Part shown: in pieces, positions 1 to 64,000 of the stretch | How positions within the stretch are numbered: the stretch's first letter is position 1 | How the letters are laid out: every line of letters begins with the position of its first letter | Notes under the pieces: generated by a model | What the model was told of the DNA's origin: nothing | The model's input: only the letters and a program-made list of their open reading frames with translations | Databases searched by the model: none | Assembly: GCF_033153115.1 (NCBI RefSeq) | Contig: NW_026889759.1 | Location: 7,130,001 to 7,194,000 of the forward strand | Direction: 5' to 3' | DNA from: Saccostrea echinata | Taxonomy: Eukaryota | Length of the DNA: 64,000 bases | Position numbers and translations under genes: made by a program

Positions 1-1606
1 TTTTATTGTATTTCTTTGTGTGTGAGTAAGGAGGGGGGGGGGGGGTGTCAACTTTCCTAATGGTTGATTTCAAAGCAAAATTCTCCCTAACAATTATTTA
101 CTATATTTTAGTCATGAATGTATGATTTTTATTTTACAGTTATATTTACAAATTATAATATAATTGAAGAAGAACATATCAACTTTCAATTTTGTTTATG
201 AAAACTACAGGCTTCCATATTTGATAAAAATTCCCATTGACTAAAATATTTATCATAATGCTCTAAAATTAATGACATGTAATGTGTAATACAGGAAGAA
301 AAGCTATTTACAACTTTATAATGTACATTGAATTTATACGTTCAACTTGGATTCTTTATGTCGATCACTTGTAGTAGCTAAATTATTTTTTTTTTCTATG
401 TCTTTTTCCATCCAGGCAATTCTTATTTCATCAAACAATTTCACATATGTAATCAATGTTAAAATCTATCAGCTATAGGTAAATTAGGCCATTAAGTATG
501 TATTAACATACCTGGCAAAACTCTAAAGTGTAAAGGGGGAAAAGTATTACATTAAGATTATACACTTTTTTGCATTTAAAACTTTTTTTTTTAAATAAAA
601 GATTCAGCAAAAATAGCACTTAAATGAAAAAAAAAATTACCTAAGTAAAAATTAAAACACCTGTTTAATCTAATTGTTTTCATTGCCACCCTTGGCTAGG
701 TGAGAAATCCTGTCTCATTAAATCTCATATTTTATTTATTGTTTCTTACTGGCAAAAAGGCCTTATCACTCCGGCCTTACTTTTATTAAAAAATGTCATA
801 TATCTAGAAATGATTGTATTACATAATTATTGTATGCTACAAATAATTGTATGATTTATGCATATCTTCACATTCTAGGATATTGTTTAAATGTATGAAC
901 AATTGATGATTCTTGTATGTTGTGCCTTTGCCAATAATTGTTATTGTGTTTGCGCCAATAAATATTGTATTGTCTATTTTTTAAACACAAAACATTAAAA
1001 TTTACAATTTTATTTAACATTGAATTTATATTCATCACATTAGCATTGAAATACCTTCAGGTCACACAATCAAATATTTAGGATGTCAGTCTTACTCTCC
1101 TGCAATTTCTTTAAAATCTTTCAACAGTTCACATAATCCAAGGAATATACTACTAGTATATGGCACAGACGGATAACTATTTAAAATCTTCATTCTTGGA
1201 GGACAATGAAATAACAAACTACATTGTAATAAGCTTTCTAAAAACAAACAAACAATTCACATTTAAGATGTAAAAAAGAAAAACAACAAACAAAACACAA
1301 ATTCATGAATGGTTCAAATAAGTTTGACAATTAATTACACTTTCAAATACTTTAAAATTAGATAAAAAAAATTTAAAGCTGTTGCTCCTATAATAATAAG
1401 ACAATACTTGTCTTTATTAATTATAATAGTAAAATGAAAATTTGTTCAATCACTGTTAAGGAAATGAAAAAGTTCTAAACTTCTAATCAATAAATTAATC
1501 TCAAAGTCAATATGAGGAATACACTGATGGAGTGACATCCCTTGATCTAACACAAAGACTTGATAGTTTAATATTTTAATTAAGTGTCATTAACAAGGTA
1601 CTAACA

Positions 1607-4600
1607 TCAACTTGGAAGTGGTCTCAGATCTGGCTGTACAAATCTGTAACAGGAAAATAAATAAAACCTATGTTTGAGAAAATGAACACTTACAATGGGT
1701 CTATTCAAAAATTTTACTTTTGAAACACTCAAGTTAAAATTACATGTTCTACATTAAGGAAGCTCTAAACACTGATGAAAAATGTTTTTCTGGCTGTAAG
1801 AAAATTTGATCATATATAGGTATACATACTGAGTTTATTTAGTTCATTTTCAACATAGGGTACCTGTCATATTTTTCCAGAAAAAAAAGTTCTCAGACAA
1901 TAGTGAACAGAAATTCCATTCGGAAAATACATGCAAATAAAGTTTTCAATTTATACTAGATCAAGATAAAGTACTTTAATCTATATCAGATTGTGTCATT
2001 ACATGTACTGTACATTTCCCTTTTCCCCAGTTTACATCAAAGGGCAGATCTCTAACTGCAAAAAACTACCATAGAATTAGGACTCTGTCACCAGTGTTTA
2101 GAGCTTCCTTCATTCATGAATCACAAGTCGAAAAATTTGTCAAAGCAAAAGGCAAGGATTATGATAACTTTCCAATATCTTCATAATATCAATTACTATA
2201 CAAAATCCAATATCATAGATAGAGATCTACATATCAACTGTAACTTACTGGTGTCTGGCAGTGTCTGAGTACAGATGTTTATGGGAGTAGTATTGTGCTA
2301 TAACGGTCTTGTCAAAGAGGTATGGGTTTCTGTCTACAAACTCCTCAAAAGTGTTAACTCCAGGGGACTGCTTAATGGCATGTGCTACCTCCGCAATGTA
2401 GAACATGGTTATAGTTTCATGGTATCCAAACTTTACCTTCAATTTAAATTTGCTATTTTAGTGAAAAATTTAACTAAATAAAGGCACATAGTATAATTTT
2501 TTTAAAAAAGTCAATATGACCTGCTTCTTGCGATTCGTATACTTGAACATTTTAAGAATTGCAATTTACTGTGAGTAATATTTTCAAATTATCACATGCA
2601 TAATGACTTAATTTTTATGGTATTCAATTTATATAATTAGTAACTACATGTATAAGAAAATAATTTAGATACAGAAGATCTTCAGAGGTACATGTATTTG
2701 TAAAAACTGGGATTAAACATTTGCAGAAATTTTACATATTTTATATAATTTAAATATAATGCCATCTTTAAAAAATTGTTTGTTTGCCCTCCCCCGACCG
2801 ATTGGCTAAAATTGGCCTGACCCAAAACTTTTTTTTAACCTCCAGGAAACGATAATTTTTTTCATTTCATTTTGGAATATTTAAATTTTATTTTTATATA
2901 TTTTGAAAATTCAGCATTGATGTTAAAATTTTCTTGGGAAAGAAAAAATTTCCCATCTACCTACTGACCCAATATTTTTACCCTGAGTCAGGAGAGGACA
3001 AACAAACATTATTTTAAAGATGGACTTAAATACCTTTTCTTTGTTTTGTTCATTAAAATGCTGAATACCCTGCCTGGAAAAAAAAAGAAAAAAAATCATA
3101 TTTCAGAAATTTAAATATGAAGTACAAGACATTTATGTACAAGTTAAGTATTTTAAGTCCACATACCTTATGTGTGGTGTGGCTGCCTCTTTGCCATATT
3201 CTGTGATGTAATTCCAGGCCATCCTCAAATGTGCCTCATGAGTCCAATCCTCAAAAGGCAACGTGGCATCCTCAAATGCTTGGATAAATATTTCATCTCC
3301 TACAGATCTAAATGATCTACAAGTAACACAAAATGTAATATTGATAGCTAATACACAATTTATGAAAATTTAATAAGACATTAAAAAAAAATAGCAAAAT
3401 AGATCTCATTCATTTATTAGAAATCTTTCTTAAAAATAGTTCATTCATTTATTAGAAATCTTTCTTAAAAATAGTAAATCATGATTCCTAGCACATGTTA
3501 CATTTCAAAGAACATACCATAGATACATGTAAATTGTTTGTGTATTGTTACACATGGATAGAAAAACACAATCCTTATGTGCCAACAGAAACAAACCACA
3601 AATTCTACTGTGTTTTCTTACCTTATATAGTACAGGAGAGGGTTGTCCTCTGACTCATTAATTTCAGCATTGACCACACCCCCATACCACACATGGTGGT
3701 CGCCTACAGTGTGTACTGAATGGGCACGGCACTCCATTACTGCAGCACAGTCAGAAATTATTGGAACACCCTGTATTAAAAATGTCAGATATATACAACA
3801 ATATTAGAATCAGCCTGTATTTCCTTTTTTTTTTTTTGAAATTTACAATAATCATATCGTAATACATCATTGGAAACCCACGGCCAGTCTCGCATACGCT
3901 TATTGACTGGTCAATAAGCGTATGCAAGATTGGCCGTGGGTTTCTGCCAATGACCCAAATATTAAACTAGATGTACCTATAAAATATTTATTTGAATCAA
4001 AATCTGACTTACAAGCATAACATGAATGGTTCAATGCAGCTGCAGATCAGTAGCTCACTGGTCTGGCAACCAGAGAGCTACAGTGCCACCCCTTGGAAAA
4101 AGTGTGTATTTATTGCGCACAAAAAAGAGCAGTGTTTCTCAATTTATTTCTAAGTATATATAAAAATATTACTAACTGTGTGTTCCTAACATATTCTTTT
4201 ACTACTTCCACAACAAAACTGTATGTACAAGTCATGTACGAAGCGTGTTGGACCGAATTGTCTTTCCACCCAAGACGGCAGTATAAATATGTGAAATTTT
4301 CGATGGTCTCAATTTCAGGCCAGGAGGGCTACCGTACATACTCGCCTATAAGTAAGTTTTTTGGGAGTTAAACTTGGCTCCAGAACTCTTTATCCGACTT
4401 ATACGCGAGTTATAAAAGAGAATGGTATTTAAACCGGTCAATCCCTCTAACTGAAGCTTAAAAAATAGAACCGACTTACAGGCGGACCGACTTATAGGCG
4501 AGTATATATGGTATTTACAATGGTTGGGGGAAATGTTTTATTGTGGAAGTAGTGAAAAAATGTTAGGAACACACGATTTGTAATATTTTGAGATGGTAGT

Positions 4601-4900
4601 TTAAATATACAGAGAATTTTAAAAAATTGAGAAACAGTGCATTTTTTTGTGCACAGTAAATATACACTTTTTTCAATGGGTGGCACTGTAGCTCTCTGGT
4701 TGCCCATCCCAATTTTTCCAGATCAGCGAGCTACAGATCTGCAGCTACTAGGTTCAATGCTAAGAATTTTATTTGTGCAATTGCATACAATTAATTTTTG
4801 TGCACTTACTTCATTTGTCTGTGCATGGGGAATTTTCTTGAACTGACATTCTTCTGTTTCCATATGTTTTGCAAATTCTACACCATACTTTACCTGTCAA

Positions 4901-4934
<34 letters not shown>

Positions 4935-7414
4935 CAATCATTTACACACAAACAATCTTTTGGTTTTTTTTTTTTTTTACAAATTTTTTAACATTGATTA
5001 GTTCATACATACTTTACATGTTTACTTTGGAAGTACTACAATTTTACTCAGAGAGTCATTAATTACCATTATGTATTACAAAGGGATCACATCATTATTT
5101 ACCTCAGTTATACACTTGTACACTTTTAGTAGGGCTGGGACAACATATCGAAATACTGATTCTGTGTGAGGATATATCAATACACGTGTAAAAGTATTGA
5201 AATGGAAAACAAAATTTCAAGACTTATTTTTTTCTTTACTTTACTTGACACTTCGGTTTAAAATAAATATTTTAAATACAAATATTTAACAAAATGATTA
5301 ACATCACTTTTGTTAAATAATTTTGTTTTGCAACAGATATTCAGCTACTATGAATATTGTAACGAAACCGAGGGTATAAGGTTGTTACTTAATCAGTTAA
5401 TCGTGGGCCGCTGTTGGTTTCTGGTAACTGGTCAAGGTTGAAATGGTTATCCACAAAGTTTATATACAATCGGAATAATGACCAATTTTTGGTCCACTGA
5501 ATAATTGGCGAAATGACCAATTTTTAGTTCACTATAATATCTGCACTAGAACCGTGACGAATAACACGTTGTAAAGTTTATGATATTTATTAAGACGATC
5601 AAATGGTTCAATTATAAGCACAATGATAAACTTGGTTGGTACAACGTTATTTTGTTAATACAAAGATGACGAACCAATGGTCAATCCAGGACGTTTCTAC
5701 TCTGAATGACTCTTCACTAATGATTTCGTATACATAGACTTGGTACCGTTTGTACATACCACTGTCTTACACCCGAAGTATACGGAGTCGCAACCCAATG
5801 CAGACTGACTTCTAAACACAAAACAGCTGATTTTATAGACAAAAGTTGTTATGATGACGTATAAACGTCAGATACCAATAATGTCACAATCAATATCTAA
5901 TTTGTAAGTTAGCGGGTTTTGACCACTAAAATTACTTAATAACGTTGTACCTATATAGAACATATACAACATAACGCTTTGTAATTACAATACATAAATC
6001 AAATTGATAAAGTTCAAATAATAAATCATTGTTCAATTCTTTCGTTCATTGTTCATTGACAAATATTTTAGTAGTTTATACACATCGGGTTCAGGGTCCG
6101 TTTATTCGGAACTTGTCAACAACAGTTAATCCGAATTTCACAGGTAAACTTAGCGGAACGTAACAATATATTAATCTTATTTGAGAAGAAATATAATATG
6201 TTTATATTGTTTATTTCAATATAAAATGAACATTTGAAAAAAAAAAAACAGTTAAAAATACTGTGATACATACTGTATCATAGCACAAATATTGTGATAC
6301 ATATCGATACAGAAAAGGTGTATTGTCCCAGTCCTATCTCTTAGTCAGTTTTTCTCACCTGGTTTTGCTTAAGCACATGGATGGCAAATTTTTGAGTTCT
6401 TAACAGCAACTCATGCATGTGACTACAATGAAAAGGATTTTTTTTTTAAACTGAGTTAACTGACTATTTACAATTCCTCAAACTGAAGTCCCATCAAAAA
6501 GCTTTAGTTTTTCTTTATTAACAAACAGAGCACTGACAGTATGGAATACTGGTACCTTGGATTGTTGATACAGAAGGAGACAATGGGAGGATGGTAGGAG
6601 ACATTGGTAAATGATGTACAAGTCATTCCTCTCTTTGACCAGCAATCTCTCAATATGTCATACTCTCCTGCAGTCACAACTACCACTGAGCAGAAATGGA
6701 GCAAGGAGTTTTTTAATTAATTGATTTGTTCATATTACACTTGCAAGCATTGTTGCCAAGAAATGTACAGATGTTAGTTACATGCACTTATTGACTTACC
6801 ACACTGAGGGACTTTTCCCATTATCTTTTTGTAGTTTTCTGCTGTGTGGTGATCTTCTAATGAATTAAACTTTGAGGATACTGTAAGCATGAAATATGTA
6901 ACTTCATATAATTACATAACTGATCTATGATTATGAACATAATGAAAAAAAAAACCAGTTAATGTAGCAATAATACTATAGTTGTATGTTTGTTTTTAAT
7001 AAGAATCACTTTCATTACAGCAAGTAAGTTTTTTAAGTACATTAAATTGGTATACAGTGCATAGGCTATACTCTTCTGTATAAAATATTATATTAATTTA
7101 TTATTCATGCTATATAACAGCCAAAACAATTAAGTACATGCACTGATCGATCAACACCCAACTTGTGAAATACTGGTCCCTCAACAGAGAAATCCCTTAT
7201 AAATATTTCAGCATGAATGATACTATCATTTTTAGGCACCAGATATATTTTTAAACTATATATTATTGATTTTACGAGATTTAAATTTCTTACCTGAGGA
7301 TACACCTCTGGAACCCCCGCATCTGCAGCACCTTTCAGACCATCCTCTCAATATTCCTTGGTCTGTCAACCCCAAAGTCCTCCCCAGTTTTGACACTAGT
7401 CTAAGATGTTTCAT
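1607..7414 (-). CDS. Flavin reductase-like (RutF/HpaC/DIM6-NTAB family) domain fused to an uncharacterised C-terminal His-motif domain; 10 coding exons, 347 aa, possible mitochondrial presequence
   Basis: Exons (minus): 7414-7294, 6880-6800, 6685-6556, 6422-6359, 4893-4810, 3770-3622, 3316-3167, 3073-3034, 2436-2249, 1643-1607. All introns are GT-AG and phase-consistent (1044 nt). Reductase motifs: KIMGKVPQCVVVVT..GMTCTSFTNVSYHPPIVSFCI..FAIHVL..Q and GVPII.DC.AVMEC..GDH.VWYG.V..PLLY. C-terminal domain: FEDATLPFEDWTHEAHLRMAW..YHETIT..YYS..ARHQFVQPDLRPLPS. Confidence 0.88.
1755..2111. mobile_element. Non-autonomous DNA transposon (MITE), Kolobok/piggyBac-like TTAA target, in intron 9
   Basis: TIR AAGGAAGCTCTAAACACTG / CAGTGTTTAGAGCTTCCTT; TTAA at the left end, TTCA at the right. 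Confidence 0.6.
2760..3029. mobile_element. MITE with imperfect TIRs, in intron 8
   Basis: CCATCTTTAAAAAATTGTTTGTTTG at the left; CAAACAAACATTATTTTAAAGATGG followed by ACTTAA at the right. Confidence 0.5.
3873..3944. repeat. Near-perfect ~70-bp palindrome (hairpin MITE remnant)
   Basis: GAAACCCACGGCCAGTCTCGCATACGCTTATTGAC-TG-GTCAATAAGCGTATGCAAGATTGGCCGTGGGTTTC. Confidence 0.75.
4037..4751. mobile_element. Long-TIR (~180 bp) MITE, Mutator-like, containing a nested Tc1/pogo-type MITE at ~4330-4513
   Basis: 4037-4215 is the imperfect reverse complement of ~4540-4747. GGTTCAATG occurs on both flanks (possible 9-bp TSD). Inner element TACCGTACATACTCGCCTATAAG...CTTATAGGCGAGTATATATGGTA has TA ends. 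Confidence 0.65.
5130..6336. mobile_element. hAT-like MITE in intron 4, hosting a solo LTR
   Basis: TIR TAGGGCTGGGACAA / TTGTCCCAGTCCTA; degenerate 8-bp flanks ACTTTTAG / TCTCTTAG. Confidence 0.65.
5358..6165 (-). mobile_element. Solo LTR (Ty3/Gypsy-like), 808 bp
   Basis: TGTAACG...CGTAACA termini (TG..CA with short inverted repeat) and a 4-bp TSD ATAT on both sides. On the minus strand a TATA-like CTATAAAA (~5831-5838) precedes AATAAA (~5586-5591). Confidence 0.7.
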
Positions 7415-7865
7415 TGTTCTTTCAGTAGATAAAAGAAAGTTGTGAAATAGCAGTGTAAAAATCTTTTTGTGAATTTCCTTTACAAACCGAGGAAATCCGG
7501 GATGAATATTTTTTGATTATGTGTCAACTTGAATAAAGTCATATGTAATATAAATGTATATAAATTAATACAAAGATTTGCGTGCATTTAAATGATATAC
7601 TTACAGTAAAGCTGTGTAAAAGAGGCCGGTAAAATATTATTAAAAAATACTTTTACATAATAATAATATTTCTTCCTTCATGGGTACCTCGATCCCGATG
7701 AAAATGTAGTAGGCAACAATATTGCTCGCATATTAGGACGCAGAAGAACCAATACAGCATTTCAACTACTTATGTGATAAAATTTTCTAATTATGAGTAA
7801 TTCTTATTATTTTATTGCCAGAAAGGCGGTGGGTGGTAGGCCTATCATTTTTTCCATTAAGTTTT

Positions 7866-7937
7866 GAATTACGTCACAATTGATTGACATCATAATAAAT
7901 TATTGCTTACGTAACAATGGGATGACGTTAACGTCAA
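7866..7937. promoter_or_regulatory. Cluster of CRE/ATF/PAR-bZIP-type motifs in the divergent intergenic region
   Basis: TTACGTCA, TGACATCA, TTACGTAA and the palindrome TGACGTTAACGTCA lie within ~70 bp, about 60-130 bp upstream of the ATG at 7995. Confidence 0.45.
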
Positions 7938-7994
7938 AGAAACAAAGAACCACAGCATAATTTTACACAGATGTAACCTATCATATCATTAAAC

Positions 7995-10021
7995 ATGCCT
8001 ACAGCAAGCCAAGCAATGATAGTTATGAGCGGAGAGGGAGAGGATCCAAGAATACCACGAAGGAGATACAACGGAGAGACCGGAGCCTTCTCTGTTGCAA
8101 ATTACGATATGGAATTGGCTATCCGTTTGAAGAACATTGGATTCTTAAATCAGGGAATTTCTGGTACCGGATTTTCGGACCAAATTCCAGGAAAATATAC
8201 AAAGATGAAAGGACTCTCCACAAATATGGGTACATATGATCCAGTTAGAAGGGTCTATCGTTGGGAAGTGTCTAATTCACACACAGAAAGACGGCCGCAA
8301 ATAAGAAGTAGTGACACTAACACAACGGAAAACATTGTATGGTTCCCAAAAAGAGAGCGCGTGGATAAGAGGCATGACTTAACAGGAAATTTATTGCCAA
8401 AACTCAGTGGGAAATCAGGTAGCACTCCAAATGTCACGTTAGAGGATTTGGGATTTCGAAGGAGAAAAACTGTAACAAGAACTTCTGCTCATCCTAAGAG
8501 TGGAACATCTCTTGCATCACTTGGAACAAAGTTTGTTCTGTCTCCTAACGAACGCCACACAGTGTCCATAGAGAGTGTTTACGAAAAGCCTGAGCAAGAA
8601 ACACGAGTAGGGGACTCCTTGGAAAACCCAGTGAAAGAGACGTGAGTTATACTTATCAACAAATTACTATACCTCTATATATATGATATACATGTAAGTG
8701 ACTATGGTATATGATAAACATGTAAGTGAACAATTCGATTGGTATACTCATGCATCACAGATTAAAGGAATTTGCACTACGTTGAGCAGGATGAACATGC
8801 ATTTTATTTTTGAGAATGTTCTTATCACGTACATTTGCAATAACTCCTGTAGTCTACTTTTTAAAGAAAACTTGATGCAGTGTTACCCCATTACGGATGT
8901 CACTTTGAACAAGTCATTATACTTTTTCCAAATACAATTCAATTCCATTCTAATTCTACCCCCTTCTCCTATCACCACCACTACCACAGTGTTTACAAAT
9001 ATAACAGTCAAGCAATCCAAAAAAAAAATCTACAAAAGCAATAAAAGCAATAAAAGCAAAAATATTTTTTAAAAAAATTAGTACCTGTTTCAAAATCTCA
9101 AAAGGGTAAAATTTTGGAAAAATAAAAATATATTTAGTACAACAGAGAAGTGTATACATAATAAGTGCAAACTCATTTTCAGTAAAGATACGAAATTTAC
9201 ATATTACATGTATTTACGTTTCTATTTCATTCCTTTGATATTGAATGATCTATTCTGGTATTTTAAAATCAATACAAATACCAAATAAATAATTGTTAAC
9301 AAAAACATTTTTAAAGTGTTTTCAACATTGAATTAACACAATATTTCATCAATGATCATATATTTTTGAAATCGATCGACTTTATTGTTAAAGGAACAAA
9401 AACATCAAAAATGTCAATATTTAAATAATATATGGAAAACTTCCAAAAGGATTTCACAAGTGAAACATCATAATTGCAATTCAGTAGTGTACGTAATTGA
9501 AATATAGTGTTCAAGAATCTCCAACTTCTTCTTGCAGACCAAAACCTCAAAAGCTTTCATTACTGGAAGATGTAAAAAGGACGGTGAATTACGACAGCCG
9601 AGTCCAACCGGCGATGTACATGCGCAAAAACCGCCCACCACCGAATCCGTTCGCAGTCTGTCTTAGCTTCCGGGAAAACGATGATTACACCCACACCGAT
9701 GTCAGAGACATCCTGGAATCGCAGCTTGGTCTCAAAGTCCGCTCTGTTCAGTATGATCCTTTGTCGATCCGCTCATCGGATCCGGATGTGGGAACAAGGT
9801 GGATCGTTACGTACGCTACTCCGGCGGAATGTGAGTTCGTGGTCAGCAAAGGTGTAGAAGTGAATGGGGATAAAATAGCTATAAAGCTGCTAGACGACGT
9901 TATTAATTGTGAATGTGAGGCATACGCATTGTACAGAGAGGATGAGAGACAGAAAAGGATTGACGAGGGGAACCGAATGATTCGAAAAGAGAGAAAAAGG
10001 AAGAGGAGACCAAAAGATTGA
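7995..10021 (+). CDS. Uncharacterised 2-exon gene (376 aa): disordered basic N-terminal half plus a C-terminal RRM-like alpha/beta domain and basic tail
   Basis: The stop codon of ORF 7995-8645 lies inside a GTGAGT donor (exon ends 8641, phase 2). Acceptor CTCCAACTTCTTCTTGCAG ends at 9537 in the same phase and joins ORF 9538-10021 (1131 nt total). An alternative same-phase acceptor ends at 9507. The C-terminus RKERKRKRRPKD is NLS-like. Confidence 0.7.
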
Positions 10022-11559
10022 AAATTACATGAATTCCATTCACAGATGTTTCATTTTAAGAAAAGAAACAGGTTCATGTAGCACATATATTTAAATCTTT
10101 CAGTAAGTGATCATAAGCTCGTGAACAAAGATTGTGTGGACGTCTGAGTGCTTAAATATTTACTAGAAAATTTTTAAGTTTGTCTTTTCTGAGAGTTAAC
10201 ATAAGAGCGTATAGATGTTTAAAATGTAACTTTAATGTTCTATAATTCATAATGGCGAAAACATGTTTGTTTTTTTAATTCACTGAAATGTTAACATAAA
10301 TAAATGATGGCAAAGTTTTCAAAAATAAAAAAAATAGAATAACTTCATTATTTTTATCATTAATATTAAATTACTCGTATTTTAAGAATAAATGTATTTA
10401 TTAATATGAATAAATAATATATATAAATAAATACATTAAAATATATATTTTATTACGCCTTTTTTCGCCTTAATACACCGTTTGGAAGGGCGTTATTACG
10501 CCGTTTATTTTTTTTTTCACCCATAGATTGTTTTGAACATATTTTATTGATAATCAAAAGGATCAGAAACAAGTTGTATCAACTTACTAGTTCCTCTCCT
10601 TAATATAACACATAATAATTGTTATTCAAAAAGACCCATAGATTGATCCTAATAGGCTTTCGTATGATATGGCCCTTGACTAAATGGACTTCAAATATTT
10701 CTCGGAAAAAATATATTGTGTCATAAAAGGGTATTTTTTAAGGTATAGTGGGTCTTTGCTCCATGTTTTTGTTAACAGAAGAATGTAGATTTTTACACAT
10801 ACTTTAAGTATAATCTCTCAAAAATAAAAAAGGAAGAAAGAAAAAAAGGACTGAAGACCCACTCATATGGAAAGATTGTTTTAGTATCAAGAATTGATCA
10901 TTTTGGCTCTTTTTAGTACATGTATGCTGTTTCATCGACGAATAATTTCAATATTTGTGAGACTGGTGCAATTTGTGGACATGCTGCATAAGTAAGTAAG
11001 TAAATGGTTTATTATGGTGACATGTGTTATGTACAATTACAACAGCAAATATACAAATAACAGGAATTTGAACACCCGGTCCATCGGGAATATATGTCAC
11101 TTTTAACAATATAACATTCAATAAGAATACAGTGACATTACGCATTGTGTTCATTATATATAATAGAATGTCTGTAAGTATATGCTGAGTATATGAATTT
11201 TCCGGTTTGTCTTGGGAAATCTACTTAAAGAAATTTGGTTTTGTCTAAATCTGACATATTGAGATCTATTGATGTATAATCATTAATGTGTACGTCATTG
11301 TAGAATGAAATGTCAAAGAAAATGTTATAATTGAGATGTTATTTTCACTTTCTTATTTGTCGCACAACAGACTTATGTAGTGCCCATTTTGTTCTCCTTG
11401 TTAGCCCATCTTCTTTAAAATCCATTTTCATGCCATAATTATGTAATTGACAAATGCTGGCAGTTCATACTTAGTTCAAAAATAGCTTTTAATAAAATAT
11501 TCCGTTTTGTTCATGGACAATTTTACCGGGATTAGCGTATTTATAGAGGTACATGGACC

Positions 11560-12345
11560 TTATTTATGTTGACAACTTAATTATTTTAATTATATAAATA
11601 ATTATTTGATGACCTGCAACTTATTTATGCTAACATGTAGCTTATTTATGTTGACAAGCGAGATAAATATGTTGACAGGCAACTTACTTACGTTAACATG
11701 CAACTTATTCATGTTAACATGAGAGATAAATAAGTGGGTGTGCAACTTATTTATATATAAACATAAATAAGTTGTATGTTAACAAAATACATGTACTTTG
11801 AATGACCACATGAATAAGTTGCATGTCAACATAAGTTAGTTGCATTTCAACGTAGATAAGTTGCATGTTGACATAAATTATTTGCATGTGAACATAAATG
11901 AGTTACATGTCAAAATATTTAAATTATTTATCTTATATATCAACATAAATAATTACGTTGCATGCAGACATGAATAAGTTGCGACTAGCATGTTGAAAGT
12001 CACATATTGTGGGCATTATATGATGATTTATGAAATTTTTCTAAATTCTTATCTAATCACATTTTTTTGCATGTCAACGAAGTTATGTTATATGTTGACA
12101 TATTAATGCTGCATGCTGACATAATTATCTTGCACGTCGACATAATATACAGAAAAATAACTTGCATATAGGGGGCATAAATATGCCACTATGATTTCTA
12201 TTGATATGTGAGTTACATGTAATTATGTTGAAATACGAACTTATTTATGTTGCATTCGAGATAATTATCTTGATATGCGACATAAATGTCAAGATAATTA
12301 TCTGGCATGCTGATATATAAATATTTTGCATGTCAACATTAATAA
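11560..12345. repeat. Foldback-type element built of ~21-bp degenerate units (consensus ~TTATTTATGTTGACATGCAAC)
   Basis: Units run in one orientation at ~11560-11760 and inverted at ~11760-12170. A related array lies at ~21840-22210. Confidence 0.7.
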
Positions 12346-12833
12346 CGAATTGTATGTTGTTCAACATCCCATTCGAGAATTTTTCACTCATATAAAGATG
12401 TCATCTGCCTCACGTCGTAGCTATGGGAAATATTCTGCGGGACCTTAGTATCAACTTAATATCTTGGATGTAGGGATGATAATAGCACATACTTTTGTTC
12501 CTGTTTCATATGTAAATATGCCACCATGGATATGACAAAGCTCCATTTGAAGTTTTGATCAATATGTCTGCTATGAAATAGGAATCAATATATGTCTCTT
12601 GTTCAAAACATTAGTCTAGATTTCCTAATTCTATGAGTCAAGGTATGTTTTATCCTAACTTTAAGTTGACAAGGCCTTGTTTATGTCGATTTTTTAAAAA
12701 TATTCTGTAATCTCTTTATCTTCAAAAATGCCTATCGTACATCCGGTCTTTTATTCTAAATTAGAGCATTGTGTTGTAGGTGCTATATATATTGATAAGA
12801 ATTACAAGAACCGAAAGTCGGTTTTTCCAAAAT

Positions 12834-13481
12834 ATGAATTCCAAGTGGCTGATAATCGTGTTATTCGTCACTTTGTTTGAAATCATACTTGCTCAACAAA
12901 ACTTCCTACTTGTGGACTCCTGTCCCCAGGACAAAACAGAATGGGATGTCAGACGAGTAAACAAGAGTTATAAGGATCCACCCGATTATCATTGTGCTGC
13001 AATAGAATCAACACAGGAGTTTGGAGAAATTTGTTCATATTCTGCTTTGACATTACCTGGACATTGTCCTGTACTTAATGCTGTATCTCACAATCTCGAC
13101 TTCAAAAATTGCACTTCTTATAAAGAATGTTCGCAAAAAGCATATAGATCGGACGAAATTTACAGGTATTCGATATGTTTCTCAATATTTGGCCGTAATC
13201 TGTCAAATGAAGTGTCATATAACAAGAAGCTTGATGTGTCGCAAGGGAGTGTGGTAGTTTATATATGTGTTTCTAGTATTGCAGTACTAACTGGTTTCGT
13301 TATCTTGCTTGTCTTTATTAAAAGAAAGATAAATAGCAAGAAAAATAGACATCTATCGGATGCAAATAGAAGATTGAATGTGGACAAAAACGTCGACAAA
13401 ATTTTAGGAAAAGCCATTGAAGATATAGAGCTTTCAACACTTCAAAGCCATGCACTGGCTATAGAAGGGAATCAATCATAG
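12834..13481 (+). CDS. Type-I membrane protein, Cys-rich ectodomain family, paralogue 1 (215 aa, single coding exon)
   Basis: ATG at 12834; signal peptide MNSKWLIIVLFVTLFEIILA; ectodomain VDSCP..EW..YHC..EIC..GHCP..NC..EC..YRS.EIY.Y..CF; TM VVVYICVSSIAVLTGFVILLVFI; stop-transfer KRK; ~53-aa tail. Confidence 0.8.
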   Translation: MNSKWLIIVLFVTLFEIILAQQNFLLVDSCPQDKTEWDVRRVNKSYKDPPDYHCAAIESTQEFGEICSYSALTLPGHCPVLNAVSHNLDFKNCTSYKECSQKAYRSDEIYRYSICFSIFGRNLSNEVSYNKKLDVSQGSVVVYICVSSIAVLTGFVILLVFIKRKINSKKNRHLSDANRRLNVDKNVDKILGKAIEDIELSTLQSHALAIEGNQS

Positions 13482-14844
13482 GGATTCTAATGATTTCATT
13501 AAAATAATTGACACTCTTTCAATATATATGTAAAAAAAGATTCCTCTGACATGTAAAATTTGTCACAAAGGTAGTTATGCATTAGTATAAAACTTAATTA
13601 TGAATAAATTTTTAAGATAGTTTATTTATTTATCAAATTGATACACTCCACAAAAAGAAAATAGCTTTCGCTGGCCTAAACAGTACTATTTTTAGTTTAA
13701 AAGTCATGGTTCGTCTTGTTCAGGAACTGCGATGCCATGAGATCAAAACAAAGCTGTGGGAGGATATATATTTTACAAGAATTTCAAAGAAATTCTTATT
13801 TTATTAGCCATGGCAAACCACCTCTCTTTGTCATCAAAAACGGACACAAAGAATTAAATATCTTAGTATAATCGACTTTGGTACGAAGTCTTATTAAACT
13901 GTAGGAGAAGTAGCATTTTGAATCAGTTTAACAAACATTTCTATTTGTAGTAACTATTGGGACATCATTTATTGAAATCGTTTATTGGAAGTCAAAATAC
14001 AATTTACAGAATTATTTATATGGTATAGTCGAGTCTACTTCGGTACAAAATCCTACCGATATTCAGAATTATGTACCTTAGTGTAGTCTACTTGTATGCC
14101 AAGTTTTATTGATATCTGACTAACACTGAAAGAGGAGTAGCGTTTAAAAAAATATTTTCAAACAGAACGGAAGGACAACGGACACCTTTTCAGCGCATAA
14201 GCTCTTCAAGAATTTAACCAGTAGAGCGTAAAAAGAGTCCCTTGAATAGAAATTCCTTGCCAGCACCAACTCGTTACATGAATGCAATTCTCATTAATGA
14301 CCTATTTGAAGAAGCAAAAGTGAGTCCATACTTAAATTCTTCAACTGCAAAATACTAGCTAGTGTTTGTGATTATGAAAGTTTCCTAACACAGACTCTTT
14401 AAGCCACCATGAGTGTCGGAAGATAATTCTGATCCAACCCGTCGGTTACTTAAACTTAAAGGAATAGATGTTGCGAACGTAACATTTTTTAGAATCATTA
14501 AAAAGTTCAGTCTTGCATTCCACCATATTTCAAGTTGAAGTCTACACCTTGTAGTTCCCAAACTTGCTTCCAAACTTTCCAGTTATAAACAAACCTCACA
14601 GTGCCTAGATGTTGAACATCTTTAAAAAAAAATCTTACGTGTTTTTGTGCTTCTCCTTCCTTCAACTACAGTCCTGCTGGAAACTTCAAAACCGGTGATG
14701 TTAACAGTTGAAAATGAAGACCTAAAAGCAATCATCTCAAAAGGTCCTATACAGGGAGCCCCAATCTTTCAACTGGCGACAGAACTTCATTTCTCTGATG
14801 AATTCTGTCGAATATTATGTCAGAAGTTGAGCTAAATATGAAAA

Positions 14845-15158
14845 GGACCAGTGGTAGAATGTTCGCTTCGTGATTGGGAGGCCCGGGTTCGACGCGACTA
14901 AGACGTAAACATAGGTAGTGACTGTTCCTTTGCCAAGCGCCTGGCACTAGAAGTGAAAGTCACCGTTCTTTTTGATGAGACCTAAAAAAACGAGGTCCCA
15001 TGTCACTAAAGGCACAATAAAGAACCCTCACTGTTCAGTAGTCCTGAGTACCGAGTATAGGTCAAAATTTGAAGCCCTTCACCGGTATACGGAGACGTCT
15101 CTATATGAGTGAAAATTTCTCGAATGGGACTTTATACAGCATACGATCAATCAATCAA
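14845..15158 (+). mobile_element. tRNA-derived SINE, near full length
   Basis: Pol III A-box-like (AGTGGTAGAATG) and B-box-like (GGTTCGAC) head; body shared with other copies (CCCTCACTG..AGGTCAAAATTTG..CACCGGT..GAGTGAAAATT.CTCGAA); (CAAT)n tail. Confidence 0.75.
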
Positions 15159-15284
15159 ATATGAAAAGAAAGACCTTAACACTGTGTTAAAATGGATTAA
15201 GTGTTTTGGAAATATATTAAAGAATCGTGCTAGAAAGTTAAATTGCAATATGCGAATCATCTCTCTGTGGCATTAGGTGCTCTC

Positions 15285-15385
15285 ACAAAGACCGTAAGTG
15301 CCGAGAACAGGTCTAAATTTTAGCCCTCCACCGGTACCGTCTCAATATAAATTCTCGAAGGGACTTTAAACAAACAAACAAAAAA
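15285..15385 (+). mobile_element. SINE 3' fragment (same family)
   Basis: AAGTGCCGAG..AGGTCTAAATTT..CACCGGT..TTCTCGAAGGGACTTTAAACAAACAAAC. Confidence 0.55.
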
Positions 15386-15387
15386 AT

Positions 15388-15580
15388 TCTAATGATGAAA
15401 TTCTTCAAAATCACATATCAGTCTTTAATACTTTCAACATTTCAGTTAACCAAGGTGAGTTCGACCTACCCTACCTATACTGGATTCCTAAACTTCATAA
15501 AAAATACATAACTGGGTCCAGCAATTGCTCTACCAAGCCTCTTTATCTACTCTTTACCCTTATATTAACTGCAGTAAAAG
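15388..15580 (+). mobile_element. Degenerate Penelope-like retroelement RT fragment
   Basis: Frameshifted translation gives DEILQNHISVFNTFNI..LPYLYWIPKLHK..GSSNCSTKPL, matching the Y-x-x-P-K-x-H-K motif N-terminal to PLE reverse transcriptases. Confidence 0.55.
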
Positions 15581-16121
15581 TCCTGTTATTTTCTCAGAAT
15601 TGGTCCAGTTATTTTGTCGTAATTGGTCTCACAAGTAAAAAAAATCTCTCTAGGTAACTCTAGTCATTTCTAAATGTACTATGACAAAAATGCTCAAAAA
15701 TCTTAAATTCAGGTTATATCTATAATGCTAAAACAGATTATATCCTTCTTGTAATTAAATTCTTTTGTTTTCCACCTGCAACCTTTTCTGGCTTAGCAAA
15801 CGTAGTTTTTTACCTGTCTTTTTTCCAAAAAATGTTGGCTAAGTGGGAAGACAACAGTCAAAATATTTATCAATATGAATAATGGGTCTGCATAAGATTG
15901 CTAAATCACGTTCAAAATAGAAGTATCAATAGATTCTTGATTGTTTCAAGGTGTACTAACTTTACTTTGACAAGACCTTGTTTGTGTCGAATTTTTAAGT
16001 TTTACCTTCAAAATTACAATTAAATTAGACCTTTACTTTGTGTTATAAGTGCTATTTCGAGTTACAGGTAATGATCAGGAAGCGAAAGTAGGGACTTCCA
16101 AAACATGGTGTACAAGAGATA

Positions 16122-16700
16122 ATGCTTTCAAAACGGGGAATTATTTTAATCGTAACTTGCTTTAGAAGTGTAATCATACATGCTCAACAAAATTTTCTAC
16201 TCGTGGATTCCTGTCCCCAGGACAAAACAGAATGGGATACCAGACGAGTAAACAAGAGTTGTAGGGTTCCACCTGATTACCACTGTGCTGCAATAGAATC
16301 AACACAGGAGTTTGGAGAAATATGTTCATTTTCTGCTTTGACATTACCTGGACATTGTCCTGTACTTAATGCTATATCCCACAATCTTGACTTCAAGAAT
16401 TGCACTATTGATGAAGAATGTCCAAAGAAATCATATAGGTCGGACGAAATTTACAGGTATCCGTTTTGTTTCTCAATATTTAAACCTCGCAAGTGGCCAA
16501 ACATTCCAAATAACGAGGCCGGTGTGAAGGGGAGTATAATTATAATTGTCACCGCTGTAGTTTTCTTCTGTATAACTGTTACTGCTACAAGCGCCATGGT
16601 TATATATTTTATGAGAAAGAGAAATGCAAGTAAAACAGATTCTGAAATACTACTACAAGTACTCCATAAAAAGCAATCTGAGTGCACTTTGCAGCTCTAG
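16122..16700 (+). CDS. Type-I membrane protein, Cys-rich ectodomain family, paralogue 2 (192 aa)
   Basis: Signal peptide; all 8 ectodomain Cys; TM IIIIVTAVVFFCITVTATSAMVIYFM; RKR; short tail containing DSEILL. Confidence 0.8.
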   Translation: MLSKRGIILIVTCFRSVIIHAQQNFLLVDSCPQDKTEWDTRRVNKSCRVPPDYHCAAIESTQEFGEICSFSALTLPGHCPVLNAISHNLDFKNCTIDEECPKKSYRSDEIYRYPFCFSIFKPRKWPNIPNNEAGVKGSIIIIVTAVVFFCITVTATSAMVIYFMRKRNASKTDSEILLQVLHKKQSECTLQL

Positions 16701-18170
16701 AAAATGGAGCTAACATTAATTTTAGTAATCGACTTGAGATATCGAGATTTGACCTGCTTATGCTGCATTAGAGGAAATAATTGACAACAAATTTAAGTCG
16801 CAGTGCACATGTAATGCAGGGACAGCAATTCAGCATGCTCAACATCAAAACCTCAAATTAAAATCTATATGAACATTAAATTGGAGCAGAATATCTAAAG
16901 GGGCATTCAAATGATTTTTGTGGCGATCTATATTCTCTGTCGTTGTTTTATTATTTGATTGTTAATTGAGATAAATTTAAAACTCATCATTGAATGTTAA
17001 CATTATTCTTCTCATCTTTTCTTTCAAAATAAAAATTACAAAAAATGCCTTAAATCAGTTCACATATACATATATCTGTTATGTATGTTTTTGGAAAGTT
17101 TTTTCTGCAGGATTCTGTTCATAATCTCCATATATTTCATTGTAAAGAAAACCAGTTATATCAAGTAATTCTCGTTTTGAAAATACTGATAAATTTTGAA
17201 AAAATAAATGGGTTATGCAAAAGTAAAAAAATTGGTTAACTGATTGATTAATCAAAGTAAAGTTAGTATACCTAATCTACTGAAAAAAGTAAACACTTTG
17301 AACCCCTTCCTCGGCTTCAGTCTAGTAGCTGGGACCACATATTGTACGAATACTGAGTATTTTACAATCGTATGTGATACCAGTGAATATAAATATGAGG
17401 TATAGTCGTTTCTCTTTATAAGAAAAGGTGTATGGAAATTTCCTTTATGGCATGTATGTTCCAAATGTTGGAATTTTTTAAAATTGTGGCCGTTCTTTGC
17501 AGTGGCTAATCTTTAGCCAGAATTCCGTATGAGGCCTAGTATATTTATAACTTCCTTTTCATATGAGTAAAACTTTTTTTAAAAAGACTTTGTCGTCTTG
17601 GTATAAACACCCTTGAAAAGTTCACTGAAATAAACTTACCAGGCCGTATTATTCTTGTATAATTTTTGCAACGACTTTTTTTTCAGACATTAGTCTTACC
17701 ATTTGAAAGACAATGTCAAAAATAAACAAATAAATAAATAAAATAACTGAATTTTAAAGCAATTTGAGCTGAATTTTTGACCTTTTTATTTTGCTGTTAA
17801 AATGTGCTCCTATGCTAAATCTGTATGTAACTTACACCTTTATGATCGATTAGACTAAAATAAGCATTCATTTGTTTCAGAAGAAAGATTTCTTTACAAA
17901 GGAATGTAAAGTATTATATAAGAAATTAATATTGTACAGGACAACAATAATGTAATTTTGCTTCAATCAAAGCTTAAAATTACTGTTTCCATCACATATA
18001 TAAACAATAGAGGTTTATAAAAGTTCTTTTATCTGTCATTGAAATACTTAATTACAATATTGCAACAAACATTTCCGACATCAAAGTTGAAGCTCATATT
18101 GCTTTAACGTTTTCGTGTAAAAAAAATTAAGAACATTCCTTTCTTTTTTTATAATGAAAATATGAAACAC

Positions 18171-18570
18171 TTTTTGCTCACCTGTGGTGAAAGCTCAAGT
18201 GAGCTTTTCTGATCACCCGTTGTCCGTCGTCTGTCTGTCTGTAAACTTTTCACATGTTCACCTTCTTTGCAAGAACCAATAGGCAATTTTTTTTTGGTAC
18301 AAAGCATCCAACGGTAAAGGGAATTCTAAATTGTTAAGATGAAGGGCCAACCCCCAACTAAGGGGAGAAAGACAAGAAAAGGCAAAAATAGGGTGGAATT
18401 ATTAAGAAATCTTCTTCTTAAGAACCACTGGACCAAAGAAAATGAAACTTATGTGGAAGATTCTTGAGGTAGTGTAGACTTTAAATTGTTCAAATCATAT
18501 CCCCTGGGGTTATGGTGGGACCAGAATGGGGAATCAAAGTTTTACATTGAAATATATAGGAAAAAATTCA
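18171..18570 (+). mobile_element. Helentron-associated non-autonomous element (HINE) fragment with Cg170/HindIII-like ~166-bp satellite units
   Basis: 5' end TTTTTGCTCACCTG..AAAGCTCAAGTGAGCTTTTCTGATCAC followed by a GTCC/GTCT microsatellite, then two AAGAACCA.TGG..AAATTGTT units ~170 bp apart. Recognised from the known oyster HINE architecture. Confidence 0.7.
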
Positions 18571-19990
18571 TATATGGCGTTTTTTTTTTATAAGTTCAGA
18601 CTTAGTAAAATTAAAAAGATCTTTCTATTTGTTTTATTACTTTATATAAAGATAGAACTTTCCTGTAAATTACACAAATTAAATCAAACACGTTTCAAAG
18701 ATATTAGAAATTCAAAACAATATCCGATTTATTTACCGACTCCGCATTTAATTAACAGACACAGTTTAAGGGGGGGGGGGGTCGGGAAAAAAAACCCGCC
18801 CAATCAAAAAAAATTTTTTTACAAGTGTCATTTTAACAATATTTTTCATAAATGAGACTCTATCCAAGCCCATTGTTTCACACAAAAGGTGAAATATACA
18901 GCCACCACGTTAAGACAATCCCTTTCCGCTTGAGCGCACACAATACACAGGTAATCAGCAACTTACATCATCTCAAGCCACGGTCCGGAGTCCGCATATA
19001 GCTCTCTCTACCCATGGCCAGAATGGGAGAGGATCGTACATTTTGGCCGTGGTTTGCGACGATGTCAGCAGTATGGAGATCATGATAGTCTGTGCAGCTA
19101 GTGATGACACAAGGCCATATTATACTAACAACCAAGAACTGCACATAGTTGATATTAGGGTATTGTTTTGGTATCGCTAAAATATTATTCTTGCAAGAAT
19201 TTTCTTCTTTCTTCGATAATTGAATGTTACGTTATTGAACTACGTGAATAAACTGTGATTATTATTTTTTTTTAAATTATTACAATCAGGGACGTATATA
19301 CTATATATACATCCATGATACAATATTTTCATGACATAATCAGGTTGCTTTTACCTCTGGGAAAGTAGGCTCTTCTAGTAATAACGGTTTACCAGTTGTT
19401 TACGTTTTGACCTGTACCAAAAAGGACATTGAAAATGTACCTTTTGTAGATGGAAGTTACAATGCAATTAAAAGCCTTCCTATAGTATTTTCCATAGTAA
19501 ATTATCCTTCAGATGCTGGTTGCCCCCCCCCCTTTTTTTTTTTTGCTTGTCAAATAATTTTGGGAACGTAACATTCAATTATCGAAGAAAGAAGAAAATT
19601 CTTGCAAGAATAATATTTTAGCGGTGTACACATGTACATTAAAGCCACATGTATATATATATGGCGTATCTGAGCTAAAAAATAAAAACACGAGATTGAG
19701 CATAGATAAACATGATATATGTTATTTCCGTTCAAATTAAACTTTTCACCGATTTTGAACTTGAATAACCCCATGTTTCCGTAGTTAAATTAACTTTAAA
19801 CTGTGTCTGTTATTTAAATGCGGAGTCAGTAAATAAACCGGTTATTGTTTTAAACTAATATCTTTGAATCGTGATTGATTTAAATTGTGTAATTTACAGG
19901 AAAGTCCTATCTCTATATAAAGTAATAAAACAAATAGAAAGATCTTTTTAATTCTAGTTAGTCTGAACTTATACAAAATACGCCATATAT
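18570..19990. mobile_element. Foldback element with ~200-bp outer inverted repeats and ~55-bp inner inverted repeats
   Basis: 18570-18769 is the reverse complement of ~19797-19990. 19177-19232 is the near-perfect reverse complement of 19566-19622. Confidence 0.7.
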
Positions 19991-21839
19991 GGCTTTTAAG
20001 TGATTGGGGTATCTGGCCATCAGTATATCCGGCACACTCGGGGTGGACATCTCTTATCCTCAATTCCTCTTAAAATTGCAAATTTATGCTATTTAATATA
20101 AAATCTTTAATACAAACTGCCTTAATATAAGCACCTGTTATTTTACGTTTCCATCGGAATCGGGGTTTCCCAGTATCCATCTTTCAGCACTCGGTTGGCT
20201 CGGTTGTGACAACAGGTGTGACCCCTAAAAGAACCCTATATGTCCAAAGGCCATATGAGTCTAGCATACACCTGTATATTTCGAAGTAAGAACCCTTGAT
20301 AAAACTGCTTTCAAATTCATGAAGTTGTTTAACGAATCTATAATTATAAAGAAAACAAAAAAAAAAAAGTTAATTATCATGCTTTAACATGTATGACGTC
20401 ATATAGATGATTAATATGCTCCAGGAACAGAAAATGTCTTATTAGAGTTCAATATATTCAAAATTATTGATGTTTAATGTTTAAATAAAAATATTACTTC
20501 AAAGCAACAAAACTAAAAATTTAGTCATATTTCGTACTTTGGGGGTTGGGGTGAAAAGCGGGGGGAGGGGGGGGGGGTATTGTCCTTTTTTGATTTCCTT
20601 ACTTCTGTTTATACATGTACATGCATCTGTCATAACATTGCCTGATTGTACTTTATGAAAAAAAAACCCTGTACATCAGCACTGAATTAAATCTACTCCA
20701 AAACAATTAATTTTACGGACAGACATACGGACATTATAGTTCAAATTTTCTTTACTTTTCTGTGAAATCGATATTTTCACTGTAAAAATCAATTTTCCAT
20801 AAAAATTTATTGCAAATCCGAGAAATTTTATGAATTTCTTAAGCTTTTTTAACATGTTCATCATTATGGTCAAATTTCAATCATTGATCTTTAACCTCTT
20901 ATTATTTTAAATTTTGACCATAGAATTTTCTACGACTGGAAGAAAATAATTGCTTATTAATATACCTTTCCAAAAAAAGTACAAATTGGCCGTAGGGTAG
21001 GGTGGTGCATTAATTTCAAAATGTTGATGGTCTTGTCACTCCACTATTGGTGGAACGTGTGTTCTGGTGTGTTTTAAAGACATCAAATGTAAAAGAAGCA
21101 GATTTCCTGGGAAATTAACATAAAGTATGTGAAAAGAATGCATTATCTAATGAAAATTTGGACAATTTTTAAATCCTGTTTTGTGGAAGAAGTCAATTCT
21201 CTTGTGATACTTAAAATAATTACAGACAAATGCTGCAAACAAACCTTTTCAAAAAATCATGAAAACAACTACTTTCATGTTTTTAGAAGTAAAATGAGTA
21301 AGTTTAGCCGCATAAAGTTTATTTTTTATATTTAAAAAAAAATCTCAATTATTTCTTACAATGAGAGAAAAACATAGATTTAAAAGGGTGATGCCAAAAG
21401 GGAAGAAATTAAAATACAGAAAATTTACATTTAAAAAAAATATTTTAGAGATTTAAAATATGCACCATTTGGAACCAAAACAAAGGGTAAAATGTACAGG
21501 TATACCAAACCACGGATTCACGTTATTTCTGTTTGTAAGTCATGTGCATGTCCCTAAGCAGCCTAATTCTAGTAATTAAACTGATTGTGAGTGACATACA
21601 TGTATCTTGTGGGCCGGGTGTAAGAAACTAAGTATACCATAATTGTATCAACACGCATGTCACATTTATAAATAATATACTTACTTACTTACTTACATGT
21701 ACACACAGCCGTTTATTTTTTCATCAGAAGTGTTTCTTTTAAACATTTATTAAAATTTTGAAGTGATTGCTTCAAAATAGAGTACATACTGGTTTTGTTG
21801 CATTAGAAATGTACACCAAAGAAAAAGTTCAGGCTTGCC

Positions 21840-22210
21840 TAACATGTCAAGGAGTGAGGGGCATGTCGAGAAAATCAAGTAGCATCTCAACAAAATTATC
21901 TCGCATGGTGAGAAAAATAGGTCGCATGTCAACATATATGTTGCTTGTTAACATTAGTCTCATCGCAACATGTTTTATGTCGGCTTTGCATGCTGACATA
22001 AAAAAGTCGTGTGTCAACATTATTATATGGTGTATCTTGTATGTGATATCAAGTGGTGGCGCTAATGAGTATATTCACTAGCATCAAGATAATATTTTTA
22101 AAACATAATTAGTTACTTGGATGTCAACTTATATTTTGTAGGAACATCCATGCATGTAGATGTAATCTTGCATGTTGACATATTTTTCTCGCATGTAAAT
22201 ATGCCACTTA
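21840..22210. repeat. Degenerate copy of the ~21-bp-unit repeat, upstream of receptor paralogue 3
   Basis: GCATGTCAAC/GCATGTTGAC units ending in GTAAATATGCCAC, as also seen upstream of paralogue 1. Confidence 0.6.
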
Positions 22211-22542
22211 AGATGTAGCAAACTTTTCATTTGAAGTTCTGATCAATATGTTTTCAAAGAATCTAGATATCTTTTTCAAAATAGTGCAGTTTAGATTTAT
22301 GGATTCTGTGACTCAAGTTGGGTTTTTAATTCTTAAGATTAATTTAACAAGGTCTTGTTTGTGTCGTTTATTTAAATATTCTTTTTTTACCATCAAAAGC
22401 ACAATTACTAGTATATCCGACCTTTAATTATATGAGTTCGAGCTTTGCGTTGTATTTGCTATTTAAATAAAACGGAGAATCATTGGAATAAGATGTAATT
22501 ACACAAAACAAAAGTAGTGTGGTTTTACGGGATCCAGGAAAA

Positions 22543-23126
22543 ATGCTTTCAAAACGGGGAATCATTTTAATTGTAATTTGGTTTGGAAGTGAAATCATAC
22601 ATGCTCAACAAAACTTTCTTCTTGTGAATTCCTGTCCCCAGAACAAAACAGAATGGGATACCAGGCGAGTAAACAAGAATTGTAAGGATCCACCCGATTA
22701 TCATTGTGCTGCCATGGAATCAACACAGGAGTTCGGAGAAATCTGTTCAGATTCTGCTTTGACATTACAAGGATACTGTCTACTTAATGTTGTATCTCAC
22801 AATCTGGATGAGGGATGTCCAAAAAACATCATATCGTTCGGACGAAATTTAGAAGTATCCGTTTTGTTTCTCAATATTTAAGCAGAGTAATGAGTCGAAC
22901 AAAGTGCCAAATAACAAACATTTATTGGGGGTTTGATGATCATCATTTTGGTTTGTATCGTTATAGTTACAGCAATAATGTTATATTCTTTTTGAGATAT
23001 TAAAGAAAGAAACAAAACAAGGAAAATCATGGACCTCATGGAGAAATCGCCGGTCAGCCCTCATTAGTACAAGCCAGCGAAGACAGAGCAGAATATATGC
23101 AACATTTGCAACCTGTTTCTTTCTGA
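22543..23126 (+). pseudogene. Receptor paralogue 3, pseudogene
   Basis: Signal peptide and first half of the ectodomain are intact. Lesions: a 3-nt and a 21-nt deletion, +1 A in the run at 22821-22826, TAC>TAG at 22850, and further frameshifts. The TM remnant FIGGLMIIILVCIVIVTAIML (from 22921) and the tail RKKQNKENHGPHGE..EYMQHLQPVSF* lie in different frames. Confidence 0.8.
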
Positions 23127-24797
23127 AGTAAAAATATTTGTACTACTGAAGAAGAAATAGTTGAGTAAATATTTGTTATAGTTTAGTTGTATCAGATGCC
23201 TACTGGGAATACATCTGACCCGGCAAACACTCGTTCAAGTAATGTTAATAAAATTAACCACCTTCTAATTTATGCATTGTCTATAATTTTCTGTTTCATA
23301 GTTTCTTTCGTAAGGTATTAAAATAAAATTTATGTATGCTTTCTATTGTCTACTGGATTGAAATCTGATGATAAACCTCCTTTTTCTTCTTGCAATGGAA
23401 AATTATTCTTAATATGTTTAATTTATAGTATATTACAGTACCATTCTTAGTGATTAGATATTCGTCCCGATTGAAGTGGTGTAGATTATTTTTACGATTG
23501 ATTGAAATGTACATGGTTTTAATTATCTTATGTTTCCGAGTTTATTAAGGCTTTTATCGATGGACAACAATTTTAACATTAAAGAAATACCTGCGGGGAC
23601 ACAGACGGAAGTGGCCAGTAATGCGTCAGGCATCCGAACTGCCACATACAATATAGATATTAGTATATAAAAGAGTTCTTTGACAACAAATAACAAATTG
23701 AATGACAAAATGACATATGTTGAGTAAATTACAATCTGTGAAAAGTTTTGATAAGATAAACATGAAAGAAAGATAAATAAAATAATTACCTGAATGTTTC
23801 TATATGGTATAACAAATTAGTGATAGGGGTTAACACTTTAACAATTTGTAGTATTCAGTATTTCGTAGTCTGACAATAAATAAAGATTAAGAATTAATCT
23901 CGGTGAAAATAACTGATAAAACATAATTAAGTTCAAAATAAAAGTTCAAAATAAGATTTGTAAAAAGAGTCAACTCTGCACGGTGATACATTGTAAAACC
24001 TTTTAAATTGCAACCATATTCTGACCCTCGTTGCCATTGTAAAAAAAAAGTTTTACAAAATCAGACATAAAAAATGATAAAAGATGATGTAAGGCATGTA
24101 CGTTCATGAGATATTATAAATAATACTATTTTTACTTCTGCACAAATCCATATAAAGTAACTGTTTTGAAAGAATTAAAGAACATTTCATATTTTCTCCA
24201 TAATTCTTGCTAAGATTTTCACGTCTTCTGACGAATTAGTGTTTTAGAGATTAATGTTCTTTTTGATGTTCAATGTATCTTAAATAAAATTTATTCTAAA
24301 CAAAGCATATGATCATTTATTATCATTCATGGAAATTTGAATCGGAATACAAGAAGTAAGCTAATCCTCTATATCCTTATGTATACTCCCTCTCTTGCCT
24401 TGGTATTCCCAAACTGAAAATTAACATTTTTAAAAAAGGAGAGGTTCCTTGGAATGAAAATACCAGGTACCTTAACCAAATATTCTAAGACATATGTGCT
24501 TTCGTAAAGCATTTCGTCATATACAAATAGGCCCGCAAAAAGATTACTAGCGTTCAAAATACAATGGTGCAGATTGTTCTGTTTCTATGTAGCAAGGTGG
24601 GTGTGTACTAACTCTAAATCAGCAGAATCTTATTTATATGAAATTATCACGTTTATCAGTTTGATTTGTAGGTGCTATTTTTATATACACGTATAGGTAG
24701 CAGGAACCGAAAAAAGATTTCATTAGATTTTTTTTTACCATAATTTTTCTTCGTTTAAATGATAGTTGTGCCGATTCGTGTGACAAGAGATGAGATA

Positions 24798-25373
24798 ATG
24801 CCTACAAAAGGGGGAATCGTGTTAATTGTCACTTGGCTTGTAAGTGAAACAATACTTGCACAACAAAACTTTCTACGAGTTGATTCGTGTCCAGAAAACA
24901 AAACAGAATGGGATACGAGAGGAGCAAACAAAAACTGCACTGATCCACCCGATTATCACTGTGCTGCAATAGAATCAACACAGGAGTTCGGAGAAATCTG
25001 TTCACATTCTGCTTTGACATTACCTGGATATTGTCCTGTACTTAGTGCTGTATCTCACAGTCTGGGCTTCAATAATTGCACTTTGGATAAAGGATGTCCA
25101 AAAACATCATACCGTTCGGACAAAATTTACAGGTATCCGTCTTGTTTCTCAGTATTTAAGAGCCACCGGTCGAATGTACAAGATAACGCCACAATTCATT
25201 TCACCGTGATTTTGACTATTTTTGGCAGTTCAATAATCAATATTCCTATCATTATCATCGTGTTTATACTATGTAAAAGAAGGGCAAGAATACGAGCATT
25301 AGACAGTAATCAAAGAGAAACGCACAAAAAGGAACTTCAAAATACACACACAGGACGTAAATTAGTTGATTAA
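24798..25373 (+). CDS. Type-I membrane protein, Cys-rich ectodomain family, paralogue 4 (191 aa)
   Basis: ATG at 24798 aligns with the paralogue starts (MPTKGGIVLIVTWLVSETILA); 8 Cys; TM FTVILTIFGSSIINIPIIIIVFIL; KRRAR; ~33-aa tail. Confidence 0.8.
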   Translation: MPTKGGIVLIVTWLVSETILAQQNFLRVDSCPENKTEWDTRGANKNCTDPPDYHCAAIESTQEFGEICSHSALTLPGYCPVLSAVSHSLGFNNCTLDKGCPKTSYRSDKIYRYPSCFSVFKSHRSNVQDNATIHFTVILTIFGSSIINIPIIIIVFILCKRRARIRALDSNQRETHKKELQNTHTGRKLVD

Positions 25374-26437
25374 AAATATGGAGTTAAGGACCCTCTCTAC
25401 ACCAGTGCAGAATGTGTTTTGGACATTGAGAAAATTACATTGAATAAAGGTGTAAATATTGAGCTTATCTATTTAATTTTCAATATATGGTGCGTGGCAT
25501 TTACCCCCAGGAAAAATGTTCAAACACAACACAGTATCAGTGAACAGAAATCACTGTTGTTTATTTCCATGGAGAACATACATGTAAATAATGTGTTCAA
25601 TTATTTATCTTGGCCTTTTAAAATGTTAAGAATACTTGAATTGATTAAAAATTGAGTAAGTGCCAATCCGGTTATGTAAGTTATCTCACTTTCCGTGCAT
25701 TTTAAGGAAAAAAAAAGATTTTCCTAGAAGCAACAAAGGATTTTTTATTCAACACTAGAAAGATATGAGTAATCTAAAACAGCACTGGATCATTGATTTA
25801 CTAAATTTCTGAATACAGAACTGTTATGTAAATACATATAAATGATAAGATTTGTAATAAAAAAAAATCATTTTAAATTGTCTAAATAAATTACTCAAAA
25901 TGTTTTCTCCTTTATACAGCGGATATAGCTCATAGGATATCGTTTTCATATCCAAGGTTGTGACGTCATAATGGTTTTTGCCTGAATTTGATCAAGTCAA
26001 ATATTGTCTATTTACATAAATAAGACAGTGTTAAACATGAAATAGGTATGTGTAAGACGTGTGATAAAAAGAATCTCCCATGGCTTGTGGTTGGATAAGA
26101 TTTTTATATCCAGCGTGTTTGTTTATAAATCCCATCGCCAAAGCTCTGGGATAAAAACACACAACTCGTTGCCCAACTACAAACCATGGGAGATCCAATA
26201 TATATTTAGTGTGAATTGTATATATTAATGATCTTTACACGGAATGTTTCGTAGCCCTATAGTCTAGGTATGGACATTTCCTACCTTCCCATGCACGAAA
26301 ACCGTACCATACAAATAAAACTAATCGTATCAAACAAATTCAGAATCGTGGTCCCCCGCCTTTGGGAACCTTTTGGTTGGGGTATAATGAACTATGGCTT
26401 ATTGTAACTGTCTTGTCTGTCCATCATGCTTAAAAAA

Positions 26438-26438
<1 letters not shown>

Positions 26439-26517
<79 letters not shown>
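26439..26517. repeat. (TA)n microsatellite
   Basis: About 39 TA units. Confidence 0.95.
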
Positions 26518-26520
<3 letters not shown>

Positions 26521-27312
26521 GGATGGCAATCGAATACAGAATTGCTAATCGATTAACCACAAGACGTTCCGACCGCTTAACCAGTTAACCGTATCAAAAT
26601 ACGCATTTTCTTGATGTACATACTTTTTTCCTAGGTAGCTCTATTCATATATATAAAAAGAAGACTGATAGAGTCTAGATGTTAAATCATTTTATTTGTC
26701 TTGATTCTTGATTTTTTTAAAAACCCACATGCTTCTATATTTTATTTTAGTTTCAATGTAGACTGGAAAAAAATAAGAAAACCACGAATCATGACTGAGA
26801 AATCATTGATATTTTTCCAAAGCAGATTTCACATACGTTCATTCAGCATTGTCACCATAATTAAAAGTCTGAAATACATCACTTATAATTTACAAAGTTT
26901 GTGTAGTAATTTATTCGATAGATAACTGCAAAAAAAAAAAAAACAAACATAGTAATTCGCAGTTTTTAACGGTGATTTAATTATCATTAAAGAAATACAA
27001 GGACAGTCAGGGTAACGACATGGTGTTTTAACAGTAATTAACACTTCAAACACAAAATGACCAATTACCCTATCTATCCGGAAAACCATAATTACATCCA
27101 AGTCACCTTGGATATGTGAAAACGCTGAATTATCAGCGTTTATGCAAAGATCTCTTTTTCAAAAAATAAATAAATAAATAAATTAACAAACAAAATTAGT
27201 TTCAAATTTATGTATATTTTTTTTATTTTTCCGACTAACCGATTACAGATTTTCTAACCGATTGTCATCGTTCCGACCGAGTAATCGGTTAACCTGTTAC
27301 AAATTGTCATCC

Positions 27313-27315
<3 letters not shown>
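26518..27315. mobile_element. hAT-like MITE embedded in a (TA)n array
   Basis: TIR TAGGGATGGCAAT / ATTGTCATCCCTA; subterminal AACCGA/CGATTA repeats; TA arrays on both sides. Confidence 0.75.

Positions 27316-27383
<68 letters not shown>
27316..27383. repeat. (TA)n microsatellite
   Basis: About 34 TA units. Confidence 0.95.
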
Positions 27384-27385
<2 letters not shown>

Positions 27386-27933
27386 CTCTAGACCCTCGGC
27401 TATCATCTAGGCAAGTCAAAAAACTTGCTTTCGATGCCGATGCAATGGAATTCTCGCGGCGCTGGTCTACACTACACGGTCATTGAGAATGGAAGTGAGA
27501 TACAGTTATTTGGACATTAGTTTTATTAGAGGATCGTTACCAATACACGTTGTAATGAAATTATTTTTTCTTTATAAAGCACATTTTACAACAACTCTTA
27601 AACTAACATAACTGCCCTAAGTGAATACCCTAGAAGGCGAGGTGCCATAACGCCCGTTACCAATTTAGGTGTGTAGCACCCAATGATTGTTAAATGCTTG
27701 TCTGACATTTGTCATTGAAACAATTATTAAAGCTGCGGCCTTTTATCATCCAAAAACATCGTTTATCATAAGTGAATAATAAAATGGGATAAATACTATC
27801 ATCATAGAACAAGGGCCATGAATTTCACAATTTTGGAAAAAGTGTTCTTTCTCATCTTGACCTTGCACTTAGTTTCTCTGCTAAATTTTAAAGAGAAGTG
27901 GAAAGGATGTTCAAAGAACTGATACATTTTTAC

Positions 27934-29004
27934 CAGAGTTGGGGTCAATTACTTTGAAATGCAATGCATTTAATTACAATATTACTTTGGAATTTTTACC
28001 ATTACAAGTACCATTACCATTACTCTCATTCAGAAAAGTAATTAATTAAATTACAATTACTTTGTTTAATTACATTACATATTACGTTTTATAAGAGAAA
28101 AACACATATTTTAAGACCACACAATTTATCTAAAGATTAACTTTTTCACACTTTGTGCTTGGTCAGTATGCTTTCCCTCAGTTCTATAAGTCAGAGTGGT
28201 ACTTGGTATTTTAGATTCATTTATCATGTTCATGTAGTTCATCTATCTACTGTTGACAAAGAAAGTGGATCGGAACACTTTCAATGTTGTAGTTTTGTTC
28301 AGTCTCTGGTGTTAGTTCCTCTGTCTTTTTTTAGTATATGATAAACATTTCATGTTTTATGTAAAGTGATATTTAATTAACTGATAATGCTATAATTGTA
28401 AAACGAGTATGTATTAATAATTCATATTTGGTCTTAGTTTCTCTTTGTGTCTCCAAGTAGATCACACTTATCTTGTATCTTGCTTATGAAGTTAATTTCA
28501 CCAGAATGAACTTTGTGAAAAGAAAAAAATCAAGTTGAAAGATATAGTTAGTATTTTCATTGGTAGTCAAAGTTAATGTCACTTGTTTTGCGGCTATCTT
28601 TGAAAAATAAAAATTTCTTTTGATATTTTTCTGGTTTTCTTCAATTGATTTTATATCTGTCTTATCAGAAAGTTTTCTATTAAAGCAATTATTTATTATG
28701 TCTATCAAACACATTTGAATAAACATTTTTTTTTTAAATATAAGATTTTTATTTTAAAGACTGTAACATTATAAATAAAAAAAATCTTTCAGTGACCTTG
28801 CTTCAGATTCAATAATTAAAAGAGATAAAAATACAAAATGTAAATTTGAAATTTAATTGAAAAGTAATGGTCATTACTGACATTTTTTAACGTAATGCAT
28901 TACATTACAATTACTTGTAATTGAAAATGGATCCATTACACATTACATCCCATTACATTGAAAAATTATAATGATTACAATACATTACCATTACCCCAGG
29001 TCTG
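27934..29004. mobile_element. hAT-type MITE, 1071 bp
   Basis: Perfect 8-bp TSD ATTTTTAC (27926-27933 and 29005-29012); TIR CAGAGTTGGGGT / ACCCCAGGTCTG; subterminal ATTACA/ATTACC repeats. A related end fragment lies at ~51495-51597. Confidence 0.85.
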
Positions 29005-29602
29005 ATTTTTACTATATGGTCAATAGAGCCCAGCCTTAAGGATTCGCTACCAAGGGGCCGTGAATTTCATAATTTTGGAAGAAGCACCCTTGATTATCCT
29101 AACCATACTCTTAGTTTGTCAGCTTAATATCCAGGAGTAGAGAAAAAGACTTTCAAAGAATTGATGCATTTTCACTGTTGATCAATAGAGCTTCACCCTA
29201 ACTCCAGAAACCTGATCCATTGGCCATGAAGTTTACAATTTTGAAAGAAGCACTCTATCTCAACTTAATCATGTGCTTAGTTTGACTGTTAAATATTCAA
29301 GAGCAGAAAAGAGGATGTACAAAGAATTAATGCAATTTCACTATATGGTCGATGGAGTCCCATCTTTACTTCAGAGCCCCTGTCCCAGAGGCCATGGCAT
29401 TCACATTTTTTAAAGAGGCATCTTTGTTTATCATAATCATGCACTTTGTTTGTATCTAGAGCAGATTTCCAAAGAATATATGCATATTCACTTTATATGT
29501 TCAATAGAGCCCAGTCCTTTCACCGGAACCCCTGACACAGGAACCACCAATTTCGCAATTTTGGAAGAGGCACTCTTGCTCATCATATCCTTGCTCCTAG
29601 TT

Positions 29603-30566
29603 TTTTTTTATGCCCCCGTAATCGAAGATTCGGGAACATATAGTTTTTGCCCTGTCCGTCCGTCTGTCGGCAAAAATTTTAACCTTGCCTTTAACTTTTG
29701 ATTGGTTGGAGCTATGGTTTCATATTTCACATGTGTATTCCTTGTGACAAGACCTTTCTTTGGGTACTATTATATTTGACTTTTGACCTTGACCTTGAAG
29801 TTTGACCCAGTTTTGCAAAGTTTTACCCAACTATAACCTTGGCCATAACTTTTGAACAGTTGGTGCTAGGAGTTTCATACTTCACACGTGTATTCCTTGT
29901 GAAAGACCTTCCTTTGGATACCGACATTTTTTATCCTTTGACTTTGTCCTAGGAGATTGACCTACTTTTGAAAAACTTTAACCTTGGCCATAACTTTTCT
30001 TTTGAACGGTTAGTGCTAGGGCTTTCATTCTTCACATATGTAATCCTTGTGGCAAGACCTTCCTTTGGATACCAACAACTTTGACCTTGGAGTTTGACCT
30101 ACTTCTGGAAAACTTTAACCTTGGCCATAATTTTTGGACAGTTGGTGCTAGGTCTTTCGTACTTCACATGTGTATTTTCTGTGACAAGACCTTCCTTTGG
30201 ATACCAACAATTGTAGTCCATTGATCTTGACGTTTTACCTACTTTTTGAAAAGTTTCACTTTGGTCATTACTTTTGAACGGTTCATGCAAGGGTTTTCAT
30301 ACTTCACCTATGTAATCCTTGTGACAAGACCTTACTTTGGATTCCAACAATTTTTACCCTTTGACCTTGGAGTTTGACCTACTTTTGAAAAACCTTGGTT
30401 ATAACTTTTGGACGGTTGGTGCTAGGGCTTTTATATCTAACAGATATATTCCTAACAGATAAGACCTTATTTTGGGTACCAGCATATCTGATCTGCATTT
30501 GAGAAAGTTTAACCTTCGCTATAAATTGCCATACGGGGCATCAGTGTTTCCCAAACACATCTTGTT
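29603..30566 (+). mobile_element. HINE/Helentron-type non-autonomous element with internal ~120-bp tandem repeats
   Basis: Starts TTTTTATGCCCCCG..CTGTCCGTCCGTCTGTC; contains ~7 copies of AACCTTGGCCATAACTTTTGAAC.GTTGGTGCTAGG..GTGACAAGACCTT; ends GGGGCATCAGTGTTTCCCAAACACATCTTGTT; inserted at a TT. Confidence 0.75.
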
Positions 30567-31123
30567 CTGCTAAATATACAAGGAGAGGGAAGATTTTGGA
30601 GGAATTTATGCATTTTTACCAAATGATCTATAAAGCCCCATCCTAAAAGCAGGGCCCCTGACCCAAAGGTCAGTGCTGATTAAAATTATACCAACAGTTT
30701 CGCTGCTTGATGTCCAGGTGAAAGAAAGATTTTTAAAAATTACATTGATTTTGATGGTTTTAGCACCACTCTCACCCCCACTGGACACTATACACACAGT
30801 GTGCATGAACATGTATAATTTATGCATTATATGTGAATGTTGCTGGAAAAAAGTCAACGCTAATGTTAAGTCAAATATGTCCCAAAGACAGATATCACTT
30901 GTTTTAAAAAAAAACACAAACACACAAACACAAGGACAGTGTCACTATGCAATGATCATATCATCAGACTATTACAGAACTAGTATATATTGTGCAACAA
31001 CTTGATCCTTTTCTACACAACAGTGCAGTTATCCTAAGATGCAGGATTAACCGATACAGGTAACTATTTATCAATATTGTTTTCCGTCTGTCTCTTATGT
31101 ACATGTACTTTCTGGCTACTTCA

Positions 31124-32833
31124 CTATTTGAGGTACTCAAAAACTCTTATTTTACTGCTGACTTGATCAGCCACCCATAATCTGTCTTTGTTATCTATAC
31201 AAACTCCATGTGGCCAAACCAGTTCATCTCTCTTTGTAAGTAGATATCGAAGAAAATATCCATCCTTGTCAATGATGTGAATAGTGGCGTTTTCTCGATC
31301 TGCTATTAAAATATTTCCAAGACTATCTGTTGCAAGATCACATGGAAAGAATTTCCAGAATGTGCTCAGCCAAGAGTAACCACCTTCGTAGACGAATCTC
31401 TCCTTATTATATCTGTCTACGACAATCACTTTCTGAGAGATGGCGTCAGAAATGCATATATCATTGTTAATATTCAGGCAGACACAAAATGGTTCAATTA
31501 AATATTTGTGAGTGATTTCGAGTTTAAGATGCCCTCTTTCGTCATATTTCACAACCTTCCCCCCAGGGCAATCTTGCAGACAAACAATGACGTCACCGGA
31601 ACGCGTGGTACATATGCCAAGAGGTCGACCATTTGTGCGGAAAGCGACATTATCGATATTATCAGGACTGACTTTTCGGATACATTTGTTCTTGTTATCC
31701 GAATAAAATATGCCCCCTTCTCTTGTAGGTGCCAATCCAGATGGATATCCAATCCCAGTAGACGTGGGAATTGCACAAATACGCTTGCCTCCTTCATTTA
31801 CAACAAATATGTCCTTTTGTTTGCCACTAAGTAGGAATTTTTGAGAATGAACATACTTTACGAAATACATATCGGATACACTGAATTCAAATTCAAACAA
31901 GCACTTTGGAAAAGGCAGAACTTTTCTTTCCTCCTGCTGCTCCTCTTCTTGGCTTGGAACGTATTCTTCCGGTTCTGCAGATTGGTTTTCCTGTTTTTCT
32001 GTTGACTCTTCCACTGACTGTGTTATCACGGACGGCAAAAAGGACCCAAATTGCCATGTTATATGATCTTTGTTAAGAAACCCTTTTTGGAAAACTGGTG
32101 GGGTGAAACCCAAGATCTCAGACAAATCTGAAAAGGTAGCATCCTCAGGGTGATCTTTTATGTAGAAAATGAGCTCTGTTGGATGAGCAATCATCTTACT
32201 TCTGTAGAATCCCAAAATTTCATCCAAAATTGAACTCTGTTCATTCATTTCCTTTTCGTATTTTTCTATGTCTTCAATGTCTCTCTTCTTATTAGCATCG
32301 ACCAACTCTATTGTTTCCTCAAAAACTTTGTCCACTAGTTTTTTGAAAGCTTCTTTTTGCTCAATAGCCTGGTCCCTTAATTGACAATATCCCTTTTTGA
32401 TATCATTTTTAATGGATTTCAGTTTTGACAGACGTTCTTCAATCTCAGGTTTGAGAGACGCCTTTATTTTCATGTCATCCACAGCAATCTTTTTCATACA
32501 TTCTTCGAACATGCTTTCCATGCTACAAAGAGTGTGCTTTGCATGTTTTTCGCCAATACACTCATGACATACTGGGATCCTACACAATTTACAGCACATG
32601 GTGTATTCCTTGCACGGATGATCCAGACACATTTGAGGACCATTCATCTTATATATCATCGAAGAATATTTAATGATTTGGTGATGAGAGTAGGAACTGT
32701 TTTCAACGTGTTCCTCTGCGCATTTTGAACAAAATTTGTTTTTGCAATGTGTGCAATAGCGTTCCACAGGTTTCTCCTCACAGTGGATGCACCGCAAGAT
32801 GTCCTGGGCTTCAGGTGGCACGCGTTGATCCAT
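31124..32833 (-). CDS. RING-less TRIM-like protein: two B-boxes, coiled coil, NHL/beta-propeller repeats (569 aa, single coding exon)
   Basis: CIHCEE..YCTHCKNKFCSKCAEEH..H and CLDHP..CCKLCRIPVCHECI..H..H B-boxes; heptad region; NHL-like PxGI/ICISD/NILIAD/LWVAD repeats. Acceptor TTACAG lies just upstream of the ATG. Confidence 0.9.
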   Translation of the reverse strand: MDQRVPPEAQDILRCIHCEEKPVERYCTHCKNKFCSKCAEEHVENSSYSHHQIIKYSSMIYKMNGPQMCLDHPCKEYTMCCKLCRIPVCHECIGEKHAKHTLCSMESMFEECMKKIAVDDMKIKASLKPEIEERLSKLKSIKNDIKKGYCQLRDQAIEQKEAFKKLVDKVFEETIELVDANKKRDIEDIEKYEKEMNEQSSILDEILGFYRSKMIAHPTELIFYIKDHPEDATFSDLSEILGFTPPVFQKGFLNKDHITWQFGSFLPSVITQSVEESTEKQENQSAEPEEYVPSQEEEQQEERKVLPFPKCLFEFEFSVSDMYFVKYVHSQKFLLSGKQKDIFVVNEGGKRICAIPTSTGIGYPSGLAPTREGGIFYSDNKNKCIRKVSPDNIDNVAFRTNGRPLGICTTRSGDVIVCLQDCPGGKVVKYDERGHLKLEITHKYLIEPFCVCLNINNDICISDAISQKVIVVDRYNKERFVYEGGYSWLSTFWKFFPCDLATDSLGNILIADRENATIHIIDKDGYFLRYLLTKRDELVWPHGVCIDNKDRLWVADQVSSKIRVFEYLK

Positions 32834-34786
32834 TTCCTGTAATTAAAAATCAATATGTACACGTAGTTTATAAGACTTACAAAAGATTTTTTGTAAACTC
32901 GTCTGAGCTAAAAGGTTGCTATCGAAATCTGTACGTTCCATCCGTCATTAATATGTGTACTACATGTTTTTGACTTCTTCCGAAATATACGTATTCTTTA
33001 GATTCAAATTTGCTTAAATCTTGGTCCTATCAAGTAGAAAATTTGAATTTAATGCAATATTTATAACATAATAACCTGCTAGGATTGAAAATAAAAATTT
33101 ACAACATAACCTACTAGGATTGAAAATCAAAATTTACTACATGATTGTCCTTAAAAGTGTATTTTAAACAACAAGACATAGTTAGTTGACATAAGAATAA
33201 CAAAAAACACAGAAAAAATGACATGAGAGCACTCAGTCGTAGTTTGTTCAAATAATGTGAGAAAAAGGTAAATCATAACAATGCTATGACTTTCAATAAC
33301 GAAGCTACGACTTGTTGAACTAATGAAACAGGTTCCTCAAACTTGGGACAGCAATAATATAATGTTAGGGATAAGGGATTTACTTGTGTGCTAGAGAGAA
33401 AAAAAACTTTTTGTTGCTCTGTTAAGATCCGCCACTTTTTTAGGTGGATCTGTCACTAGTTAGCGATGTACATATATACTGCATGATGCTTCGTGTTTAA
33501 TGGTTAATCGTGTTAAGGTCCAGACACCTCTGTCTATGTAGATATGCCAATGTATTATGCTTATATGGGGGATTACGGATTGCATCATTAACTGTCGGGA
33601 AATATCAAGAACATATAGCTATTTACTAACATGGCAGCACGGATTAATAATGTTCAAGAGAGCATAACGATTCAATCAATAAATTTGACATTTTAAACAG
33701 TCATTTTAAATTGGTTTTGAATTATTTACGAAATACTTATATAGCCAGATTGACAGAAATATGAATATAATTTCCCCCAAATTAAAATATTTAAATTATT
33801 GTATGATTAATAAAGTTACCTAAGTGTTCGTCAATGAATACAGATGTGGAAATGTACCCTGTTTTCTTATACGTTCTGCAAGATTGCACAGGAACTGGGC
33901 AAGGAAAAATAACTCTTGATAATTACATGTGGTAGCATGCTACATTAAATTTTTAATTTCATTTCATATACATGTAGTTAATAATGGGTCTTGAATAATT
34001 TTATCCAGGTACGTACGTAGTATTGGGGGGGGGGGGGTCTCTTGTTGATACTGAAAAAAAGAAGAAGATGCCTTTAATTTTTTACTGTTAATTTATGAAT
34101 ATATTTTTGAATCCTCCAAATGTTTATATATCCTATAGAAAAAAATATCTGTTATACAAAAAAGTTGAGACCTATCCCACAACACATCCACAAAATATTT
34201 ATTGTAATATTTTTATTTTCCTGTCTTGAGATAATAATAATCAAACTTAGCATGAACTCTATTGTAAGACTGGTATAGCTAGGATATTCCAAATAAAACC
34301 GTCTTGAAGCGAAAAGAAATGTTTGATTTTTTTTTCTTGTTATACAATTTCATTGCATACTATCATATTTAATTATTTATTTATTTTATGTATTTATTTC
34401 AATATTTTCAGTTTTGTTTTAAAACTATATATATATTTTTTAAATCAAACTAGATGCTTCTGTTTGTTCTTGTTGTTTTAGAGAACAGCTGTACATATGC
34501 AATCTTATTTTTTTATTTGTATAAAGGCGTTGCATATTTCCATTCAGTACTATGTCGGCTCCCCCCCCCCCCTTTCCAGTCTCTCTCTTCCGGTAAAATA
34601 TATCAAAATATAGTCCCTGAGAACAACATAGAGTTATTATCAAAATCAGATTTAAAGAGTATTTGTGTTTTATCTCCCTTTTTACTGCAGAAAATATTCA
34701 TGTAGTAAAAAAAGAAGTTAGATTATGATCAATGCCTTCAAGAAATGGATTGCGCGCATGAATATATTACTGTCAAGTATTACATA

Positions 34787-34814
34787 CTTCCTTTTTCATG
34801 CGGGATCGCCATTG
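34787..34814 (+). promoter_or_regulatory. RPS9 TCT/5'TOP start and non-coding exon 1
   Basis: Pyrimidine tract CTTCCTTTTTC, then GCCATT (YY1-like), then donor GTAAGC at 34815. Confidence 0.7.
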
Positions 34815-35146
34815 GTAAGCACGTGTTGATTTGGTCTGTACAAAATTTTTATGAGATGTTAATGAAGTGTGCATAATATTCTTAAATTTTAGTGCTTTTC
34901 GGTGAAATTATGATAAATAAGAACGAGGTAGAATTTTTTTTCAATCCGGTCTGGTTTTGTAAATTGTTAACGCGCTAGAAAGGGGGGGGGGGGGCTCTGT
35001 CTTGCCTGGTAAATGACATATTGGTTCATATTTGTATTTTATTTTCCATATGTCTCATTAAGGAAGCACAAAAAATAAGTCACATTGTAGTAATTAATCA
35101 TTTTGTTAAGTTCTCTTTTTTTTTCTATTTTCAGTAAAATTTCAAG

Positions 35147-37231
<2,085 letters not shown>

Positions 37232-39825
37232 AATGTACATCTTTCTGACAATAAATTGTCACCTCTCAGAGTTTTCTGTTGTAGTACAAAGTACCCTCTT
37301 GTATTTTGAATTTAAACATCCATACATGGCATGGCGCAGAACTTTATCTGAAAGATGGAAGGACTGAAGGGTTCATGTATGGTGTTTTTTTTTAAGTGGG
37401 ATATTCATTGCTCTAACTTGTCTGTGTGGAAAAAACTTTAAACAGTGCTGAAAAAGTTAAATTTTAATTATTTTTAACAATCCCAGAGATGAGCCTTCTG
37501 CTTGAAATAAGGAACCCAATATTGCAAAGAAAAGTATCCAAATTTGGCATGGTGATACTTGTCAACATTGACGTGTCTCATCTCTGGTAATTTGGTGCAA
37601 GTCTCCAATATGTTAAATACCAATATGTTTAATAATAAAATGCCGTCTTTGTTAGTTTGGGAATTAACATCCCAGCTATTGCTAAAAAAAAAACAAACAA
37701 AAAAAAAACATTTAATTTGTTTCAATTTTTTCTGCAAAAGCTGCAATTGTTAATTTCTGTATATTTACATCCACAGAGGATTTTCTCTTATTTCTTAAGA
37801 AAACGATTTCTTTCATCAATTGGTAAATGCCGGTTAGAACCGGCTTTTCAAGCCACCCATGTAAATTTCTTGCACAGTGTGCTACATGCATTGATGTACA
37901 TATCAATGATGCAATATTTCATGGACTTGAACCGACTTGAATTAATTATTTATATAGTTATAAGCAATAAAATATTGTTGGTACACATCCAACGGTTGCA
38001 GCTATTGAAGAAGATTTGCATCAATGTACAGCTTTCAGATCAACTGTTGAGACAATTGTTAGAAAGGCAAGAATGTTTTTTCTTTTAGTCATAACATTAC
38101 ACCACACAATACCCTATGTCATTCTGTAACCTTACAATGCCTCGATACAAACACCCTCCCCCTTTAACAGCTAAAACTCGAAGATATAATCCCCACTTTC
38201 TCAAGAAGTCTTTTTGCTTTTGTCCTCCACCATTTCTTATTGCAAAATGGTTTCAAATCCTTCCACACTAACGTATCCAAAAGGTTCTATTCCTGTTGAA
38301 GATCTATCACAAAGGAAAAGGGTCTGTTGATGTTCATTCAAACAGATGGATGCTTTGATCAAGGGTATGAAGTCCAGCTCCCCCACTTTCCATTAACTGT
38401 AAAGGAAAAGCCTTGTGAAGATTAAGTTGAGATAGTTTCATGTACATGGATGTAGGGGTTTTGTCAACTACACTAAATATTATCTGAACAAATCTGTATG
38501 CACATTGCATCTGCTGACATAAGACGGACCTTTCCTAAACACTTGATATTCAGATGATCTCAAAATATTACTATTAACGTGTCAATGATGCATTCTCCCA
38601 GTATCTACTTGTAAGGATAAATTATTAAAGATCTTATCATTTTCAAGCAGCAGGGCCCTGTTTAACAAAGGAACTTAGGACTAAAATTAAAAATGTTAAA
38701 TAGTTTAAAGACATTACCAAATTAATAATTTTGTGAGATTATACTTGTATAAATTTTACTACTGAATATTTCTTATTCACACTGAAATCTCAATTTTATC
38801 AAGTCAACAACAAAATACACTGCAAAGTAAAATTTGGTCTTAGTCATAAGTTCTTTTGCAACCCAGATGACTTTATAGTAAATTTCAGCAGAATTTCATC
38901 AACATGCCCTCTGAGATCCTTGATTTCATAATTGATTTTTGCATATAACAAATTTCAAATTAGATTAAAAAGGTTTATTCATTCCTCATATTAACATATC
39001 CCAATCGAAAAATGAAGAGATAAATACATTCAGCACTACTTCTATTGAAAAGATAGATGTAATATAGATAAATAATTGCTACATGATCTAAATCAAATGG
39101 TGGCAACATTCATAGACTCATATCACAAGTGAGATCTGACAAGGGTAAGGAAATTTTACATTTTCTTACAAAAAAAAAAAAAAAAACCCAATGCCCTCTT
39201 TGAACATATCTATAGTGCTTCTATTTCTGGACACAAAACATTCTTTTACAAAAATCACAGACTTTAAATATGGCTTTAGCAATGTCAAGGTAACAGTTAT
39301 TAAAATCTTCTAGACATAAATTTTACTGTACATATTAAATAATAAAATGTCTTTGAAAACTATCTAGAGAGAATAAAACATGCTCACTGCTGCAATATAC
39401 AGTACTGTACATGTATGTGATTGTTACATTCGTACGAAATAAATAAATAGAGCAGAAATATAACATTCATGTAAACTTGTACAAGTCACTCAACACTACT
39501 TCACTATTTATTTAATCTTATAACCCTTAGCTAGAAACAGATAATACAAAGTAGAAATCGATAAATACATGTGATTCACCCAAAGGAAAGGATACACAAT
39601 AACAATTATACTGTAGATGTTCATACATATCACAAAGAACAACTGCCATGGCTTCACCATGTTCACTAAGCATCACATTGCTTTTGGTTAAAAATCTACT
39701 TCTCCTTCTAAGCAGATTTTAGAAGAAAAAAAAATTGAATGGCAGAACAGGTAAAAATTCCATGAAAATGAAACAGGAATTAGATTATAACCTGCCACTG
39801 AGATTATCTCCCTTTGTATTGCTCC

Positions 39826-42800
39826 TCAGTCAAGGAAAGCTGTTGTAGTGTTCTTTGCACATTTAAACACCGCATTGATGAGTTTCACAAAGCCAGTGTC
39901 TTTGGGTTTCTCAAGTCCTCTCATTACCCTTTGCTTCATCACAGATACAAACTCTTTGTTGCTTAATTGCCCATCAGCTGAAAATAAACAGATTTGGGTC
40001 CAGCTTAAACACAATGGATATTATTCAATATACAATGACACTTTCAAACATGCGAGGGATTAATCAAAGTTATATAATATTTGTATAATATGTATAATAT
40101 TCATTTCTTTAAAGAACTATCTCCTTGCTAAGAAAAGATTAATCCAAATTAAATTTTTTTTCTGTATTTTCATTTTCTTATATCCATGTATATTAAATGA
40201 TTCATAGGGTTTGGAATACAACACAACAATCTAACACAGAACCTCTTGGAAGCCAAAATTTCTTTAATACATATACAGTCAAACCTCGTTATCTTGAACT
40301 CGATGGGACCAAGAAAAAACTTTGAGAAATCCGGGGATTCAAGGGTAAAATACTTAAAGAATAAATGACTTCGACATATCCATGGTATTTGAGATATAGG
40401 TGTTCGAGATACCGAAGTTCAACTGTATCTGTCAACCACAAAAATGTCACTGCTTCACCATTTTAAATTTCTTTATGATTAGTTCACTTTCAATTTTATG
40501 CTTTAGTCTTGATTTTCTGTAAACTAGTGTAAGTTGATGCAGTTGATCTTAAGTTGATCTTACCATTTTCATCAAACAACGTAAACACCAGCTCCACCAC
40601 ATGATCTGAGAGCTTGACCCCTGCCACTGTTGCTGCCACATGCTTCAACGTCTCTGTCACATAAGAATTAAATAAGATACTAATAATTAATTATTTTTCA
40701 TGCAACGTTTATTTTATAAAGCTGTGCATCCTTCACATAACACTTCCTGTTAACTGTATATCGTAAGGGATGTTTACATGCTGCATACTGATAGCAATGC
40801 TCACTCACCTTCATCAATTGACACACCAGCTAGGTGATAAAAACTAAGGGCAGTGTCAACATCATTAATGCTTTTTAGGAACATCCAGAAGTTTAAGTAC
40901 TCATCAAAAGTAATGCCCTGCAACAAATATTCAGTACATCATCAATATGTTCAGTAAATCAAGAAAATATTCAGTTACAGCAAATCAATACAAATATATG
41001 TATTATTCCATTCAAAGAAAAGGACAAAAAATTTTCTCTTTTCTTTCTTTCATGTAAAAAGGTAATATAGGCACTGAAGAAGTTATATCTGCAACTACAG
41101 TTGACAAAAAGACAACATTTATTATTCAAAATGTAAGATCTATATACAGTGAAACCTGTCTAATCTGACATGCACTTGGAGAAAAATTTTGTGTCAGAAA
41201 AAACAGAATGTCAGATTGCAGTGTAAAGAACATAGAAAACATTTAAATGGGAATTTAAGGATATACACAATGTAGTTTTCAACCTTGTTTTTTTTCTTCT
41301 TCCCTATATAATTTCAATAATTGAAGCACCTTTGAGCAATTTAATGATGCCTAATAATGCTGTACACTCCTCTGCATCAAATTTTGAGGAAATACCAGCT
41401 ACACTTTAAAAAAAAAACCCACACACACAAGGATTAATTTTCATCATTTGATATCTATTCACAACTGGTAATGTATGCTGTTTTTTTTTTTTTTTTTGTC
41501 ATAGAACATCTGATACTATTATGATTTTAAATAGAGAATATCTTGGAAAATTATCAGATGGAAAGGTACATTGTAAAGTACATGTACATTGCATATGACC
41601 TTTACTATGGGTTGGAATTCACAATGAAATGGATTGGACAGGTGTAAGATTAGTTTTCACTGTACATGTATTTCTCATTTCCAACATGACTCTTCTTTTT
41701 CTGAAAAATTATAACTCTTATGTTACAACCAACTTTTCAACTTTTTTTTTTTTATCCCACTGTCACTTTCTGCATTGATATAATAGGTTCCTAAATCCAC
41801 CAAAATGGATTTTAATGATATTCCCCATTATGTACATCTAACCTGATACTAAAATCTTCGGTGGAATATACCCATGGCCCACTAGTATTTATACATTTAT
41901 CCATCAGCCTTTTAAATCCTTTACATGTTTAGTTAGAATTTACTCGATGATTCTCACCTTAGGGTCCTCCTTGTACTTCTTCTTGACTCTCTTCAACATG
42001 CGAGATTTTTTCTGGTCTGGATATCCTGCGTATGTCAGAAGAATGCGACCAAAGTCTTTCTCTGAGATCTTCCCCTTCTCCTCATAGAGTGGATCATATC
42101 GGTCAAACTGTGAAACAGATTCAGCAAGCATGTAGAGTTTTCAACCAATTGCATCAAGTTTCAATGCAATAATTTTTTGACAAAGTTTATAATCAACTGG
42201 TATTAAAAAGATCATCTAATGATATTGTTCAGAATTTTCATAAAAATTATTCCTTCATTAATTGTATCTCAATTTGACTTGAAATATTATGTAAAAGTTG
42301 ATGGCAGTGCTTTCAATTATTTTGCCAGAAGTGAATAGATGAATTTATCCATTTGAAGAGGCTGTTTTAGTATTATTTCCAATAATTTACTTTGCCAATT
42401 ATGAAATTCAAAGCAATGGATTCCGATGATTGAAATGGTGATAAATTGCCTCCTGTTGCCCCTTTATATTGAAAGTTTTGATAAGGTCTTGGCCTCAAAC
42501 TTACAAATTCTTACTACTTCTGTCCCAGTTTAAGACAATAATTTCCCCCAGTTTAACCTAATCCTGTTCTGGATTAAAGAGATATTTTTTTTCCAGTTTA
42601 ATGAGATTACTTACCTCTATGCGTAAGACTTCATTTTGAAGTCTCTGTTGGAATGTGAGAAATTCTTTGACAGTGAGTTTCTTCTTTCCATCTGGACCAA
42701 AAAAGTAGTTCAGCAGGGCTGAGCCAACCCCCTTATTTACACTTCCTGTGACAACATGATCTTTGTGTCGTTTACCAATACTGGTTTGGTTTCTTATGAT

Positions 42801-45800
42801 ATCGTTGACCTATACAAAATGAATACAAGAATTTATGAATTTGATTATCATTTTGCATTAACAGAGTTTCATTTGAAAGAAATGATACTTATAGAGGAAT
42901 ATTAGTCATTTATCTCAGGGACAGTTAGCTCTCTTATCAGAGGGTCAATGAACCTTAATGATATATCTGGGATTTAAAATTTTAGTATTTCTGATCATTT
43001 TATATGTATGTTTAAATGTTCTTTAACTACTGGTATATACTTTTGAGAGTCAATAAACTAACTTTTTCAAACTCTTCAATGTCCACTTCACCATCTCCAT
43101 TGAAGTCAAACATTTTAAATGCAATTTGAAAATTCCTTGGTGGTGCTGAAATATAAAAGAAAAAGTTGGTTTAATCCATGTACATTTATAAAAGATATTC
43201 TTTGATGATACTGGCAGTACATTTGATAAATAGTGACTAAGATTTTTTTTAAAATGCATGTCCATATATTTGTACATGTAGTTCTCTCTTTTTTTAACCT
43301 CCAATGTGCCCCTTTTCATAACAACTTCCCAAAGAGAACAGTAGGGGAGAAATATTTAACCTACTAGATAACAGTCAGGAGAAATATGTGATCCACTTAC
43401 TAGAGAGAACAGTCAGGAGAAACATGTAATCTACTTACTAGAGAGAACAGTCAGGAGAAATATGTAATCAGAGAAGGAAATGAGACCACTCTCTCCCATC
43501 TGATAGAAAATGCTGTCCTCCCCTAGGTTCCATTCCACTTTGCTGTGCTGAAATAGTGTAGAAACACAATGACGTGAAACTGAAAATGGACCCATGGATG
43601 TGATCAAAATTAAGATTTATCTCTTATCTATGGACATATTTATATGAAAAGTATTTCATAAGTAAAATTTGACAATCATTTTAACTTATCATTACATAAT
43701 CTATTCATAGCATGTAGTCTAACTAAGATGATCTAATGTATATTATTTAATTTATTAATGTGAAAGCAAGCAGTGCTGTACTTTTTAATTGTTTTATATA
43801 ATAACTGTTTTTTAGATTATAAATATTATAAAATAACTGAATACATTAGGTACAACAGAGTTACACTACATGTATTAATTGAGAATAATGTAAAAAAAAA
43901 ATATAAATAAATAAAAGATATGTAGGTATATTTATATCAAAATTTATGTACATTAAAAAAATCATGTCATGCATTAACACACACATATTTTTTGCGGATT
44001 TATTATGCAGTCTATCAAAGGTGAACTTCATTGTGGAAATGAAACACATGCCTGCTGTCAAATGTGATTTTCAATTGTGTTGAGGTCATTCCACAATACC
44101 GTAATTGGTCTTTTAAGAACCAACCTTTCGAAAGTGAGCACAGAAAGGTAGGAATGAAAACAAACTGGTGCACATGATGGCAATGCAATAGGTTTTATCA
44201 GTCTCATAAAAAGTTGTAGGTAAATTTAATTTTTTTCTTGTTGCATGTTTCATGCAGGTAACTTAAGTTGAAGTGGTCAGGCAAAGCATTTTGCATGGCA
44301 GCAATCAATGTTTACCTTTGATTGTAAGCACTAAAAAATTCTTCATTTCTAAAGTCAATTATTTTAATATATCAGACATGTACTAGTGTGAAGAGTATTA
44401 AGACCTCAAATTCTAGTACCAAAGTAAATACGTACATGTAAGGAATTTTTCGTCACACAAGTCAGATAATTAGCTTAATATAACACAATCATGTATACAT
44501 TTTGTCATTTAACACACATCACTTTGAAACACAGTGGTATTAGCAAGACCACCACAATGAAGGCAATATGGTTAGGGCCTCATACACTCTAATGATAGTA
44601 TCTAAAGTTGAATTCAATACACCATTTTTACTTATATTATGCATATCAACTAAACTAGATTCCTAGTAACATCTCAATCTGATTATGACTTTTATTAGGG
44701 CCAGTGGCCCACAGACAGAATTACAGCATTTCCACTTGTTTCTCCTTTCAGATTTCTTTACAAAGCAAAAACAGACTAAACATGATGGGTGGAGGGCAAA
44801 ATGAAAAGATGGAGATTTTGGATCTCTTATGAAGTACATTAAATTGTGTGGAGGAGGTCAAATGTCATGTTATTTTTCTGTGACTGGAGGGTGCAGTGTG
44901 ATAGAAAGACAAATTTCAAATTCTAAATAAATATACTTCATGATTATTGTTTTCCTGAAAGAAAATTGAACACCCTATAAGCTTGGTCAATGATACTTAT
45001 AATCAAAATCTGACAAAGTTGGATTTTATTAAATGTTTGTATTGATATACTGTATACTCAAAGACAAGAATATATACAATTTCAGATACACACAAAAATA
45101 TGAACAGCTACACTCTGTATGGGCATTCCGAGCTATGACAGGCTTGCTTAACTGATTACATGATGTCATTCTACAGCAAGCCTTGCAAAACTCACCACTT
45201 TAAGCGGACACAGCCTCGGCACACTTAAGATTGTTTTCTTCTGTTGAATACGATCGGATAAGGGTGAGAATATGACAGGTGACATGGCATGACATGAAAG
45301 ATGCTTAACAGTGTGACAAAATGGCATTCAAATACAAATGCATGTTATGGGATTCTAACTGTTAAATGATCTTAAGGCATTAAACAACATAAGTGTATGA
45401 AGGAGATCCCAACTGTTCTGTCCCTTTGTAGCTTCAAAATATTTTAAGATAAGAAATAACTGTAAACACTATGCACCCAGAAAATTAAGAAGGAAAAAAA
45501 AAAATACATAAATAAATAAATAAAACCTACCTTTACCTCTCTGACAATTTTTCTCTATATAGAGAGTATATGTAGTTTCAAGAGCTATCAAAAGATTTCA
45601 AGAGTTCCTGACTCAACGCAAGCTCAGTTACAATATTTTTTGTCATTGGTTAATGAAACAAAGACATGAAAATGATGAAAAAAATCAAGCACTCAAGTGA
45701 TACTTAAGACATGTGATGTCTTATCTATGAGAATTACTTTGACCTTGAACTCTATCGACTCTGACCTTGAACTTACATGGTAGAAGTTAAATCTGCACAT

Positions 45801-48800
45801 CTATGTTTTAAACAGTAGAAATTTCAATTATGAAGTTTTCAAAAGGTTAAAGCTTTGGTCAAAGCTGTGAACACAGATACTCAGAAAGTAAACCATATTA
45901 TAAATGTTCCCAATGATGAATGCATTTAGTTCTGTTGATTACATAAGCATTCTGAATTACTTCAGGGCTTCTAAATACCATCTACGTGTACAGTGGCTCC
46001 CTAATCTATACACATACCGGTACATTTGACTTTTTTTGCCCATTCTCAAAAATAATAAACATTATAAATGTCCAAATAGTGTGCATAAAATCAAAGCTTA
46101 ACTATATGCAAGAATTACAAGAAATTCCTTTGTTCAACAGTTACATATGTATCATCTTCAAATAAAAATTCCTTTCAGTAATAAAGCAAAAATATACAGC
46201 AGCACATTTAAAGTTTAGTAAAACAGCACCGTGATTGAAATTTGAACTGCAAAGCATCAAATATTTATTAGTAGAGATAACAGTTAGTATAAAACACAGG
46301 GCAGATGTTTCCACTGTAGATATTATGTTACTTCTATAGGTAAAGGTTACGATTACATCGAGGACGTAATTCAAGAATTTCTCAGATTCATGGTCATATG
46401 TTTTTTTTTTTTTTTTGCGGGATATGCCAACAAAATGTGTAAGTATTTAAAAGTTAATGATTATTTTTATATCAAAGCTTAGTCATCAAACTGATTTTGT
46501 CTAAACAGGGGGCATGGAATTAATATACTGTACTGTAATATCCCAATGAAATAGAACAGGATAAAAAAAGAGCCAGCACCAGAAAAAAGTTTCCTTACAA
46601 GAAGTACAATACAGCAAAGTTTATTCATCACTAAATAAAGTATATTGCATTGTGTACAAAAAGATAGATGATGGTGTGCAAATAAAATTTAATGTATATT
46701 TACTGCTATTCTCTATATATTATCTAAAGTTAGCTACAAACATCTGCCCTCTTCTTTATTATAATTGTCAATATGCAAAAAAAAAAAAAAAAAAAAAAAG
46801 AACAGAGAAATATTTGAAGCAACTCACCAAGATTTGCTTAAAATCTTCTGACTTAGCCAAGACAGATAGAACAAATACTTAGTACTGTACATTACTTAGC
46901 TAATTTCAAAAGAAAATTTATTATTCACAAAATCCCCATGCAAATAAAAAGGAATATTTTTAAAGTCATCTTTTTAACTAATTAACCAAATGATTTAATT
47001 TCAACAATACAGCGTTCACTTAGCAGCTTTAAATCGTAAATTTGGATTTTCAACAAAAATAATCTTAGTTTTATACATTAATTATAAAGCAACATAGCAA
47101 CAAGACAAGAAACAATCTATCTGTGCATGTATATTTTAAACTAACAAAGGCAAAACCATACTTGCTGTGGCTAATATAAACTGCATTAACATTATATAAA
47201 TAGTGCACGTTTTTGAGGGTAACAGTTGAAATTGACACCCCAAGGAAAACCATTGTCAACCGACGCGTCCGCGGAGGTTGACAATGGTTTTCCGAGGGGT
47301 GTCAATTTCAACTGTTACCCTCAAAAACGTGCACTATTTATTTTATTATACTGAATGTCTTATTGATTTCGGATGTCATAAAAAAAAATCGGAGATCGTC
47401 GTTAACTTCACGCTTAGAAAGCTTTCAAACTCCCGCTTCTATTTTTCTCAATAGGAAAGCTTCGTAAAAGATTTACCAACCTCTTTATTATTTGTTTGCT
47501 ACTCAAAAAGTCCTTTATCACCTAAAGTTTGCACTCGCAAGGATGTTTCGTCTGTCGTTTGTATTTTTCAAGTAAGCTACATCGGACGCAAGCTTTTACT
47601 GACGTCGTTTATTCGGCTTCTTTCAAACGCACAACCGACGTTTTGAGAATTCTACGGTGAACCGTACGCGCATGATTTAAACGCATGTGATATTTTCGTA
47701 ATGTTACCCGTTGTCAAGTGTGTTGCTAACGCTGAGGGTAATATTACGGATTGTTAAATGTGTCTAAACCAATCAGATTTTAGTATTTAACATGAAAGTA
47801 TAATAATGAGCAATATCTGCTAGTAACAGCTGGTGTCTGCCATAAATTCAAACTCTAACCTATTCAAAGTATTCTTTCAGTGTGTACTTAGCTACATATG
47901 ATGGAAGGATTTTTTTAAATTACTTCTTCCTACACCACTGAGACTCAGTGAAATGGTAATATATCTTCTCACGGCCGTTGTATCTCAACTTAATGTAATG
48001 ATAATCATTGAAACTTACAAAATTAAATGTCAGTAATTTTCAAAGAGGGTATGATAACTTTGTTATGGTCAATAACATCAATATACATTGCATAAACATG
48101 TACATAACATTCAATTTTTTTTTATCTTGATGGTTCATAAGTTGGTCTATTACATCAAGCTTTTGCAAAGCTAGCAACAACAGAGCCTATTTTATTCACT
48201 TGAAGATACCCTACTGGCAAATAGGACTGAAACATAATCATGCCCATGTCACAATTACAGAACTACAGAACCACTCAAAATATAACACCTTATATGCTTA
48301 GCACATCATTTATTGTATTGTAACAGGAAAAATATTTTTCAGAATGAAATTCTAAACATATTTGTTTGATTTTTATTGGTTTTTGGAACAAACTACATAC
48401 ACATTATTTTTTTGTTGATTGTTTTGGGTTCAAAATTTTTACCTGCTAAATACTGTCAGAGTTGAGATTCAGAGATTTTTTTCCTGTGTAGAATTAGTTG
48501 ATTGAAATTTTTTTTTAGTTTTTGAGAGCACATTGAAAGAGGCTTTTCTTCTTTTAATTTATGAAGGGGATATTTCTAACATTGTTATGGATATGCATAG
48601 ATAAATGTACACATATGCACAGTGTTTGTTTGTTAGAGGGCTCTTAATAAGGAATAAGAAGCTAACAATAAATTTACTGCCATAAGAAAAAAAAACAGTG
48701 TTAACATGGTTAAATTCCTAGTGTTTTCTATAATAAAAAATATTGTGACTAGAATTTTGCTGATTTTAATAAACTGGTGACAATGTGAAAATTAGAGTAG

Positions 48801-51023
48801 ATTACAATATAATTCTGTCTTTAACAATCCAACAATAAAGTATATCCTACCTGAGGATCAAACTTGATAAATCTGTCCAAGTCCAGTCCTACAAAATACA
48901 AGGAAATCAGATTTAACTGTGACCTCAGTTATCTCTTTACATTTATATTTACATGTAGTATTACTTTTTATGCTGTATCTCCTTCAATTCTTGATGACAA
49001 TCAAAACATTTCTTAAAAACAAGCTAAATAAATTAATACGTAAATCTTTTTAAGGTTGGAACACATGGTAAGGCTCGACTTACAAATCGTAAGATTTACA
49101 TGATTATAAACAACATTTCCATAATTTTTTGTATTTTTTCTTTAGGGAGAGAATATGTAACCTTCCTAATTGCATAAGTGCAATTAACAAAAAAAAAAAA
49201 CCCAAAACAAAACACATTACCATAAGAAATTGTTGGGGGAGCTGATACTGTTTTTAAAATGAATTTACTTTCTGAAAAAAATACATGTATCCCCATAACC
49301 TTCTTACAAATTCTTTGTAAACCTTACCCTCAGGCTGTTTCATCCCTGGGGTAATGGAGCGAACAAAGTCCTCGGGAGTCATGTATATTTCCCAGCCTTT
49401 GTCTTCCCCATGGTGTACTTTCAGAGTAGCAAAATAGCGGAAAATCTTATCAGGGGTTGAATAGGCTCGGATTCTATTCTCGTATTCTATAATCTGTAAA
49501 TAAATGGTTGTGAACATTACAATTTTACATGGTTGAAGCAGTTAAATTGTAAAATTGCCTTAACAGTAACATGAATTTAAATATATCTCCTGCATTCACT
49601 ATTTTTTTTCTTACATTAAATCCTACTATTTTTTTTTAAAGGCAAGTGTTATATTGTGCATCTGATCCCTAACTCATATTCCCCCAACCAGATTCTGCAA
49701 ATTCAGCAACATATATGTACCAGGGAAGATTCATTATTGTCGTAAAAAAATGTAAGTATTTATATTTGAAATTTAACTCATCCAAAAACTTTTGAACCCC
49801 AAGGTTACTTTTGTATTTAATACATCCTTAAATACATTACTTAGGTATTCATACTTGCAGAAAAAAAACTATATCCCAAATTTGTTATATATACTAGTAT
49901 TTTAACAAATTTGTTCTATGGATCAAATTACAAATACAGTGTATAGCAAAGAAAATTTGCAGGTCCCCTGGAGTTCACTATAAACAGGTTTTACTGTAAT
50001 CCTGTATGCAGACAAGGAATATTGCTCACTCTCTTCTCCCTGAAGCCAATCTTCTTTTTCTTGACCTCTTCTTCCCCCTCCCCATCTTCCTGGTGTCCCA
50101 CGGCCTCAGGTTCTGCTGCATTCACACTAAAAAAAAATATTCATTCTACTGAAAATTCTTATCTACCTCAAGACTTTTTAGAGTATTTTCGTTTCCAGGT
50201 GTCTCAGGAAAAAATATAACATTATAATCATCTGAAGGTGTTATAAGTGCTAAAATCTTAATTTATCAGCATTACCTATCAATATCTGTTACACAAGAGA
50301 CCTATACTGCTTATCTGAGTTGAAAACCTAAAATCATTTTCTTCACCTAAAAGCTCAAATAGTGTGGTGAAAACATTAAAATTCCCATTAATTTATACAT
50401 ACCTTTTATTTTTTGATTTAAAAAAGGAAAAGTCACCATAAAATCTATGAAAAAAAAAGTTTTAAAAATTCATGATATCACAAAATTAAAATGTGTAATC
50501 TACATACATGTATATGAATTACCCATCAGATGGAGATGTAATTTAATAAAAAATTTTGCTTTATATTTGCATATTGATATCTTTTTAAATCATTTTTCTT
50601 TTTATATATTAAAAAAAAAATTCTTATTTAAAAATTATCTAATAATCTGTATAGTAAGGACATCTCAAACTAGCAACACAGATGTTTATTTTAAGCTAAT
50701 AGTTAAAGTTAAGAGACATACCCTACAAAAGAACCAAGAATGATTAACCCCATTGTGAGAACGTAAATTGTGGTCCTTTTGGAAAAGCGTGGTCTGGGTG
50801 ATAAACCACTGTAAGATGCCCCTCTCCTTATCAGCAGCAAGGATGTGGTTCTGTAAAACCTGACAGGTTGTAAGCTCACAATGGACAATGGTGGACAACT
50901 ACTGCTCACCAACCAATGTGACACATTGTCTCTGCAAAGGCCTTTTTGCAGCTCTTTGGAAGGCAGTCCAACAAATAGTCTGCTTTTTCCACAAGCAACT
51001 GGAAGCCTAGCAGCTCTCCACAT
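39826..51023 (-). CDS. MICU1: Calcium uptake protein 1, mitochondrial (MICU1/CBARA1), 496-aa constitutive isoform
   Basis: Exons (minus): 51023-50722, 50126-50030, 49493-49328, 48888-48851, 43547-43439, 43145-43063, 42809-42615, 42107-41958, 40917-40809, 40653-40564, 39977-39826. Motifs: polybasic [44 protein letters not shown]-hands [12 protein letters not shown] and [23 protein letters not shown]. Confidence 0.95.
40274..40427. mobile_element. Tc1/mariner-pogo-type MITE
   Basis: TA-CAGTCAAACCTCG...AAGTTCAACTG-TA. Confidence 0.6.
41145..41664. mobile_element. Tc1/mariner-pogo-type MITE
   Basis: TA-CAGTGAAACCTGTCT...GATTAGTTTTCACTG-TA. Confidence 0.55.
43325..43470 (-). repeat. ~38-bp tandem repeat (4 copies) of a MICU1 exon end plus its 5' splice site
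   Basis: Minus-strand unit GATTACATATTTCTCCTGACTGTTCTCTCTA-GTAAGTA. Donors at 43438, 43400 and 43364; the fourth copy is degenerate. Confidence 0.85.
47196..47806. mobile_element. Non-autonomous element with a ~145-bp terminal palindrome (Crypton-like, tentative)
   Basis: ~47196-47264 pairs with ~47275-47341 almost perfectly; TTATTATAC...GTATAATAA inverted motifs bound the rest. Confidence 0.6.
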
Positions 51024-52619
51024 CTTTTAATGTTGTGAAAAATCTACAAATAACGGTAAATGTAACATGTAGGAACAATTACAGAGGAAACTAACTAAAG
51101 TCTGCAAATTTGTAAAGCAATTTTTGTGTGCAAGTACCATAGAATTCCTTCCCTTCCACAATTCAAAGCAAAAATGGGAAAAAAAAACAAAAAACCCAGA
51201 CGCGACCAAGATTAAGTTCTTTTGGTGAGCTCAAGGAAAAAATAATAATTACGTCTTCTCTTAAAAAAAAAGTCAATGCCTTTCACTCAAAATTTCCACT
51301 CTTTAGCCTCCATAATGGAAGTGCAACTAAAATATATGAAAAAAGATGTGACACTATACGCTAGACTTAGTGCACAGACCTTCAATCTTCCAGTATGTCA
51401 TAAAAGGTTTGAAAAGGAGGATCAAAGTTATAAACATGTATACATAGGTATTTGATGGTATCGACTCAATAATCAGATGTAATTGATTGCTTTTAAAAAA
51501 AGCTGTAATCAGCTTGTAATCGATTACATGTACTTTTAGAATCCAAAGTAATTGTAATTTAATCAATTACTTTTGAAAGTAATTGACCCCATCCCTGGTA
51601 TCGAGCAAAAAATATGACAGGCATTTCATGTTTTGTAGTTGTACATGGGATTTATTTCACGAGTGGAATAGTAATTTTTTTTTTATTTTCACTAAGCAAA
51701 GATATGATTACATAAATATGGAAAATATGAAAAAAATTAAACAACCTCAGATAAATTAGATCCTAGTTTGTTCAAAACATGACACTTGGGGGAGGGGGGG
51801 GGGGGGGGCTAGAAGAGGCAAACAAAGTTTTATGTATGAATATAAAGGAGAAAAAAAATCTGCTGATGAAGAGTGGCAGGGCCATATTGACTAAGGTGAG
51901 CGAAGATGTGGTCCATGGGCCTCTTATTTTTTGAACTTGATAGTTTTTATCAGAGAATTTTCTGGACAAAAAATTTTGTTTGTCATAATTTCATGCACCT
52001 GACAAATAGATGGTGTAACCCCCCCCCCCCCCCCCTCCCCGATGGAATATATGTTTAATAGGCTAAGAATTCAGGTATTTTTGATAAGTGATCATGTATG
52101 ATAAAAATTTTCAGAGAGTTGGGGGGAGGGGGGTAGAGGGGGGTTTAAACCATCCATTCACCAGGTGCCTGTGATAAATACTACTGCACTCATCTCACGG
52201 TCTCGGTGAATACACCATCAAGCATATAACTATTATTCACATGAAGAATTGATTTGTTAGCCTTATGCTTAAATATGCTACAATGCAGTGATTTCAGGTA
52301 GACACCCATTTTGTAATGTTTATTATACAAACGTGTCCCTCTTATTTGCCCCGAATAAATATACCAAATTGAATGTGAAAAGTTCACAATAATGAACATG
52401 GGGGATCATGTATCTAGGACGAGTTGACCTCATATCATATGCAAACCTGCCAGGAGGGATATTTGGCAATCATACAACGTTATGCATTAAACATACATTT
52501 TTTTCGTAAATCAAGCATTACTTGCAATTTTCTGAATAGGTTAACATTAAACCTTAACCTGTTTACTGCATGGAAAATTATGTATATTTTCCTAAAAGCA
52601 GGTTTTTTCTGGCCAGTAG

Positions 52620-54663
<2,044 letters not shown>

Positions 54664-55888
54664 AAGAATAAATTGTGATAATGACATTGATTATGAAATA
54701 GACAAAGACTTGATAAAAATTCACATTTTTGGTATAATGAAATGTGGAATAGTGATAAATAAATGTATAATGGGTTTTTTTTTTCATTTATTATTGACTG
54801 CGAGAGAGAAGGATTCAAAATGCAAGTGTTTCCTCATACAATTGCTAAGAGGTCCTTGAATAAATGTCCCTATATAAAGTCTTCACTTTGGCTGTGATGA
54901 GCACCATGTAAAAAAGACTAACGTTTTGTGAATTGCCAGTCTTTTGATTAGTCTGTGTATCAAAGAGGAATAACTCTTAGTAATTGTACAGCAAGATATA
55001 TGACATTTTTTTGGTTTAATCTCTCAATAGCAGTACCCTTAGCAAGGTGTTGGATTCTTGTCATTGAAAGACAAATATTTTCAATTATGCAGTAATGAAA
55101 GAATGTTTTCTGTTGTAAACTAAAGCTACCTGTGAAACAGGATTAAAAAATCTCGAATCTGTAATTATTGTATACAGCTGTATTATAACTTTTGGGAAAA
55201 AGTGCTAGTCTGAGACTTGTTTTAGGTAATCTAAGCACAATCATAACTATTGCTACCTGATCCTGTCTGTCATTGTGTGCTGTTTTTCTTGCATGTTCTC
55301 TAAAAATGACAGCAGCTGTTTCAGCCATTGGTATATACACAAATATTGGTAAAAGATAAGATTTATTGAAACCAATACCAAAGTAATACAGAAAAAAAAT
55401 ACTGGTACCATCAATCTGACATGGAAAAAAGATTTATATATTTGTAAATGGCAATAAAATATGTAATACATACAAAGACTGATCGATAGATTGATTTTTG
55501 GTATATAAAAATGGACATTATATACCATATTGTCACCTTCATTTTAAATAGAGACTGATGAGAAAAGGGGCAATAAATTTTTTTTACAAAGGTCTCCAAC
55601 ATGAAAGGGACGATGGTTGTGAACAGCTGAAAAATGAAAGAAATAAATATTGTTTAAATGCTTCAAAAGAAAGAAGTAAACAAAGATAATTTAAAACAAA
55701 GTAAGGAGATAAAGGGTTGTTTTAATTGAATTTACTTGGGTGGATGTAAATACCAAAAATACAACATGCAAAGTCTGACTTAGAAAAGAAATTAAACGAA
55801 GTATGAAATGTAAAATACTCATGAGATGATGAATCAAAGACTATTCTTGATTATGTTTAGTGGTAAAACATAAGTAACTCACCACGCC

Positions 55889-56425
55889 AATGGCGGATTC
55901 AGGAATTTATATCAAGGGGGGGGGGGGGGGGGGGAGTAGAGTCCATACCAACACGAAATTAAATTAAAGGCAGAGACTCGGTTCAATTTCGTGTGTGTCG
56001 GGGGGGGGGCTTCTCTGGAGACTTCCGTGTGGTAGTGGTTCAAAGTCATTTTTTGGTCATTTAAATATATAAAGATTTGATAACTCTGTAGATCCCTTGG
56101 GGGGGTCTATAAATTTCTTGATAAAAAAAATACAATTTTACCTACTTTACCAAAAAAAAAAAAAAAAAAAAAAAAAAAAAGCGGGTAAGGGGGAGGGGTC
56201 CAAGATTACTTATTTTGTTATTTTACTAAATATAAATTTCGAGGTCCAAAAATCCCACAGGGGATCGCGGCTTAGCCCCCCCCCCTTTTTTTTTCAAAGA
56301 TAGCATAATATAGGCATTGAAAATTGGGGCTTATCTTTTTCCGTTGGTTTACCCCCCCCCCCACTTTCAATTAGCCAGCCCACTTTCAATTTGCTTCCGG
56401 CGCCTATGCACTGGATCTGCTACTG
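55889..56425. mobile_element. GGCGGAT-terminal MITE(s), PIF/Harbinger-like, degenerate or composite
   Basis: TGGCGGATTCAGG ... CTGGATCTGCTACT with internal G/C homopolymer runs. Confidence 0.45.
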
Positions 56426-57356
56426 CATTCATTTATAAAAGAGAAAAGGGGGTGGTTTCTTATTCTAGCCCCGAAGACCTATATAAATATTAATAAATAA
56501 TTAAGAAGAATTACAGCCTGACATTTATTTGCATCAACTTATTACTTTCTAACAATAAACTAATTATAACCGGGTTTTTTTTACACCCATCTGTACATGT
56601 TTGAAATATTTCTTAAGGACTAATGACCCTCTGCTCTAAATTTCACATTTTTTTTAAAAACTTCCCAAAATTTGATTTTCATCAAGATCTATAGCATTAT
56701 CATTAGTCCTTTTTAGGGGGACGAAATCTTAAACTCGGTATTTTACGCAGTAGCCAAATCTTCTGTTGAAATGCGATTGGTACATTAGTAGATGAGCATT
56801 AAGTTCTCTAAATTTTCATTTTCATCCCGGGGGCAAAAGACATTTTTCTACAAAAACCTGGTTCCCTGAACCACTCTTACTTTTTAGGCAGTAGGTAAAT
56901 CATCTTTTTAAATTTGATTGGTAGTGTCCTGCATTTAGATATGCAAAAAGGTTTTGGGATTGCATTTTCATCCTTAAGGTCAATTTGTGGCTAGAATTTT
57001 AAAACGTTTTTTTACGTGCTGGTATTACTGTCGACTTACGACAGCATCTAAGGCTGCAAGGCCGGTTATATTTTCAAAATTAATTTCTAAGTTACATGTG
57101 TACTAATTTGAAATTTTGAAAAGTTTGTTCTCAGTTTATGGCCTTGAGGCCTGGTTTTCAAAACTCCACTCACATTTTAAATTGTAGCTAAATCATATTT
57201 TTGAAAATGATTTATTATGTCCTGGGGATATGCAAATAAAGTTTCGGAATTTTCATTTTTCATCCTGGGGACCAAATGAGGTTTTGCAAAGTAATGTCTT
57301 TCCTGGTAAAAATTTCATGATATTTTAACATGTTTTTTGAATTAGCAAAAGCATTG

Positions 57357-57550
57357 CTTTGTTTGTTGTTTAACGTCCCTCTCGAGAATTTTTCACTCAT
57401 ATGGAGACGCCACCACTTGCCGGTGGAGAGCTGCAAATTTTGACCTATGCTCGACACTCAGGGCCATTGAACAGTGAGGGATCTTTTTCGTGCCAGCATC
57501 TACTGCGACACGGAACCTCGGTTTATACGGTCTCATCCGAAGGACCGGTC
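57357..57550 (-). mobile_element. SINE 3' half (same family as 14845)
   Basis: Reverse complement of the CCCTCACTG..GGTCAAAATTTGCAGC..GAGTGAAAAATTCTCGAG body with an AAAC tail. Confidence 0.7.
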
Positions 57551-57859
57551 TCCATGATAAGTTATCATGTTGTAAATTTCGTATTTACTGCCACCCGGTA
57601 AATTCAAAATTTACAACATGATATACGGTACAATGCTAAAGCACTCTTATATTTATTTGCATCTATAATGATGCTATAAAGCAAGCGACACAAACGTTCC
57701 TTGGAACACTCTATAGTTACTGCTAATCATAAGAAATTCCCATCTGTAACGAGAAGGACATACTTTTGAGATCTTGAATATTGACACCAAAGAATTTTAA
57801 ATGGAAATTTCGTGTTTTCATATTATACAAATACTTTAATTGATCTACATTATAAAGGC

Positions 57860-58030
57860 GCCTTAAAAAGCAGGTCGTGTCTCGGAAGGCTTTGGCACGA
57901 TGAAGAACCCTCACTGCTCAATAGCCCTTAGTGCCAAGCAAAGGTCTAAATTTGTAGTATTTCACTGGTCTCTATACATGAGTGAAAAATTCTCGAATGA
58001 GACATAAAACAACATACAATCAATCAATCA
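57860..58030 (+). mobile_element. SINE 3' half (same family)
   Basis: GAACCCTCACTGCTCAATAGCC..GAGTGAAAAATTCTCGAATG..(CAAT)n. Confidence 0.7.
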
Positions 58031-58739
58031 AGTCAGATGTTATACGTGGATTGATCCAAAAGTTATGTCACGTACTACTGCTATCAAATTCTTTATTATA
58101 ATGGAAGATCATCAACAAAATTTTATATACCTCATTCCATTTTGCTTGTTGCCTTTTATTTCATTCTGATATATTTAATACTTTTAAAATATACCCTACG
58201 TTAGTTAGGTGTCGTATACCGCTGCACGACAAACATAACTGAGGTCTTTATATGACGTTACTTTTCGGCACTCGAATTTTAGTTCATCCACAGATCTATT
58301 GAATATCTCACGTGCTTTTTAATTATCATGCTTTTCGAATACTCTTTTCTTAAGGAGCAAGGTCAGTCAGATATTTTATTGAGGGGCACACATATAAACT
58401 AGCTATACGTTTTCTATAGTATGCCATATATCACCAAAATTATTGGGGCAGCCTCAACCCCCCCCCCCCCCTTTTCGCTGGTTTACATGTTACTGTCGTT
58501 TTCTTATAAAAAAGTATCACTCTTAGTTGTTTTATTAAACTTATTAGAATTGATCAAAGTTGATTTACCTATTCATTGTGCGTAATCTTATGTATGGTCG
58601 GATTCAAGAGTACAGTTACATTAGGAGTTTACTGATCGTCCCCGCATCTTCTTTTCCTTTGTTGGAATGTAGAAAAGATTGATAACCTATGAACCACCAA
58701 GACATTTTAACTCTAAATAAGGGAAATGATAAACTTTGC

Positions 58740-58897
58740 ACTGGCGGATTTAGAGGGGGCAGGGGAATCGGGCCCCCTTTTGTGTCCAAAATATACATAA
58801 GATTTAATAAATCAATTTTTTGGTGTGGCCGTGGGCCCCTACCCCGCCCCCTAACTGGTCGCCCCCCCCCCCTTTTAAGATTCCTGGATCCGCCACT
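58740..58897. mobile_element. Short PIF/Harbinger-like MITE
   Basis: TGGCGGATTTAG ... CTGGATCCGCCA terminal inverted repeats. Confidence 0.55.
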
Positions 58898-59333
58898 GCT
58901 TTGTAAAGAAAAGAAAATGCATAAAATACTTTTGTAAATGAAAGTTTCAAGAATACACAGACGCAAGGAAGAAGTGCGTGGAGGACCATCCAACCTTTAA
59001 CGTAACTTACTCTTAAATCTGACGCTAAGTTAGATTTACGCACAGCGGCATAAAAAAAAAAATATTTAAAGTTGGCAGTGTAGAATAAAGAAAATGTGTA
59101 TAGATTTGTGGATGAACTGAAAATGATTGCCAAAAGTTTCGTCATGAAGACGTCAGTTACGTTGTTGTCGTGCGGCGATAGACGAAACCTCACTTTTCTG
59201 TTTATATTTAAAAAAATATTTTATACAACTGATTGGAAGACTTAGGTAGCAGTCAAAATAGATTGTTGTCTGGACTGTAATTGGTTCTTTGTTCAAAGTT
59301 CCTCTAAGCTGTGTTTTTCTGACAGAGTAAGGG

Positions 59334-61073
59334 CTACTGGAGATACTTAAACACTTTCACAGTGTTAGTGAGCTGCCCTACGTAAACATTATTGTCATCA
59401 TCTGCACATACACTACGGGGAGATTCTACTCTTTGTTGTTTTGAGAGAAGATAAGACAAAAACTGACCATCCTGGTCAAGGAGGTGAACTCTATTACTGA
59501 ATCCATCACACACAAGGATATGACCCAGGATATCAGTACAGATTCCGTAGGGCCAGATACTTGACTCTTGACCTGTGTATGAGAATCTATGTTGTCCTGA
59601 TTTATTCACCACTACGACTGCCTCTTTAGGATAATCTGATATACAAATGTCTCCATTGATGTTTTCTGTGATGCACCGTGGTTCACTGAACAGTTTCTGA
59701 CCTTTGTCATCCCTCTGTATGTTTTGTGTTTCTGTTCCTGCTTTATTGTACCTGGCTACTTTAGCCTCTTCTTTGCCATAGTTTATCATCCCCACCAGTA
59801 TGTCCCCATTGATGTGTGAGAAGTATATGCTAACTGGTTTCCAATCTCCTGTTGTAAAAAATGTTGATATTTTGTTATTCATTTCTATTCTTTTAATAAG
59901 CTTGTTGGTTTGGTCTGTAAAGATTAGATCCCCCTCCTCTGTGACAGTGTGGTAACCATGTCCACCACTAGTTCTTACCCTCTGTAACTGATTACCCTCT
60001 CGGTCTGTTTGGACAAGATTGCCACTATAGTCACTGACCCAGAGTCTGCCTGATTGATCTAATGATATATGGCAGGCACTACATACGCCTAGTAAATTGA
60101 ATTCCCTGACTTTAGTGACACAGGAAGAAAGGGAAATTGTTTTTGTCACATCAGACTTCATATATCTGTCTTGTTCTGACTGTTTTCTTGTAGATTTCGC
60201 AGACGCTGAGGATGGAAAACCTTCCATCGGCTTTATTTTTCTCATCTCTTCCCTTGCCTCTTTAACACTTATTTTACCAAACAATTTAGAAACATCATCT
60301 TTGCTGTATTGACCAGCAGTAAATACTGGAATTGCTGGTTTTGATGTCTCTGGTATATTTCTGATTTTCAGATTCTCTTCTGAAATTTCTGGAATTAAAA
60401 TTGTGAGCTCTGTTGAGGAAAGGAATCCTTGAAATTTTTTGACAAGGTCATTGAGATAGTTCATGTAATCTGTAAACATCTGGCCCTGGTTCTTTAATTT
60501 TTCATTCATTGTATACTCTATTTTGTTTAGTATTTCTGTATTTTCAGCCAATACTTTATCGACCGTGTTTTTGAGAGACTCAGCTTCAACCTTCATTGAT
60601 GTCCGTATGCTCTCCATGATCTTCTTTATTTCTGTTTCATCCCGTTTAATTTCTCTTTGTAGATCTTGTGACGTAGGTAGAAAATATTCATGGATTTTAT
60701 AGATTCTCTCTTGGCATAGTGTAAACTTTTCTGCATAAATTGTCTCTAAACCAACGAATTTATGGCCTCTGTGATCTTGCACTGTCGTACACTTAGAACA
60801 TAAAGGAATATTGCATTCAACACAGAGAATATTTATTTTCTTTGTCTGATGAATCTTGCATTTCTCCACCGGAAGTCGTCGTTTGCGTTGTTGGTATAGA
60901 ACAACGTGATGGTTCTTGTTTTCTGCACCTTTCAGATGTTGGTTTCTGCATTGATTACACATCCGTTGATGGCAAGAATTGCAATAAAATTCACAGTTTG
61001 TCTCACAGTCTTCAGTGTCGCACTCCAGAAAGTGTTGGGCAGTTCCTGGTATACTGGGTTTGAATATCGCCAT
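59334..61073 (-). CDS. RING-less TRIM-like protein: two B-boxes, coiled coil, NHL/beta-propeller (579 aa, single coding exon)
   Basis: ATG at 61073 directly follows acceptor TTTCAG. AQHFLECDTEDC..CEFYCNSCHQRMC..C..H and CKIH..CVECNIPLCSKC..H.GH B-boxes; C-terminal PRCITENINGDICISD, PYGICTDILGHILVCD, VHLLDQDGQFL. Confidence 0.9.
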   Translation of the reverse strand: MAIFKPSIPGTAQHFLECDTEDCETNCEFYCNSCHQRMCNQCRNQHLKGAENKNHHVVLYQQRKRRLPVEKCKIHQTKKINILCVECNIPLCSKCTTVQDHRGHKFVGLETIYAEKFTLCQERIYKIHEYFLPTSQDLQREIKRDETEIKKIMESIRTSMKVEAESLKNTVDKVLAENTEILNKIEYTMNEKLKNQGQMFTDYMNYLNDLVKKFQGFLSSTELTILIPEISEENLKIRNIPETSKPAIPVFTAGQYSKDDVSKLFGKISVKEAREEMRKIKPMEGFPSSASAKSTRKQSEQDRYMKSDVTKTISLSSCVTKVREFNLLGVCSACHISLDQSGRLWVSDYSGNLVQTDREGNQLQRVRTSGGHGYHTVTEEGDLIFTDQTNKLIKRIEMNNKISTFFTTGDWKPVSIYFSHINGDILVGMINYGKEEAKVARYNKAGTETQNIQRDDKGQKLFSEPRCITENINGDICISDYPKEAVVVVNKSGQHRFSYTGQESSIWPYGICTDILGHILVCDGFSNRVHLLDQDGQFLSYLLSKQQRVESPRSVCADDDNNVYVGQLTNTVKVFKYLQ

Positions 61074-61355
61074 CTGAAAGCAGCACAGTATGAATATACC
61101 TTCCATACATATTTGAAAAACTACACGTGTATTTATTTTGAATTTTAAAAAATGAGTTTACTAAGCTAAACAATGTCGTAAAACTTTGAATCACAGTCAA
61201 AACGTGACCAACTTAGCACACGAATAACATGAATAAATTCTTGAGACTATTTATAATCATTTTGTTAAAAAGGCACCGAGTACACATATAAGGTATATGC
61301 TATCCCGAAAGCCTGCAATCATTCATTAAATTGGCTTTAATTTAAATGACACAAG

Positions 61356-61703
61356 CAGGGGTAGACAAATAGAATTTTTTAGAACTTGCCTTCGGACAGG
61401 TTACCATCTTAAAATTACTTGTCCTGCCCAAAGATATGCTTGTCCCACCTTTTTCTTAAATAACACTAGAATTAGAGGAATTCCTACCAAGTATTCGATG
61501 TAGTCGTCAACTGCATTGAAAACATATATTCTGCTGTGATTCATTATATTTTAGCAGCAGTAAAACAAACAACATTTGAGTTTATGATTTTTTGTTAACT
61601 GGAAAAGCACTTGTCCATGGGCAGGTATCAGTTATCAAATAACTTGCCCGTCAAACAAAATTGGTTGTCCCGGGCGTCGGGCAATGCTATTTGTCTAGCC
61701 CTG
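61356..61703. mobile_element. MITE with 17-bp TIR and 5-bp TSD
   Basis: CAGGGGTAGACAAATAG / CTATTTGTCTAGCCCTG; ACAAG duplicated at 61351-61355 and 61704-61708. Confidence 0.8.
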
Positions 61704-61708
61704 ACAAG

Positions 61709-64000
61709 AATATAAATTCTTGAATACTTACTTTTTCTGTGATTGAATTTGCCAGGTATGAAAGAGATTGTAGATGTAAAGTCAATGTAACATGTCTAAT
61801 CCTGTCTTTACCTGACATAAAAGGTAAAAAAGGTAACTCCAAAATGGAGTTATCTTTCTTTACACTTGTTACTGCACCGAACTTACCATTTGTTAGTGAC
61901 CTACTTATATTATCCATTGTCTGCTGTGTTCTTGCTTCTCAGATAGACGAACTCTAGCACATCTTTATCTGTATTTTGAGTTGCAGGTTCTGAAGCTCTG
62001 GTATTGATCTTCACGACTTTTGATCTTTCGTGTGTTGATTGCAGCAAGATTATTTATTTTCCTTTGTATGTCTTGATGGCGATATGACACAAGTGCCAGG
62101 TCGTCTGCAAAGTCTAGGTCTTTCAATTTGTTAGGGTCCAGCTGTTACATCTTTTTTTGTGTTTTGATGATCCAGTCTACTCACAATGTGAAGAGGAGTG
62201 ACGAGCAGCTCTGTTTCAAAACGGTCTTGTAGAGTAGGACCCCCCCCCCCCCCCGAAAATCCCTCCAGTAAATCTGACTCTTGAGTAGGAATTTTCCCCG
62301 GAAAACTAACCGAGAGTAAGATTTCTCCCACGGAAAACTGGCTTCAGAGTAGAATTTCCCCCACGGAAATCACACTCTAGAGTCAGCTTTCCGAGAGGGG
62401 AAGTTCTACTATATAGTAGAAACCCCTTTAGAGCCAGTCTCCCTATTGGTAATGTCCTGCATATCATAGTGTCGTATATTTCATTTCTGACTTCAATGAA
62501 AATAAGTACTTATTAAGTATTGAAAAATATATTTAACTATTACATGTACAGTGTATGTTCAATATTTGAATTACCATTTACATCATATTAAGGTAATTAA
62601 TAAAACCTCCATATCGCACATTTTACTTTCAAAATGACCATGTCAAGTTGACCTTAAGCTTGCATCAGTGCACCTATTGATGTTGAAATATATATCGAAC
62701 AAAATATTAGCAGCAATATTTAGCTATCAGATTTGCTGTTTTATGTTTTATCAATCTGATTAAAATGAGACCTTTGTTACGCTCCGAAATTCTGATACAG
62801 CGACTATCAGAATTTCGGAGCGTAACAAAGGTCTCATTTTAATCAGATTGATGTTACATACATGTTAATTGCAATAAGCATCTTACAGCTTATCAAAACT
62901 TAAAATTGAATTACTAGCTATATTTTTCATGCCTGATCATCGCTTCCCTCAAAAAGATGAAGGGGTTGGGTGGGTTGCAGTATCCCTATATATTCTAAAA
63001 TGCAATAAATTCTTCTAAAAATCATGCAACGTTTCCACATCCTTTAAAGAATGTTAACTTGATTACTACCACTTTATAACGTTAAGGAAAGAAGAAATCC
63101 CACTATGGTTGACATAAAAGGGCAAAACTGACTCTAAAAGAGGATTTCTCTCCGTGGAAAGTCTGCTCTAGAGCAGGATTTCTCCCACCGGGGAAACCTT
63201 ATTTTAGAATAGAATTTCAGGGGGGGGGGGGGGTCCTGCTTTAGAGGAAATCCTAGTCTATAACACAGGTATGACTGTGGAATTATTCTGTAAGATTTGT
63301 ACCATAAACGATCTGGGCAGAGAAATCCAAATTTGCCATATGACATAGTGATTCAGGGTCGGTTGATACTTTTTATATCTGCCTTTGTGAAGTCAATAAA
63401 GTTGACATACAATAAGGAGTTCTGTCATGTTTTATAAATTTTTCATTTTTGCAGTAACTACAAAATTTTTTTTAGATTGTCATATTGTAAATTTTGCATT
63501 TTGCATTCGATTTACGTTGAAAGCAAATATCTGCTCATAACAGGATCAGCCTTTCCTAACCCCAGCTCGCTCTTTCCGTAATAAAGGATCTAAAAAGCTG
63601 AGGTCTGCTCAAAATCAATCTGCTCGGAACTTTGCTGACATATAACAGAACTATACCCATCTAGCTATTAAAACTCCCTTTCTAGACTTTACAATGAGGC
63701 CAGTCTTCCAGCATGACGGTAGTTGTATAGTCCAGATTTTTCCAAGTACATGTATCTTTGTCAGACATCTTTTCCACTGCCTTCAGTACCTCTGCTATAA
63801 TCTTATCCACTCCAGGCGTTTTAAATTTTGGAGATTAGGGATTTTTAAAATTCATTCAGTGTTGGTGGTTCAGCTAATTGGTAGAATGTCTTCTGCTGGT
63901 GTAATGTTTGCTTCCAGCTCTAAATTATCCATGTTGAAAACTCTTTCAGAGTGTTCCTTGCAACACTTCAAGATGTCTCCATTTTTAGAGAGCTAGTTCC
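61709..64000 (-). mobile_element. Degenerate non-LTR retrotransposon (RTE-clade-like RT), interrupted and running off the window end
   Basis: Frameshifted minus-strand remnants: KTPGVDKIIAEVLKA (~63780-63825), LLYVNFIDF.KA (~63380-63415), LKDLDFADDLALV (~62090-62127). Confidence 0.7.
62225..63265. mobile_element. MITE with repeated subterminal motifs, nested in the LINE and carrying a perfect hairpin at 62750-62852
   Basis: AGAGTAGGA/AGAGTAGAATTT..GGAAA repeats plus a C-run at the left, mirrored by GGAAA..AGAATTTC plus a G-run and TCCTAGTCTATAACA at the right. Confidence 0.55.

Follow-up and report, generated by a model that had tools for sequence, protein, structure and literature searches.

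On the minus strand of the window (the whole stretch of 64,000 nucleotides of Saccostrea echinata DNA that was analysed) lies a single-copy gene, one transcript of which crosses the boundary between a reductase domain and an orphan C-terminal domain; its motifs are intact, and it belongs to one old clade of fused proteins. Our best reading, which we hold tentatively, is that the product is a Coq12-like reductase of mitochondria to which an accessory module for binding a ligand or metal is attached, and not a dedicated acceptor of reduced flavin. We infer that the HpaC-type reductase of this single spliced two-domain protein is imported into mitochondria and prefers NADH, and that it would reduce flavin for the aromatic-ring chemistry of the coenzyme Q (CoQ) head group, as proposed for Coq12. 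The orphan domain would likely be the accessory module, whose putative HxxH/TxT/R-K pocket would bind a metabolite or a divalent metal and hence gate or serve the neighbouring step.

The gene has ten coding exons, with all nine introns bounded by GT-AG, and its 1044 nt encode 347 aa and a stop, which confirms the structure proposed in the earlier note. The features are as follows.

7605..7700, minus strand: upstream exon, read as 5' untranslated (7700 is not a fixed far end); CT..AC joint 7418/7605 in two of four runs
7294..7414, minus strand: coding exon 1, aa 1-40, N-terminus basic and low in acidic residues, predicted to be a mitochondrial presequence; composition, family test, spliced joint
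6800..6880, minus strand: coding exon 2, aa 41-67, end of the leader and first reductase-domain helix; gene model, spliced contigs
6556..6685, minus strand: coding exon 3, aa 68-110, SxxPP (SYHPP, 6585-6599); PF01613 E=7.8e-7, spliced contigs
6359..6422, minus strand: coding exon 4, aa 111-132; gene model, spliced contigs
4810..4893, minus strand: coding exon 5, aa 133-160; gene model, spliced contigs
3622..3770, minus strand: coding exon 6, aa 161-209, GDH (3696-3704), end of the split barrel; PF01613 E=1.1e-12, spliced contigs
3167..3316, minus strand: coding exon 7, aa 210-259, short linker followed by the first part of the orphan domain, HEAH (3229-3240; H236, H239); exon 6/7 joint
3034..3073, minus strand: coding exon 8, aa 260-273; gene model, orthologue alignment, contig loose end
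2249..2436, minus strand: coding exon 9, aa 274-335, YHETIT (2407-2424) and YYS motif; 97% identical to orthologue P0001
1607..1643, minus strand: coding exon 10, aa 336-347 and stop, FVQPDLRPLPS; gene model

Spliced contigs from four runs (at most three samples, from two studies) bear on the joints of introns 1-6; the RNA status of these runs is the tool's guess, none being recorded as RNA, and the contigs were used for joints only. Five of coding introns 1-6 were seen as joints in all four runs, while the intron-4 joint is absent from the listing, the record coordinates being compatible with intron 4. The exon 6/exon 7 joint, which falls between the two domains, is present in the spliced contigs of 4/4 runs, and the contig that carries it extends into exon-8 sequence. 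Since this joint occurs in every run and the fusion is kept in 47 of 47 near-length hits, we rejected the alternative that the two halves are separate genes, and a single transcript joining exons 1-6 to 7-10, as first proposed, stands. The extra upstream exon, seen in two of the four runs, is separated from coding exon 1 by an intron at 7419-7604, and when it is joined in frame a stop precedes the ATG, as read from the sequence. Exon 9 has one match in the oyster's own genome.

The N-terminal part is an HpaC-like short-chain flavin reductase by family motifs and fold, and its activity is predicted on that basis. The HpaC-family motifs are (S/T/C)xxPP and GDH (PMC11795597), and both are found here (SYHPP at residues 97-101, GDH at 183-185); among the fused reductase domains, they are conserved at S97 (58/61), P100 (61/61), P101 (51/61), G183 (61/61), D184 (60/61) and H185 (60/61). 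Exons 3 and 6 each match PF01613 individually, and the match spans the entire profile in 4/4 oyster orthologues. For one of these, P0001, which is identical to our protein at 154 of 161 reductase-domain residues, the score is 134.8 bits (cut-off 27; profile 1-152 of 153). The P0001 model has the split beta-barrel fold, with SgcE6, C1, CtcQ and PheA2 among its 108 matches at E<=0.001, the full-length model retrieves HpaC-family reductases with Foldseek at E about 1e-14, and the best PDB sequence match is 4l82 from Rickettsia felis (E=3e-18). No named NCBIfam equivalog (HpaC, RutF, FerA, HsaB, StyB) reached its cut-off, eight models scoring 38-97 bits on P0001 against cut-offs of 200-340. No other PF01613 (HpaC/RutF-type) gene turned up in this oyster genome. 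HpaC-type reductases are homodimers in which the His of GDH positions the nicotinamide and from which reduced flavin is released to a partner (PMC11795597).

Import of the fused protein into mitochondria, also suggested in the earlier note, is likely from N-terminal composition. The first 30 aa contain four R, two K, one D and one E, with a helical moment of 0.85 at aa 5-15, and presequence-like N-termini occur in 43 of 51 fused proteins versus 213 of 1260 internal control windows (17%). Against the Coq12-like reading, the oyster N-terminus has two acidic residues in 30 and, as scored, lacks a cleavage-like pattern.

The C-terminal domain is indeed a distinct conserved unit with bacterial and fungal relatives, and it belongs to a large unnamed family of 3929 clusters. 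Its model is confident and all-helical. Pfam, NCBIfam and the PDB sequences yielded no known family for it, no Pfam or NCBIfam family was common to more than 2 of 65 members, and Foldseek retrieved 0 PDB matches at E<=0.001. The best VIA-align hit, a saposin-like protein (Z 5.4, rmsd 3.0, 76 aligned), is no clear PDB match. Searches of Pfam, NCBIfam and folds gave no MarR-like match, and the fold searches matched no known oxygenase fold. The absence of a family or fold match does not prove a new fold. The ESM Atlas returned hypothetical proteins only (at 0.76), a single-exon query giving noise, and a literature search, in which subscription papers are thinly covered, found no published description of the domain or of its fusion to a reductase.

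Calling the domain His-rich was an overstatement, as it has 9 His in 133 aa versus 10 in 161 for the reductase domain. Besides WTHEAHLR (234-241) and YHETIT (278-283), it carries a YYS..AR..FVxPDLxPLP tail (322-346), yet only HxxH and TxT are near-invariant: across the 294 alignment rows, H236 is kept in 290, H239 in 282, T281 in 287 and T283 in 291, with P340 at 278 and D341 at 267. Of HxxH plus YH, proposed earlier as metal or cofactor ligands, HxxH is present throughout the pattern-free bacterial loci, with H236 and H239 each found in 32/32. The YH histidine, H279, is retained in 13 of these 32 loci; Asn or Ser takes its place in the other 19, as it does in 13 of 66 fused domains, so a three-His site with every histidine invariant was not found. 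E280 is retained in 11 of these 32 loci; over the 294 rows, position 280 is mostly E, and its commonest substitutes are H (13) and D (8). Residue couplings computed from those rows (Neff 237) suggest that the HEAH and YHET motifs are near each other, lending indirect support to the closeness first expected of them; the relevant pairs are W234-N267 (rank 1), N267-G277 (6), H279-R334 (21) and H239-E280 (23).

The fusion occurs in molluscs, Lingula, Branchiostoma, Creolimax, chytrids and Mucoromycota, and the fused proteins form one clade (95/88) within which the tree broadly tracks species groups. It therefore appears, from these sequences, to be an old opisthokont gene retained in molluscs, brachiopods and amphioxus, and not the animal novelty first suspected. 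A recent transfer from bacteria into animals was rejected because the named fungi and Creolimax have the fusion too and because of this broad agreement of the tree with species groups. Metagenome contigs scanned with P0071, and viral contigs scanned with A3, yielded no relative. As far back as fungi, the C domain (59/133 to 65/131) is conserved to the same degree as the reductase domain (62/158 to 63/155); this equal conservation would also fit a catalytic role for the C domain, a point against the reading we prefer.

Gene context in bacteria gave no sign of a partnership between the two domains. With a mollusc-only profile no reductase was seen at any of 80 loci, but as this profile recovered just 4 of the 7 control reductases (E<0.001), the neighbourhood scan was repeated with a broader one. 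PF01613 was absent from the 154 genes adjoining the orphan domain at the 80 loci, two of which, from one family, have a PF01613 gene 3.9 kb off, past opposite-strand genes. At 32 further loci, no flavin reductase lies within 1.5 kb, and across all 112 bacterial loci none adjoins the domain. No conserved operon was seen, the commonest neighbour families reaching 7/80 loci; Lrp/AsnC regulators flank the domain in 7/80. The domain is mostly stand-alone (89 of the 150 best representatives are single and <=200 aa), and its other fusion partners among 65 scanned members include GNAT (9) and Arf GTPase (8), a pattern that fits a portable binding module. Tandem copies are frequent in these fusions, and many of them lack H239 or E280, as expected of a binding module.

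The earlier note had cast the orphan domain as the flavin or electron acceptor of a one-chain two-component enzyme. In a refined form of that proposal, electrons or reduced flavin would go from the reductase to a metal site formed by H236, H239 and E280 or H279, O2 would be activated or a substrate reduced, and the domain would be the partner that Coq12 lacks. The single clade, which spans fungi and animals and in which the two domains are conserved alike, the near-invariant HxxH, the acidic or His residue usual at position 280 and the couplings that bring the motifs together all speak for it, as does the inactivity of Coq12 produced in E. coli, from which its authors infer a missing partner (PMC10279924). 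The oyster genome also gave no match to HpaB, luciferase-like or Trp-halogenase proteins, three blanks that are weak because the searches work exon by exon. We nevertheless judge this account unlikely, given the negative bacterial neighbourhoods, the mostly non-redox fusion partners, the frequent loss of H279 and E280 in the pattern-free loci and a domain of about 133 aa that matches no oxygenase fold, and nothing found shows that the second domain uses reduced flavin. Class D oxygenases are far larger than this. A bolder form, in which the domain would be a new-fold metal enzyme (HxxH plus E/H), opisthokont-inherited and the missing partner of Coq12-type reductases, seems improbable to us; if true, an unsolved step of p-hydroxybenzoate/quinone head-group synthesis would in invertebrates and early fungi be the work of a mitochondrial enzyme in one chain.

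Alternatively, the C domain could sense a metabolite and, on binding it, repress or activate the reductase, with the flavin serving general mitochondrial needs and not CoQ. C1 (5zyr, 5zc2), a reductase extended at its C-terminus, ranks among the best structural matches, and the domain is appended, often in tandem, to Arf GTPases and GNAT proteins; both are in keeping with such control, which we consider possible but rather unlikely: the domain is not MarR-like, no effector is known, and most members stand alone, as small enzymes do more often than sensors. It is also doubtful, and to our minds quite unlikely, that the protein is a housekeeping, FerA/CobR-like ferric, cobalamin or flavin reductase joined to an unrelated small enzyme merely for co-targeting behind one presequence. 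FerA does give the best NCBIfam score (97 bits, far under its cut-off of 260), bacterial gene context shows no link between the domains, and the monomer model has a pTM of 0.58 with low confidence at the linker; against this, the linker is short, gap-free in the orthologue alignment and of fixed length in the animals checked (51 residues from GDH to WTH in both oyster and Branchiostoma), and the fusion is retained in every near-length hit.

An unnamed family of about 3900 clusters, which is confidently modelled but clearly matches no solved structure, is now tied to a tractable organism-level test. Deletion of coq12 in S. pombe gives a simple CoQ and p-hydroxybenzoate phenotype, its authors reporting the substrate and the partner as unknown (PMC10279924). 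If the fusion gene of the oyster or of a fungus, both whole and lacking the C domain, rescued this deletion, the family would gain its first function, and a little-known part of CoQ synthesis in eukaryotes would be probed as well.

Among known systems, the DinB/YfiT and questin oxidase-like three-histidine helical metalloproteins are analogues of the orphan domain, which likewise is small, all-helical and has conserved histidines, but it matches them in neither Pfam nor fold, and its third His is often Asn. The Acinetobacter HPAH reductase C1 has a MarR-type C-terminal domain that acts as a sensor through which metabolite binding controls the reductase. Like the oyster protein, C1 (5zc2/5zyr) is an HpaC-type reductase with a second C-terminal domain in a chain of about 300 aa, yet the similarity is limited to the reductase, the oyster orphan domain matching no MarR model. 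With the HpaC/RutF/FerA reductases (ThdF, SgcE6, PheA2, 4l82) the oyster protein shares the split barrel, SxxPP and GDH, whereas its gene has introns, a leader and an extra domain, falls below the cut-off of every named NCBIfam equivalog and has no HpaB-type partner found by exon-by-exon search of the genome. Three papers were set aside on their available text: PMC9923487 concerns BLVRB, another family, PMC12833800 uses E. coli SsuE as a reagent, and that of PMC12363795 holds no motif text. The entries of the literature listing gave no evidence of a rhodoquinone link for the fusion.

S. pombe Coq12 (SPAC1071.11; Q9UTQ4) is a PF01613 protein of mitochondria that is required at a point upstream of p-hydroxybenzoate. 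Its apparent orthologues, reported from Mollusca, Annelida and Hemichordata but not from mammals, were collected by BLAST, and bacterial HpaC and RutF are among them (PMC10279924). As far as the available text of PMC12699882 goes, Coq12 was not found in diplonemids. Coq12 is shorter than the oyster protein at 244 aa, no such C-terminal domain is described for it or listed among the extra domains of its orthologues, and the only activity measured for it is the reduction of NAD+, with an unknown substrate, and not of flavin (PMC10279924), all of which weighs against the Coq12-like reading. Nevertheless, both proteins have a PF01613 domain, which in Coq12 follows a mitochondrial presequence and in the oyster protein one predicted by composition only, and Coq12 appears to be the closest characterised analogue of the oyster protein, by likeness rather than by any claim of orthology.

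The gene lies on the minus strand at window positions 1607..7414, and its 10 exons, joined through GT-AG junctions, form an uninterrupted reading frame of 1044 nt that encodes 347 aa, bearing out the 10-exon, 347-aa model of the earlier note. Its product divides as follows:

Residues about 54-214, minus-strand gene: flavin reductase domain, PF01613
Residues about 215-347, minus-strand gene: orphan domain

Introns 1, 2, 3, 5, and 6 are spliced out at their predicted CT..AC ends in the contigs of 4/4 public runs, and in each run a single contig spans exons 1 to 7 and extends into exon-8 sequence; an additional upstream exon is joined in two of the four. These runs represent at most three samples from two studies, and their RNA status is presumed, not on record. 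On that presumption, both domains sit on a single transcript, as had been proposed, and the fusion gene is real and expressed as one spliced unit. The reading frame of exons 8-10 is based on splice signals and full-length orthologues. A genome search with exon 9 gave a single match, and PF01613 matched the genome only twice, at exons 3 and 6 of the fusion gene. Compared with the Saccostrea cucullata orthologue P0001, exon 9 shows 97% identity (Crassostrea and Ostrea rank next), and whole-domain identity to the window gene is 154/161 for the reductase and 128/133 for the orphan domain; searches and folding were run on P0001 in place of the window protein.

By sequence and predicted fold, the N-terminal domain is a PF01613 family member and a predicted reductase. 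All four oyster proteins score 123-135 bits against PF01613, the predicted structure matches HpaC-family reductases, and every named bacterial equivalog in NCBIfam falls under its cut-off. The family motifs (S/T/C)xxPP and GDH, as given in PMC11795597, are both present; of 61 fused domains, 58-61 retain them, with P101 kept in 51. The top solved-structure sequence match, PDB 4l82 from Rickettsia felis, may weakly hint at an alphaproteobacterial source. Ahead of this domain, the first 30 residues hold at most 2 acidic residues with a net charge of at least +2 in 43/51 fused proteins with a sufficiently long leader, versus 213/1260 internal windows, a test of composition and not a targeting predictor. 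This composition is common to animals and fungi, though the leader sequence itself is not conserved.

For the orphan domain, a profile built on four members retrieved 3929 clusters at E<=0.001, with no Pfam or NCBIfam family common to its members and no match in a PDB sequence search. Member P0006, which shares 55% identity with the P0001 domain, gave an all-helical model with pLDDT 91.8; Foldseek gave this model zero matches at E<=0.001, and VIA-align Z scores of 4.0 and 5.4 were no better than background. The sole viral match of the model is an uncharacterised 295-aa Tupanvirus protein (BFVD A0A6N1P216; E=6e-6, TM 0.68 by query). Of the 150 best representatives, 89 are short stand-alone copies, 20 are reductase-fused, 19 are tandem, and 22 carry other domains; Pfam partners in the 65 longer ones include GNAT (9), Arf GTPase (8), HEAT (2), and, once each, NUDIX, GrpB, GidB, glyoxalase, and DUF2306. 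A second eukaryotic fusion, in Rotaria, Bryopsis, Alphamonas, and Pigoraptor, places an Arf GTPase before two or three orphan-domain copies (e.g., proteins P0118, P0139, P0170, P0176, and P0200), the second often without H239/E280; the six rows sampled group together on one side of a tree branch (98/98).

The orphan domain had been called His-rich, yet its His content is no higher than that of the reductase domain. Near-invariant residues in 294 rows, 80 of which were selected by motif patterns so that counts are inflated, are H236 (290), H239 (282), T281 (287), T283 (291), P340 (278), and D341 (267); H279 occurs in 267, with Asn replacing it in 20. In the 32 loci found by profile only, H236 and H239 are each present in 32/32, H279 in 13 (Asn in 18, Ser in one), and E280 in 11. 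H279 is also absent from 13/66 fused domains, mostly chytrid and ichthyosporean. Of the residues previously suggested as ligands, the HxxH pair is near-invariant, while the YH histidine, and with it the proposed three-His site, is not invariant across the family. Couplings suggest that the HEAH and YHET motifs and R334 are close to one another, and the domain probably has one conserved pocket. A Bacteroidota subgroup (L105-L124) has F-N-x-T instead of Y-H-E-T, often with a PF04452 RNA methyltransferase gene adjoining tail to tail.

The domain is present in 8/201 and 25/301 sampled bacterial genomes of two groups. In the best 80 of 264 bacterial loci, PF01613 was found in 0/78 upstream neighbours, 0/76 downstream neighbours, and 0/15 long domain-bearing ORFs; a broadened reductase profile was positive at 2/80, both Crocinitomicaceae and 3.9 kb distant. 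The same profile found a reductase in 0/32 further loci with 1.5 kb flanks, and Pfam found no PF01613 in the 56 of their 111 neighbours that it scanned. With no adjoining reductase in these 80 + 32 loci, the neighbourhoods do not yield the pairing that the earlier note proposed to check for, and bacteria thus offer no Rosetta-stone support for a reductase-acceptor pair. In 7/80 loci (L004, L008, L026, L029, L046, L047, and L064), the gene immediately upstream of the stand-alone domain encodes an Lrp/AsnC regulator; in five of these the two genes abut and share a strand.

The 204 candidates include 47 near-length matches, every one of them a fusion; they come from bivalves, gastropods, a chiton, Lingula, and Branchiostoma, with distant fusions in Creolimax, Phycomyces, Calcarisporiella, and five chytrids; vertebrates, insects, and Dikarya are absent among the matches retrieved. 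A 28-row tree places animals and fungi on opposite sides with modest support (86/94), other rows being interspersed, and a tree of 58 of the 259 rows puts the fused C domains and two eukaryotic fragments together on one side of a branch (95/88). The simplest reading of these sequences would be one fusion event at or before the opisthokont ancestor. The fusion is old and, as a fusion, apparently undescribed in the literature searched.

Within the gene, intron 5 holds a MITE-like element (4038-4746; inverted arms 4065-4148 / 4621-4704, 89%) whose inner repeat has high contig depth. A hairpin with 35-bp arms lies at 3873-3944, and a stretch of intron 4 (5360-6170) is repeat-like, with many diverged contigs matching. 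Other ORFs in the window are:

7977-8645 and 9497-10021, plus strand: divergent neighbours near the fusion gene's 5' end, the former with no Pfam match
12780-13481, 16092-16700, 22492-22881, and 24759-25373, plus strand: four tandem paralogues, judged by eye, with a signal-like start, Cys-rich part, and hydrophobic stretch; the third looks truncated
31124-32842 and 59334-61157, minus strand: two long ORFs, by appearance, which we take to resemble B-box / coiled-coil / NHL-repeat proteins

According to PMC10279924, S. pombe Coq12 is a mitochondrial PF01613 protein of 244 aa; its deletion lowers CoQ to about 4%, p-hydroxybenzoate rescues, and its activity requires a partner whose identity is not known. 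We tentatively favour, as the likeliest of four readings, a Coq12-like mitochondrial reductase whose C domain would be an accessory binding a metabolite or metal. An effector-controlled reductase outside CoQ synthesis comes next, though it is improbable. The one-chain two-component enzyme of the earlier note, its orphan domain accepting reduced flavin or electrons, ranks third and is unlikely; it is favoured by the equal conservation of both domains, by Coq12's missing partner (PMC10279924), and by the lack of any HpaB, luciferase-like, or halogenase match in the oyster genome, a blank that is weak because the genome was searched exon by exon. Fusion for co-targeting only is the least probable. 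PMC10279924 also lists Mollusca, Annelida, and Hemichordata among the groups with apparent Coq12 orthologues, and the oyster gene is a natural candidate for its molluscan row. Both proteins belong to PF01613, and we describe the fusion gene as HpaC/Coq12-type without equating it with Coq12.

What the first reader, a model, noticed from the sequence alone, without database searches (positions are those of the whole stretch)
12834..25373. Tandem receptor array with a near-constant Cys-rich ectodomain but unalignable stalk, TM and cytoplasmic tails
Seen: four co-oriented paralogues (12834, 16122, 22543 pseudogene, 24798), each with signal peptide, ~95-aa 8-Cys ectodomain, one TM helix and a short tail. 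DNA similarity is very high across the ectodomain (e.g. TGTGCTGCAATAGAATCAACACAGGAGTT is identical in copies 1, 2 and 4). It stops abruptly at the same point in all four copies, right after TGTTTCTCA(A/G)TATTT (C-F-S-I/V-F). Downstream the copies cannot be aligned by eye, yet each keeps a TM and basic stop-transfer motif. This reverses the usual variable-ectodomain immune-receptor pattern and resembles paired receptors with one ligand and different outputs. From memory, the CP..EW..C..YHC..E.C..CP..Y.S..Y..C domain is an unnamed family expanded in bivalves. Inference: gene conversion homogenises the sensor domain while tails diverge or are swapped, forming an undescribed paired/decoy receptor system.
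Basis: partly seen in the sequence, partly recalled or inferred. Interest (0 to 1): 0.78.

Follow-up and report, generated by a model that had tools for sequence, protein, structure and literature searches.

The report
Oyster receptor genes with mismatched halves
Four neighbouring oyster genes (one broken) encode small membrane proteins whose outer, cysteine-rich domain and promoter stay similar while the membrane anchor, tail and surrounding DNA no longer align, most likely because the front half was copied between neighbours in the past.

Summary
Four co-oriented, intronless genes sit at 12834, 16122, 22543 (pseudogene) and 24798. DNA identity is 83-90% without gaps across the ~99-residue ectodomain and collapses within 0-45 nt after TGTTTCTCA(A/G)TATTT.

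"Near-constant" is overstated. Ectodomain dS is 0.28-0.43 and dN/dS 0.26-0.33. Copy 1 has lost one conserved Cys.

The similar part is an island running from about -300 to the end of the ectodomain. Tails and spacers do not align, and each tail is unique in the 923-Mb genome. Relationships disagree between segments: flanks pair c1 with c3, the signal peptide pairs c2 with c3, the ectodomain pairs c1 with c2. The c2-type tail is shared with Saccostrea cucullata.

I favour past interlocus gene conversion of the 5' block plus purifying selection (confidence 0.5). The main rival is young duplicates with fast tail decay (0.3).

Paired-receptor hallmarks are absent: no cytoplasmic Tyr, no charged TM residue.

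The ectodomain belongs to a large unnamed oyster family:
- 134 cluster representatives and at least 151 exon matches in this genome.
- No Pfam family and no PDB fold match.
- Other members carry cytoplasmic nSTAND3, HEPN_DZIP3, ankyrin or AIG1 modules.

Contigs that look like transcripts cover c1 and c2 unspliced. This is a new variant of a known evolutionary pattern, of moderate interest.

The parts
12834..13481 (+). c1: intact intronless gene, 215 aa. Signal-like N-terminus, ectodomain 12894-13190 (7 Cys; Tyr replaces the second conserved Cys), stalk, TM and tail 13191-13478.
   Evidence: ORF. Alignments. Hydrophobic segments at residues 1-27 and 135-167. Contigs of runs X1-X4 cover 12797-13538 and cross the breakpoint unspliced.
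16122..16700 (+). c2: intact intronless gene, 192 aa. Ectodomain 16185-16481 (8 Cys), stalk, TM and tail 16482-16697. This tail type is shared with S. cucullata P0001-P0003.
   Evidence: tail z 23-27 against P0001-3. AF2 pLDDT 85 for the whole protein and 92.5 for the ectodomain alone. One contig covers 16121-16900.
22543..23030 (+). c3: pseudogene. The signal peptide is c2-like (54 of 60 nt). The ectodomain has a 3-bp and a 21-bp deletion and a +1 frameshift. The tail remnant has stops and is weakly collinear with the c1 tail.
   Evidence: 13195-13225 against 22887-22917 at 77%; 13316-13346 against 22998-23027 at 81%.
24798..25373 (+). c4: intact intronless gene, 191 aa, the most divergent copy. 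Ectodomain 24861-25157 (8 Cys), stalk, TM and tail 25158-25370, which has no relative anywhere.
12534..12833 (+). Promoter-proximal and 5'UTR block of c1, homologous to 15822-16121 (c2), 22243-22542 (c3) and 24498-24797 (c4). It includes a conserved 47-nt element at 12656-12702, 15957-16003, 22334-22380 and 24609-24655.
   Evidence: Pairwise identity 68-78% with gaps, z 2-31. Repeat family D5.
11751..12150 (+). 21-nt tandem repeats upstream of c1, found again at 21901-22027 upstream of c3. They mark the longer flank homology that only c1 and c3 share.
   Evidence: Repeat family D3. blastn of 21640-21954 against 10974-12339, E down to 1.7e-7. For -600..-301, c1-c3 gives z 5-6 and all other pairs z<1.
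18584..19978 (.). Inverted-repeat element (124-nt arms, 93% complementary) inserted in the c2-c3 spacer.

Best explanation
These are real genes, probably transcribed, for small type-I membrane proteins: three intact and one recently broken. Each has a signal peptide, one ~99-residue four-disulfide ectodomain of a large unnamed oyster family, a short stalk, one TM helix and a 28-53-residue cytoplasmic tail with no known domain.

The array is old. Its spacers, 3' flanks and tails have diverged beyond alignment. The block from about -300 through the signal peptide to the end of the ectodomain was copied between neighbours by interlocus gene conversion (non-reciprocal recombination) at several times in the past. 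Silent-site divergence in that block is now 0.28-0.43. Since then the ectodomain has been held by purifying selection (dN/dS about 0.3).

The 3' edge of the similar block sits at the end of the folded domain. Beyond it only hydrophobicity and a basic anchor are needed, so homology there was already too low to carry a conversion tract.

Inferred function: ligand-binding surface proteins without a signalling module of their own. They would act as co-receptors or decoys for relatives that couple the same ectodomain to cytoplasmic nSTAND3, HEPN, ankyrin or AIG1 modules.

Shown: the anatomy, family membership, the island of similarity, and discordant relationships along the unit. Inferred: conversion as the cause, and the function.
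For: 1. Island of similarity. The ectodomain is 83-90% identical and the proximal upstream 68-78%. Tails and the next 600 nt are at shuffle level. Spacer blastn gives nothing above a reversed-sequence control except the c1/c3 upstream.
2. Silent sites in the ectodomain are the least diverged of the unit. Third-position p is 0.15-0.22 in all 6 pairs, against 0.22-0.32 for the aligned proximal upstream.
3. With the substitution and indel rates of the upstream block, tails should still align at z 17-40. Observed z is 0-4. No simulation of 60 fell as low in 5 of 6 pairs; for c1-c4 the fraction was 0.08.
4. Discordant kinship.
   - Only c1 and c3 share far-upstream sequence.
   - The signal peptide pairs c2 with c3 (54 of 60).
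   - The ectodomain pairs c1 with c2.
   - Counts of informative sites for the three groupings c1c2|c3c4, c1c3|c2c4 and c1c4|c2c3 are 4/15/6 upstream, 1/0/4 in the signal peptide and 6/1/1 in the ectodomain. Permutation p is 0.0006.
5. Cross-species comparison.
   - The c2 tail aligns with S. cucullata P0001-3 (z 23-27) but not with c1 or c4 (z 3.4 or less).
   - Yet in ectodomain residues 1-70, c2 differs from c1 at 6 sites and from P0001-3 at 16.
   - In residues 71-99 the pattern reverses: 8 against 3-4.
   - Change-point permutation p is 0.046, 0.024 and 0.008.
   - The ectodomain tree groups copies by species, not by tail type.
6. Each tail is unique in the genome.
7. Contigs from 2 studies cover only the gene bodies, run continuously across the breakpoint, and leave unique intergenic DNA uncovered.
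8. Family context. There are 134 representatives. Among 141 scanned members, 12 carry nSTAND3, 5 HEPN_DZIP3, 2 ankyrin repeats and 1 AIG1.
Against: - No formal test is decisive.
   - The AU test does not reject a tail-type clade for the ectodomain (dlnL 13.2, p 0.10).
   - Support for the species clades is weak (74/26 and 63/0).
   - The protein run test has a best p of 0.021 among 28 pairs, not significant after correction.
- dS does not rise towards the tail. For c1-c2 it is 0.26 against 0.36. For c1-c4 and c2-c4 it is lower in residues 71-99. The cross-species switch may therefore reflect faster amino-acid change in c1, whose dN is 0.044 against 0.147 and which lost a Cys.
- The upstream alignment that feeds the site-pattern test has many gaps, and c4 is nearly unalignable there.
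- The proximal upstream may be constrained as a promoter, so it may understate the neutral rate.
- The runs are labelled RNA only as a guess.
- Nothing tests the proposed function.
Confidence: 0.5

Rival explanations
1. Young whole-gene duplicates. All four copies arose from a c2-type ancestor about dS 0.3-0.4 ago, after the split from S. cucullata. The ectodomain and proximal promoter are kept by selection. In c1, c3 and c4 the stalk, TM and tail lost constraint, or were driven to change, and decayed by substitutions, indels and frameshifts. Spacers were replaced by repeat turnover. No conversion is needed.
For: - Ectodomain dS (0.28-0.43) roughly equals the JC distance of the aligned proximal upstream (0.26-0.41).
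- The ectodomain tree groups copies by species.
- No orthologue of the c1 or c4 tail was found elsewhere.
- The c1 tail keeps weak similarity to the c2 type: BLASTP E 0.006 and shuffle z 2.5-3.4.
- Between the window and ~96%-identical contigs, the listed tail changes are mostly non-synonymous (12 N to 3 S in c1). The c2 tail carries about 20 nt inserted and 3 nt deleted before the stop.
- dS is not higher in the last third of the ectodomain.
- Spacers hold repeats.
Against: - At these divergences, tails and spacers should still align (simulation). No remnant was found in 1.9-5.8 kb spacers except for c1/c3.
- c1 is nearest to c2 in the ectodomain, yet shares flanks only with c3.
- Site patterns switch between segments.
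- Across species the c2-type tail stays alignable at greater ectodomain divergence (80% against 86% identity). The decay would therefore have to be lineage-specific and faster than neutral.
Confidence: 0.3
2. Old duplicates held only by purifying selection. The ectodomain's low silent-site divergence reflects constraint on synonymous sites (codon use, mRNA structure) rather than any exchange.
For: dN/dS is 0.26-0.33 and the ectodomain has no indels. The sharp edge coincides with the end of the folded domain (AF2).
Against: - Third positions are only 15-22% different while the surrounding DNA is unalignable.
- The non-coding proximal upstream is also retained.
- Kinship differs between segments.
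- The pseudogene c3 is as similar as the intact copies.
Confidence: 0.1
3. Artefact: chance ORFs or an assembly duplication, with no real genes.
For: None found. The window's proteins are absent from the protein database.
Against: - Tails of 71-96 codons are open in an AT-rich genome. I estimate a stop frequency of about 0.076 per codon from base composition; this estimate comes from no call.
- Each tail has a TM segment.
- Annotated S. cucullata homologues exist.
- Contigs from two independent studies match c1 and c2.
- The copies differ by 10-17%.
Confidence: 0.02

Closest known systems
Vertebrate paired receptors whose ectodomain exons are homogenised by gene conversion: Siglec-11/Siglec-16 (PMC5701461), CEACAM families (PMC2832619, PMC7042247), CD300A/CD300C (PMC12447643). 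I saw only the search listing and the start of each abstract.
   Same: Neighbouring paralogues with similar extracellular parts and unrelated TM and cytoplasmic parts. Exchange between copies is limited to the 5' part.
   Different: The domain is neither Ig nor lectin. The genes are intronless. There is no ITIM, ITAM or charged TM residue. Similarity is only 83-90%, so any exchange is old. The animal is a mollusc, and neither ligand nor signalling is known.
Crassostrea virginica expansion of receptors with a constant N-terminal cysteine-rich extracellular domain and TM helix, then DED and TRADD-N, then a variable C-terminus (Death-like, STAND NTPase, HEPN, AIG GTPase, ankyrin). Kaur, Iyer, Burroughs and Aravind, eLife 2021, PMC8195603. 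I read section 10 and the matched passages.
   Same: Oyster lineage-specific expansion. A Cys-rich ectodomain and one TM helix are joined to variable cytoplasmic parts. The partner domains found here in relatives (nSTAND3, HEPN_DZIP3, ankyrin, AIG1) are on that paper's list.
   Different: The window copies have only short tails. No DED or TRADD-N was detected in the 8 long relatives scanned at E<=1. Whether the Cys-rich domain is the same could not be checked, because the text gives no sequences and supplements are closed.
Uncharacterized proteins LOC134247284, LOC134266252, LOC134247326 and LOC134247274 of Saccostrea cucullata (P0001, P0002, P0003, P0005).
   Same: Overall identity 51-67%, ectodomain identity 66-81%, and the same architecture. 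Three of them lie on one contig. P0001-3 share the c2-type stalk, TM and juxtamembrane segment.
   Different: Another species. P0005 has a 179-residue part after the ectodomain of another type. No counterpart of the c1 or c4 tails was found.

Membership tests
Unnamed oyster Cys-rich ectodomain family (consensus CP-x4-EW ... C ... YHC ... E-x-C ... G-x-CP ... C ... CP-x3-Y-x-S-x-E-x-Y-x-YP-x-C) | Significant sequence match to family members | tested here: met
   phmmer with c2 found 134 representatives at E<=0.001 and 17 at E<=1e-10. The family profile A6 hits c2, c4 and c1 at E 3.6e-47 to 1.5e-42.
Unnamed oyster Cys-rich ectodomain family | The conserved cysteines and the CP/W/YHC motif columns (at least 90% conserved in 141 sequences) | tested here: met
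   Nearly invariant columns are C31, P32, W38, C47, C55, C68, C79, C94 and C116. c2 and c4 have all of them. c1 lacks the C47 equivalent (Tyr), and c3 lost the C94 equivalent by deletion.
Unnamed oyster Cys-rich ectodomain family | Type-I architecture: N-terminal signal, ectodomain, single TM helix | tested here: met
   Kyte-Doolittle segments. AF2 gives a helix at residues 136-191. 100 of 134 representatives have a hydrophobic segment after residue 60. The signal peptide was not tested with a dedicated predictor.
Paired activating/inhibitory immune receptors (KIR, Siglec, CEACAM, CD300 type) | Inhibitory member with ITIM or ITSM tyrosine motifs in the tail | tested here: not met
   c1 and c4 have no Tyr in the last 60 residues. 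The only Tyr of c2 (residue 162) lies inside the hydrophobic segment 131-165.
Paired activating/inhibitory immune receptors | Activating member with a charged residue in the TM helix for adaptor pairing | tested here: not met
   Reading the tail sequences printed shows no K, R, D or E inside the hydrophobic segments.
Paired activating/inhibitory immune receptors | Ectodomains kept alike by gene conversion while TM and tails differ | tested here: inconclusive
   For. Not significant.
Transmembrane STAND receptors of this ectodomain family (ectodomain, TM, nSTAND3 with or without HEPN_DZIP3 or ankyrin) | Cytoplasmic nSTAND3 (PF20720) or HEPN_DZIP3 (PF18738) domain | tested here: not met
   No such hit in c1, c2 or c4 at E<=10. 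Present in relatives: 12 and 5 of 141.
C. virginica Cys-rich ectodomain, TM, DED, TRADD-N expansion (Kaur et al. 2021) | Intracellular DED plus NCOA6-clade TRADD-N module | tested here: not met
   The window tails are 28-53 residues with no Pfam hit. None was found in 8 long relatives at E<=1. Whether the ectodomain is the same is not testable here.
WAP four-disulfide core (PF00095) | Score at or above Pfam's gathering cut-off | tested here: not met
   15.7 and 14.3 bits against a cut-off of 20.8, over 25 of 41 profile positions.
Processed retrogene | Loss of the parental introns | tested here: met
   Only the four window copies match the domain plus TM in one ORF. The other matches are split into N-half and C-half exons (150 of 633 candidates were scored). 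In L005 the exon ends at ELYK followed by gtaagg.
Processed retrogene | Poly(A) remnant and target-site duplications at each copy | not tested
   Homology reaches 180-300 nt upstream of the ATG, beyond the contig starts at 12797 and 16098. The four copies therefore arose by DNA duplication of an already intronless gene.

The most novel reading that the evidence does not exclude
The ~99-residue four-disulfide ectodomain is a fold with no solved counterpart. It serves as the shared extracellular sensor of a large oyster family of transmembrane NLR-like receptors (ectodomain, TM, then STAND NTPase, HEPN RNase or ankyrin).

The intronless short-tailed array is a retrogene-derived set of decoys or co-receptors. 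Repeated gene conversion keeps its ligand-binding half matched, while the membrane and cytoplasmic halves are free to diverge. This would be an invertebrate, non-Ig counterpart of vertebrate paired receptors.
Probability: 0.15. Interest if true: 0.75.

Novelty: new variant of a known kind. Interest (0 to 1): 0.42.

Why it matters
Bivalves have very large, poorly understood innate-immune gene expansions. This locus is a compact, tractable example of one. It holds three intact ~600-bp intronless genes from a family of more than a hundred members whose ectodomain has no name, no Pfam model and no structural match. Elsewhere that ectodomain is wired to STAND NTPase, HEPN, ankyrin or AIG1 modules.

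If the conversion reading holds, domain-limited concerted evolution of a sensor with free-running anchors is not restricted to vertebrate Ig and lectin receptors. The short genes would also be convenient reagents (ectodomain-Fc fusions) for finding the ligand of the whole family.

If the rival holds, the locus is an ordinary case of a constrained domain next to unconstrained linker, TM and tail sequence.

Tried and rejected
- **Pfam.** c1, c2 and c4 gave only sub-threshold hits: WAP, NB glycoprotein and TM-like families.
- **Tail-only protein searches.** Searches for c1 and c4 found nothing. They need shared 5-mers, so the blank is weak.
- **c4 tail against P0005.** My shuffle z was 9.2, but BLASTP with composition correction gave E 0.46. 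I rejected it as an orthologue.
- **Downstream homology.** A weak candidate about 700 nt after c2, c3 and c4 (z 2.8-3.8) did not survive alignment; the stretch is A-rich with no convincing blocks.
- **Tail donors.** None exists elsewhere in the genome.
- **Fold searches.** On the whole model, the VIA-align search was dominated by the long TM helix and the Foldseek search of the same model gave nothing at E<=0.001. The ectodomain alone gave nothing by Foldseek (best E 2.0) and no chain with Z>=2 by VIA-align wide. Small disulfide-rich domains are hard for these tools, so this does not prove a new fold.
- **PDB sequence search.** It matched only ErbB2 TM peptides.
- **ESM Atlas.** It returned unnamed Mollusca clusters at scores of 0.93 and 0.91.
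- **Ancient exon junction as the breakpoint.** In relative L005 the intron lies before the YPxCF motif, about 8 codons upstream of the breakpoint, so the match is only approximate. I read these exons separately and did not join them.
- **Earlier notes of the scan.** Two were found on this window, neither bearing on this locus.
- **Literature.** Four searches found no paper on this subfamily. The supplements of PMC8195603, which may list accessions of its Cys-rich receptors, were closed and not seen.

Full report
**What is there**

The window is AT-rich (GC 0.27-0.38) and is C10:7130001-7194000 of a 923-Mb, 425-contig assembly. Homologues and neighbours point to an oyster. The best protein hits are "uncharacterized" proteins of Saccostrea cucullata, S. 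echinata and Crassostrea virginica. The window also holds intronless B-box/NHL ORFs.

- c1 at 12834-13481, 215 aa.
- c2 at 16122-16700, 192 aa.
- c3 from 22543.
- c4 at 24798-25373, 191 aa.

c3 is a pseudogene. It has a 3-bp and a 21-bp deletion in the ectodomain, the latter removing a conserved Cys. A one-base insertion shifts the frame, and the tail frame has stops.

c1, c2 and c4 each have a hydrophobic N-terminus, a ~99-residue Cys-rich domain, a short stalk, one hydrophobic segment (residues 135-167, 131-165 and 131-163) and a K/R-rich start to a 28-53-residue tail.

**The observation**

- The quoted 29-mer is exact in c1, c2 and c4 and has two mismatches in c3.
- The end motif occurs once per copy.
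- Ectodomain DNA identity is 83-90%, with no gaps among the intact copies.
- The 200 nt after the motif align at shuffle level (z -0.3 to 3.8), and so do the next 600 nt.

The edge is sharp but not a single point. Traces continue for 35-45 nt. c1 and c3 are 77% identical over 31 nt, and all four share an ATAAC.

"Near-constant" is too strong:
- Amino-acid identity is 74-86%.
- NG86 dS is 0.28 for c1-c2 and 0.42-0.43 against c4.
- dN/dS is 0.26-0.33.

c1 has a Tyr at the second conserved Cys. It also has Ser for Pro in a CP motif; the ~96%-identical contigs from other samples carry Pro there.

**Are they genes, and are they expressed?**

Five runs from two studies hold small shares of the stretch. 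I laid four of them on 12600-16900.

- Their contigs cover 12797-13538 and 16098-16900, plus two very deep repeats at 14040-14183 and 15048-15191.
- They leave the unique intergenic bins at zero.
- Contigs cross the ectodomain/tail junction without a joint: 12986-13242 with 0 differences, 13076-13478, and 16121-16900.

The runs are labelled "RNA?" as a guess. Gene-limited coverage is what a transcript assembly gives, so I take c1 and c2 as probably transcribed and unspliced. This is not proof.

**The family**

- Pfam has no model for the domain.
- phmmer against 1.84 billion representatives found 134 proteins at E<=0.001.
- Of those 141 members, 12 carry nSTAND3, 5 HEPN_DZIP3, 2 ankyrin repeats and 1 AIG1 after the TM helix.
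- 100 of 134 representatives have a TM-like segment. Of these, 53 have 80 or fewer residues after it and 27 have more than 200. Short tails are therefore the commonest form, although some of these may be fragments.
- A family profile finds 151 exon-level matches in this genome (150 of 633 candidates scored). They form large clusters, for example on C14 at 12.3-12.7 Mb.
- Only the four window copies match the domain plus TM in one open frame. The rest are split into an N-half and a C-half exon (example L005).
- The array is therefore an intronless sub-lineage. It probably descends from a processed copy that was then duplicated as DNA, because the copies share sequence upstream of the contig starts.

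AlphaFold2 gives a confident alpha/beta model of the ectodomain (pLDDT 92.5, pTM 0.83). Foldseek on PDB gives no hit better than E 2.0. VIA-align against 48,161 chains gives none with Z>=2. A PDB sequence search matches only TM peptides. This leaves the fold unmatched, not proven new.

**Why the two halves disagree**

I weighed three readings.

*(a) Same age everywhere, with the ectodomain simply constrained.* The silent sites argue against this.
- Third-position differences in the ectodomain are only 0.15-0.22 in all six pairs.
- That is less than the aligned proximal upstream (0.22-0.32).
- Tails, 3' flanks and 1.9-5.8-kb spacers show nothing above a reversed-sequence control.
- Simulating the tails with the substitution and indel rates of the upstream block predicts alignment z of 17-40. 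Observed z is 0-4. No simulation of 60 fell as low in five of six pairs.

*(b) Young duplicates with fast tail decay and spacer turnover.*
- Tails do evolve freely. Against the ~96%-identical contigs, the listed differences in the c1 tail are 12 non-synonymous to 3 synonymous.
- The c2 tail has about 20 nt inserted and 3 nt deleted before the stop, which shifts the distal frame.
- The c1 tail keeps a faint likeness to the c2 type (BLASTP E 0.006).

*(c) Old units whose 5' block was exchanged.* Kinship differs along the unit.
- Only c1 and c3 share far-upstream sequence. This includes a 21-nt tandem repeat and faint collinear tail matches.
- The signal peptide pairs c2 with c3 (54 of 60).
- The ectodomain pairs c1 with c2.
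- Informative sites for the three groupings c1c2|c3c4, c1c3|c2c4 and c1c4|c2c3 split 4/15/6 upstream, 1/0/4 in the signal peptide and 6/1/1 in the ectodomain. Permutation p is 0.0006.
- Across species, the c2 tail aligns strongly with S. cucullata P0001-3 (z 23-27) but not with its own neighbours.
- In ectodomain residues 1-70, c2 differs from c1 at 6 sites and from P0001-3 at 16. In residues 71-99 it is 8 against 3-4.
- A change-point test that allows for the choice of split gives p 0.046, 0.024 and 0.008.
- The ectodomain tree groups copies by species rather than by tail type.

Results against (c):
- The AU test does not reject a tail-type clade (p 0.10).
- A run-length test on the proteins is not significant after correction (best p 0.021 among 28 pairs).
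- dS does not rise towards the tail. The c1-c2 contrast may therefore partly be faster protein change in c1.
- The upstream alignment is gappy, and the proximal promoter may be constrained.

On balance I put (c), with purifying selection, at 0.5. I put (b) at 0.3, (a) at 0.1 and an artefact at 0.02. No tail has a second copy in the genome, so "swapping in" of tails is not supported.

**Function**

Nothing here tests it. The tails have no Pfam domain, no Tyr and so no ITIM or ITAM. The TM segments have no charged residue. The vertebrate paired-receptor definition is therefore not met.

By architecture these are ligand-binding surface proteins without a signalling module. Relatives couple the same domain to STAND, HEPN, ankyrin or AIG1 modules, so a co-receptor or decoy role is the most economical guess.

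**Comparison with what is known**

Domain-limited conversion between receptors with different tails is well described for Siglec-11/16, CEACAMs and CD300A/C. I saw these papers only as listing and abstract starts.

Kaur et al. 2021 (PMC8195603; section 10 and passages read) describe a C. virginica expansion. It has a constant Cys-rich extracellular domain and TM helix, followed by DED and TRADD-N and then variable STAND, HEPN, AIG or ankyrin parts. The partner list matches what I see in relatives. However, I found no DED or TRADD-N in the 8 long relatives scanned at E<=1. I could not check whether the Cys-rich domain is the same, because supplements are closed.

Takeuchi et al. 2022 (PMC9646362; passages read) document HEPN_DZIP3 and NACHT expansions in a pearl oyster. 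I use it as context only.

Four literature searches found no paper on this subfamily.

**Limits**

No S. cucullata DNA was available, so all cross-species tests are on 99-residue proteins.
- P0004 comes from an unnamed Logan contig, and its species is unknown.
- The signal peptide was not tested with a dedicated predictor.

**Verdict**

The discontinuity is real. The family is large, unnamed and linked to immune-type modules. Past conversion of the 5' block is the best-supported cause but is not proven. The paired-receptor reading fails its defining tests. This is a new variant of a known pattern, of moderate interest.

Noticed in passing
window 18584-18707 and 19855-19978: 124-nt inverted repeat, 93% complementary, 1147 nt apart, in the c2-c3 spacer. 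Mirrored ORFs at 18526-18855 (+) and 19842-20063 (-) overlap the arms. It looks like a transposable-element insertion and would account for the longer c2-c3 spacing (6421 nt against 3291 and 2255).
   Followed up: partly
window 11751-11923, 12109-12150 and 21901-22027: 21-nt tandem repeats (TTGCATGT.AACATAA...) found only upstream of c1 and c3.
   Followed up: partly
window 14040-14183 and 15048-15191: Contig depth in the thousands in runs X1, X2 and X4, and lower in X3, with many joints and loose ends. These are dispersed, probably transcribed repeats in the c1-c2 spacer. One of them also occurs inverted at 12349-12402.
   Followed up: no
window 31124-32833 (-) and 59334-61106 (-): Two long intronless ORFs (569 and 590 aa) with B-box zinc finger and NHL repeats. 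They are TRIM-like genes without a detected RING domain.
   Followed up: partly
window 12969-12971 and 13131: The window's c1 has Tyr at the family's second conserved Cys and Ser in place of Pro in a CP motif. Contigs from other samples carry Pro at the latter site. c1 may be losing constraint or may form an intermolecular disulfide.
   Followed up: partly
window 16610-16680: In ~96%-identical contigs from two studies, the c2 cytoplasmic tail has about 20 nt inserted and 3 nt deleted before the stop. The distal tail is therefore read in another frame in those animals.
   Followed up: partly
G000 C14:12.33-12.73 Mb: A dense cluster of more than 25 exon matches to the same ectodomain family, several with in-frame stops. 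It is the largest cluster of the family in this genome.
   Followed up: no
window 26420-26520 and 27310-27390: Two long (TA)n tracts about 800 nt apart.
   Followed up: no

Follow-up and report, generated by a model that had tools for sequence, protein, structure and literature searches.

The intron between exons 5 and 6 of MICU1 in Saccostrea echinata carries, on a reading to which we assign a probability of roughly 85 %, three cassette microexons, A, B and C in that order, each of which can be used independently and keeps the reading frame; a role in mitochondrial Ca2+ gating is suggested by analogy. MICU1 would be made in a cassette-free form and in forms bearing A, B or A+B, and forms with C or A+C are probable by homology with other oysters. 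All coordinates (Table 1) refer to the window, the whole 64,000 nt stretch of DNA that was analysed.

Table 1. Exons, host intron, candidate cassettes and motif cluster of MICU1 in the window
Feature	Position	Strand	Description	Basis
Exon 5	48851..48888	minus	Constitutive, ..FDPQ, bounds the alternative region upstream	100 % match to RefSeq S. echinata isoforms; joints
Intron 5/6	43548..48850	minus	Cassette-holding intron, 5,303 nt, phase-0, GT..AG	Sequence and direct junction 43547/48851
Candidate 1	48226-48200	minus	SYLPVGYLQ, 27 nt, acceptor tttcag, donor gtgaat	Unsupported
Cassette A	46851-46828	minus	SEDFKQIL, 24 nt, acceptor ctaag (weak AAG), strong donor gtgagt	RNA joints and RefSeq
Candidate 3	45800-45777	minus	MCRFNFYH, 24 nt, acceptor catag, donor gtaagt	Unsupported
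Cassette B	45240-45196	minus	45 nt, acceptor caacag, donor gtgagt, conserved Cys	RNA joints and RefSeq
Cassette C (probable)	44330-44316	minus	CLQSK, 15 nt, acceptor ttttag, donor gtaaac, conserved Cys	Oyster homologues
Candidate splicing enhancer	44116..44315	minus	Downstream of C, UGCAUG and 6 YGCY	Inferred only
Exon 6	43439..43547	minus	Constitutive, HSKV.., leads into the first EF-hand	Human MICU1 matches, joints

The MICU1 gene and its largest intron

MICU1 senses calcium and controls the gating of the mitochondrial calcium channel. Sequence comparison identified the minus-strand gene as the MICU1 of S. echinata, as the first-pass annotation had proposed. Exons in the window matched the RefSeq S. 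echinata isoforms X1–X3, named 'calcium uptake protein 1, mitochondrial-like', at 99–100 % identity. A search with the 36 aa exon 6 supported orthology to MICU1 rather than to MICU2 or MICU3: it matched human MICU1 chains with E values of 4e-9 to 3e-7, compared with 6e-5 or weaker for MICU2 and 0.04 for MICU3, and its residues 9–36 aligned to 190–217 of the full-length human MICU1 chain 6k7y_I. The EF-hand loops (including FDENxDGQLS) and the poly-K region were found in window exons, and orthologues of the gene carry precomputed Pfam EF-hand families. Exon searches were run singly, full-length proteins were taken from databases and the protein folded was RefSeq isoform X1.

The intron between exons 5 and 6 was described in the first-pass annotation as phase-0, 5.3 kb long and the largest of the gene, which holds, the second largest being ~1.04 kb. 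The stretch 44250–46900 is single-copy in the 923-Mb genome. The placement of this intron at the site of the vertebrate muscle and brain MICU1 microexons also held: in a protein alignment, oyster, other invertebrate and vertebrate cassettes all fell directly after the FD[PG][QK] column. The vertebrate MICU1 proteins that we fetched carry the insertion as FDGK-DFWQ-(TE)-KI.., from whose whole-residue steps the phase and position of the vertebrate intron are inferred. In human MICU1, four isoforms result from the use of exon 5' (EFWQ) and exon 5'' (TE); MICU1.1 contains the former, MICU1.2 the latter and MICU1.3 the two together (Vecellio Reane and colleagues, PMC8909990). Exon 5', driven in vertebrates by RBFOX2, raises MCU activation (PMC8909990).

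The oyster system resembles MICU1.1, MICU1.2 and MICU1.3 in several respects: the gene family and the alignment site, ahead of the helix entering EF-hand 1, are the same, a single intron houses two or more very small in-frame cassettes that are used singly or together, and the receiving loop is flexible or unresolved. It differs in having three cassettes (24, 45 and 15 nt) against the vertebrate two (12 and 6 nt), and in the Cys carried by B and C, unlike the vertebrate cassettes. The peptides themselves are unrelated, except that A weakly resembles [D/E]FWQ (DF.Q): the pattern D-F-x-[QT] of DFWQ recurs in oyster A ([ST][EG]DFKQ[IM]L) and in mussel KDDFRTL, a stretch of four residues that is too short to be significant.

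Transcript joints, oyster isoforms and splice sites

The first-pass annotation had proposed five in-frame microexons, and all five segments were found with the borders and translations listed in Table 1. A, B and C are AG..GT-bounded multiples of 3 of no more than 51 nt, and lie in a phase-0 intron. RNA data comprised spliced contigs (Logan) from four public runs, coded X1, X2, X3 and X5, with tissue not given. Logan contigs drop rare forms, contig depth reflects expression poorly, and the sides of the joints are short (24–30 nt) because the exons are short. Depth over 47190–47810 is due to a dispersed repeat.

Joints to A and B fell exactly at the predicted GT..AG borders. Inclusion of A was seen in run X3 (46851/48851, depth 124; 43547/46828, depth 216) and inclusion of B in runs X1 and X2 (45240/48851 and 43547/45196). 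Skipping was seen as the direct joint 43547/48851 in runs X1 and X5, so that the RNA holds both inclusion and skipping for A and for B; the junction check suggested in the first-pass annotation, which set cassette joints beside the direct junction, came out in favour of A and B. In run X1, contig depths of 15 and 7.6 sum to about the 22.9 of the upstream junction. The claim that cassettes are used in combination was borne out by an A-to-B joint (45240/46828) in run X3, on a contig that still retains the intron below B, and by single and double forms annotated in other oysters. The dominant MICU1 form differed between the RNA runs.

A and B were already in RefSeq for S. echinata before their confirmation in RNA here (XP_061175247-49; isoform X1 with B, X2 with A and X3 with no cassette). 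Elsewhere, A is present as SEDFKQIL in S. cucullata X2 and O. edulis X2 and as TGDFKQIL in C. gigas and C. virginica, and B in S. cucullata X1, C. virginica X2, C. gigas X2 and O. edulis X1. Homologues of C read CLQTK in C. virginica X4 and C. gigas X5, and CRQNK in O. edulis X3, whilst C. gigas X3 combines A and C. The isoforms of C. virginica (X1–X5), C. gigas (X1–X6) and O. edulis (X1–X4) contain exactly these three cassettes, singly and combined. They are automatic (Gnomon) models, undescribed in the literature searched, which yielded nothing relevant on invertebrate or oyster MICU1 splicing. Judged from protein isoforms, the peptides of A, B and C are conserved across three oyster genera, and the Cys of B and C is kept in all oyster sequences fetched; the proposal of three Cys-bearing cassettes therefore stands for these two and falls for candidate 3.

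Given its oyster homologues, C is probably a real alternative microexon in S. echinata. That A and B are real and C a disused relic in Saccostrea, still used in Crassostrea and Ostrea, is unlikely but deserves consideration, as no joint to C was found in the four RNA runs, an unspliced contig covers the C region (run X3) and RefSeq has only three isoforms each for S. echinata and S. cucullata, none of them with C. Yet C keeps its reading frame, its AG/GT borders, the Cys and the Lys at its end, and 4/5 of its residues are identical to CLQTK. Just downstream, YGCY motifs reach their highest density in the intron (6 in 200 nt, against a mean of 1.7), alongside a UGCAUG at 44256–44251, +60 from the C donor; the first-pass annotation had reported both motifs at this place. 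Exons of 15 nt are frequently overlooked by assemblers and annotators, and contigs lose rare forms. The Saccostrea RefSeq models also omit the A+B form, whose A-to-B joint was seen here in RNA.

The proposed control by Rbfox and MBNL would draw on this one motif cluster beside C. Another UGCAUG lies at -90 from A. Enrichment of the Rbfox motif across the whole intron was considered and rejected (3 UGCAUG sense versus 4 antisense), and a search for eMIC/SRRM-type UGC in the 30 nt preceding each cassette found none. The arrangement is therefore like regulated microexon programmes (RBFOX, MBNL, PTBP1, SRRM/eMIC) in its short exons, weak acceptors and UGCAUG plus YGCY below C, and unlike them in the upstream UGC missing near the cassettes and the lack of overall UGCAUG enrichment. 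Acceptor scores of the cassettes ranged from -3.7 to 1.4, compared with 8.5–17.3 for constitutive sites, whilst donor scores (5.9–9.3) came close to the constitutive range of 7.6–12.1. This pairing of a weak acceptor with a near-normal donor would make inclusion optional.

An improbable reading takes the cassettes for splicing noise that a disordered loop tolerates, leaving uniporter function unaffected. Disorder is predicted for the loop, residues 217–235 of the isoform X1 AlphaFold model having pLDDT<50 (cassette B is 216–230), and in human MICU1 crystal structures the loop is unresolved (PMC8909990); the human TE exon alone leaves MICU1 activity unchanged (PMC8909990), and cassette sequences diverge widely between phyla. 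However, forms differ by run: apart from the A-to-B contig, run X3 showed only A, run X2 only B and run X5 neither. Peptide sequence, beyond reading frame, is kept between Saccostrea, Crassostrea/Magallana and Ostrea, mussels, scallops, clams and gastropods share the A-type motif K[DE]x[ILVF]xx[LMW], and the effect of vertebrate exon 5' has been measured.

That every segment is a chance AG..GT open stretch in an AT-rich intron, the exon 5 to exon 6 splice alone being real, is very improbable, even though the segment pattern by itself proves nothing and is not above chance: the 5,303 nt intron holds 151 sense-strand in-frame, stop-free AG..GT segments of 9–60 nt, where dinucleotide shuffles gave 126±13 and the antisense strand 135. 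By a splice-site matrix, which is crude and was trained on MICU1's own constitutive sites, B ranked 1st of 150, in line with the earlier choice of the 45 nt exon as the strongest, and the other four candidates 6th, 16th, 26th and 33rd (the last being candidate 3), so that the score singles out B and otherwise fails to part true from false candidates. Paired joints at exact borders in independent runs refute chance for both A and B, as do same-species RefSeq isoforms and peptide conservation across genera. A chance origin holds solely for candidates 1 and 3, which are most likely just such segments. Neither had an RNA joint in the four runs, the peptides of both were absent from all fetched proteins, and unspliced contigs pass straight through candidate 3 (runs X1 and X2). 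The set of five microexons thus reduces to A and B, supported by RNA, and C, supported by oyster conservation, in line with the caveat in the first-pass annotation that some might be chance.

Derivation of the joined contigs from DNA, a paralogue or another organism is refuted: the run records do not state RNA and the dispersed repeat supplies some depth, but the joints skip 439–5,303 nt precisely at GT..AG borders, the neighbouring intron (48887/8 to 49327/8) is also spliced in 4/4 runs, the cassette region is unique in the genome and intron pieces match at 99–100 %.

Cassette arrays in other animals and putative function

At this MICU1 site, cassettes also occur in the annotated isoforms of further molluscs, a nemertean, arthropods and amphioxus. 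Pecten maximus has KDDVHSL, TKQFNKNMEKLGYP and GSK, with all 8 combinations annotated, and Mytilus has KDDFR[TK]L, MSKMKK and [DE]P[RK]V. Two cassettes each were found in Mya, Mercenaria, Biomphalaria, Littorina, Patella and the nemertean Lineus, and further insertions include GQHA in amphioxus, SAEE in decapods and NHAE in insects. The hemichordate and echinoderm MICU1 entries showed no cassette. These arrays share with the oyster their position and combinatorial use; only their first, acidic-hydrophobic cassette is recognizably common with oyster A, whilst B and C appear oyster-specific. On a wider reading, the first cassettes would form an acidic/aromatic series: xxDFKQxL in oysters, KDDFRTL in mussel, K[DE]x[ILV]xx[LW] in clams and snails, DELDDW in the nemertean and [D/E]FWQ in vertebrates.

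A broader possibility, which we regard as tentative and somewhat doubtful, is that the MICU1.1 microexon was not a vertebrate invention. The exon 5/6 intron would then be a bilaterian-old splice-tuning module with microexon arrays whose two or three members are included independently, the first cassette descending from one ancestral microexon that set the uniporter Ca2+ threshold in excitable tissues, and lineage-specific extras such as oyster B and C adding further states.

In the three-cassette model that we favour for S. echinata, the cassettes would lengthen and recompose a flexible loop that follows the N-domain strand ..FIKFDPQ and precedes the helix into EF-hand 1, probably the same loop that receives vertebrate [D/E]FWQ (MICU1.1) and TE (MICU1.2). 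In vertebrate structures this loop is distant from the EF-hand Ca2+ sites. By analogy with MICU1.1, the cassettes might shift the Ca2+ threshold or the cooperativity with which MICU1, together with a MICU partner, opens the uniporter, and the Cys residues of B and C, in the intermembrane space, could confer redox sensitivity or alter disulfide pairing.

MICU1.1 is the best-known microexon that retunes an organelle ion channel. For Saccostrea, the gain in annotation is a probable 15 nt exon and an A+B form, both absent from current gene models. The oyster and other invertebrate cassettes provide a set of naturally occurring loop variants, diverse in length, charge, aromatic residue or added Cys, which could show the role of the loop in one assay. 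Splice-tuning of mitochondrial Ca2+ uptake may be far older than vertebrate muscle.

MICU1 and the vertebrate insertion site

The translated exons on the minus strand encode two canonical EF-hand loops and a MICU1-like C-terminal stretch. Searched singly, as all window exons were, the 36-residue exon 6 (43547-43439) matched human MICU1 chains with E values of 4e-9 to 3e-7 and MICU2 and MICU3 far more weakly, with residues 9-36 of the exon matching positions 190-217 in full-length chain 6k7y_I. Full-length comparisons and the fold rest on database proteins rather than on a model spliced from the window. Mapping of these proteins onto the window with tblastn gave per-exon identities of 85-98 % for S. 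cucullata and 99-100 % for the three S. echinata RefSeq isoforms, the latter identifying the gene as S. echinata MICU1. The intron between exon 5 (..FIKFDPQ, ending at 48851) and exon 6 (HSKVEWNL..) is bounded by GT..AG, in phase 0 and 5,303 nt long; it is the gene's largest, as the first-pass annotation had it, the next reaching ~1.04 kb.

Between exons 5 and 6 of human MICU1, exon 5' (EFWQ, 12 nt) and exon 5'' (TE, 6 nt) generate four isoforms; exon 5' increases MCU activation, its inclusion is promoted by RBFOX2, and the exon 5'/5'' loop is not resolved in any crystal structure (PMC8909990). The vertebrate proteins fetched read ..RFDGK-DFWQ-KISQERE.. or ..RYDGK-DFWQ-TE-KIAQERE.., and ..RYDGK-KLSQERE.. 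where cassette-free. An FD[PG][QK] column was common to our 39-sequence alignment and every cassette directly followed it, which places the oyster intron at the vertebrate insertion site; the proposed correspondence with MICU1.1, the variant carrying exon 5', thus held at the level of alignment position, within a two-residue difference in loop length. The whole-residue insertions in the proteins suggest that intron phase is also equal in oyster and vertebrates. Oyster cassette A (SEDFKQIL) resembles vertebrate [D/E]FWQ in the pattern D-F-x-Q, a likeness too short to call.

Features of the window and RNA joints (contig depth in brackets)
Feature	Position	Strand	Description
MICU1	39.8-51.0 kb	-	12 exons; stop-free segments MICU1-like
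Candidate 1	48226-48200	-	SYLPVGYLQ
Cassette A	46851-46828	-	24 nt
Candidate 3	45800-45777	-	MCRFNFYH
Cassette B	45240-45196	-	45 nt; 15 residues including Cys
Cassette C	44330-44316	-	15 nt; CLQSK
Joint	43547/48851		direct skip; run X1 (7.6), run X5 (10.5)
Joints	45240/48851, 43547/45196		cassette B in; run X1 (15), run X2 (34-43)
Joints	46851/48851, 43547/46828		cassette A in; run X3 (124 and 216)
Joint	45240/46828		A joined to B; run X3 (8)
Dispersed repeat	47190-47808		~617 bp, in exon 5-6 intron; 95-nt inverted-repeat hairpin at one end
Hairpin arms of repeat	47173-47267 / 47270-47364
Poly-T tract	46771-46813		~33 nt, just past cassette A donor
Poly-A tract	46391-46416		~400 nt further
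Single-exon ORF	31127-32842	-	572 aa
Single-exon ORF	59337-61157	-	607 aa
Long (TA)n-type microsatellites	~26400-26590 and 27260-27480		translate as YIYIYI..

Candidate segments, RNA joints and oyster isoforms

Five segments of this intron had been proposed as an array of in-frame microexons, and their coordinates, borders and translations were all confirmed. The sense strand contains 151 AG..GT-bounded, stop-free, multiple-of-3 segments of 9-60 nt, compared with 126±13 in dinucleotide shuffles and 135 on the antisense strand. A splice-site position matrix trained on the constitutive sites of MICU1 itself (ten acceptors, eight donors) ranked cassette B first of 150, in line with its designation as the strongest candidate, with 48226 placed 6th, 44330 16th, 46851 26th and 45800 33rd. 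As the pattern is common and the ranks are mixed, sequence alone could not decide between them.

Five public sequencing runs, whose records do not identify them as RNA and whose tissues are undisclosed, each contained 24-35 % of the sampled words of this stretch, and four were aligned to 43450-49440. Contigs from all four jumped 439 to 5,303 nt precisely at CT..AC (GT..AG on the gene strand) and the neighbouring intron (48887/49327) was spliced out in 4/4; such exact skips indicate that the runs contain spliced transcripts. The data are assembled contigs, in which rare forms are lost and depth is a rough guide to abundance, and the shortness of the exons keeps the joint sides short. Joints including A and B were found across these runs besides the direct one, so that skipping is not the sole outcome. 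In run X1 the two branch depths (15 and 7.6) together make up the 22.9 at the common upstream junction, as expected of a single alternative event, and in run X3 the contig joining A to B retained the intron below B. The region 44250-46900 is single-copy throughout the 923 Mb assembly, bar one poly-T tract, and the joined contigs therefore derive from the MICU1 locus. The poly-T and poly-A tracts form weak inverted repeats and cause read cuts.

No joint at 48226-48200, 45800-45777 or 44330-44316 was present among the contigs of the four runs, and unspliced contigs crossed the latter two. Named isoforms were retrieved by comparing exon 42809-42615 with a representative library, which returned full-length MICU1, followed by a word search from the best match and cluster listings. 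In S. echinata, isoform X1 carries cassette B, X2 cassette A and X3 no cassette, and S. cucullata has the same three forms. C. virginica has TGDFKQIL with a 15-residue B-type cassette (X1), B-type alone (X2), TGDFKQIL alone (X3), CLQTK (X4) and none (X5), whilst C. gigas forms comprise A and B types together, B type, A type with CLQTK, A type, CLQTK, and none. O. edulis has isoforms with a B-type cassette (X1), SEDFKQIL (X2) and CRQNK (X3), and one without. Cassette C is without annotation in Saccostrea; by homology of its peptide, CLQSK is the counterpart of the third cassette annotated in three species of Crassostrea and Ostrea. SYLPVGYLQ and MCRFNFYH occurred in none of the proteins retrieved up to this comparison.

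The array at the MICU1.1 site is therefore real, with three members rather than five: A and B, both already in the automatic annotation of S. echinata, are seen directly as RNA joints, and C, a probable member, is supported by homology. The remaining two, 48226-48200 and 45800-45777, lacking RNA joints and database peptides, are most likely chance segments. Five random picks among the 151 would rarely include all three real exons, and the splice-site judgement of the first-pass annotation therefore contributed.

Sequence surroundings and possible function

Cassette acceptors scored -3.7 to 1.4 on the matrix, against 8.5-17.3 for constitutive acceptors, with near-normal donors, the usual composition of regulated exons. 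The intron's densest YGCY cluster lies downstream of cassette C (six in 200 nt versus a mean of 1.7), with UGCAUG at +60; these motifs would suit Rbfox/MBNL-type enhancement of C. UGCAUG displayed no overall enrichment in the exon 5-6 intron.

In the AlphaFold model of RefSeq isoform X1, pLDDT is below 50 at residues 217-235, cassette B occupying 216-230. A short strand (210-212) precedes this stretch and the helices leading to EF-hand 1 follow it, indicating that the cassettes alter a flexible loop and not a folded element. They would extend and recompose this loop and, by analogy with MICU1.1, may move the Ca2+ threshold of uniporter gating or alter its cooperativity. A Cys is contributed by each of B and C and retained in all oyster sequences fetched; given the oxidising environment of the intermembrane space, this could be relevant. 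We infer this functional account in its entirety.

The dispersed repeat has at least 40 further copies of 97-99 % identity on many contigs (1,550 first-look candidates) and is abundant among the RNA contigs, with depths of 60-350 and many loose ends. It has the appearance of a recently inserted non-autonomous transposon, sitting between candidate 1 and cassette A. Elsewhere in the window, both single-exon ORFs display a Cys/His-rich B-box-like N-terminus, a coiled-coil-like middle and an NHL-repeat-like C-terminus, and resemble TRIM-NHL-like genes of the kind typically expanded in bivalves.

Cassettes in other invertebrates

The same alignment position receives cassettes in many annotated invertebrate MICU1 genes. 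The clearest combinatorial case met was Pecten maximus, where KDDVHSL, TKQFNKNMEKLGYP and GSK (21, 42 and 9 nt) occur in all eight combinations as isoforms X1-X8 (entries P0426, P0421, P0163, P0424, P0423, P0425, P0427 and P0422). Other molluscan cassettes include KDDFR[TK]L, MSKMKK and [DE]P[RK]V in Mytilus, KDNLKAL and KQRL in Mya, KESVAEL and KRQM in Mercenaria, KDSLDDL and DETK in Biomphalaria, KESLKDL and RKGKKERS in Littorina, and KDSIPIW and DKASDVQLLEVLQ in Patella. Beyond molluscs, we found DIMTQ and DELDDW in the nemertean Lineus, GQHA in Branchiostoma, SAEE and longer cassettes in decapods, and NHAE, NHDK, VKITQCE and others in insects.

Bivalves and gastropods repeatedly show a 21-nt first cassette with the pattern K[DE]x[ILVF]xx[LMW]. 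In an alignment with mussel KDDFRTL, oyster A, [ST][EG]DFKQ[IM]L, is one codon longer; on peptide similarity this marks A as a long-established exon of molluscs. B and C appear to be restricted to oysters. The literature searched yielded neither a paper on microexons of invertebrate MICU1 nor any description of this arrangement. The oyster array is one instance of a widespread arrangement.
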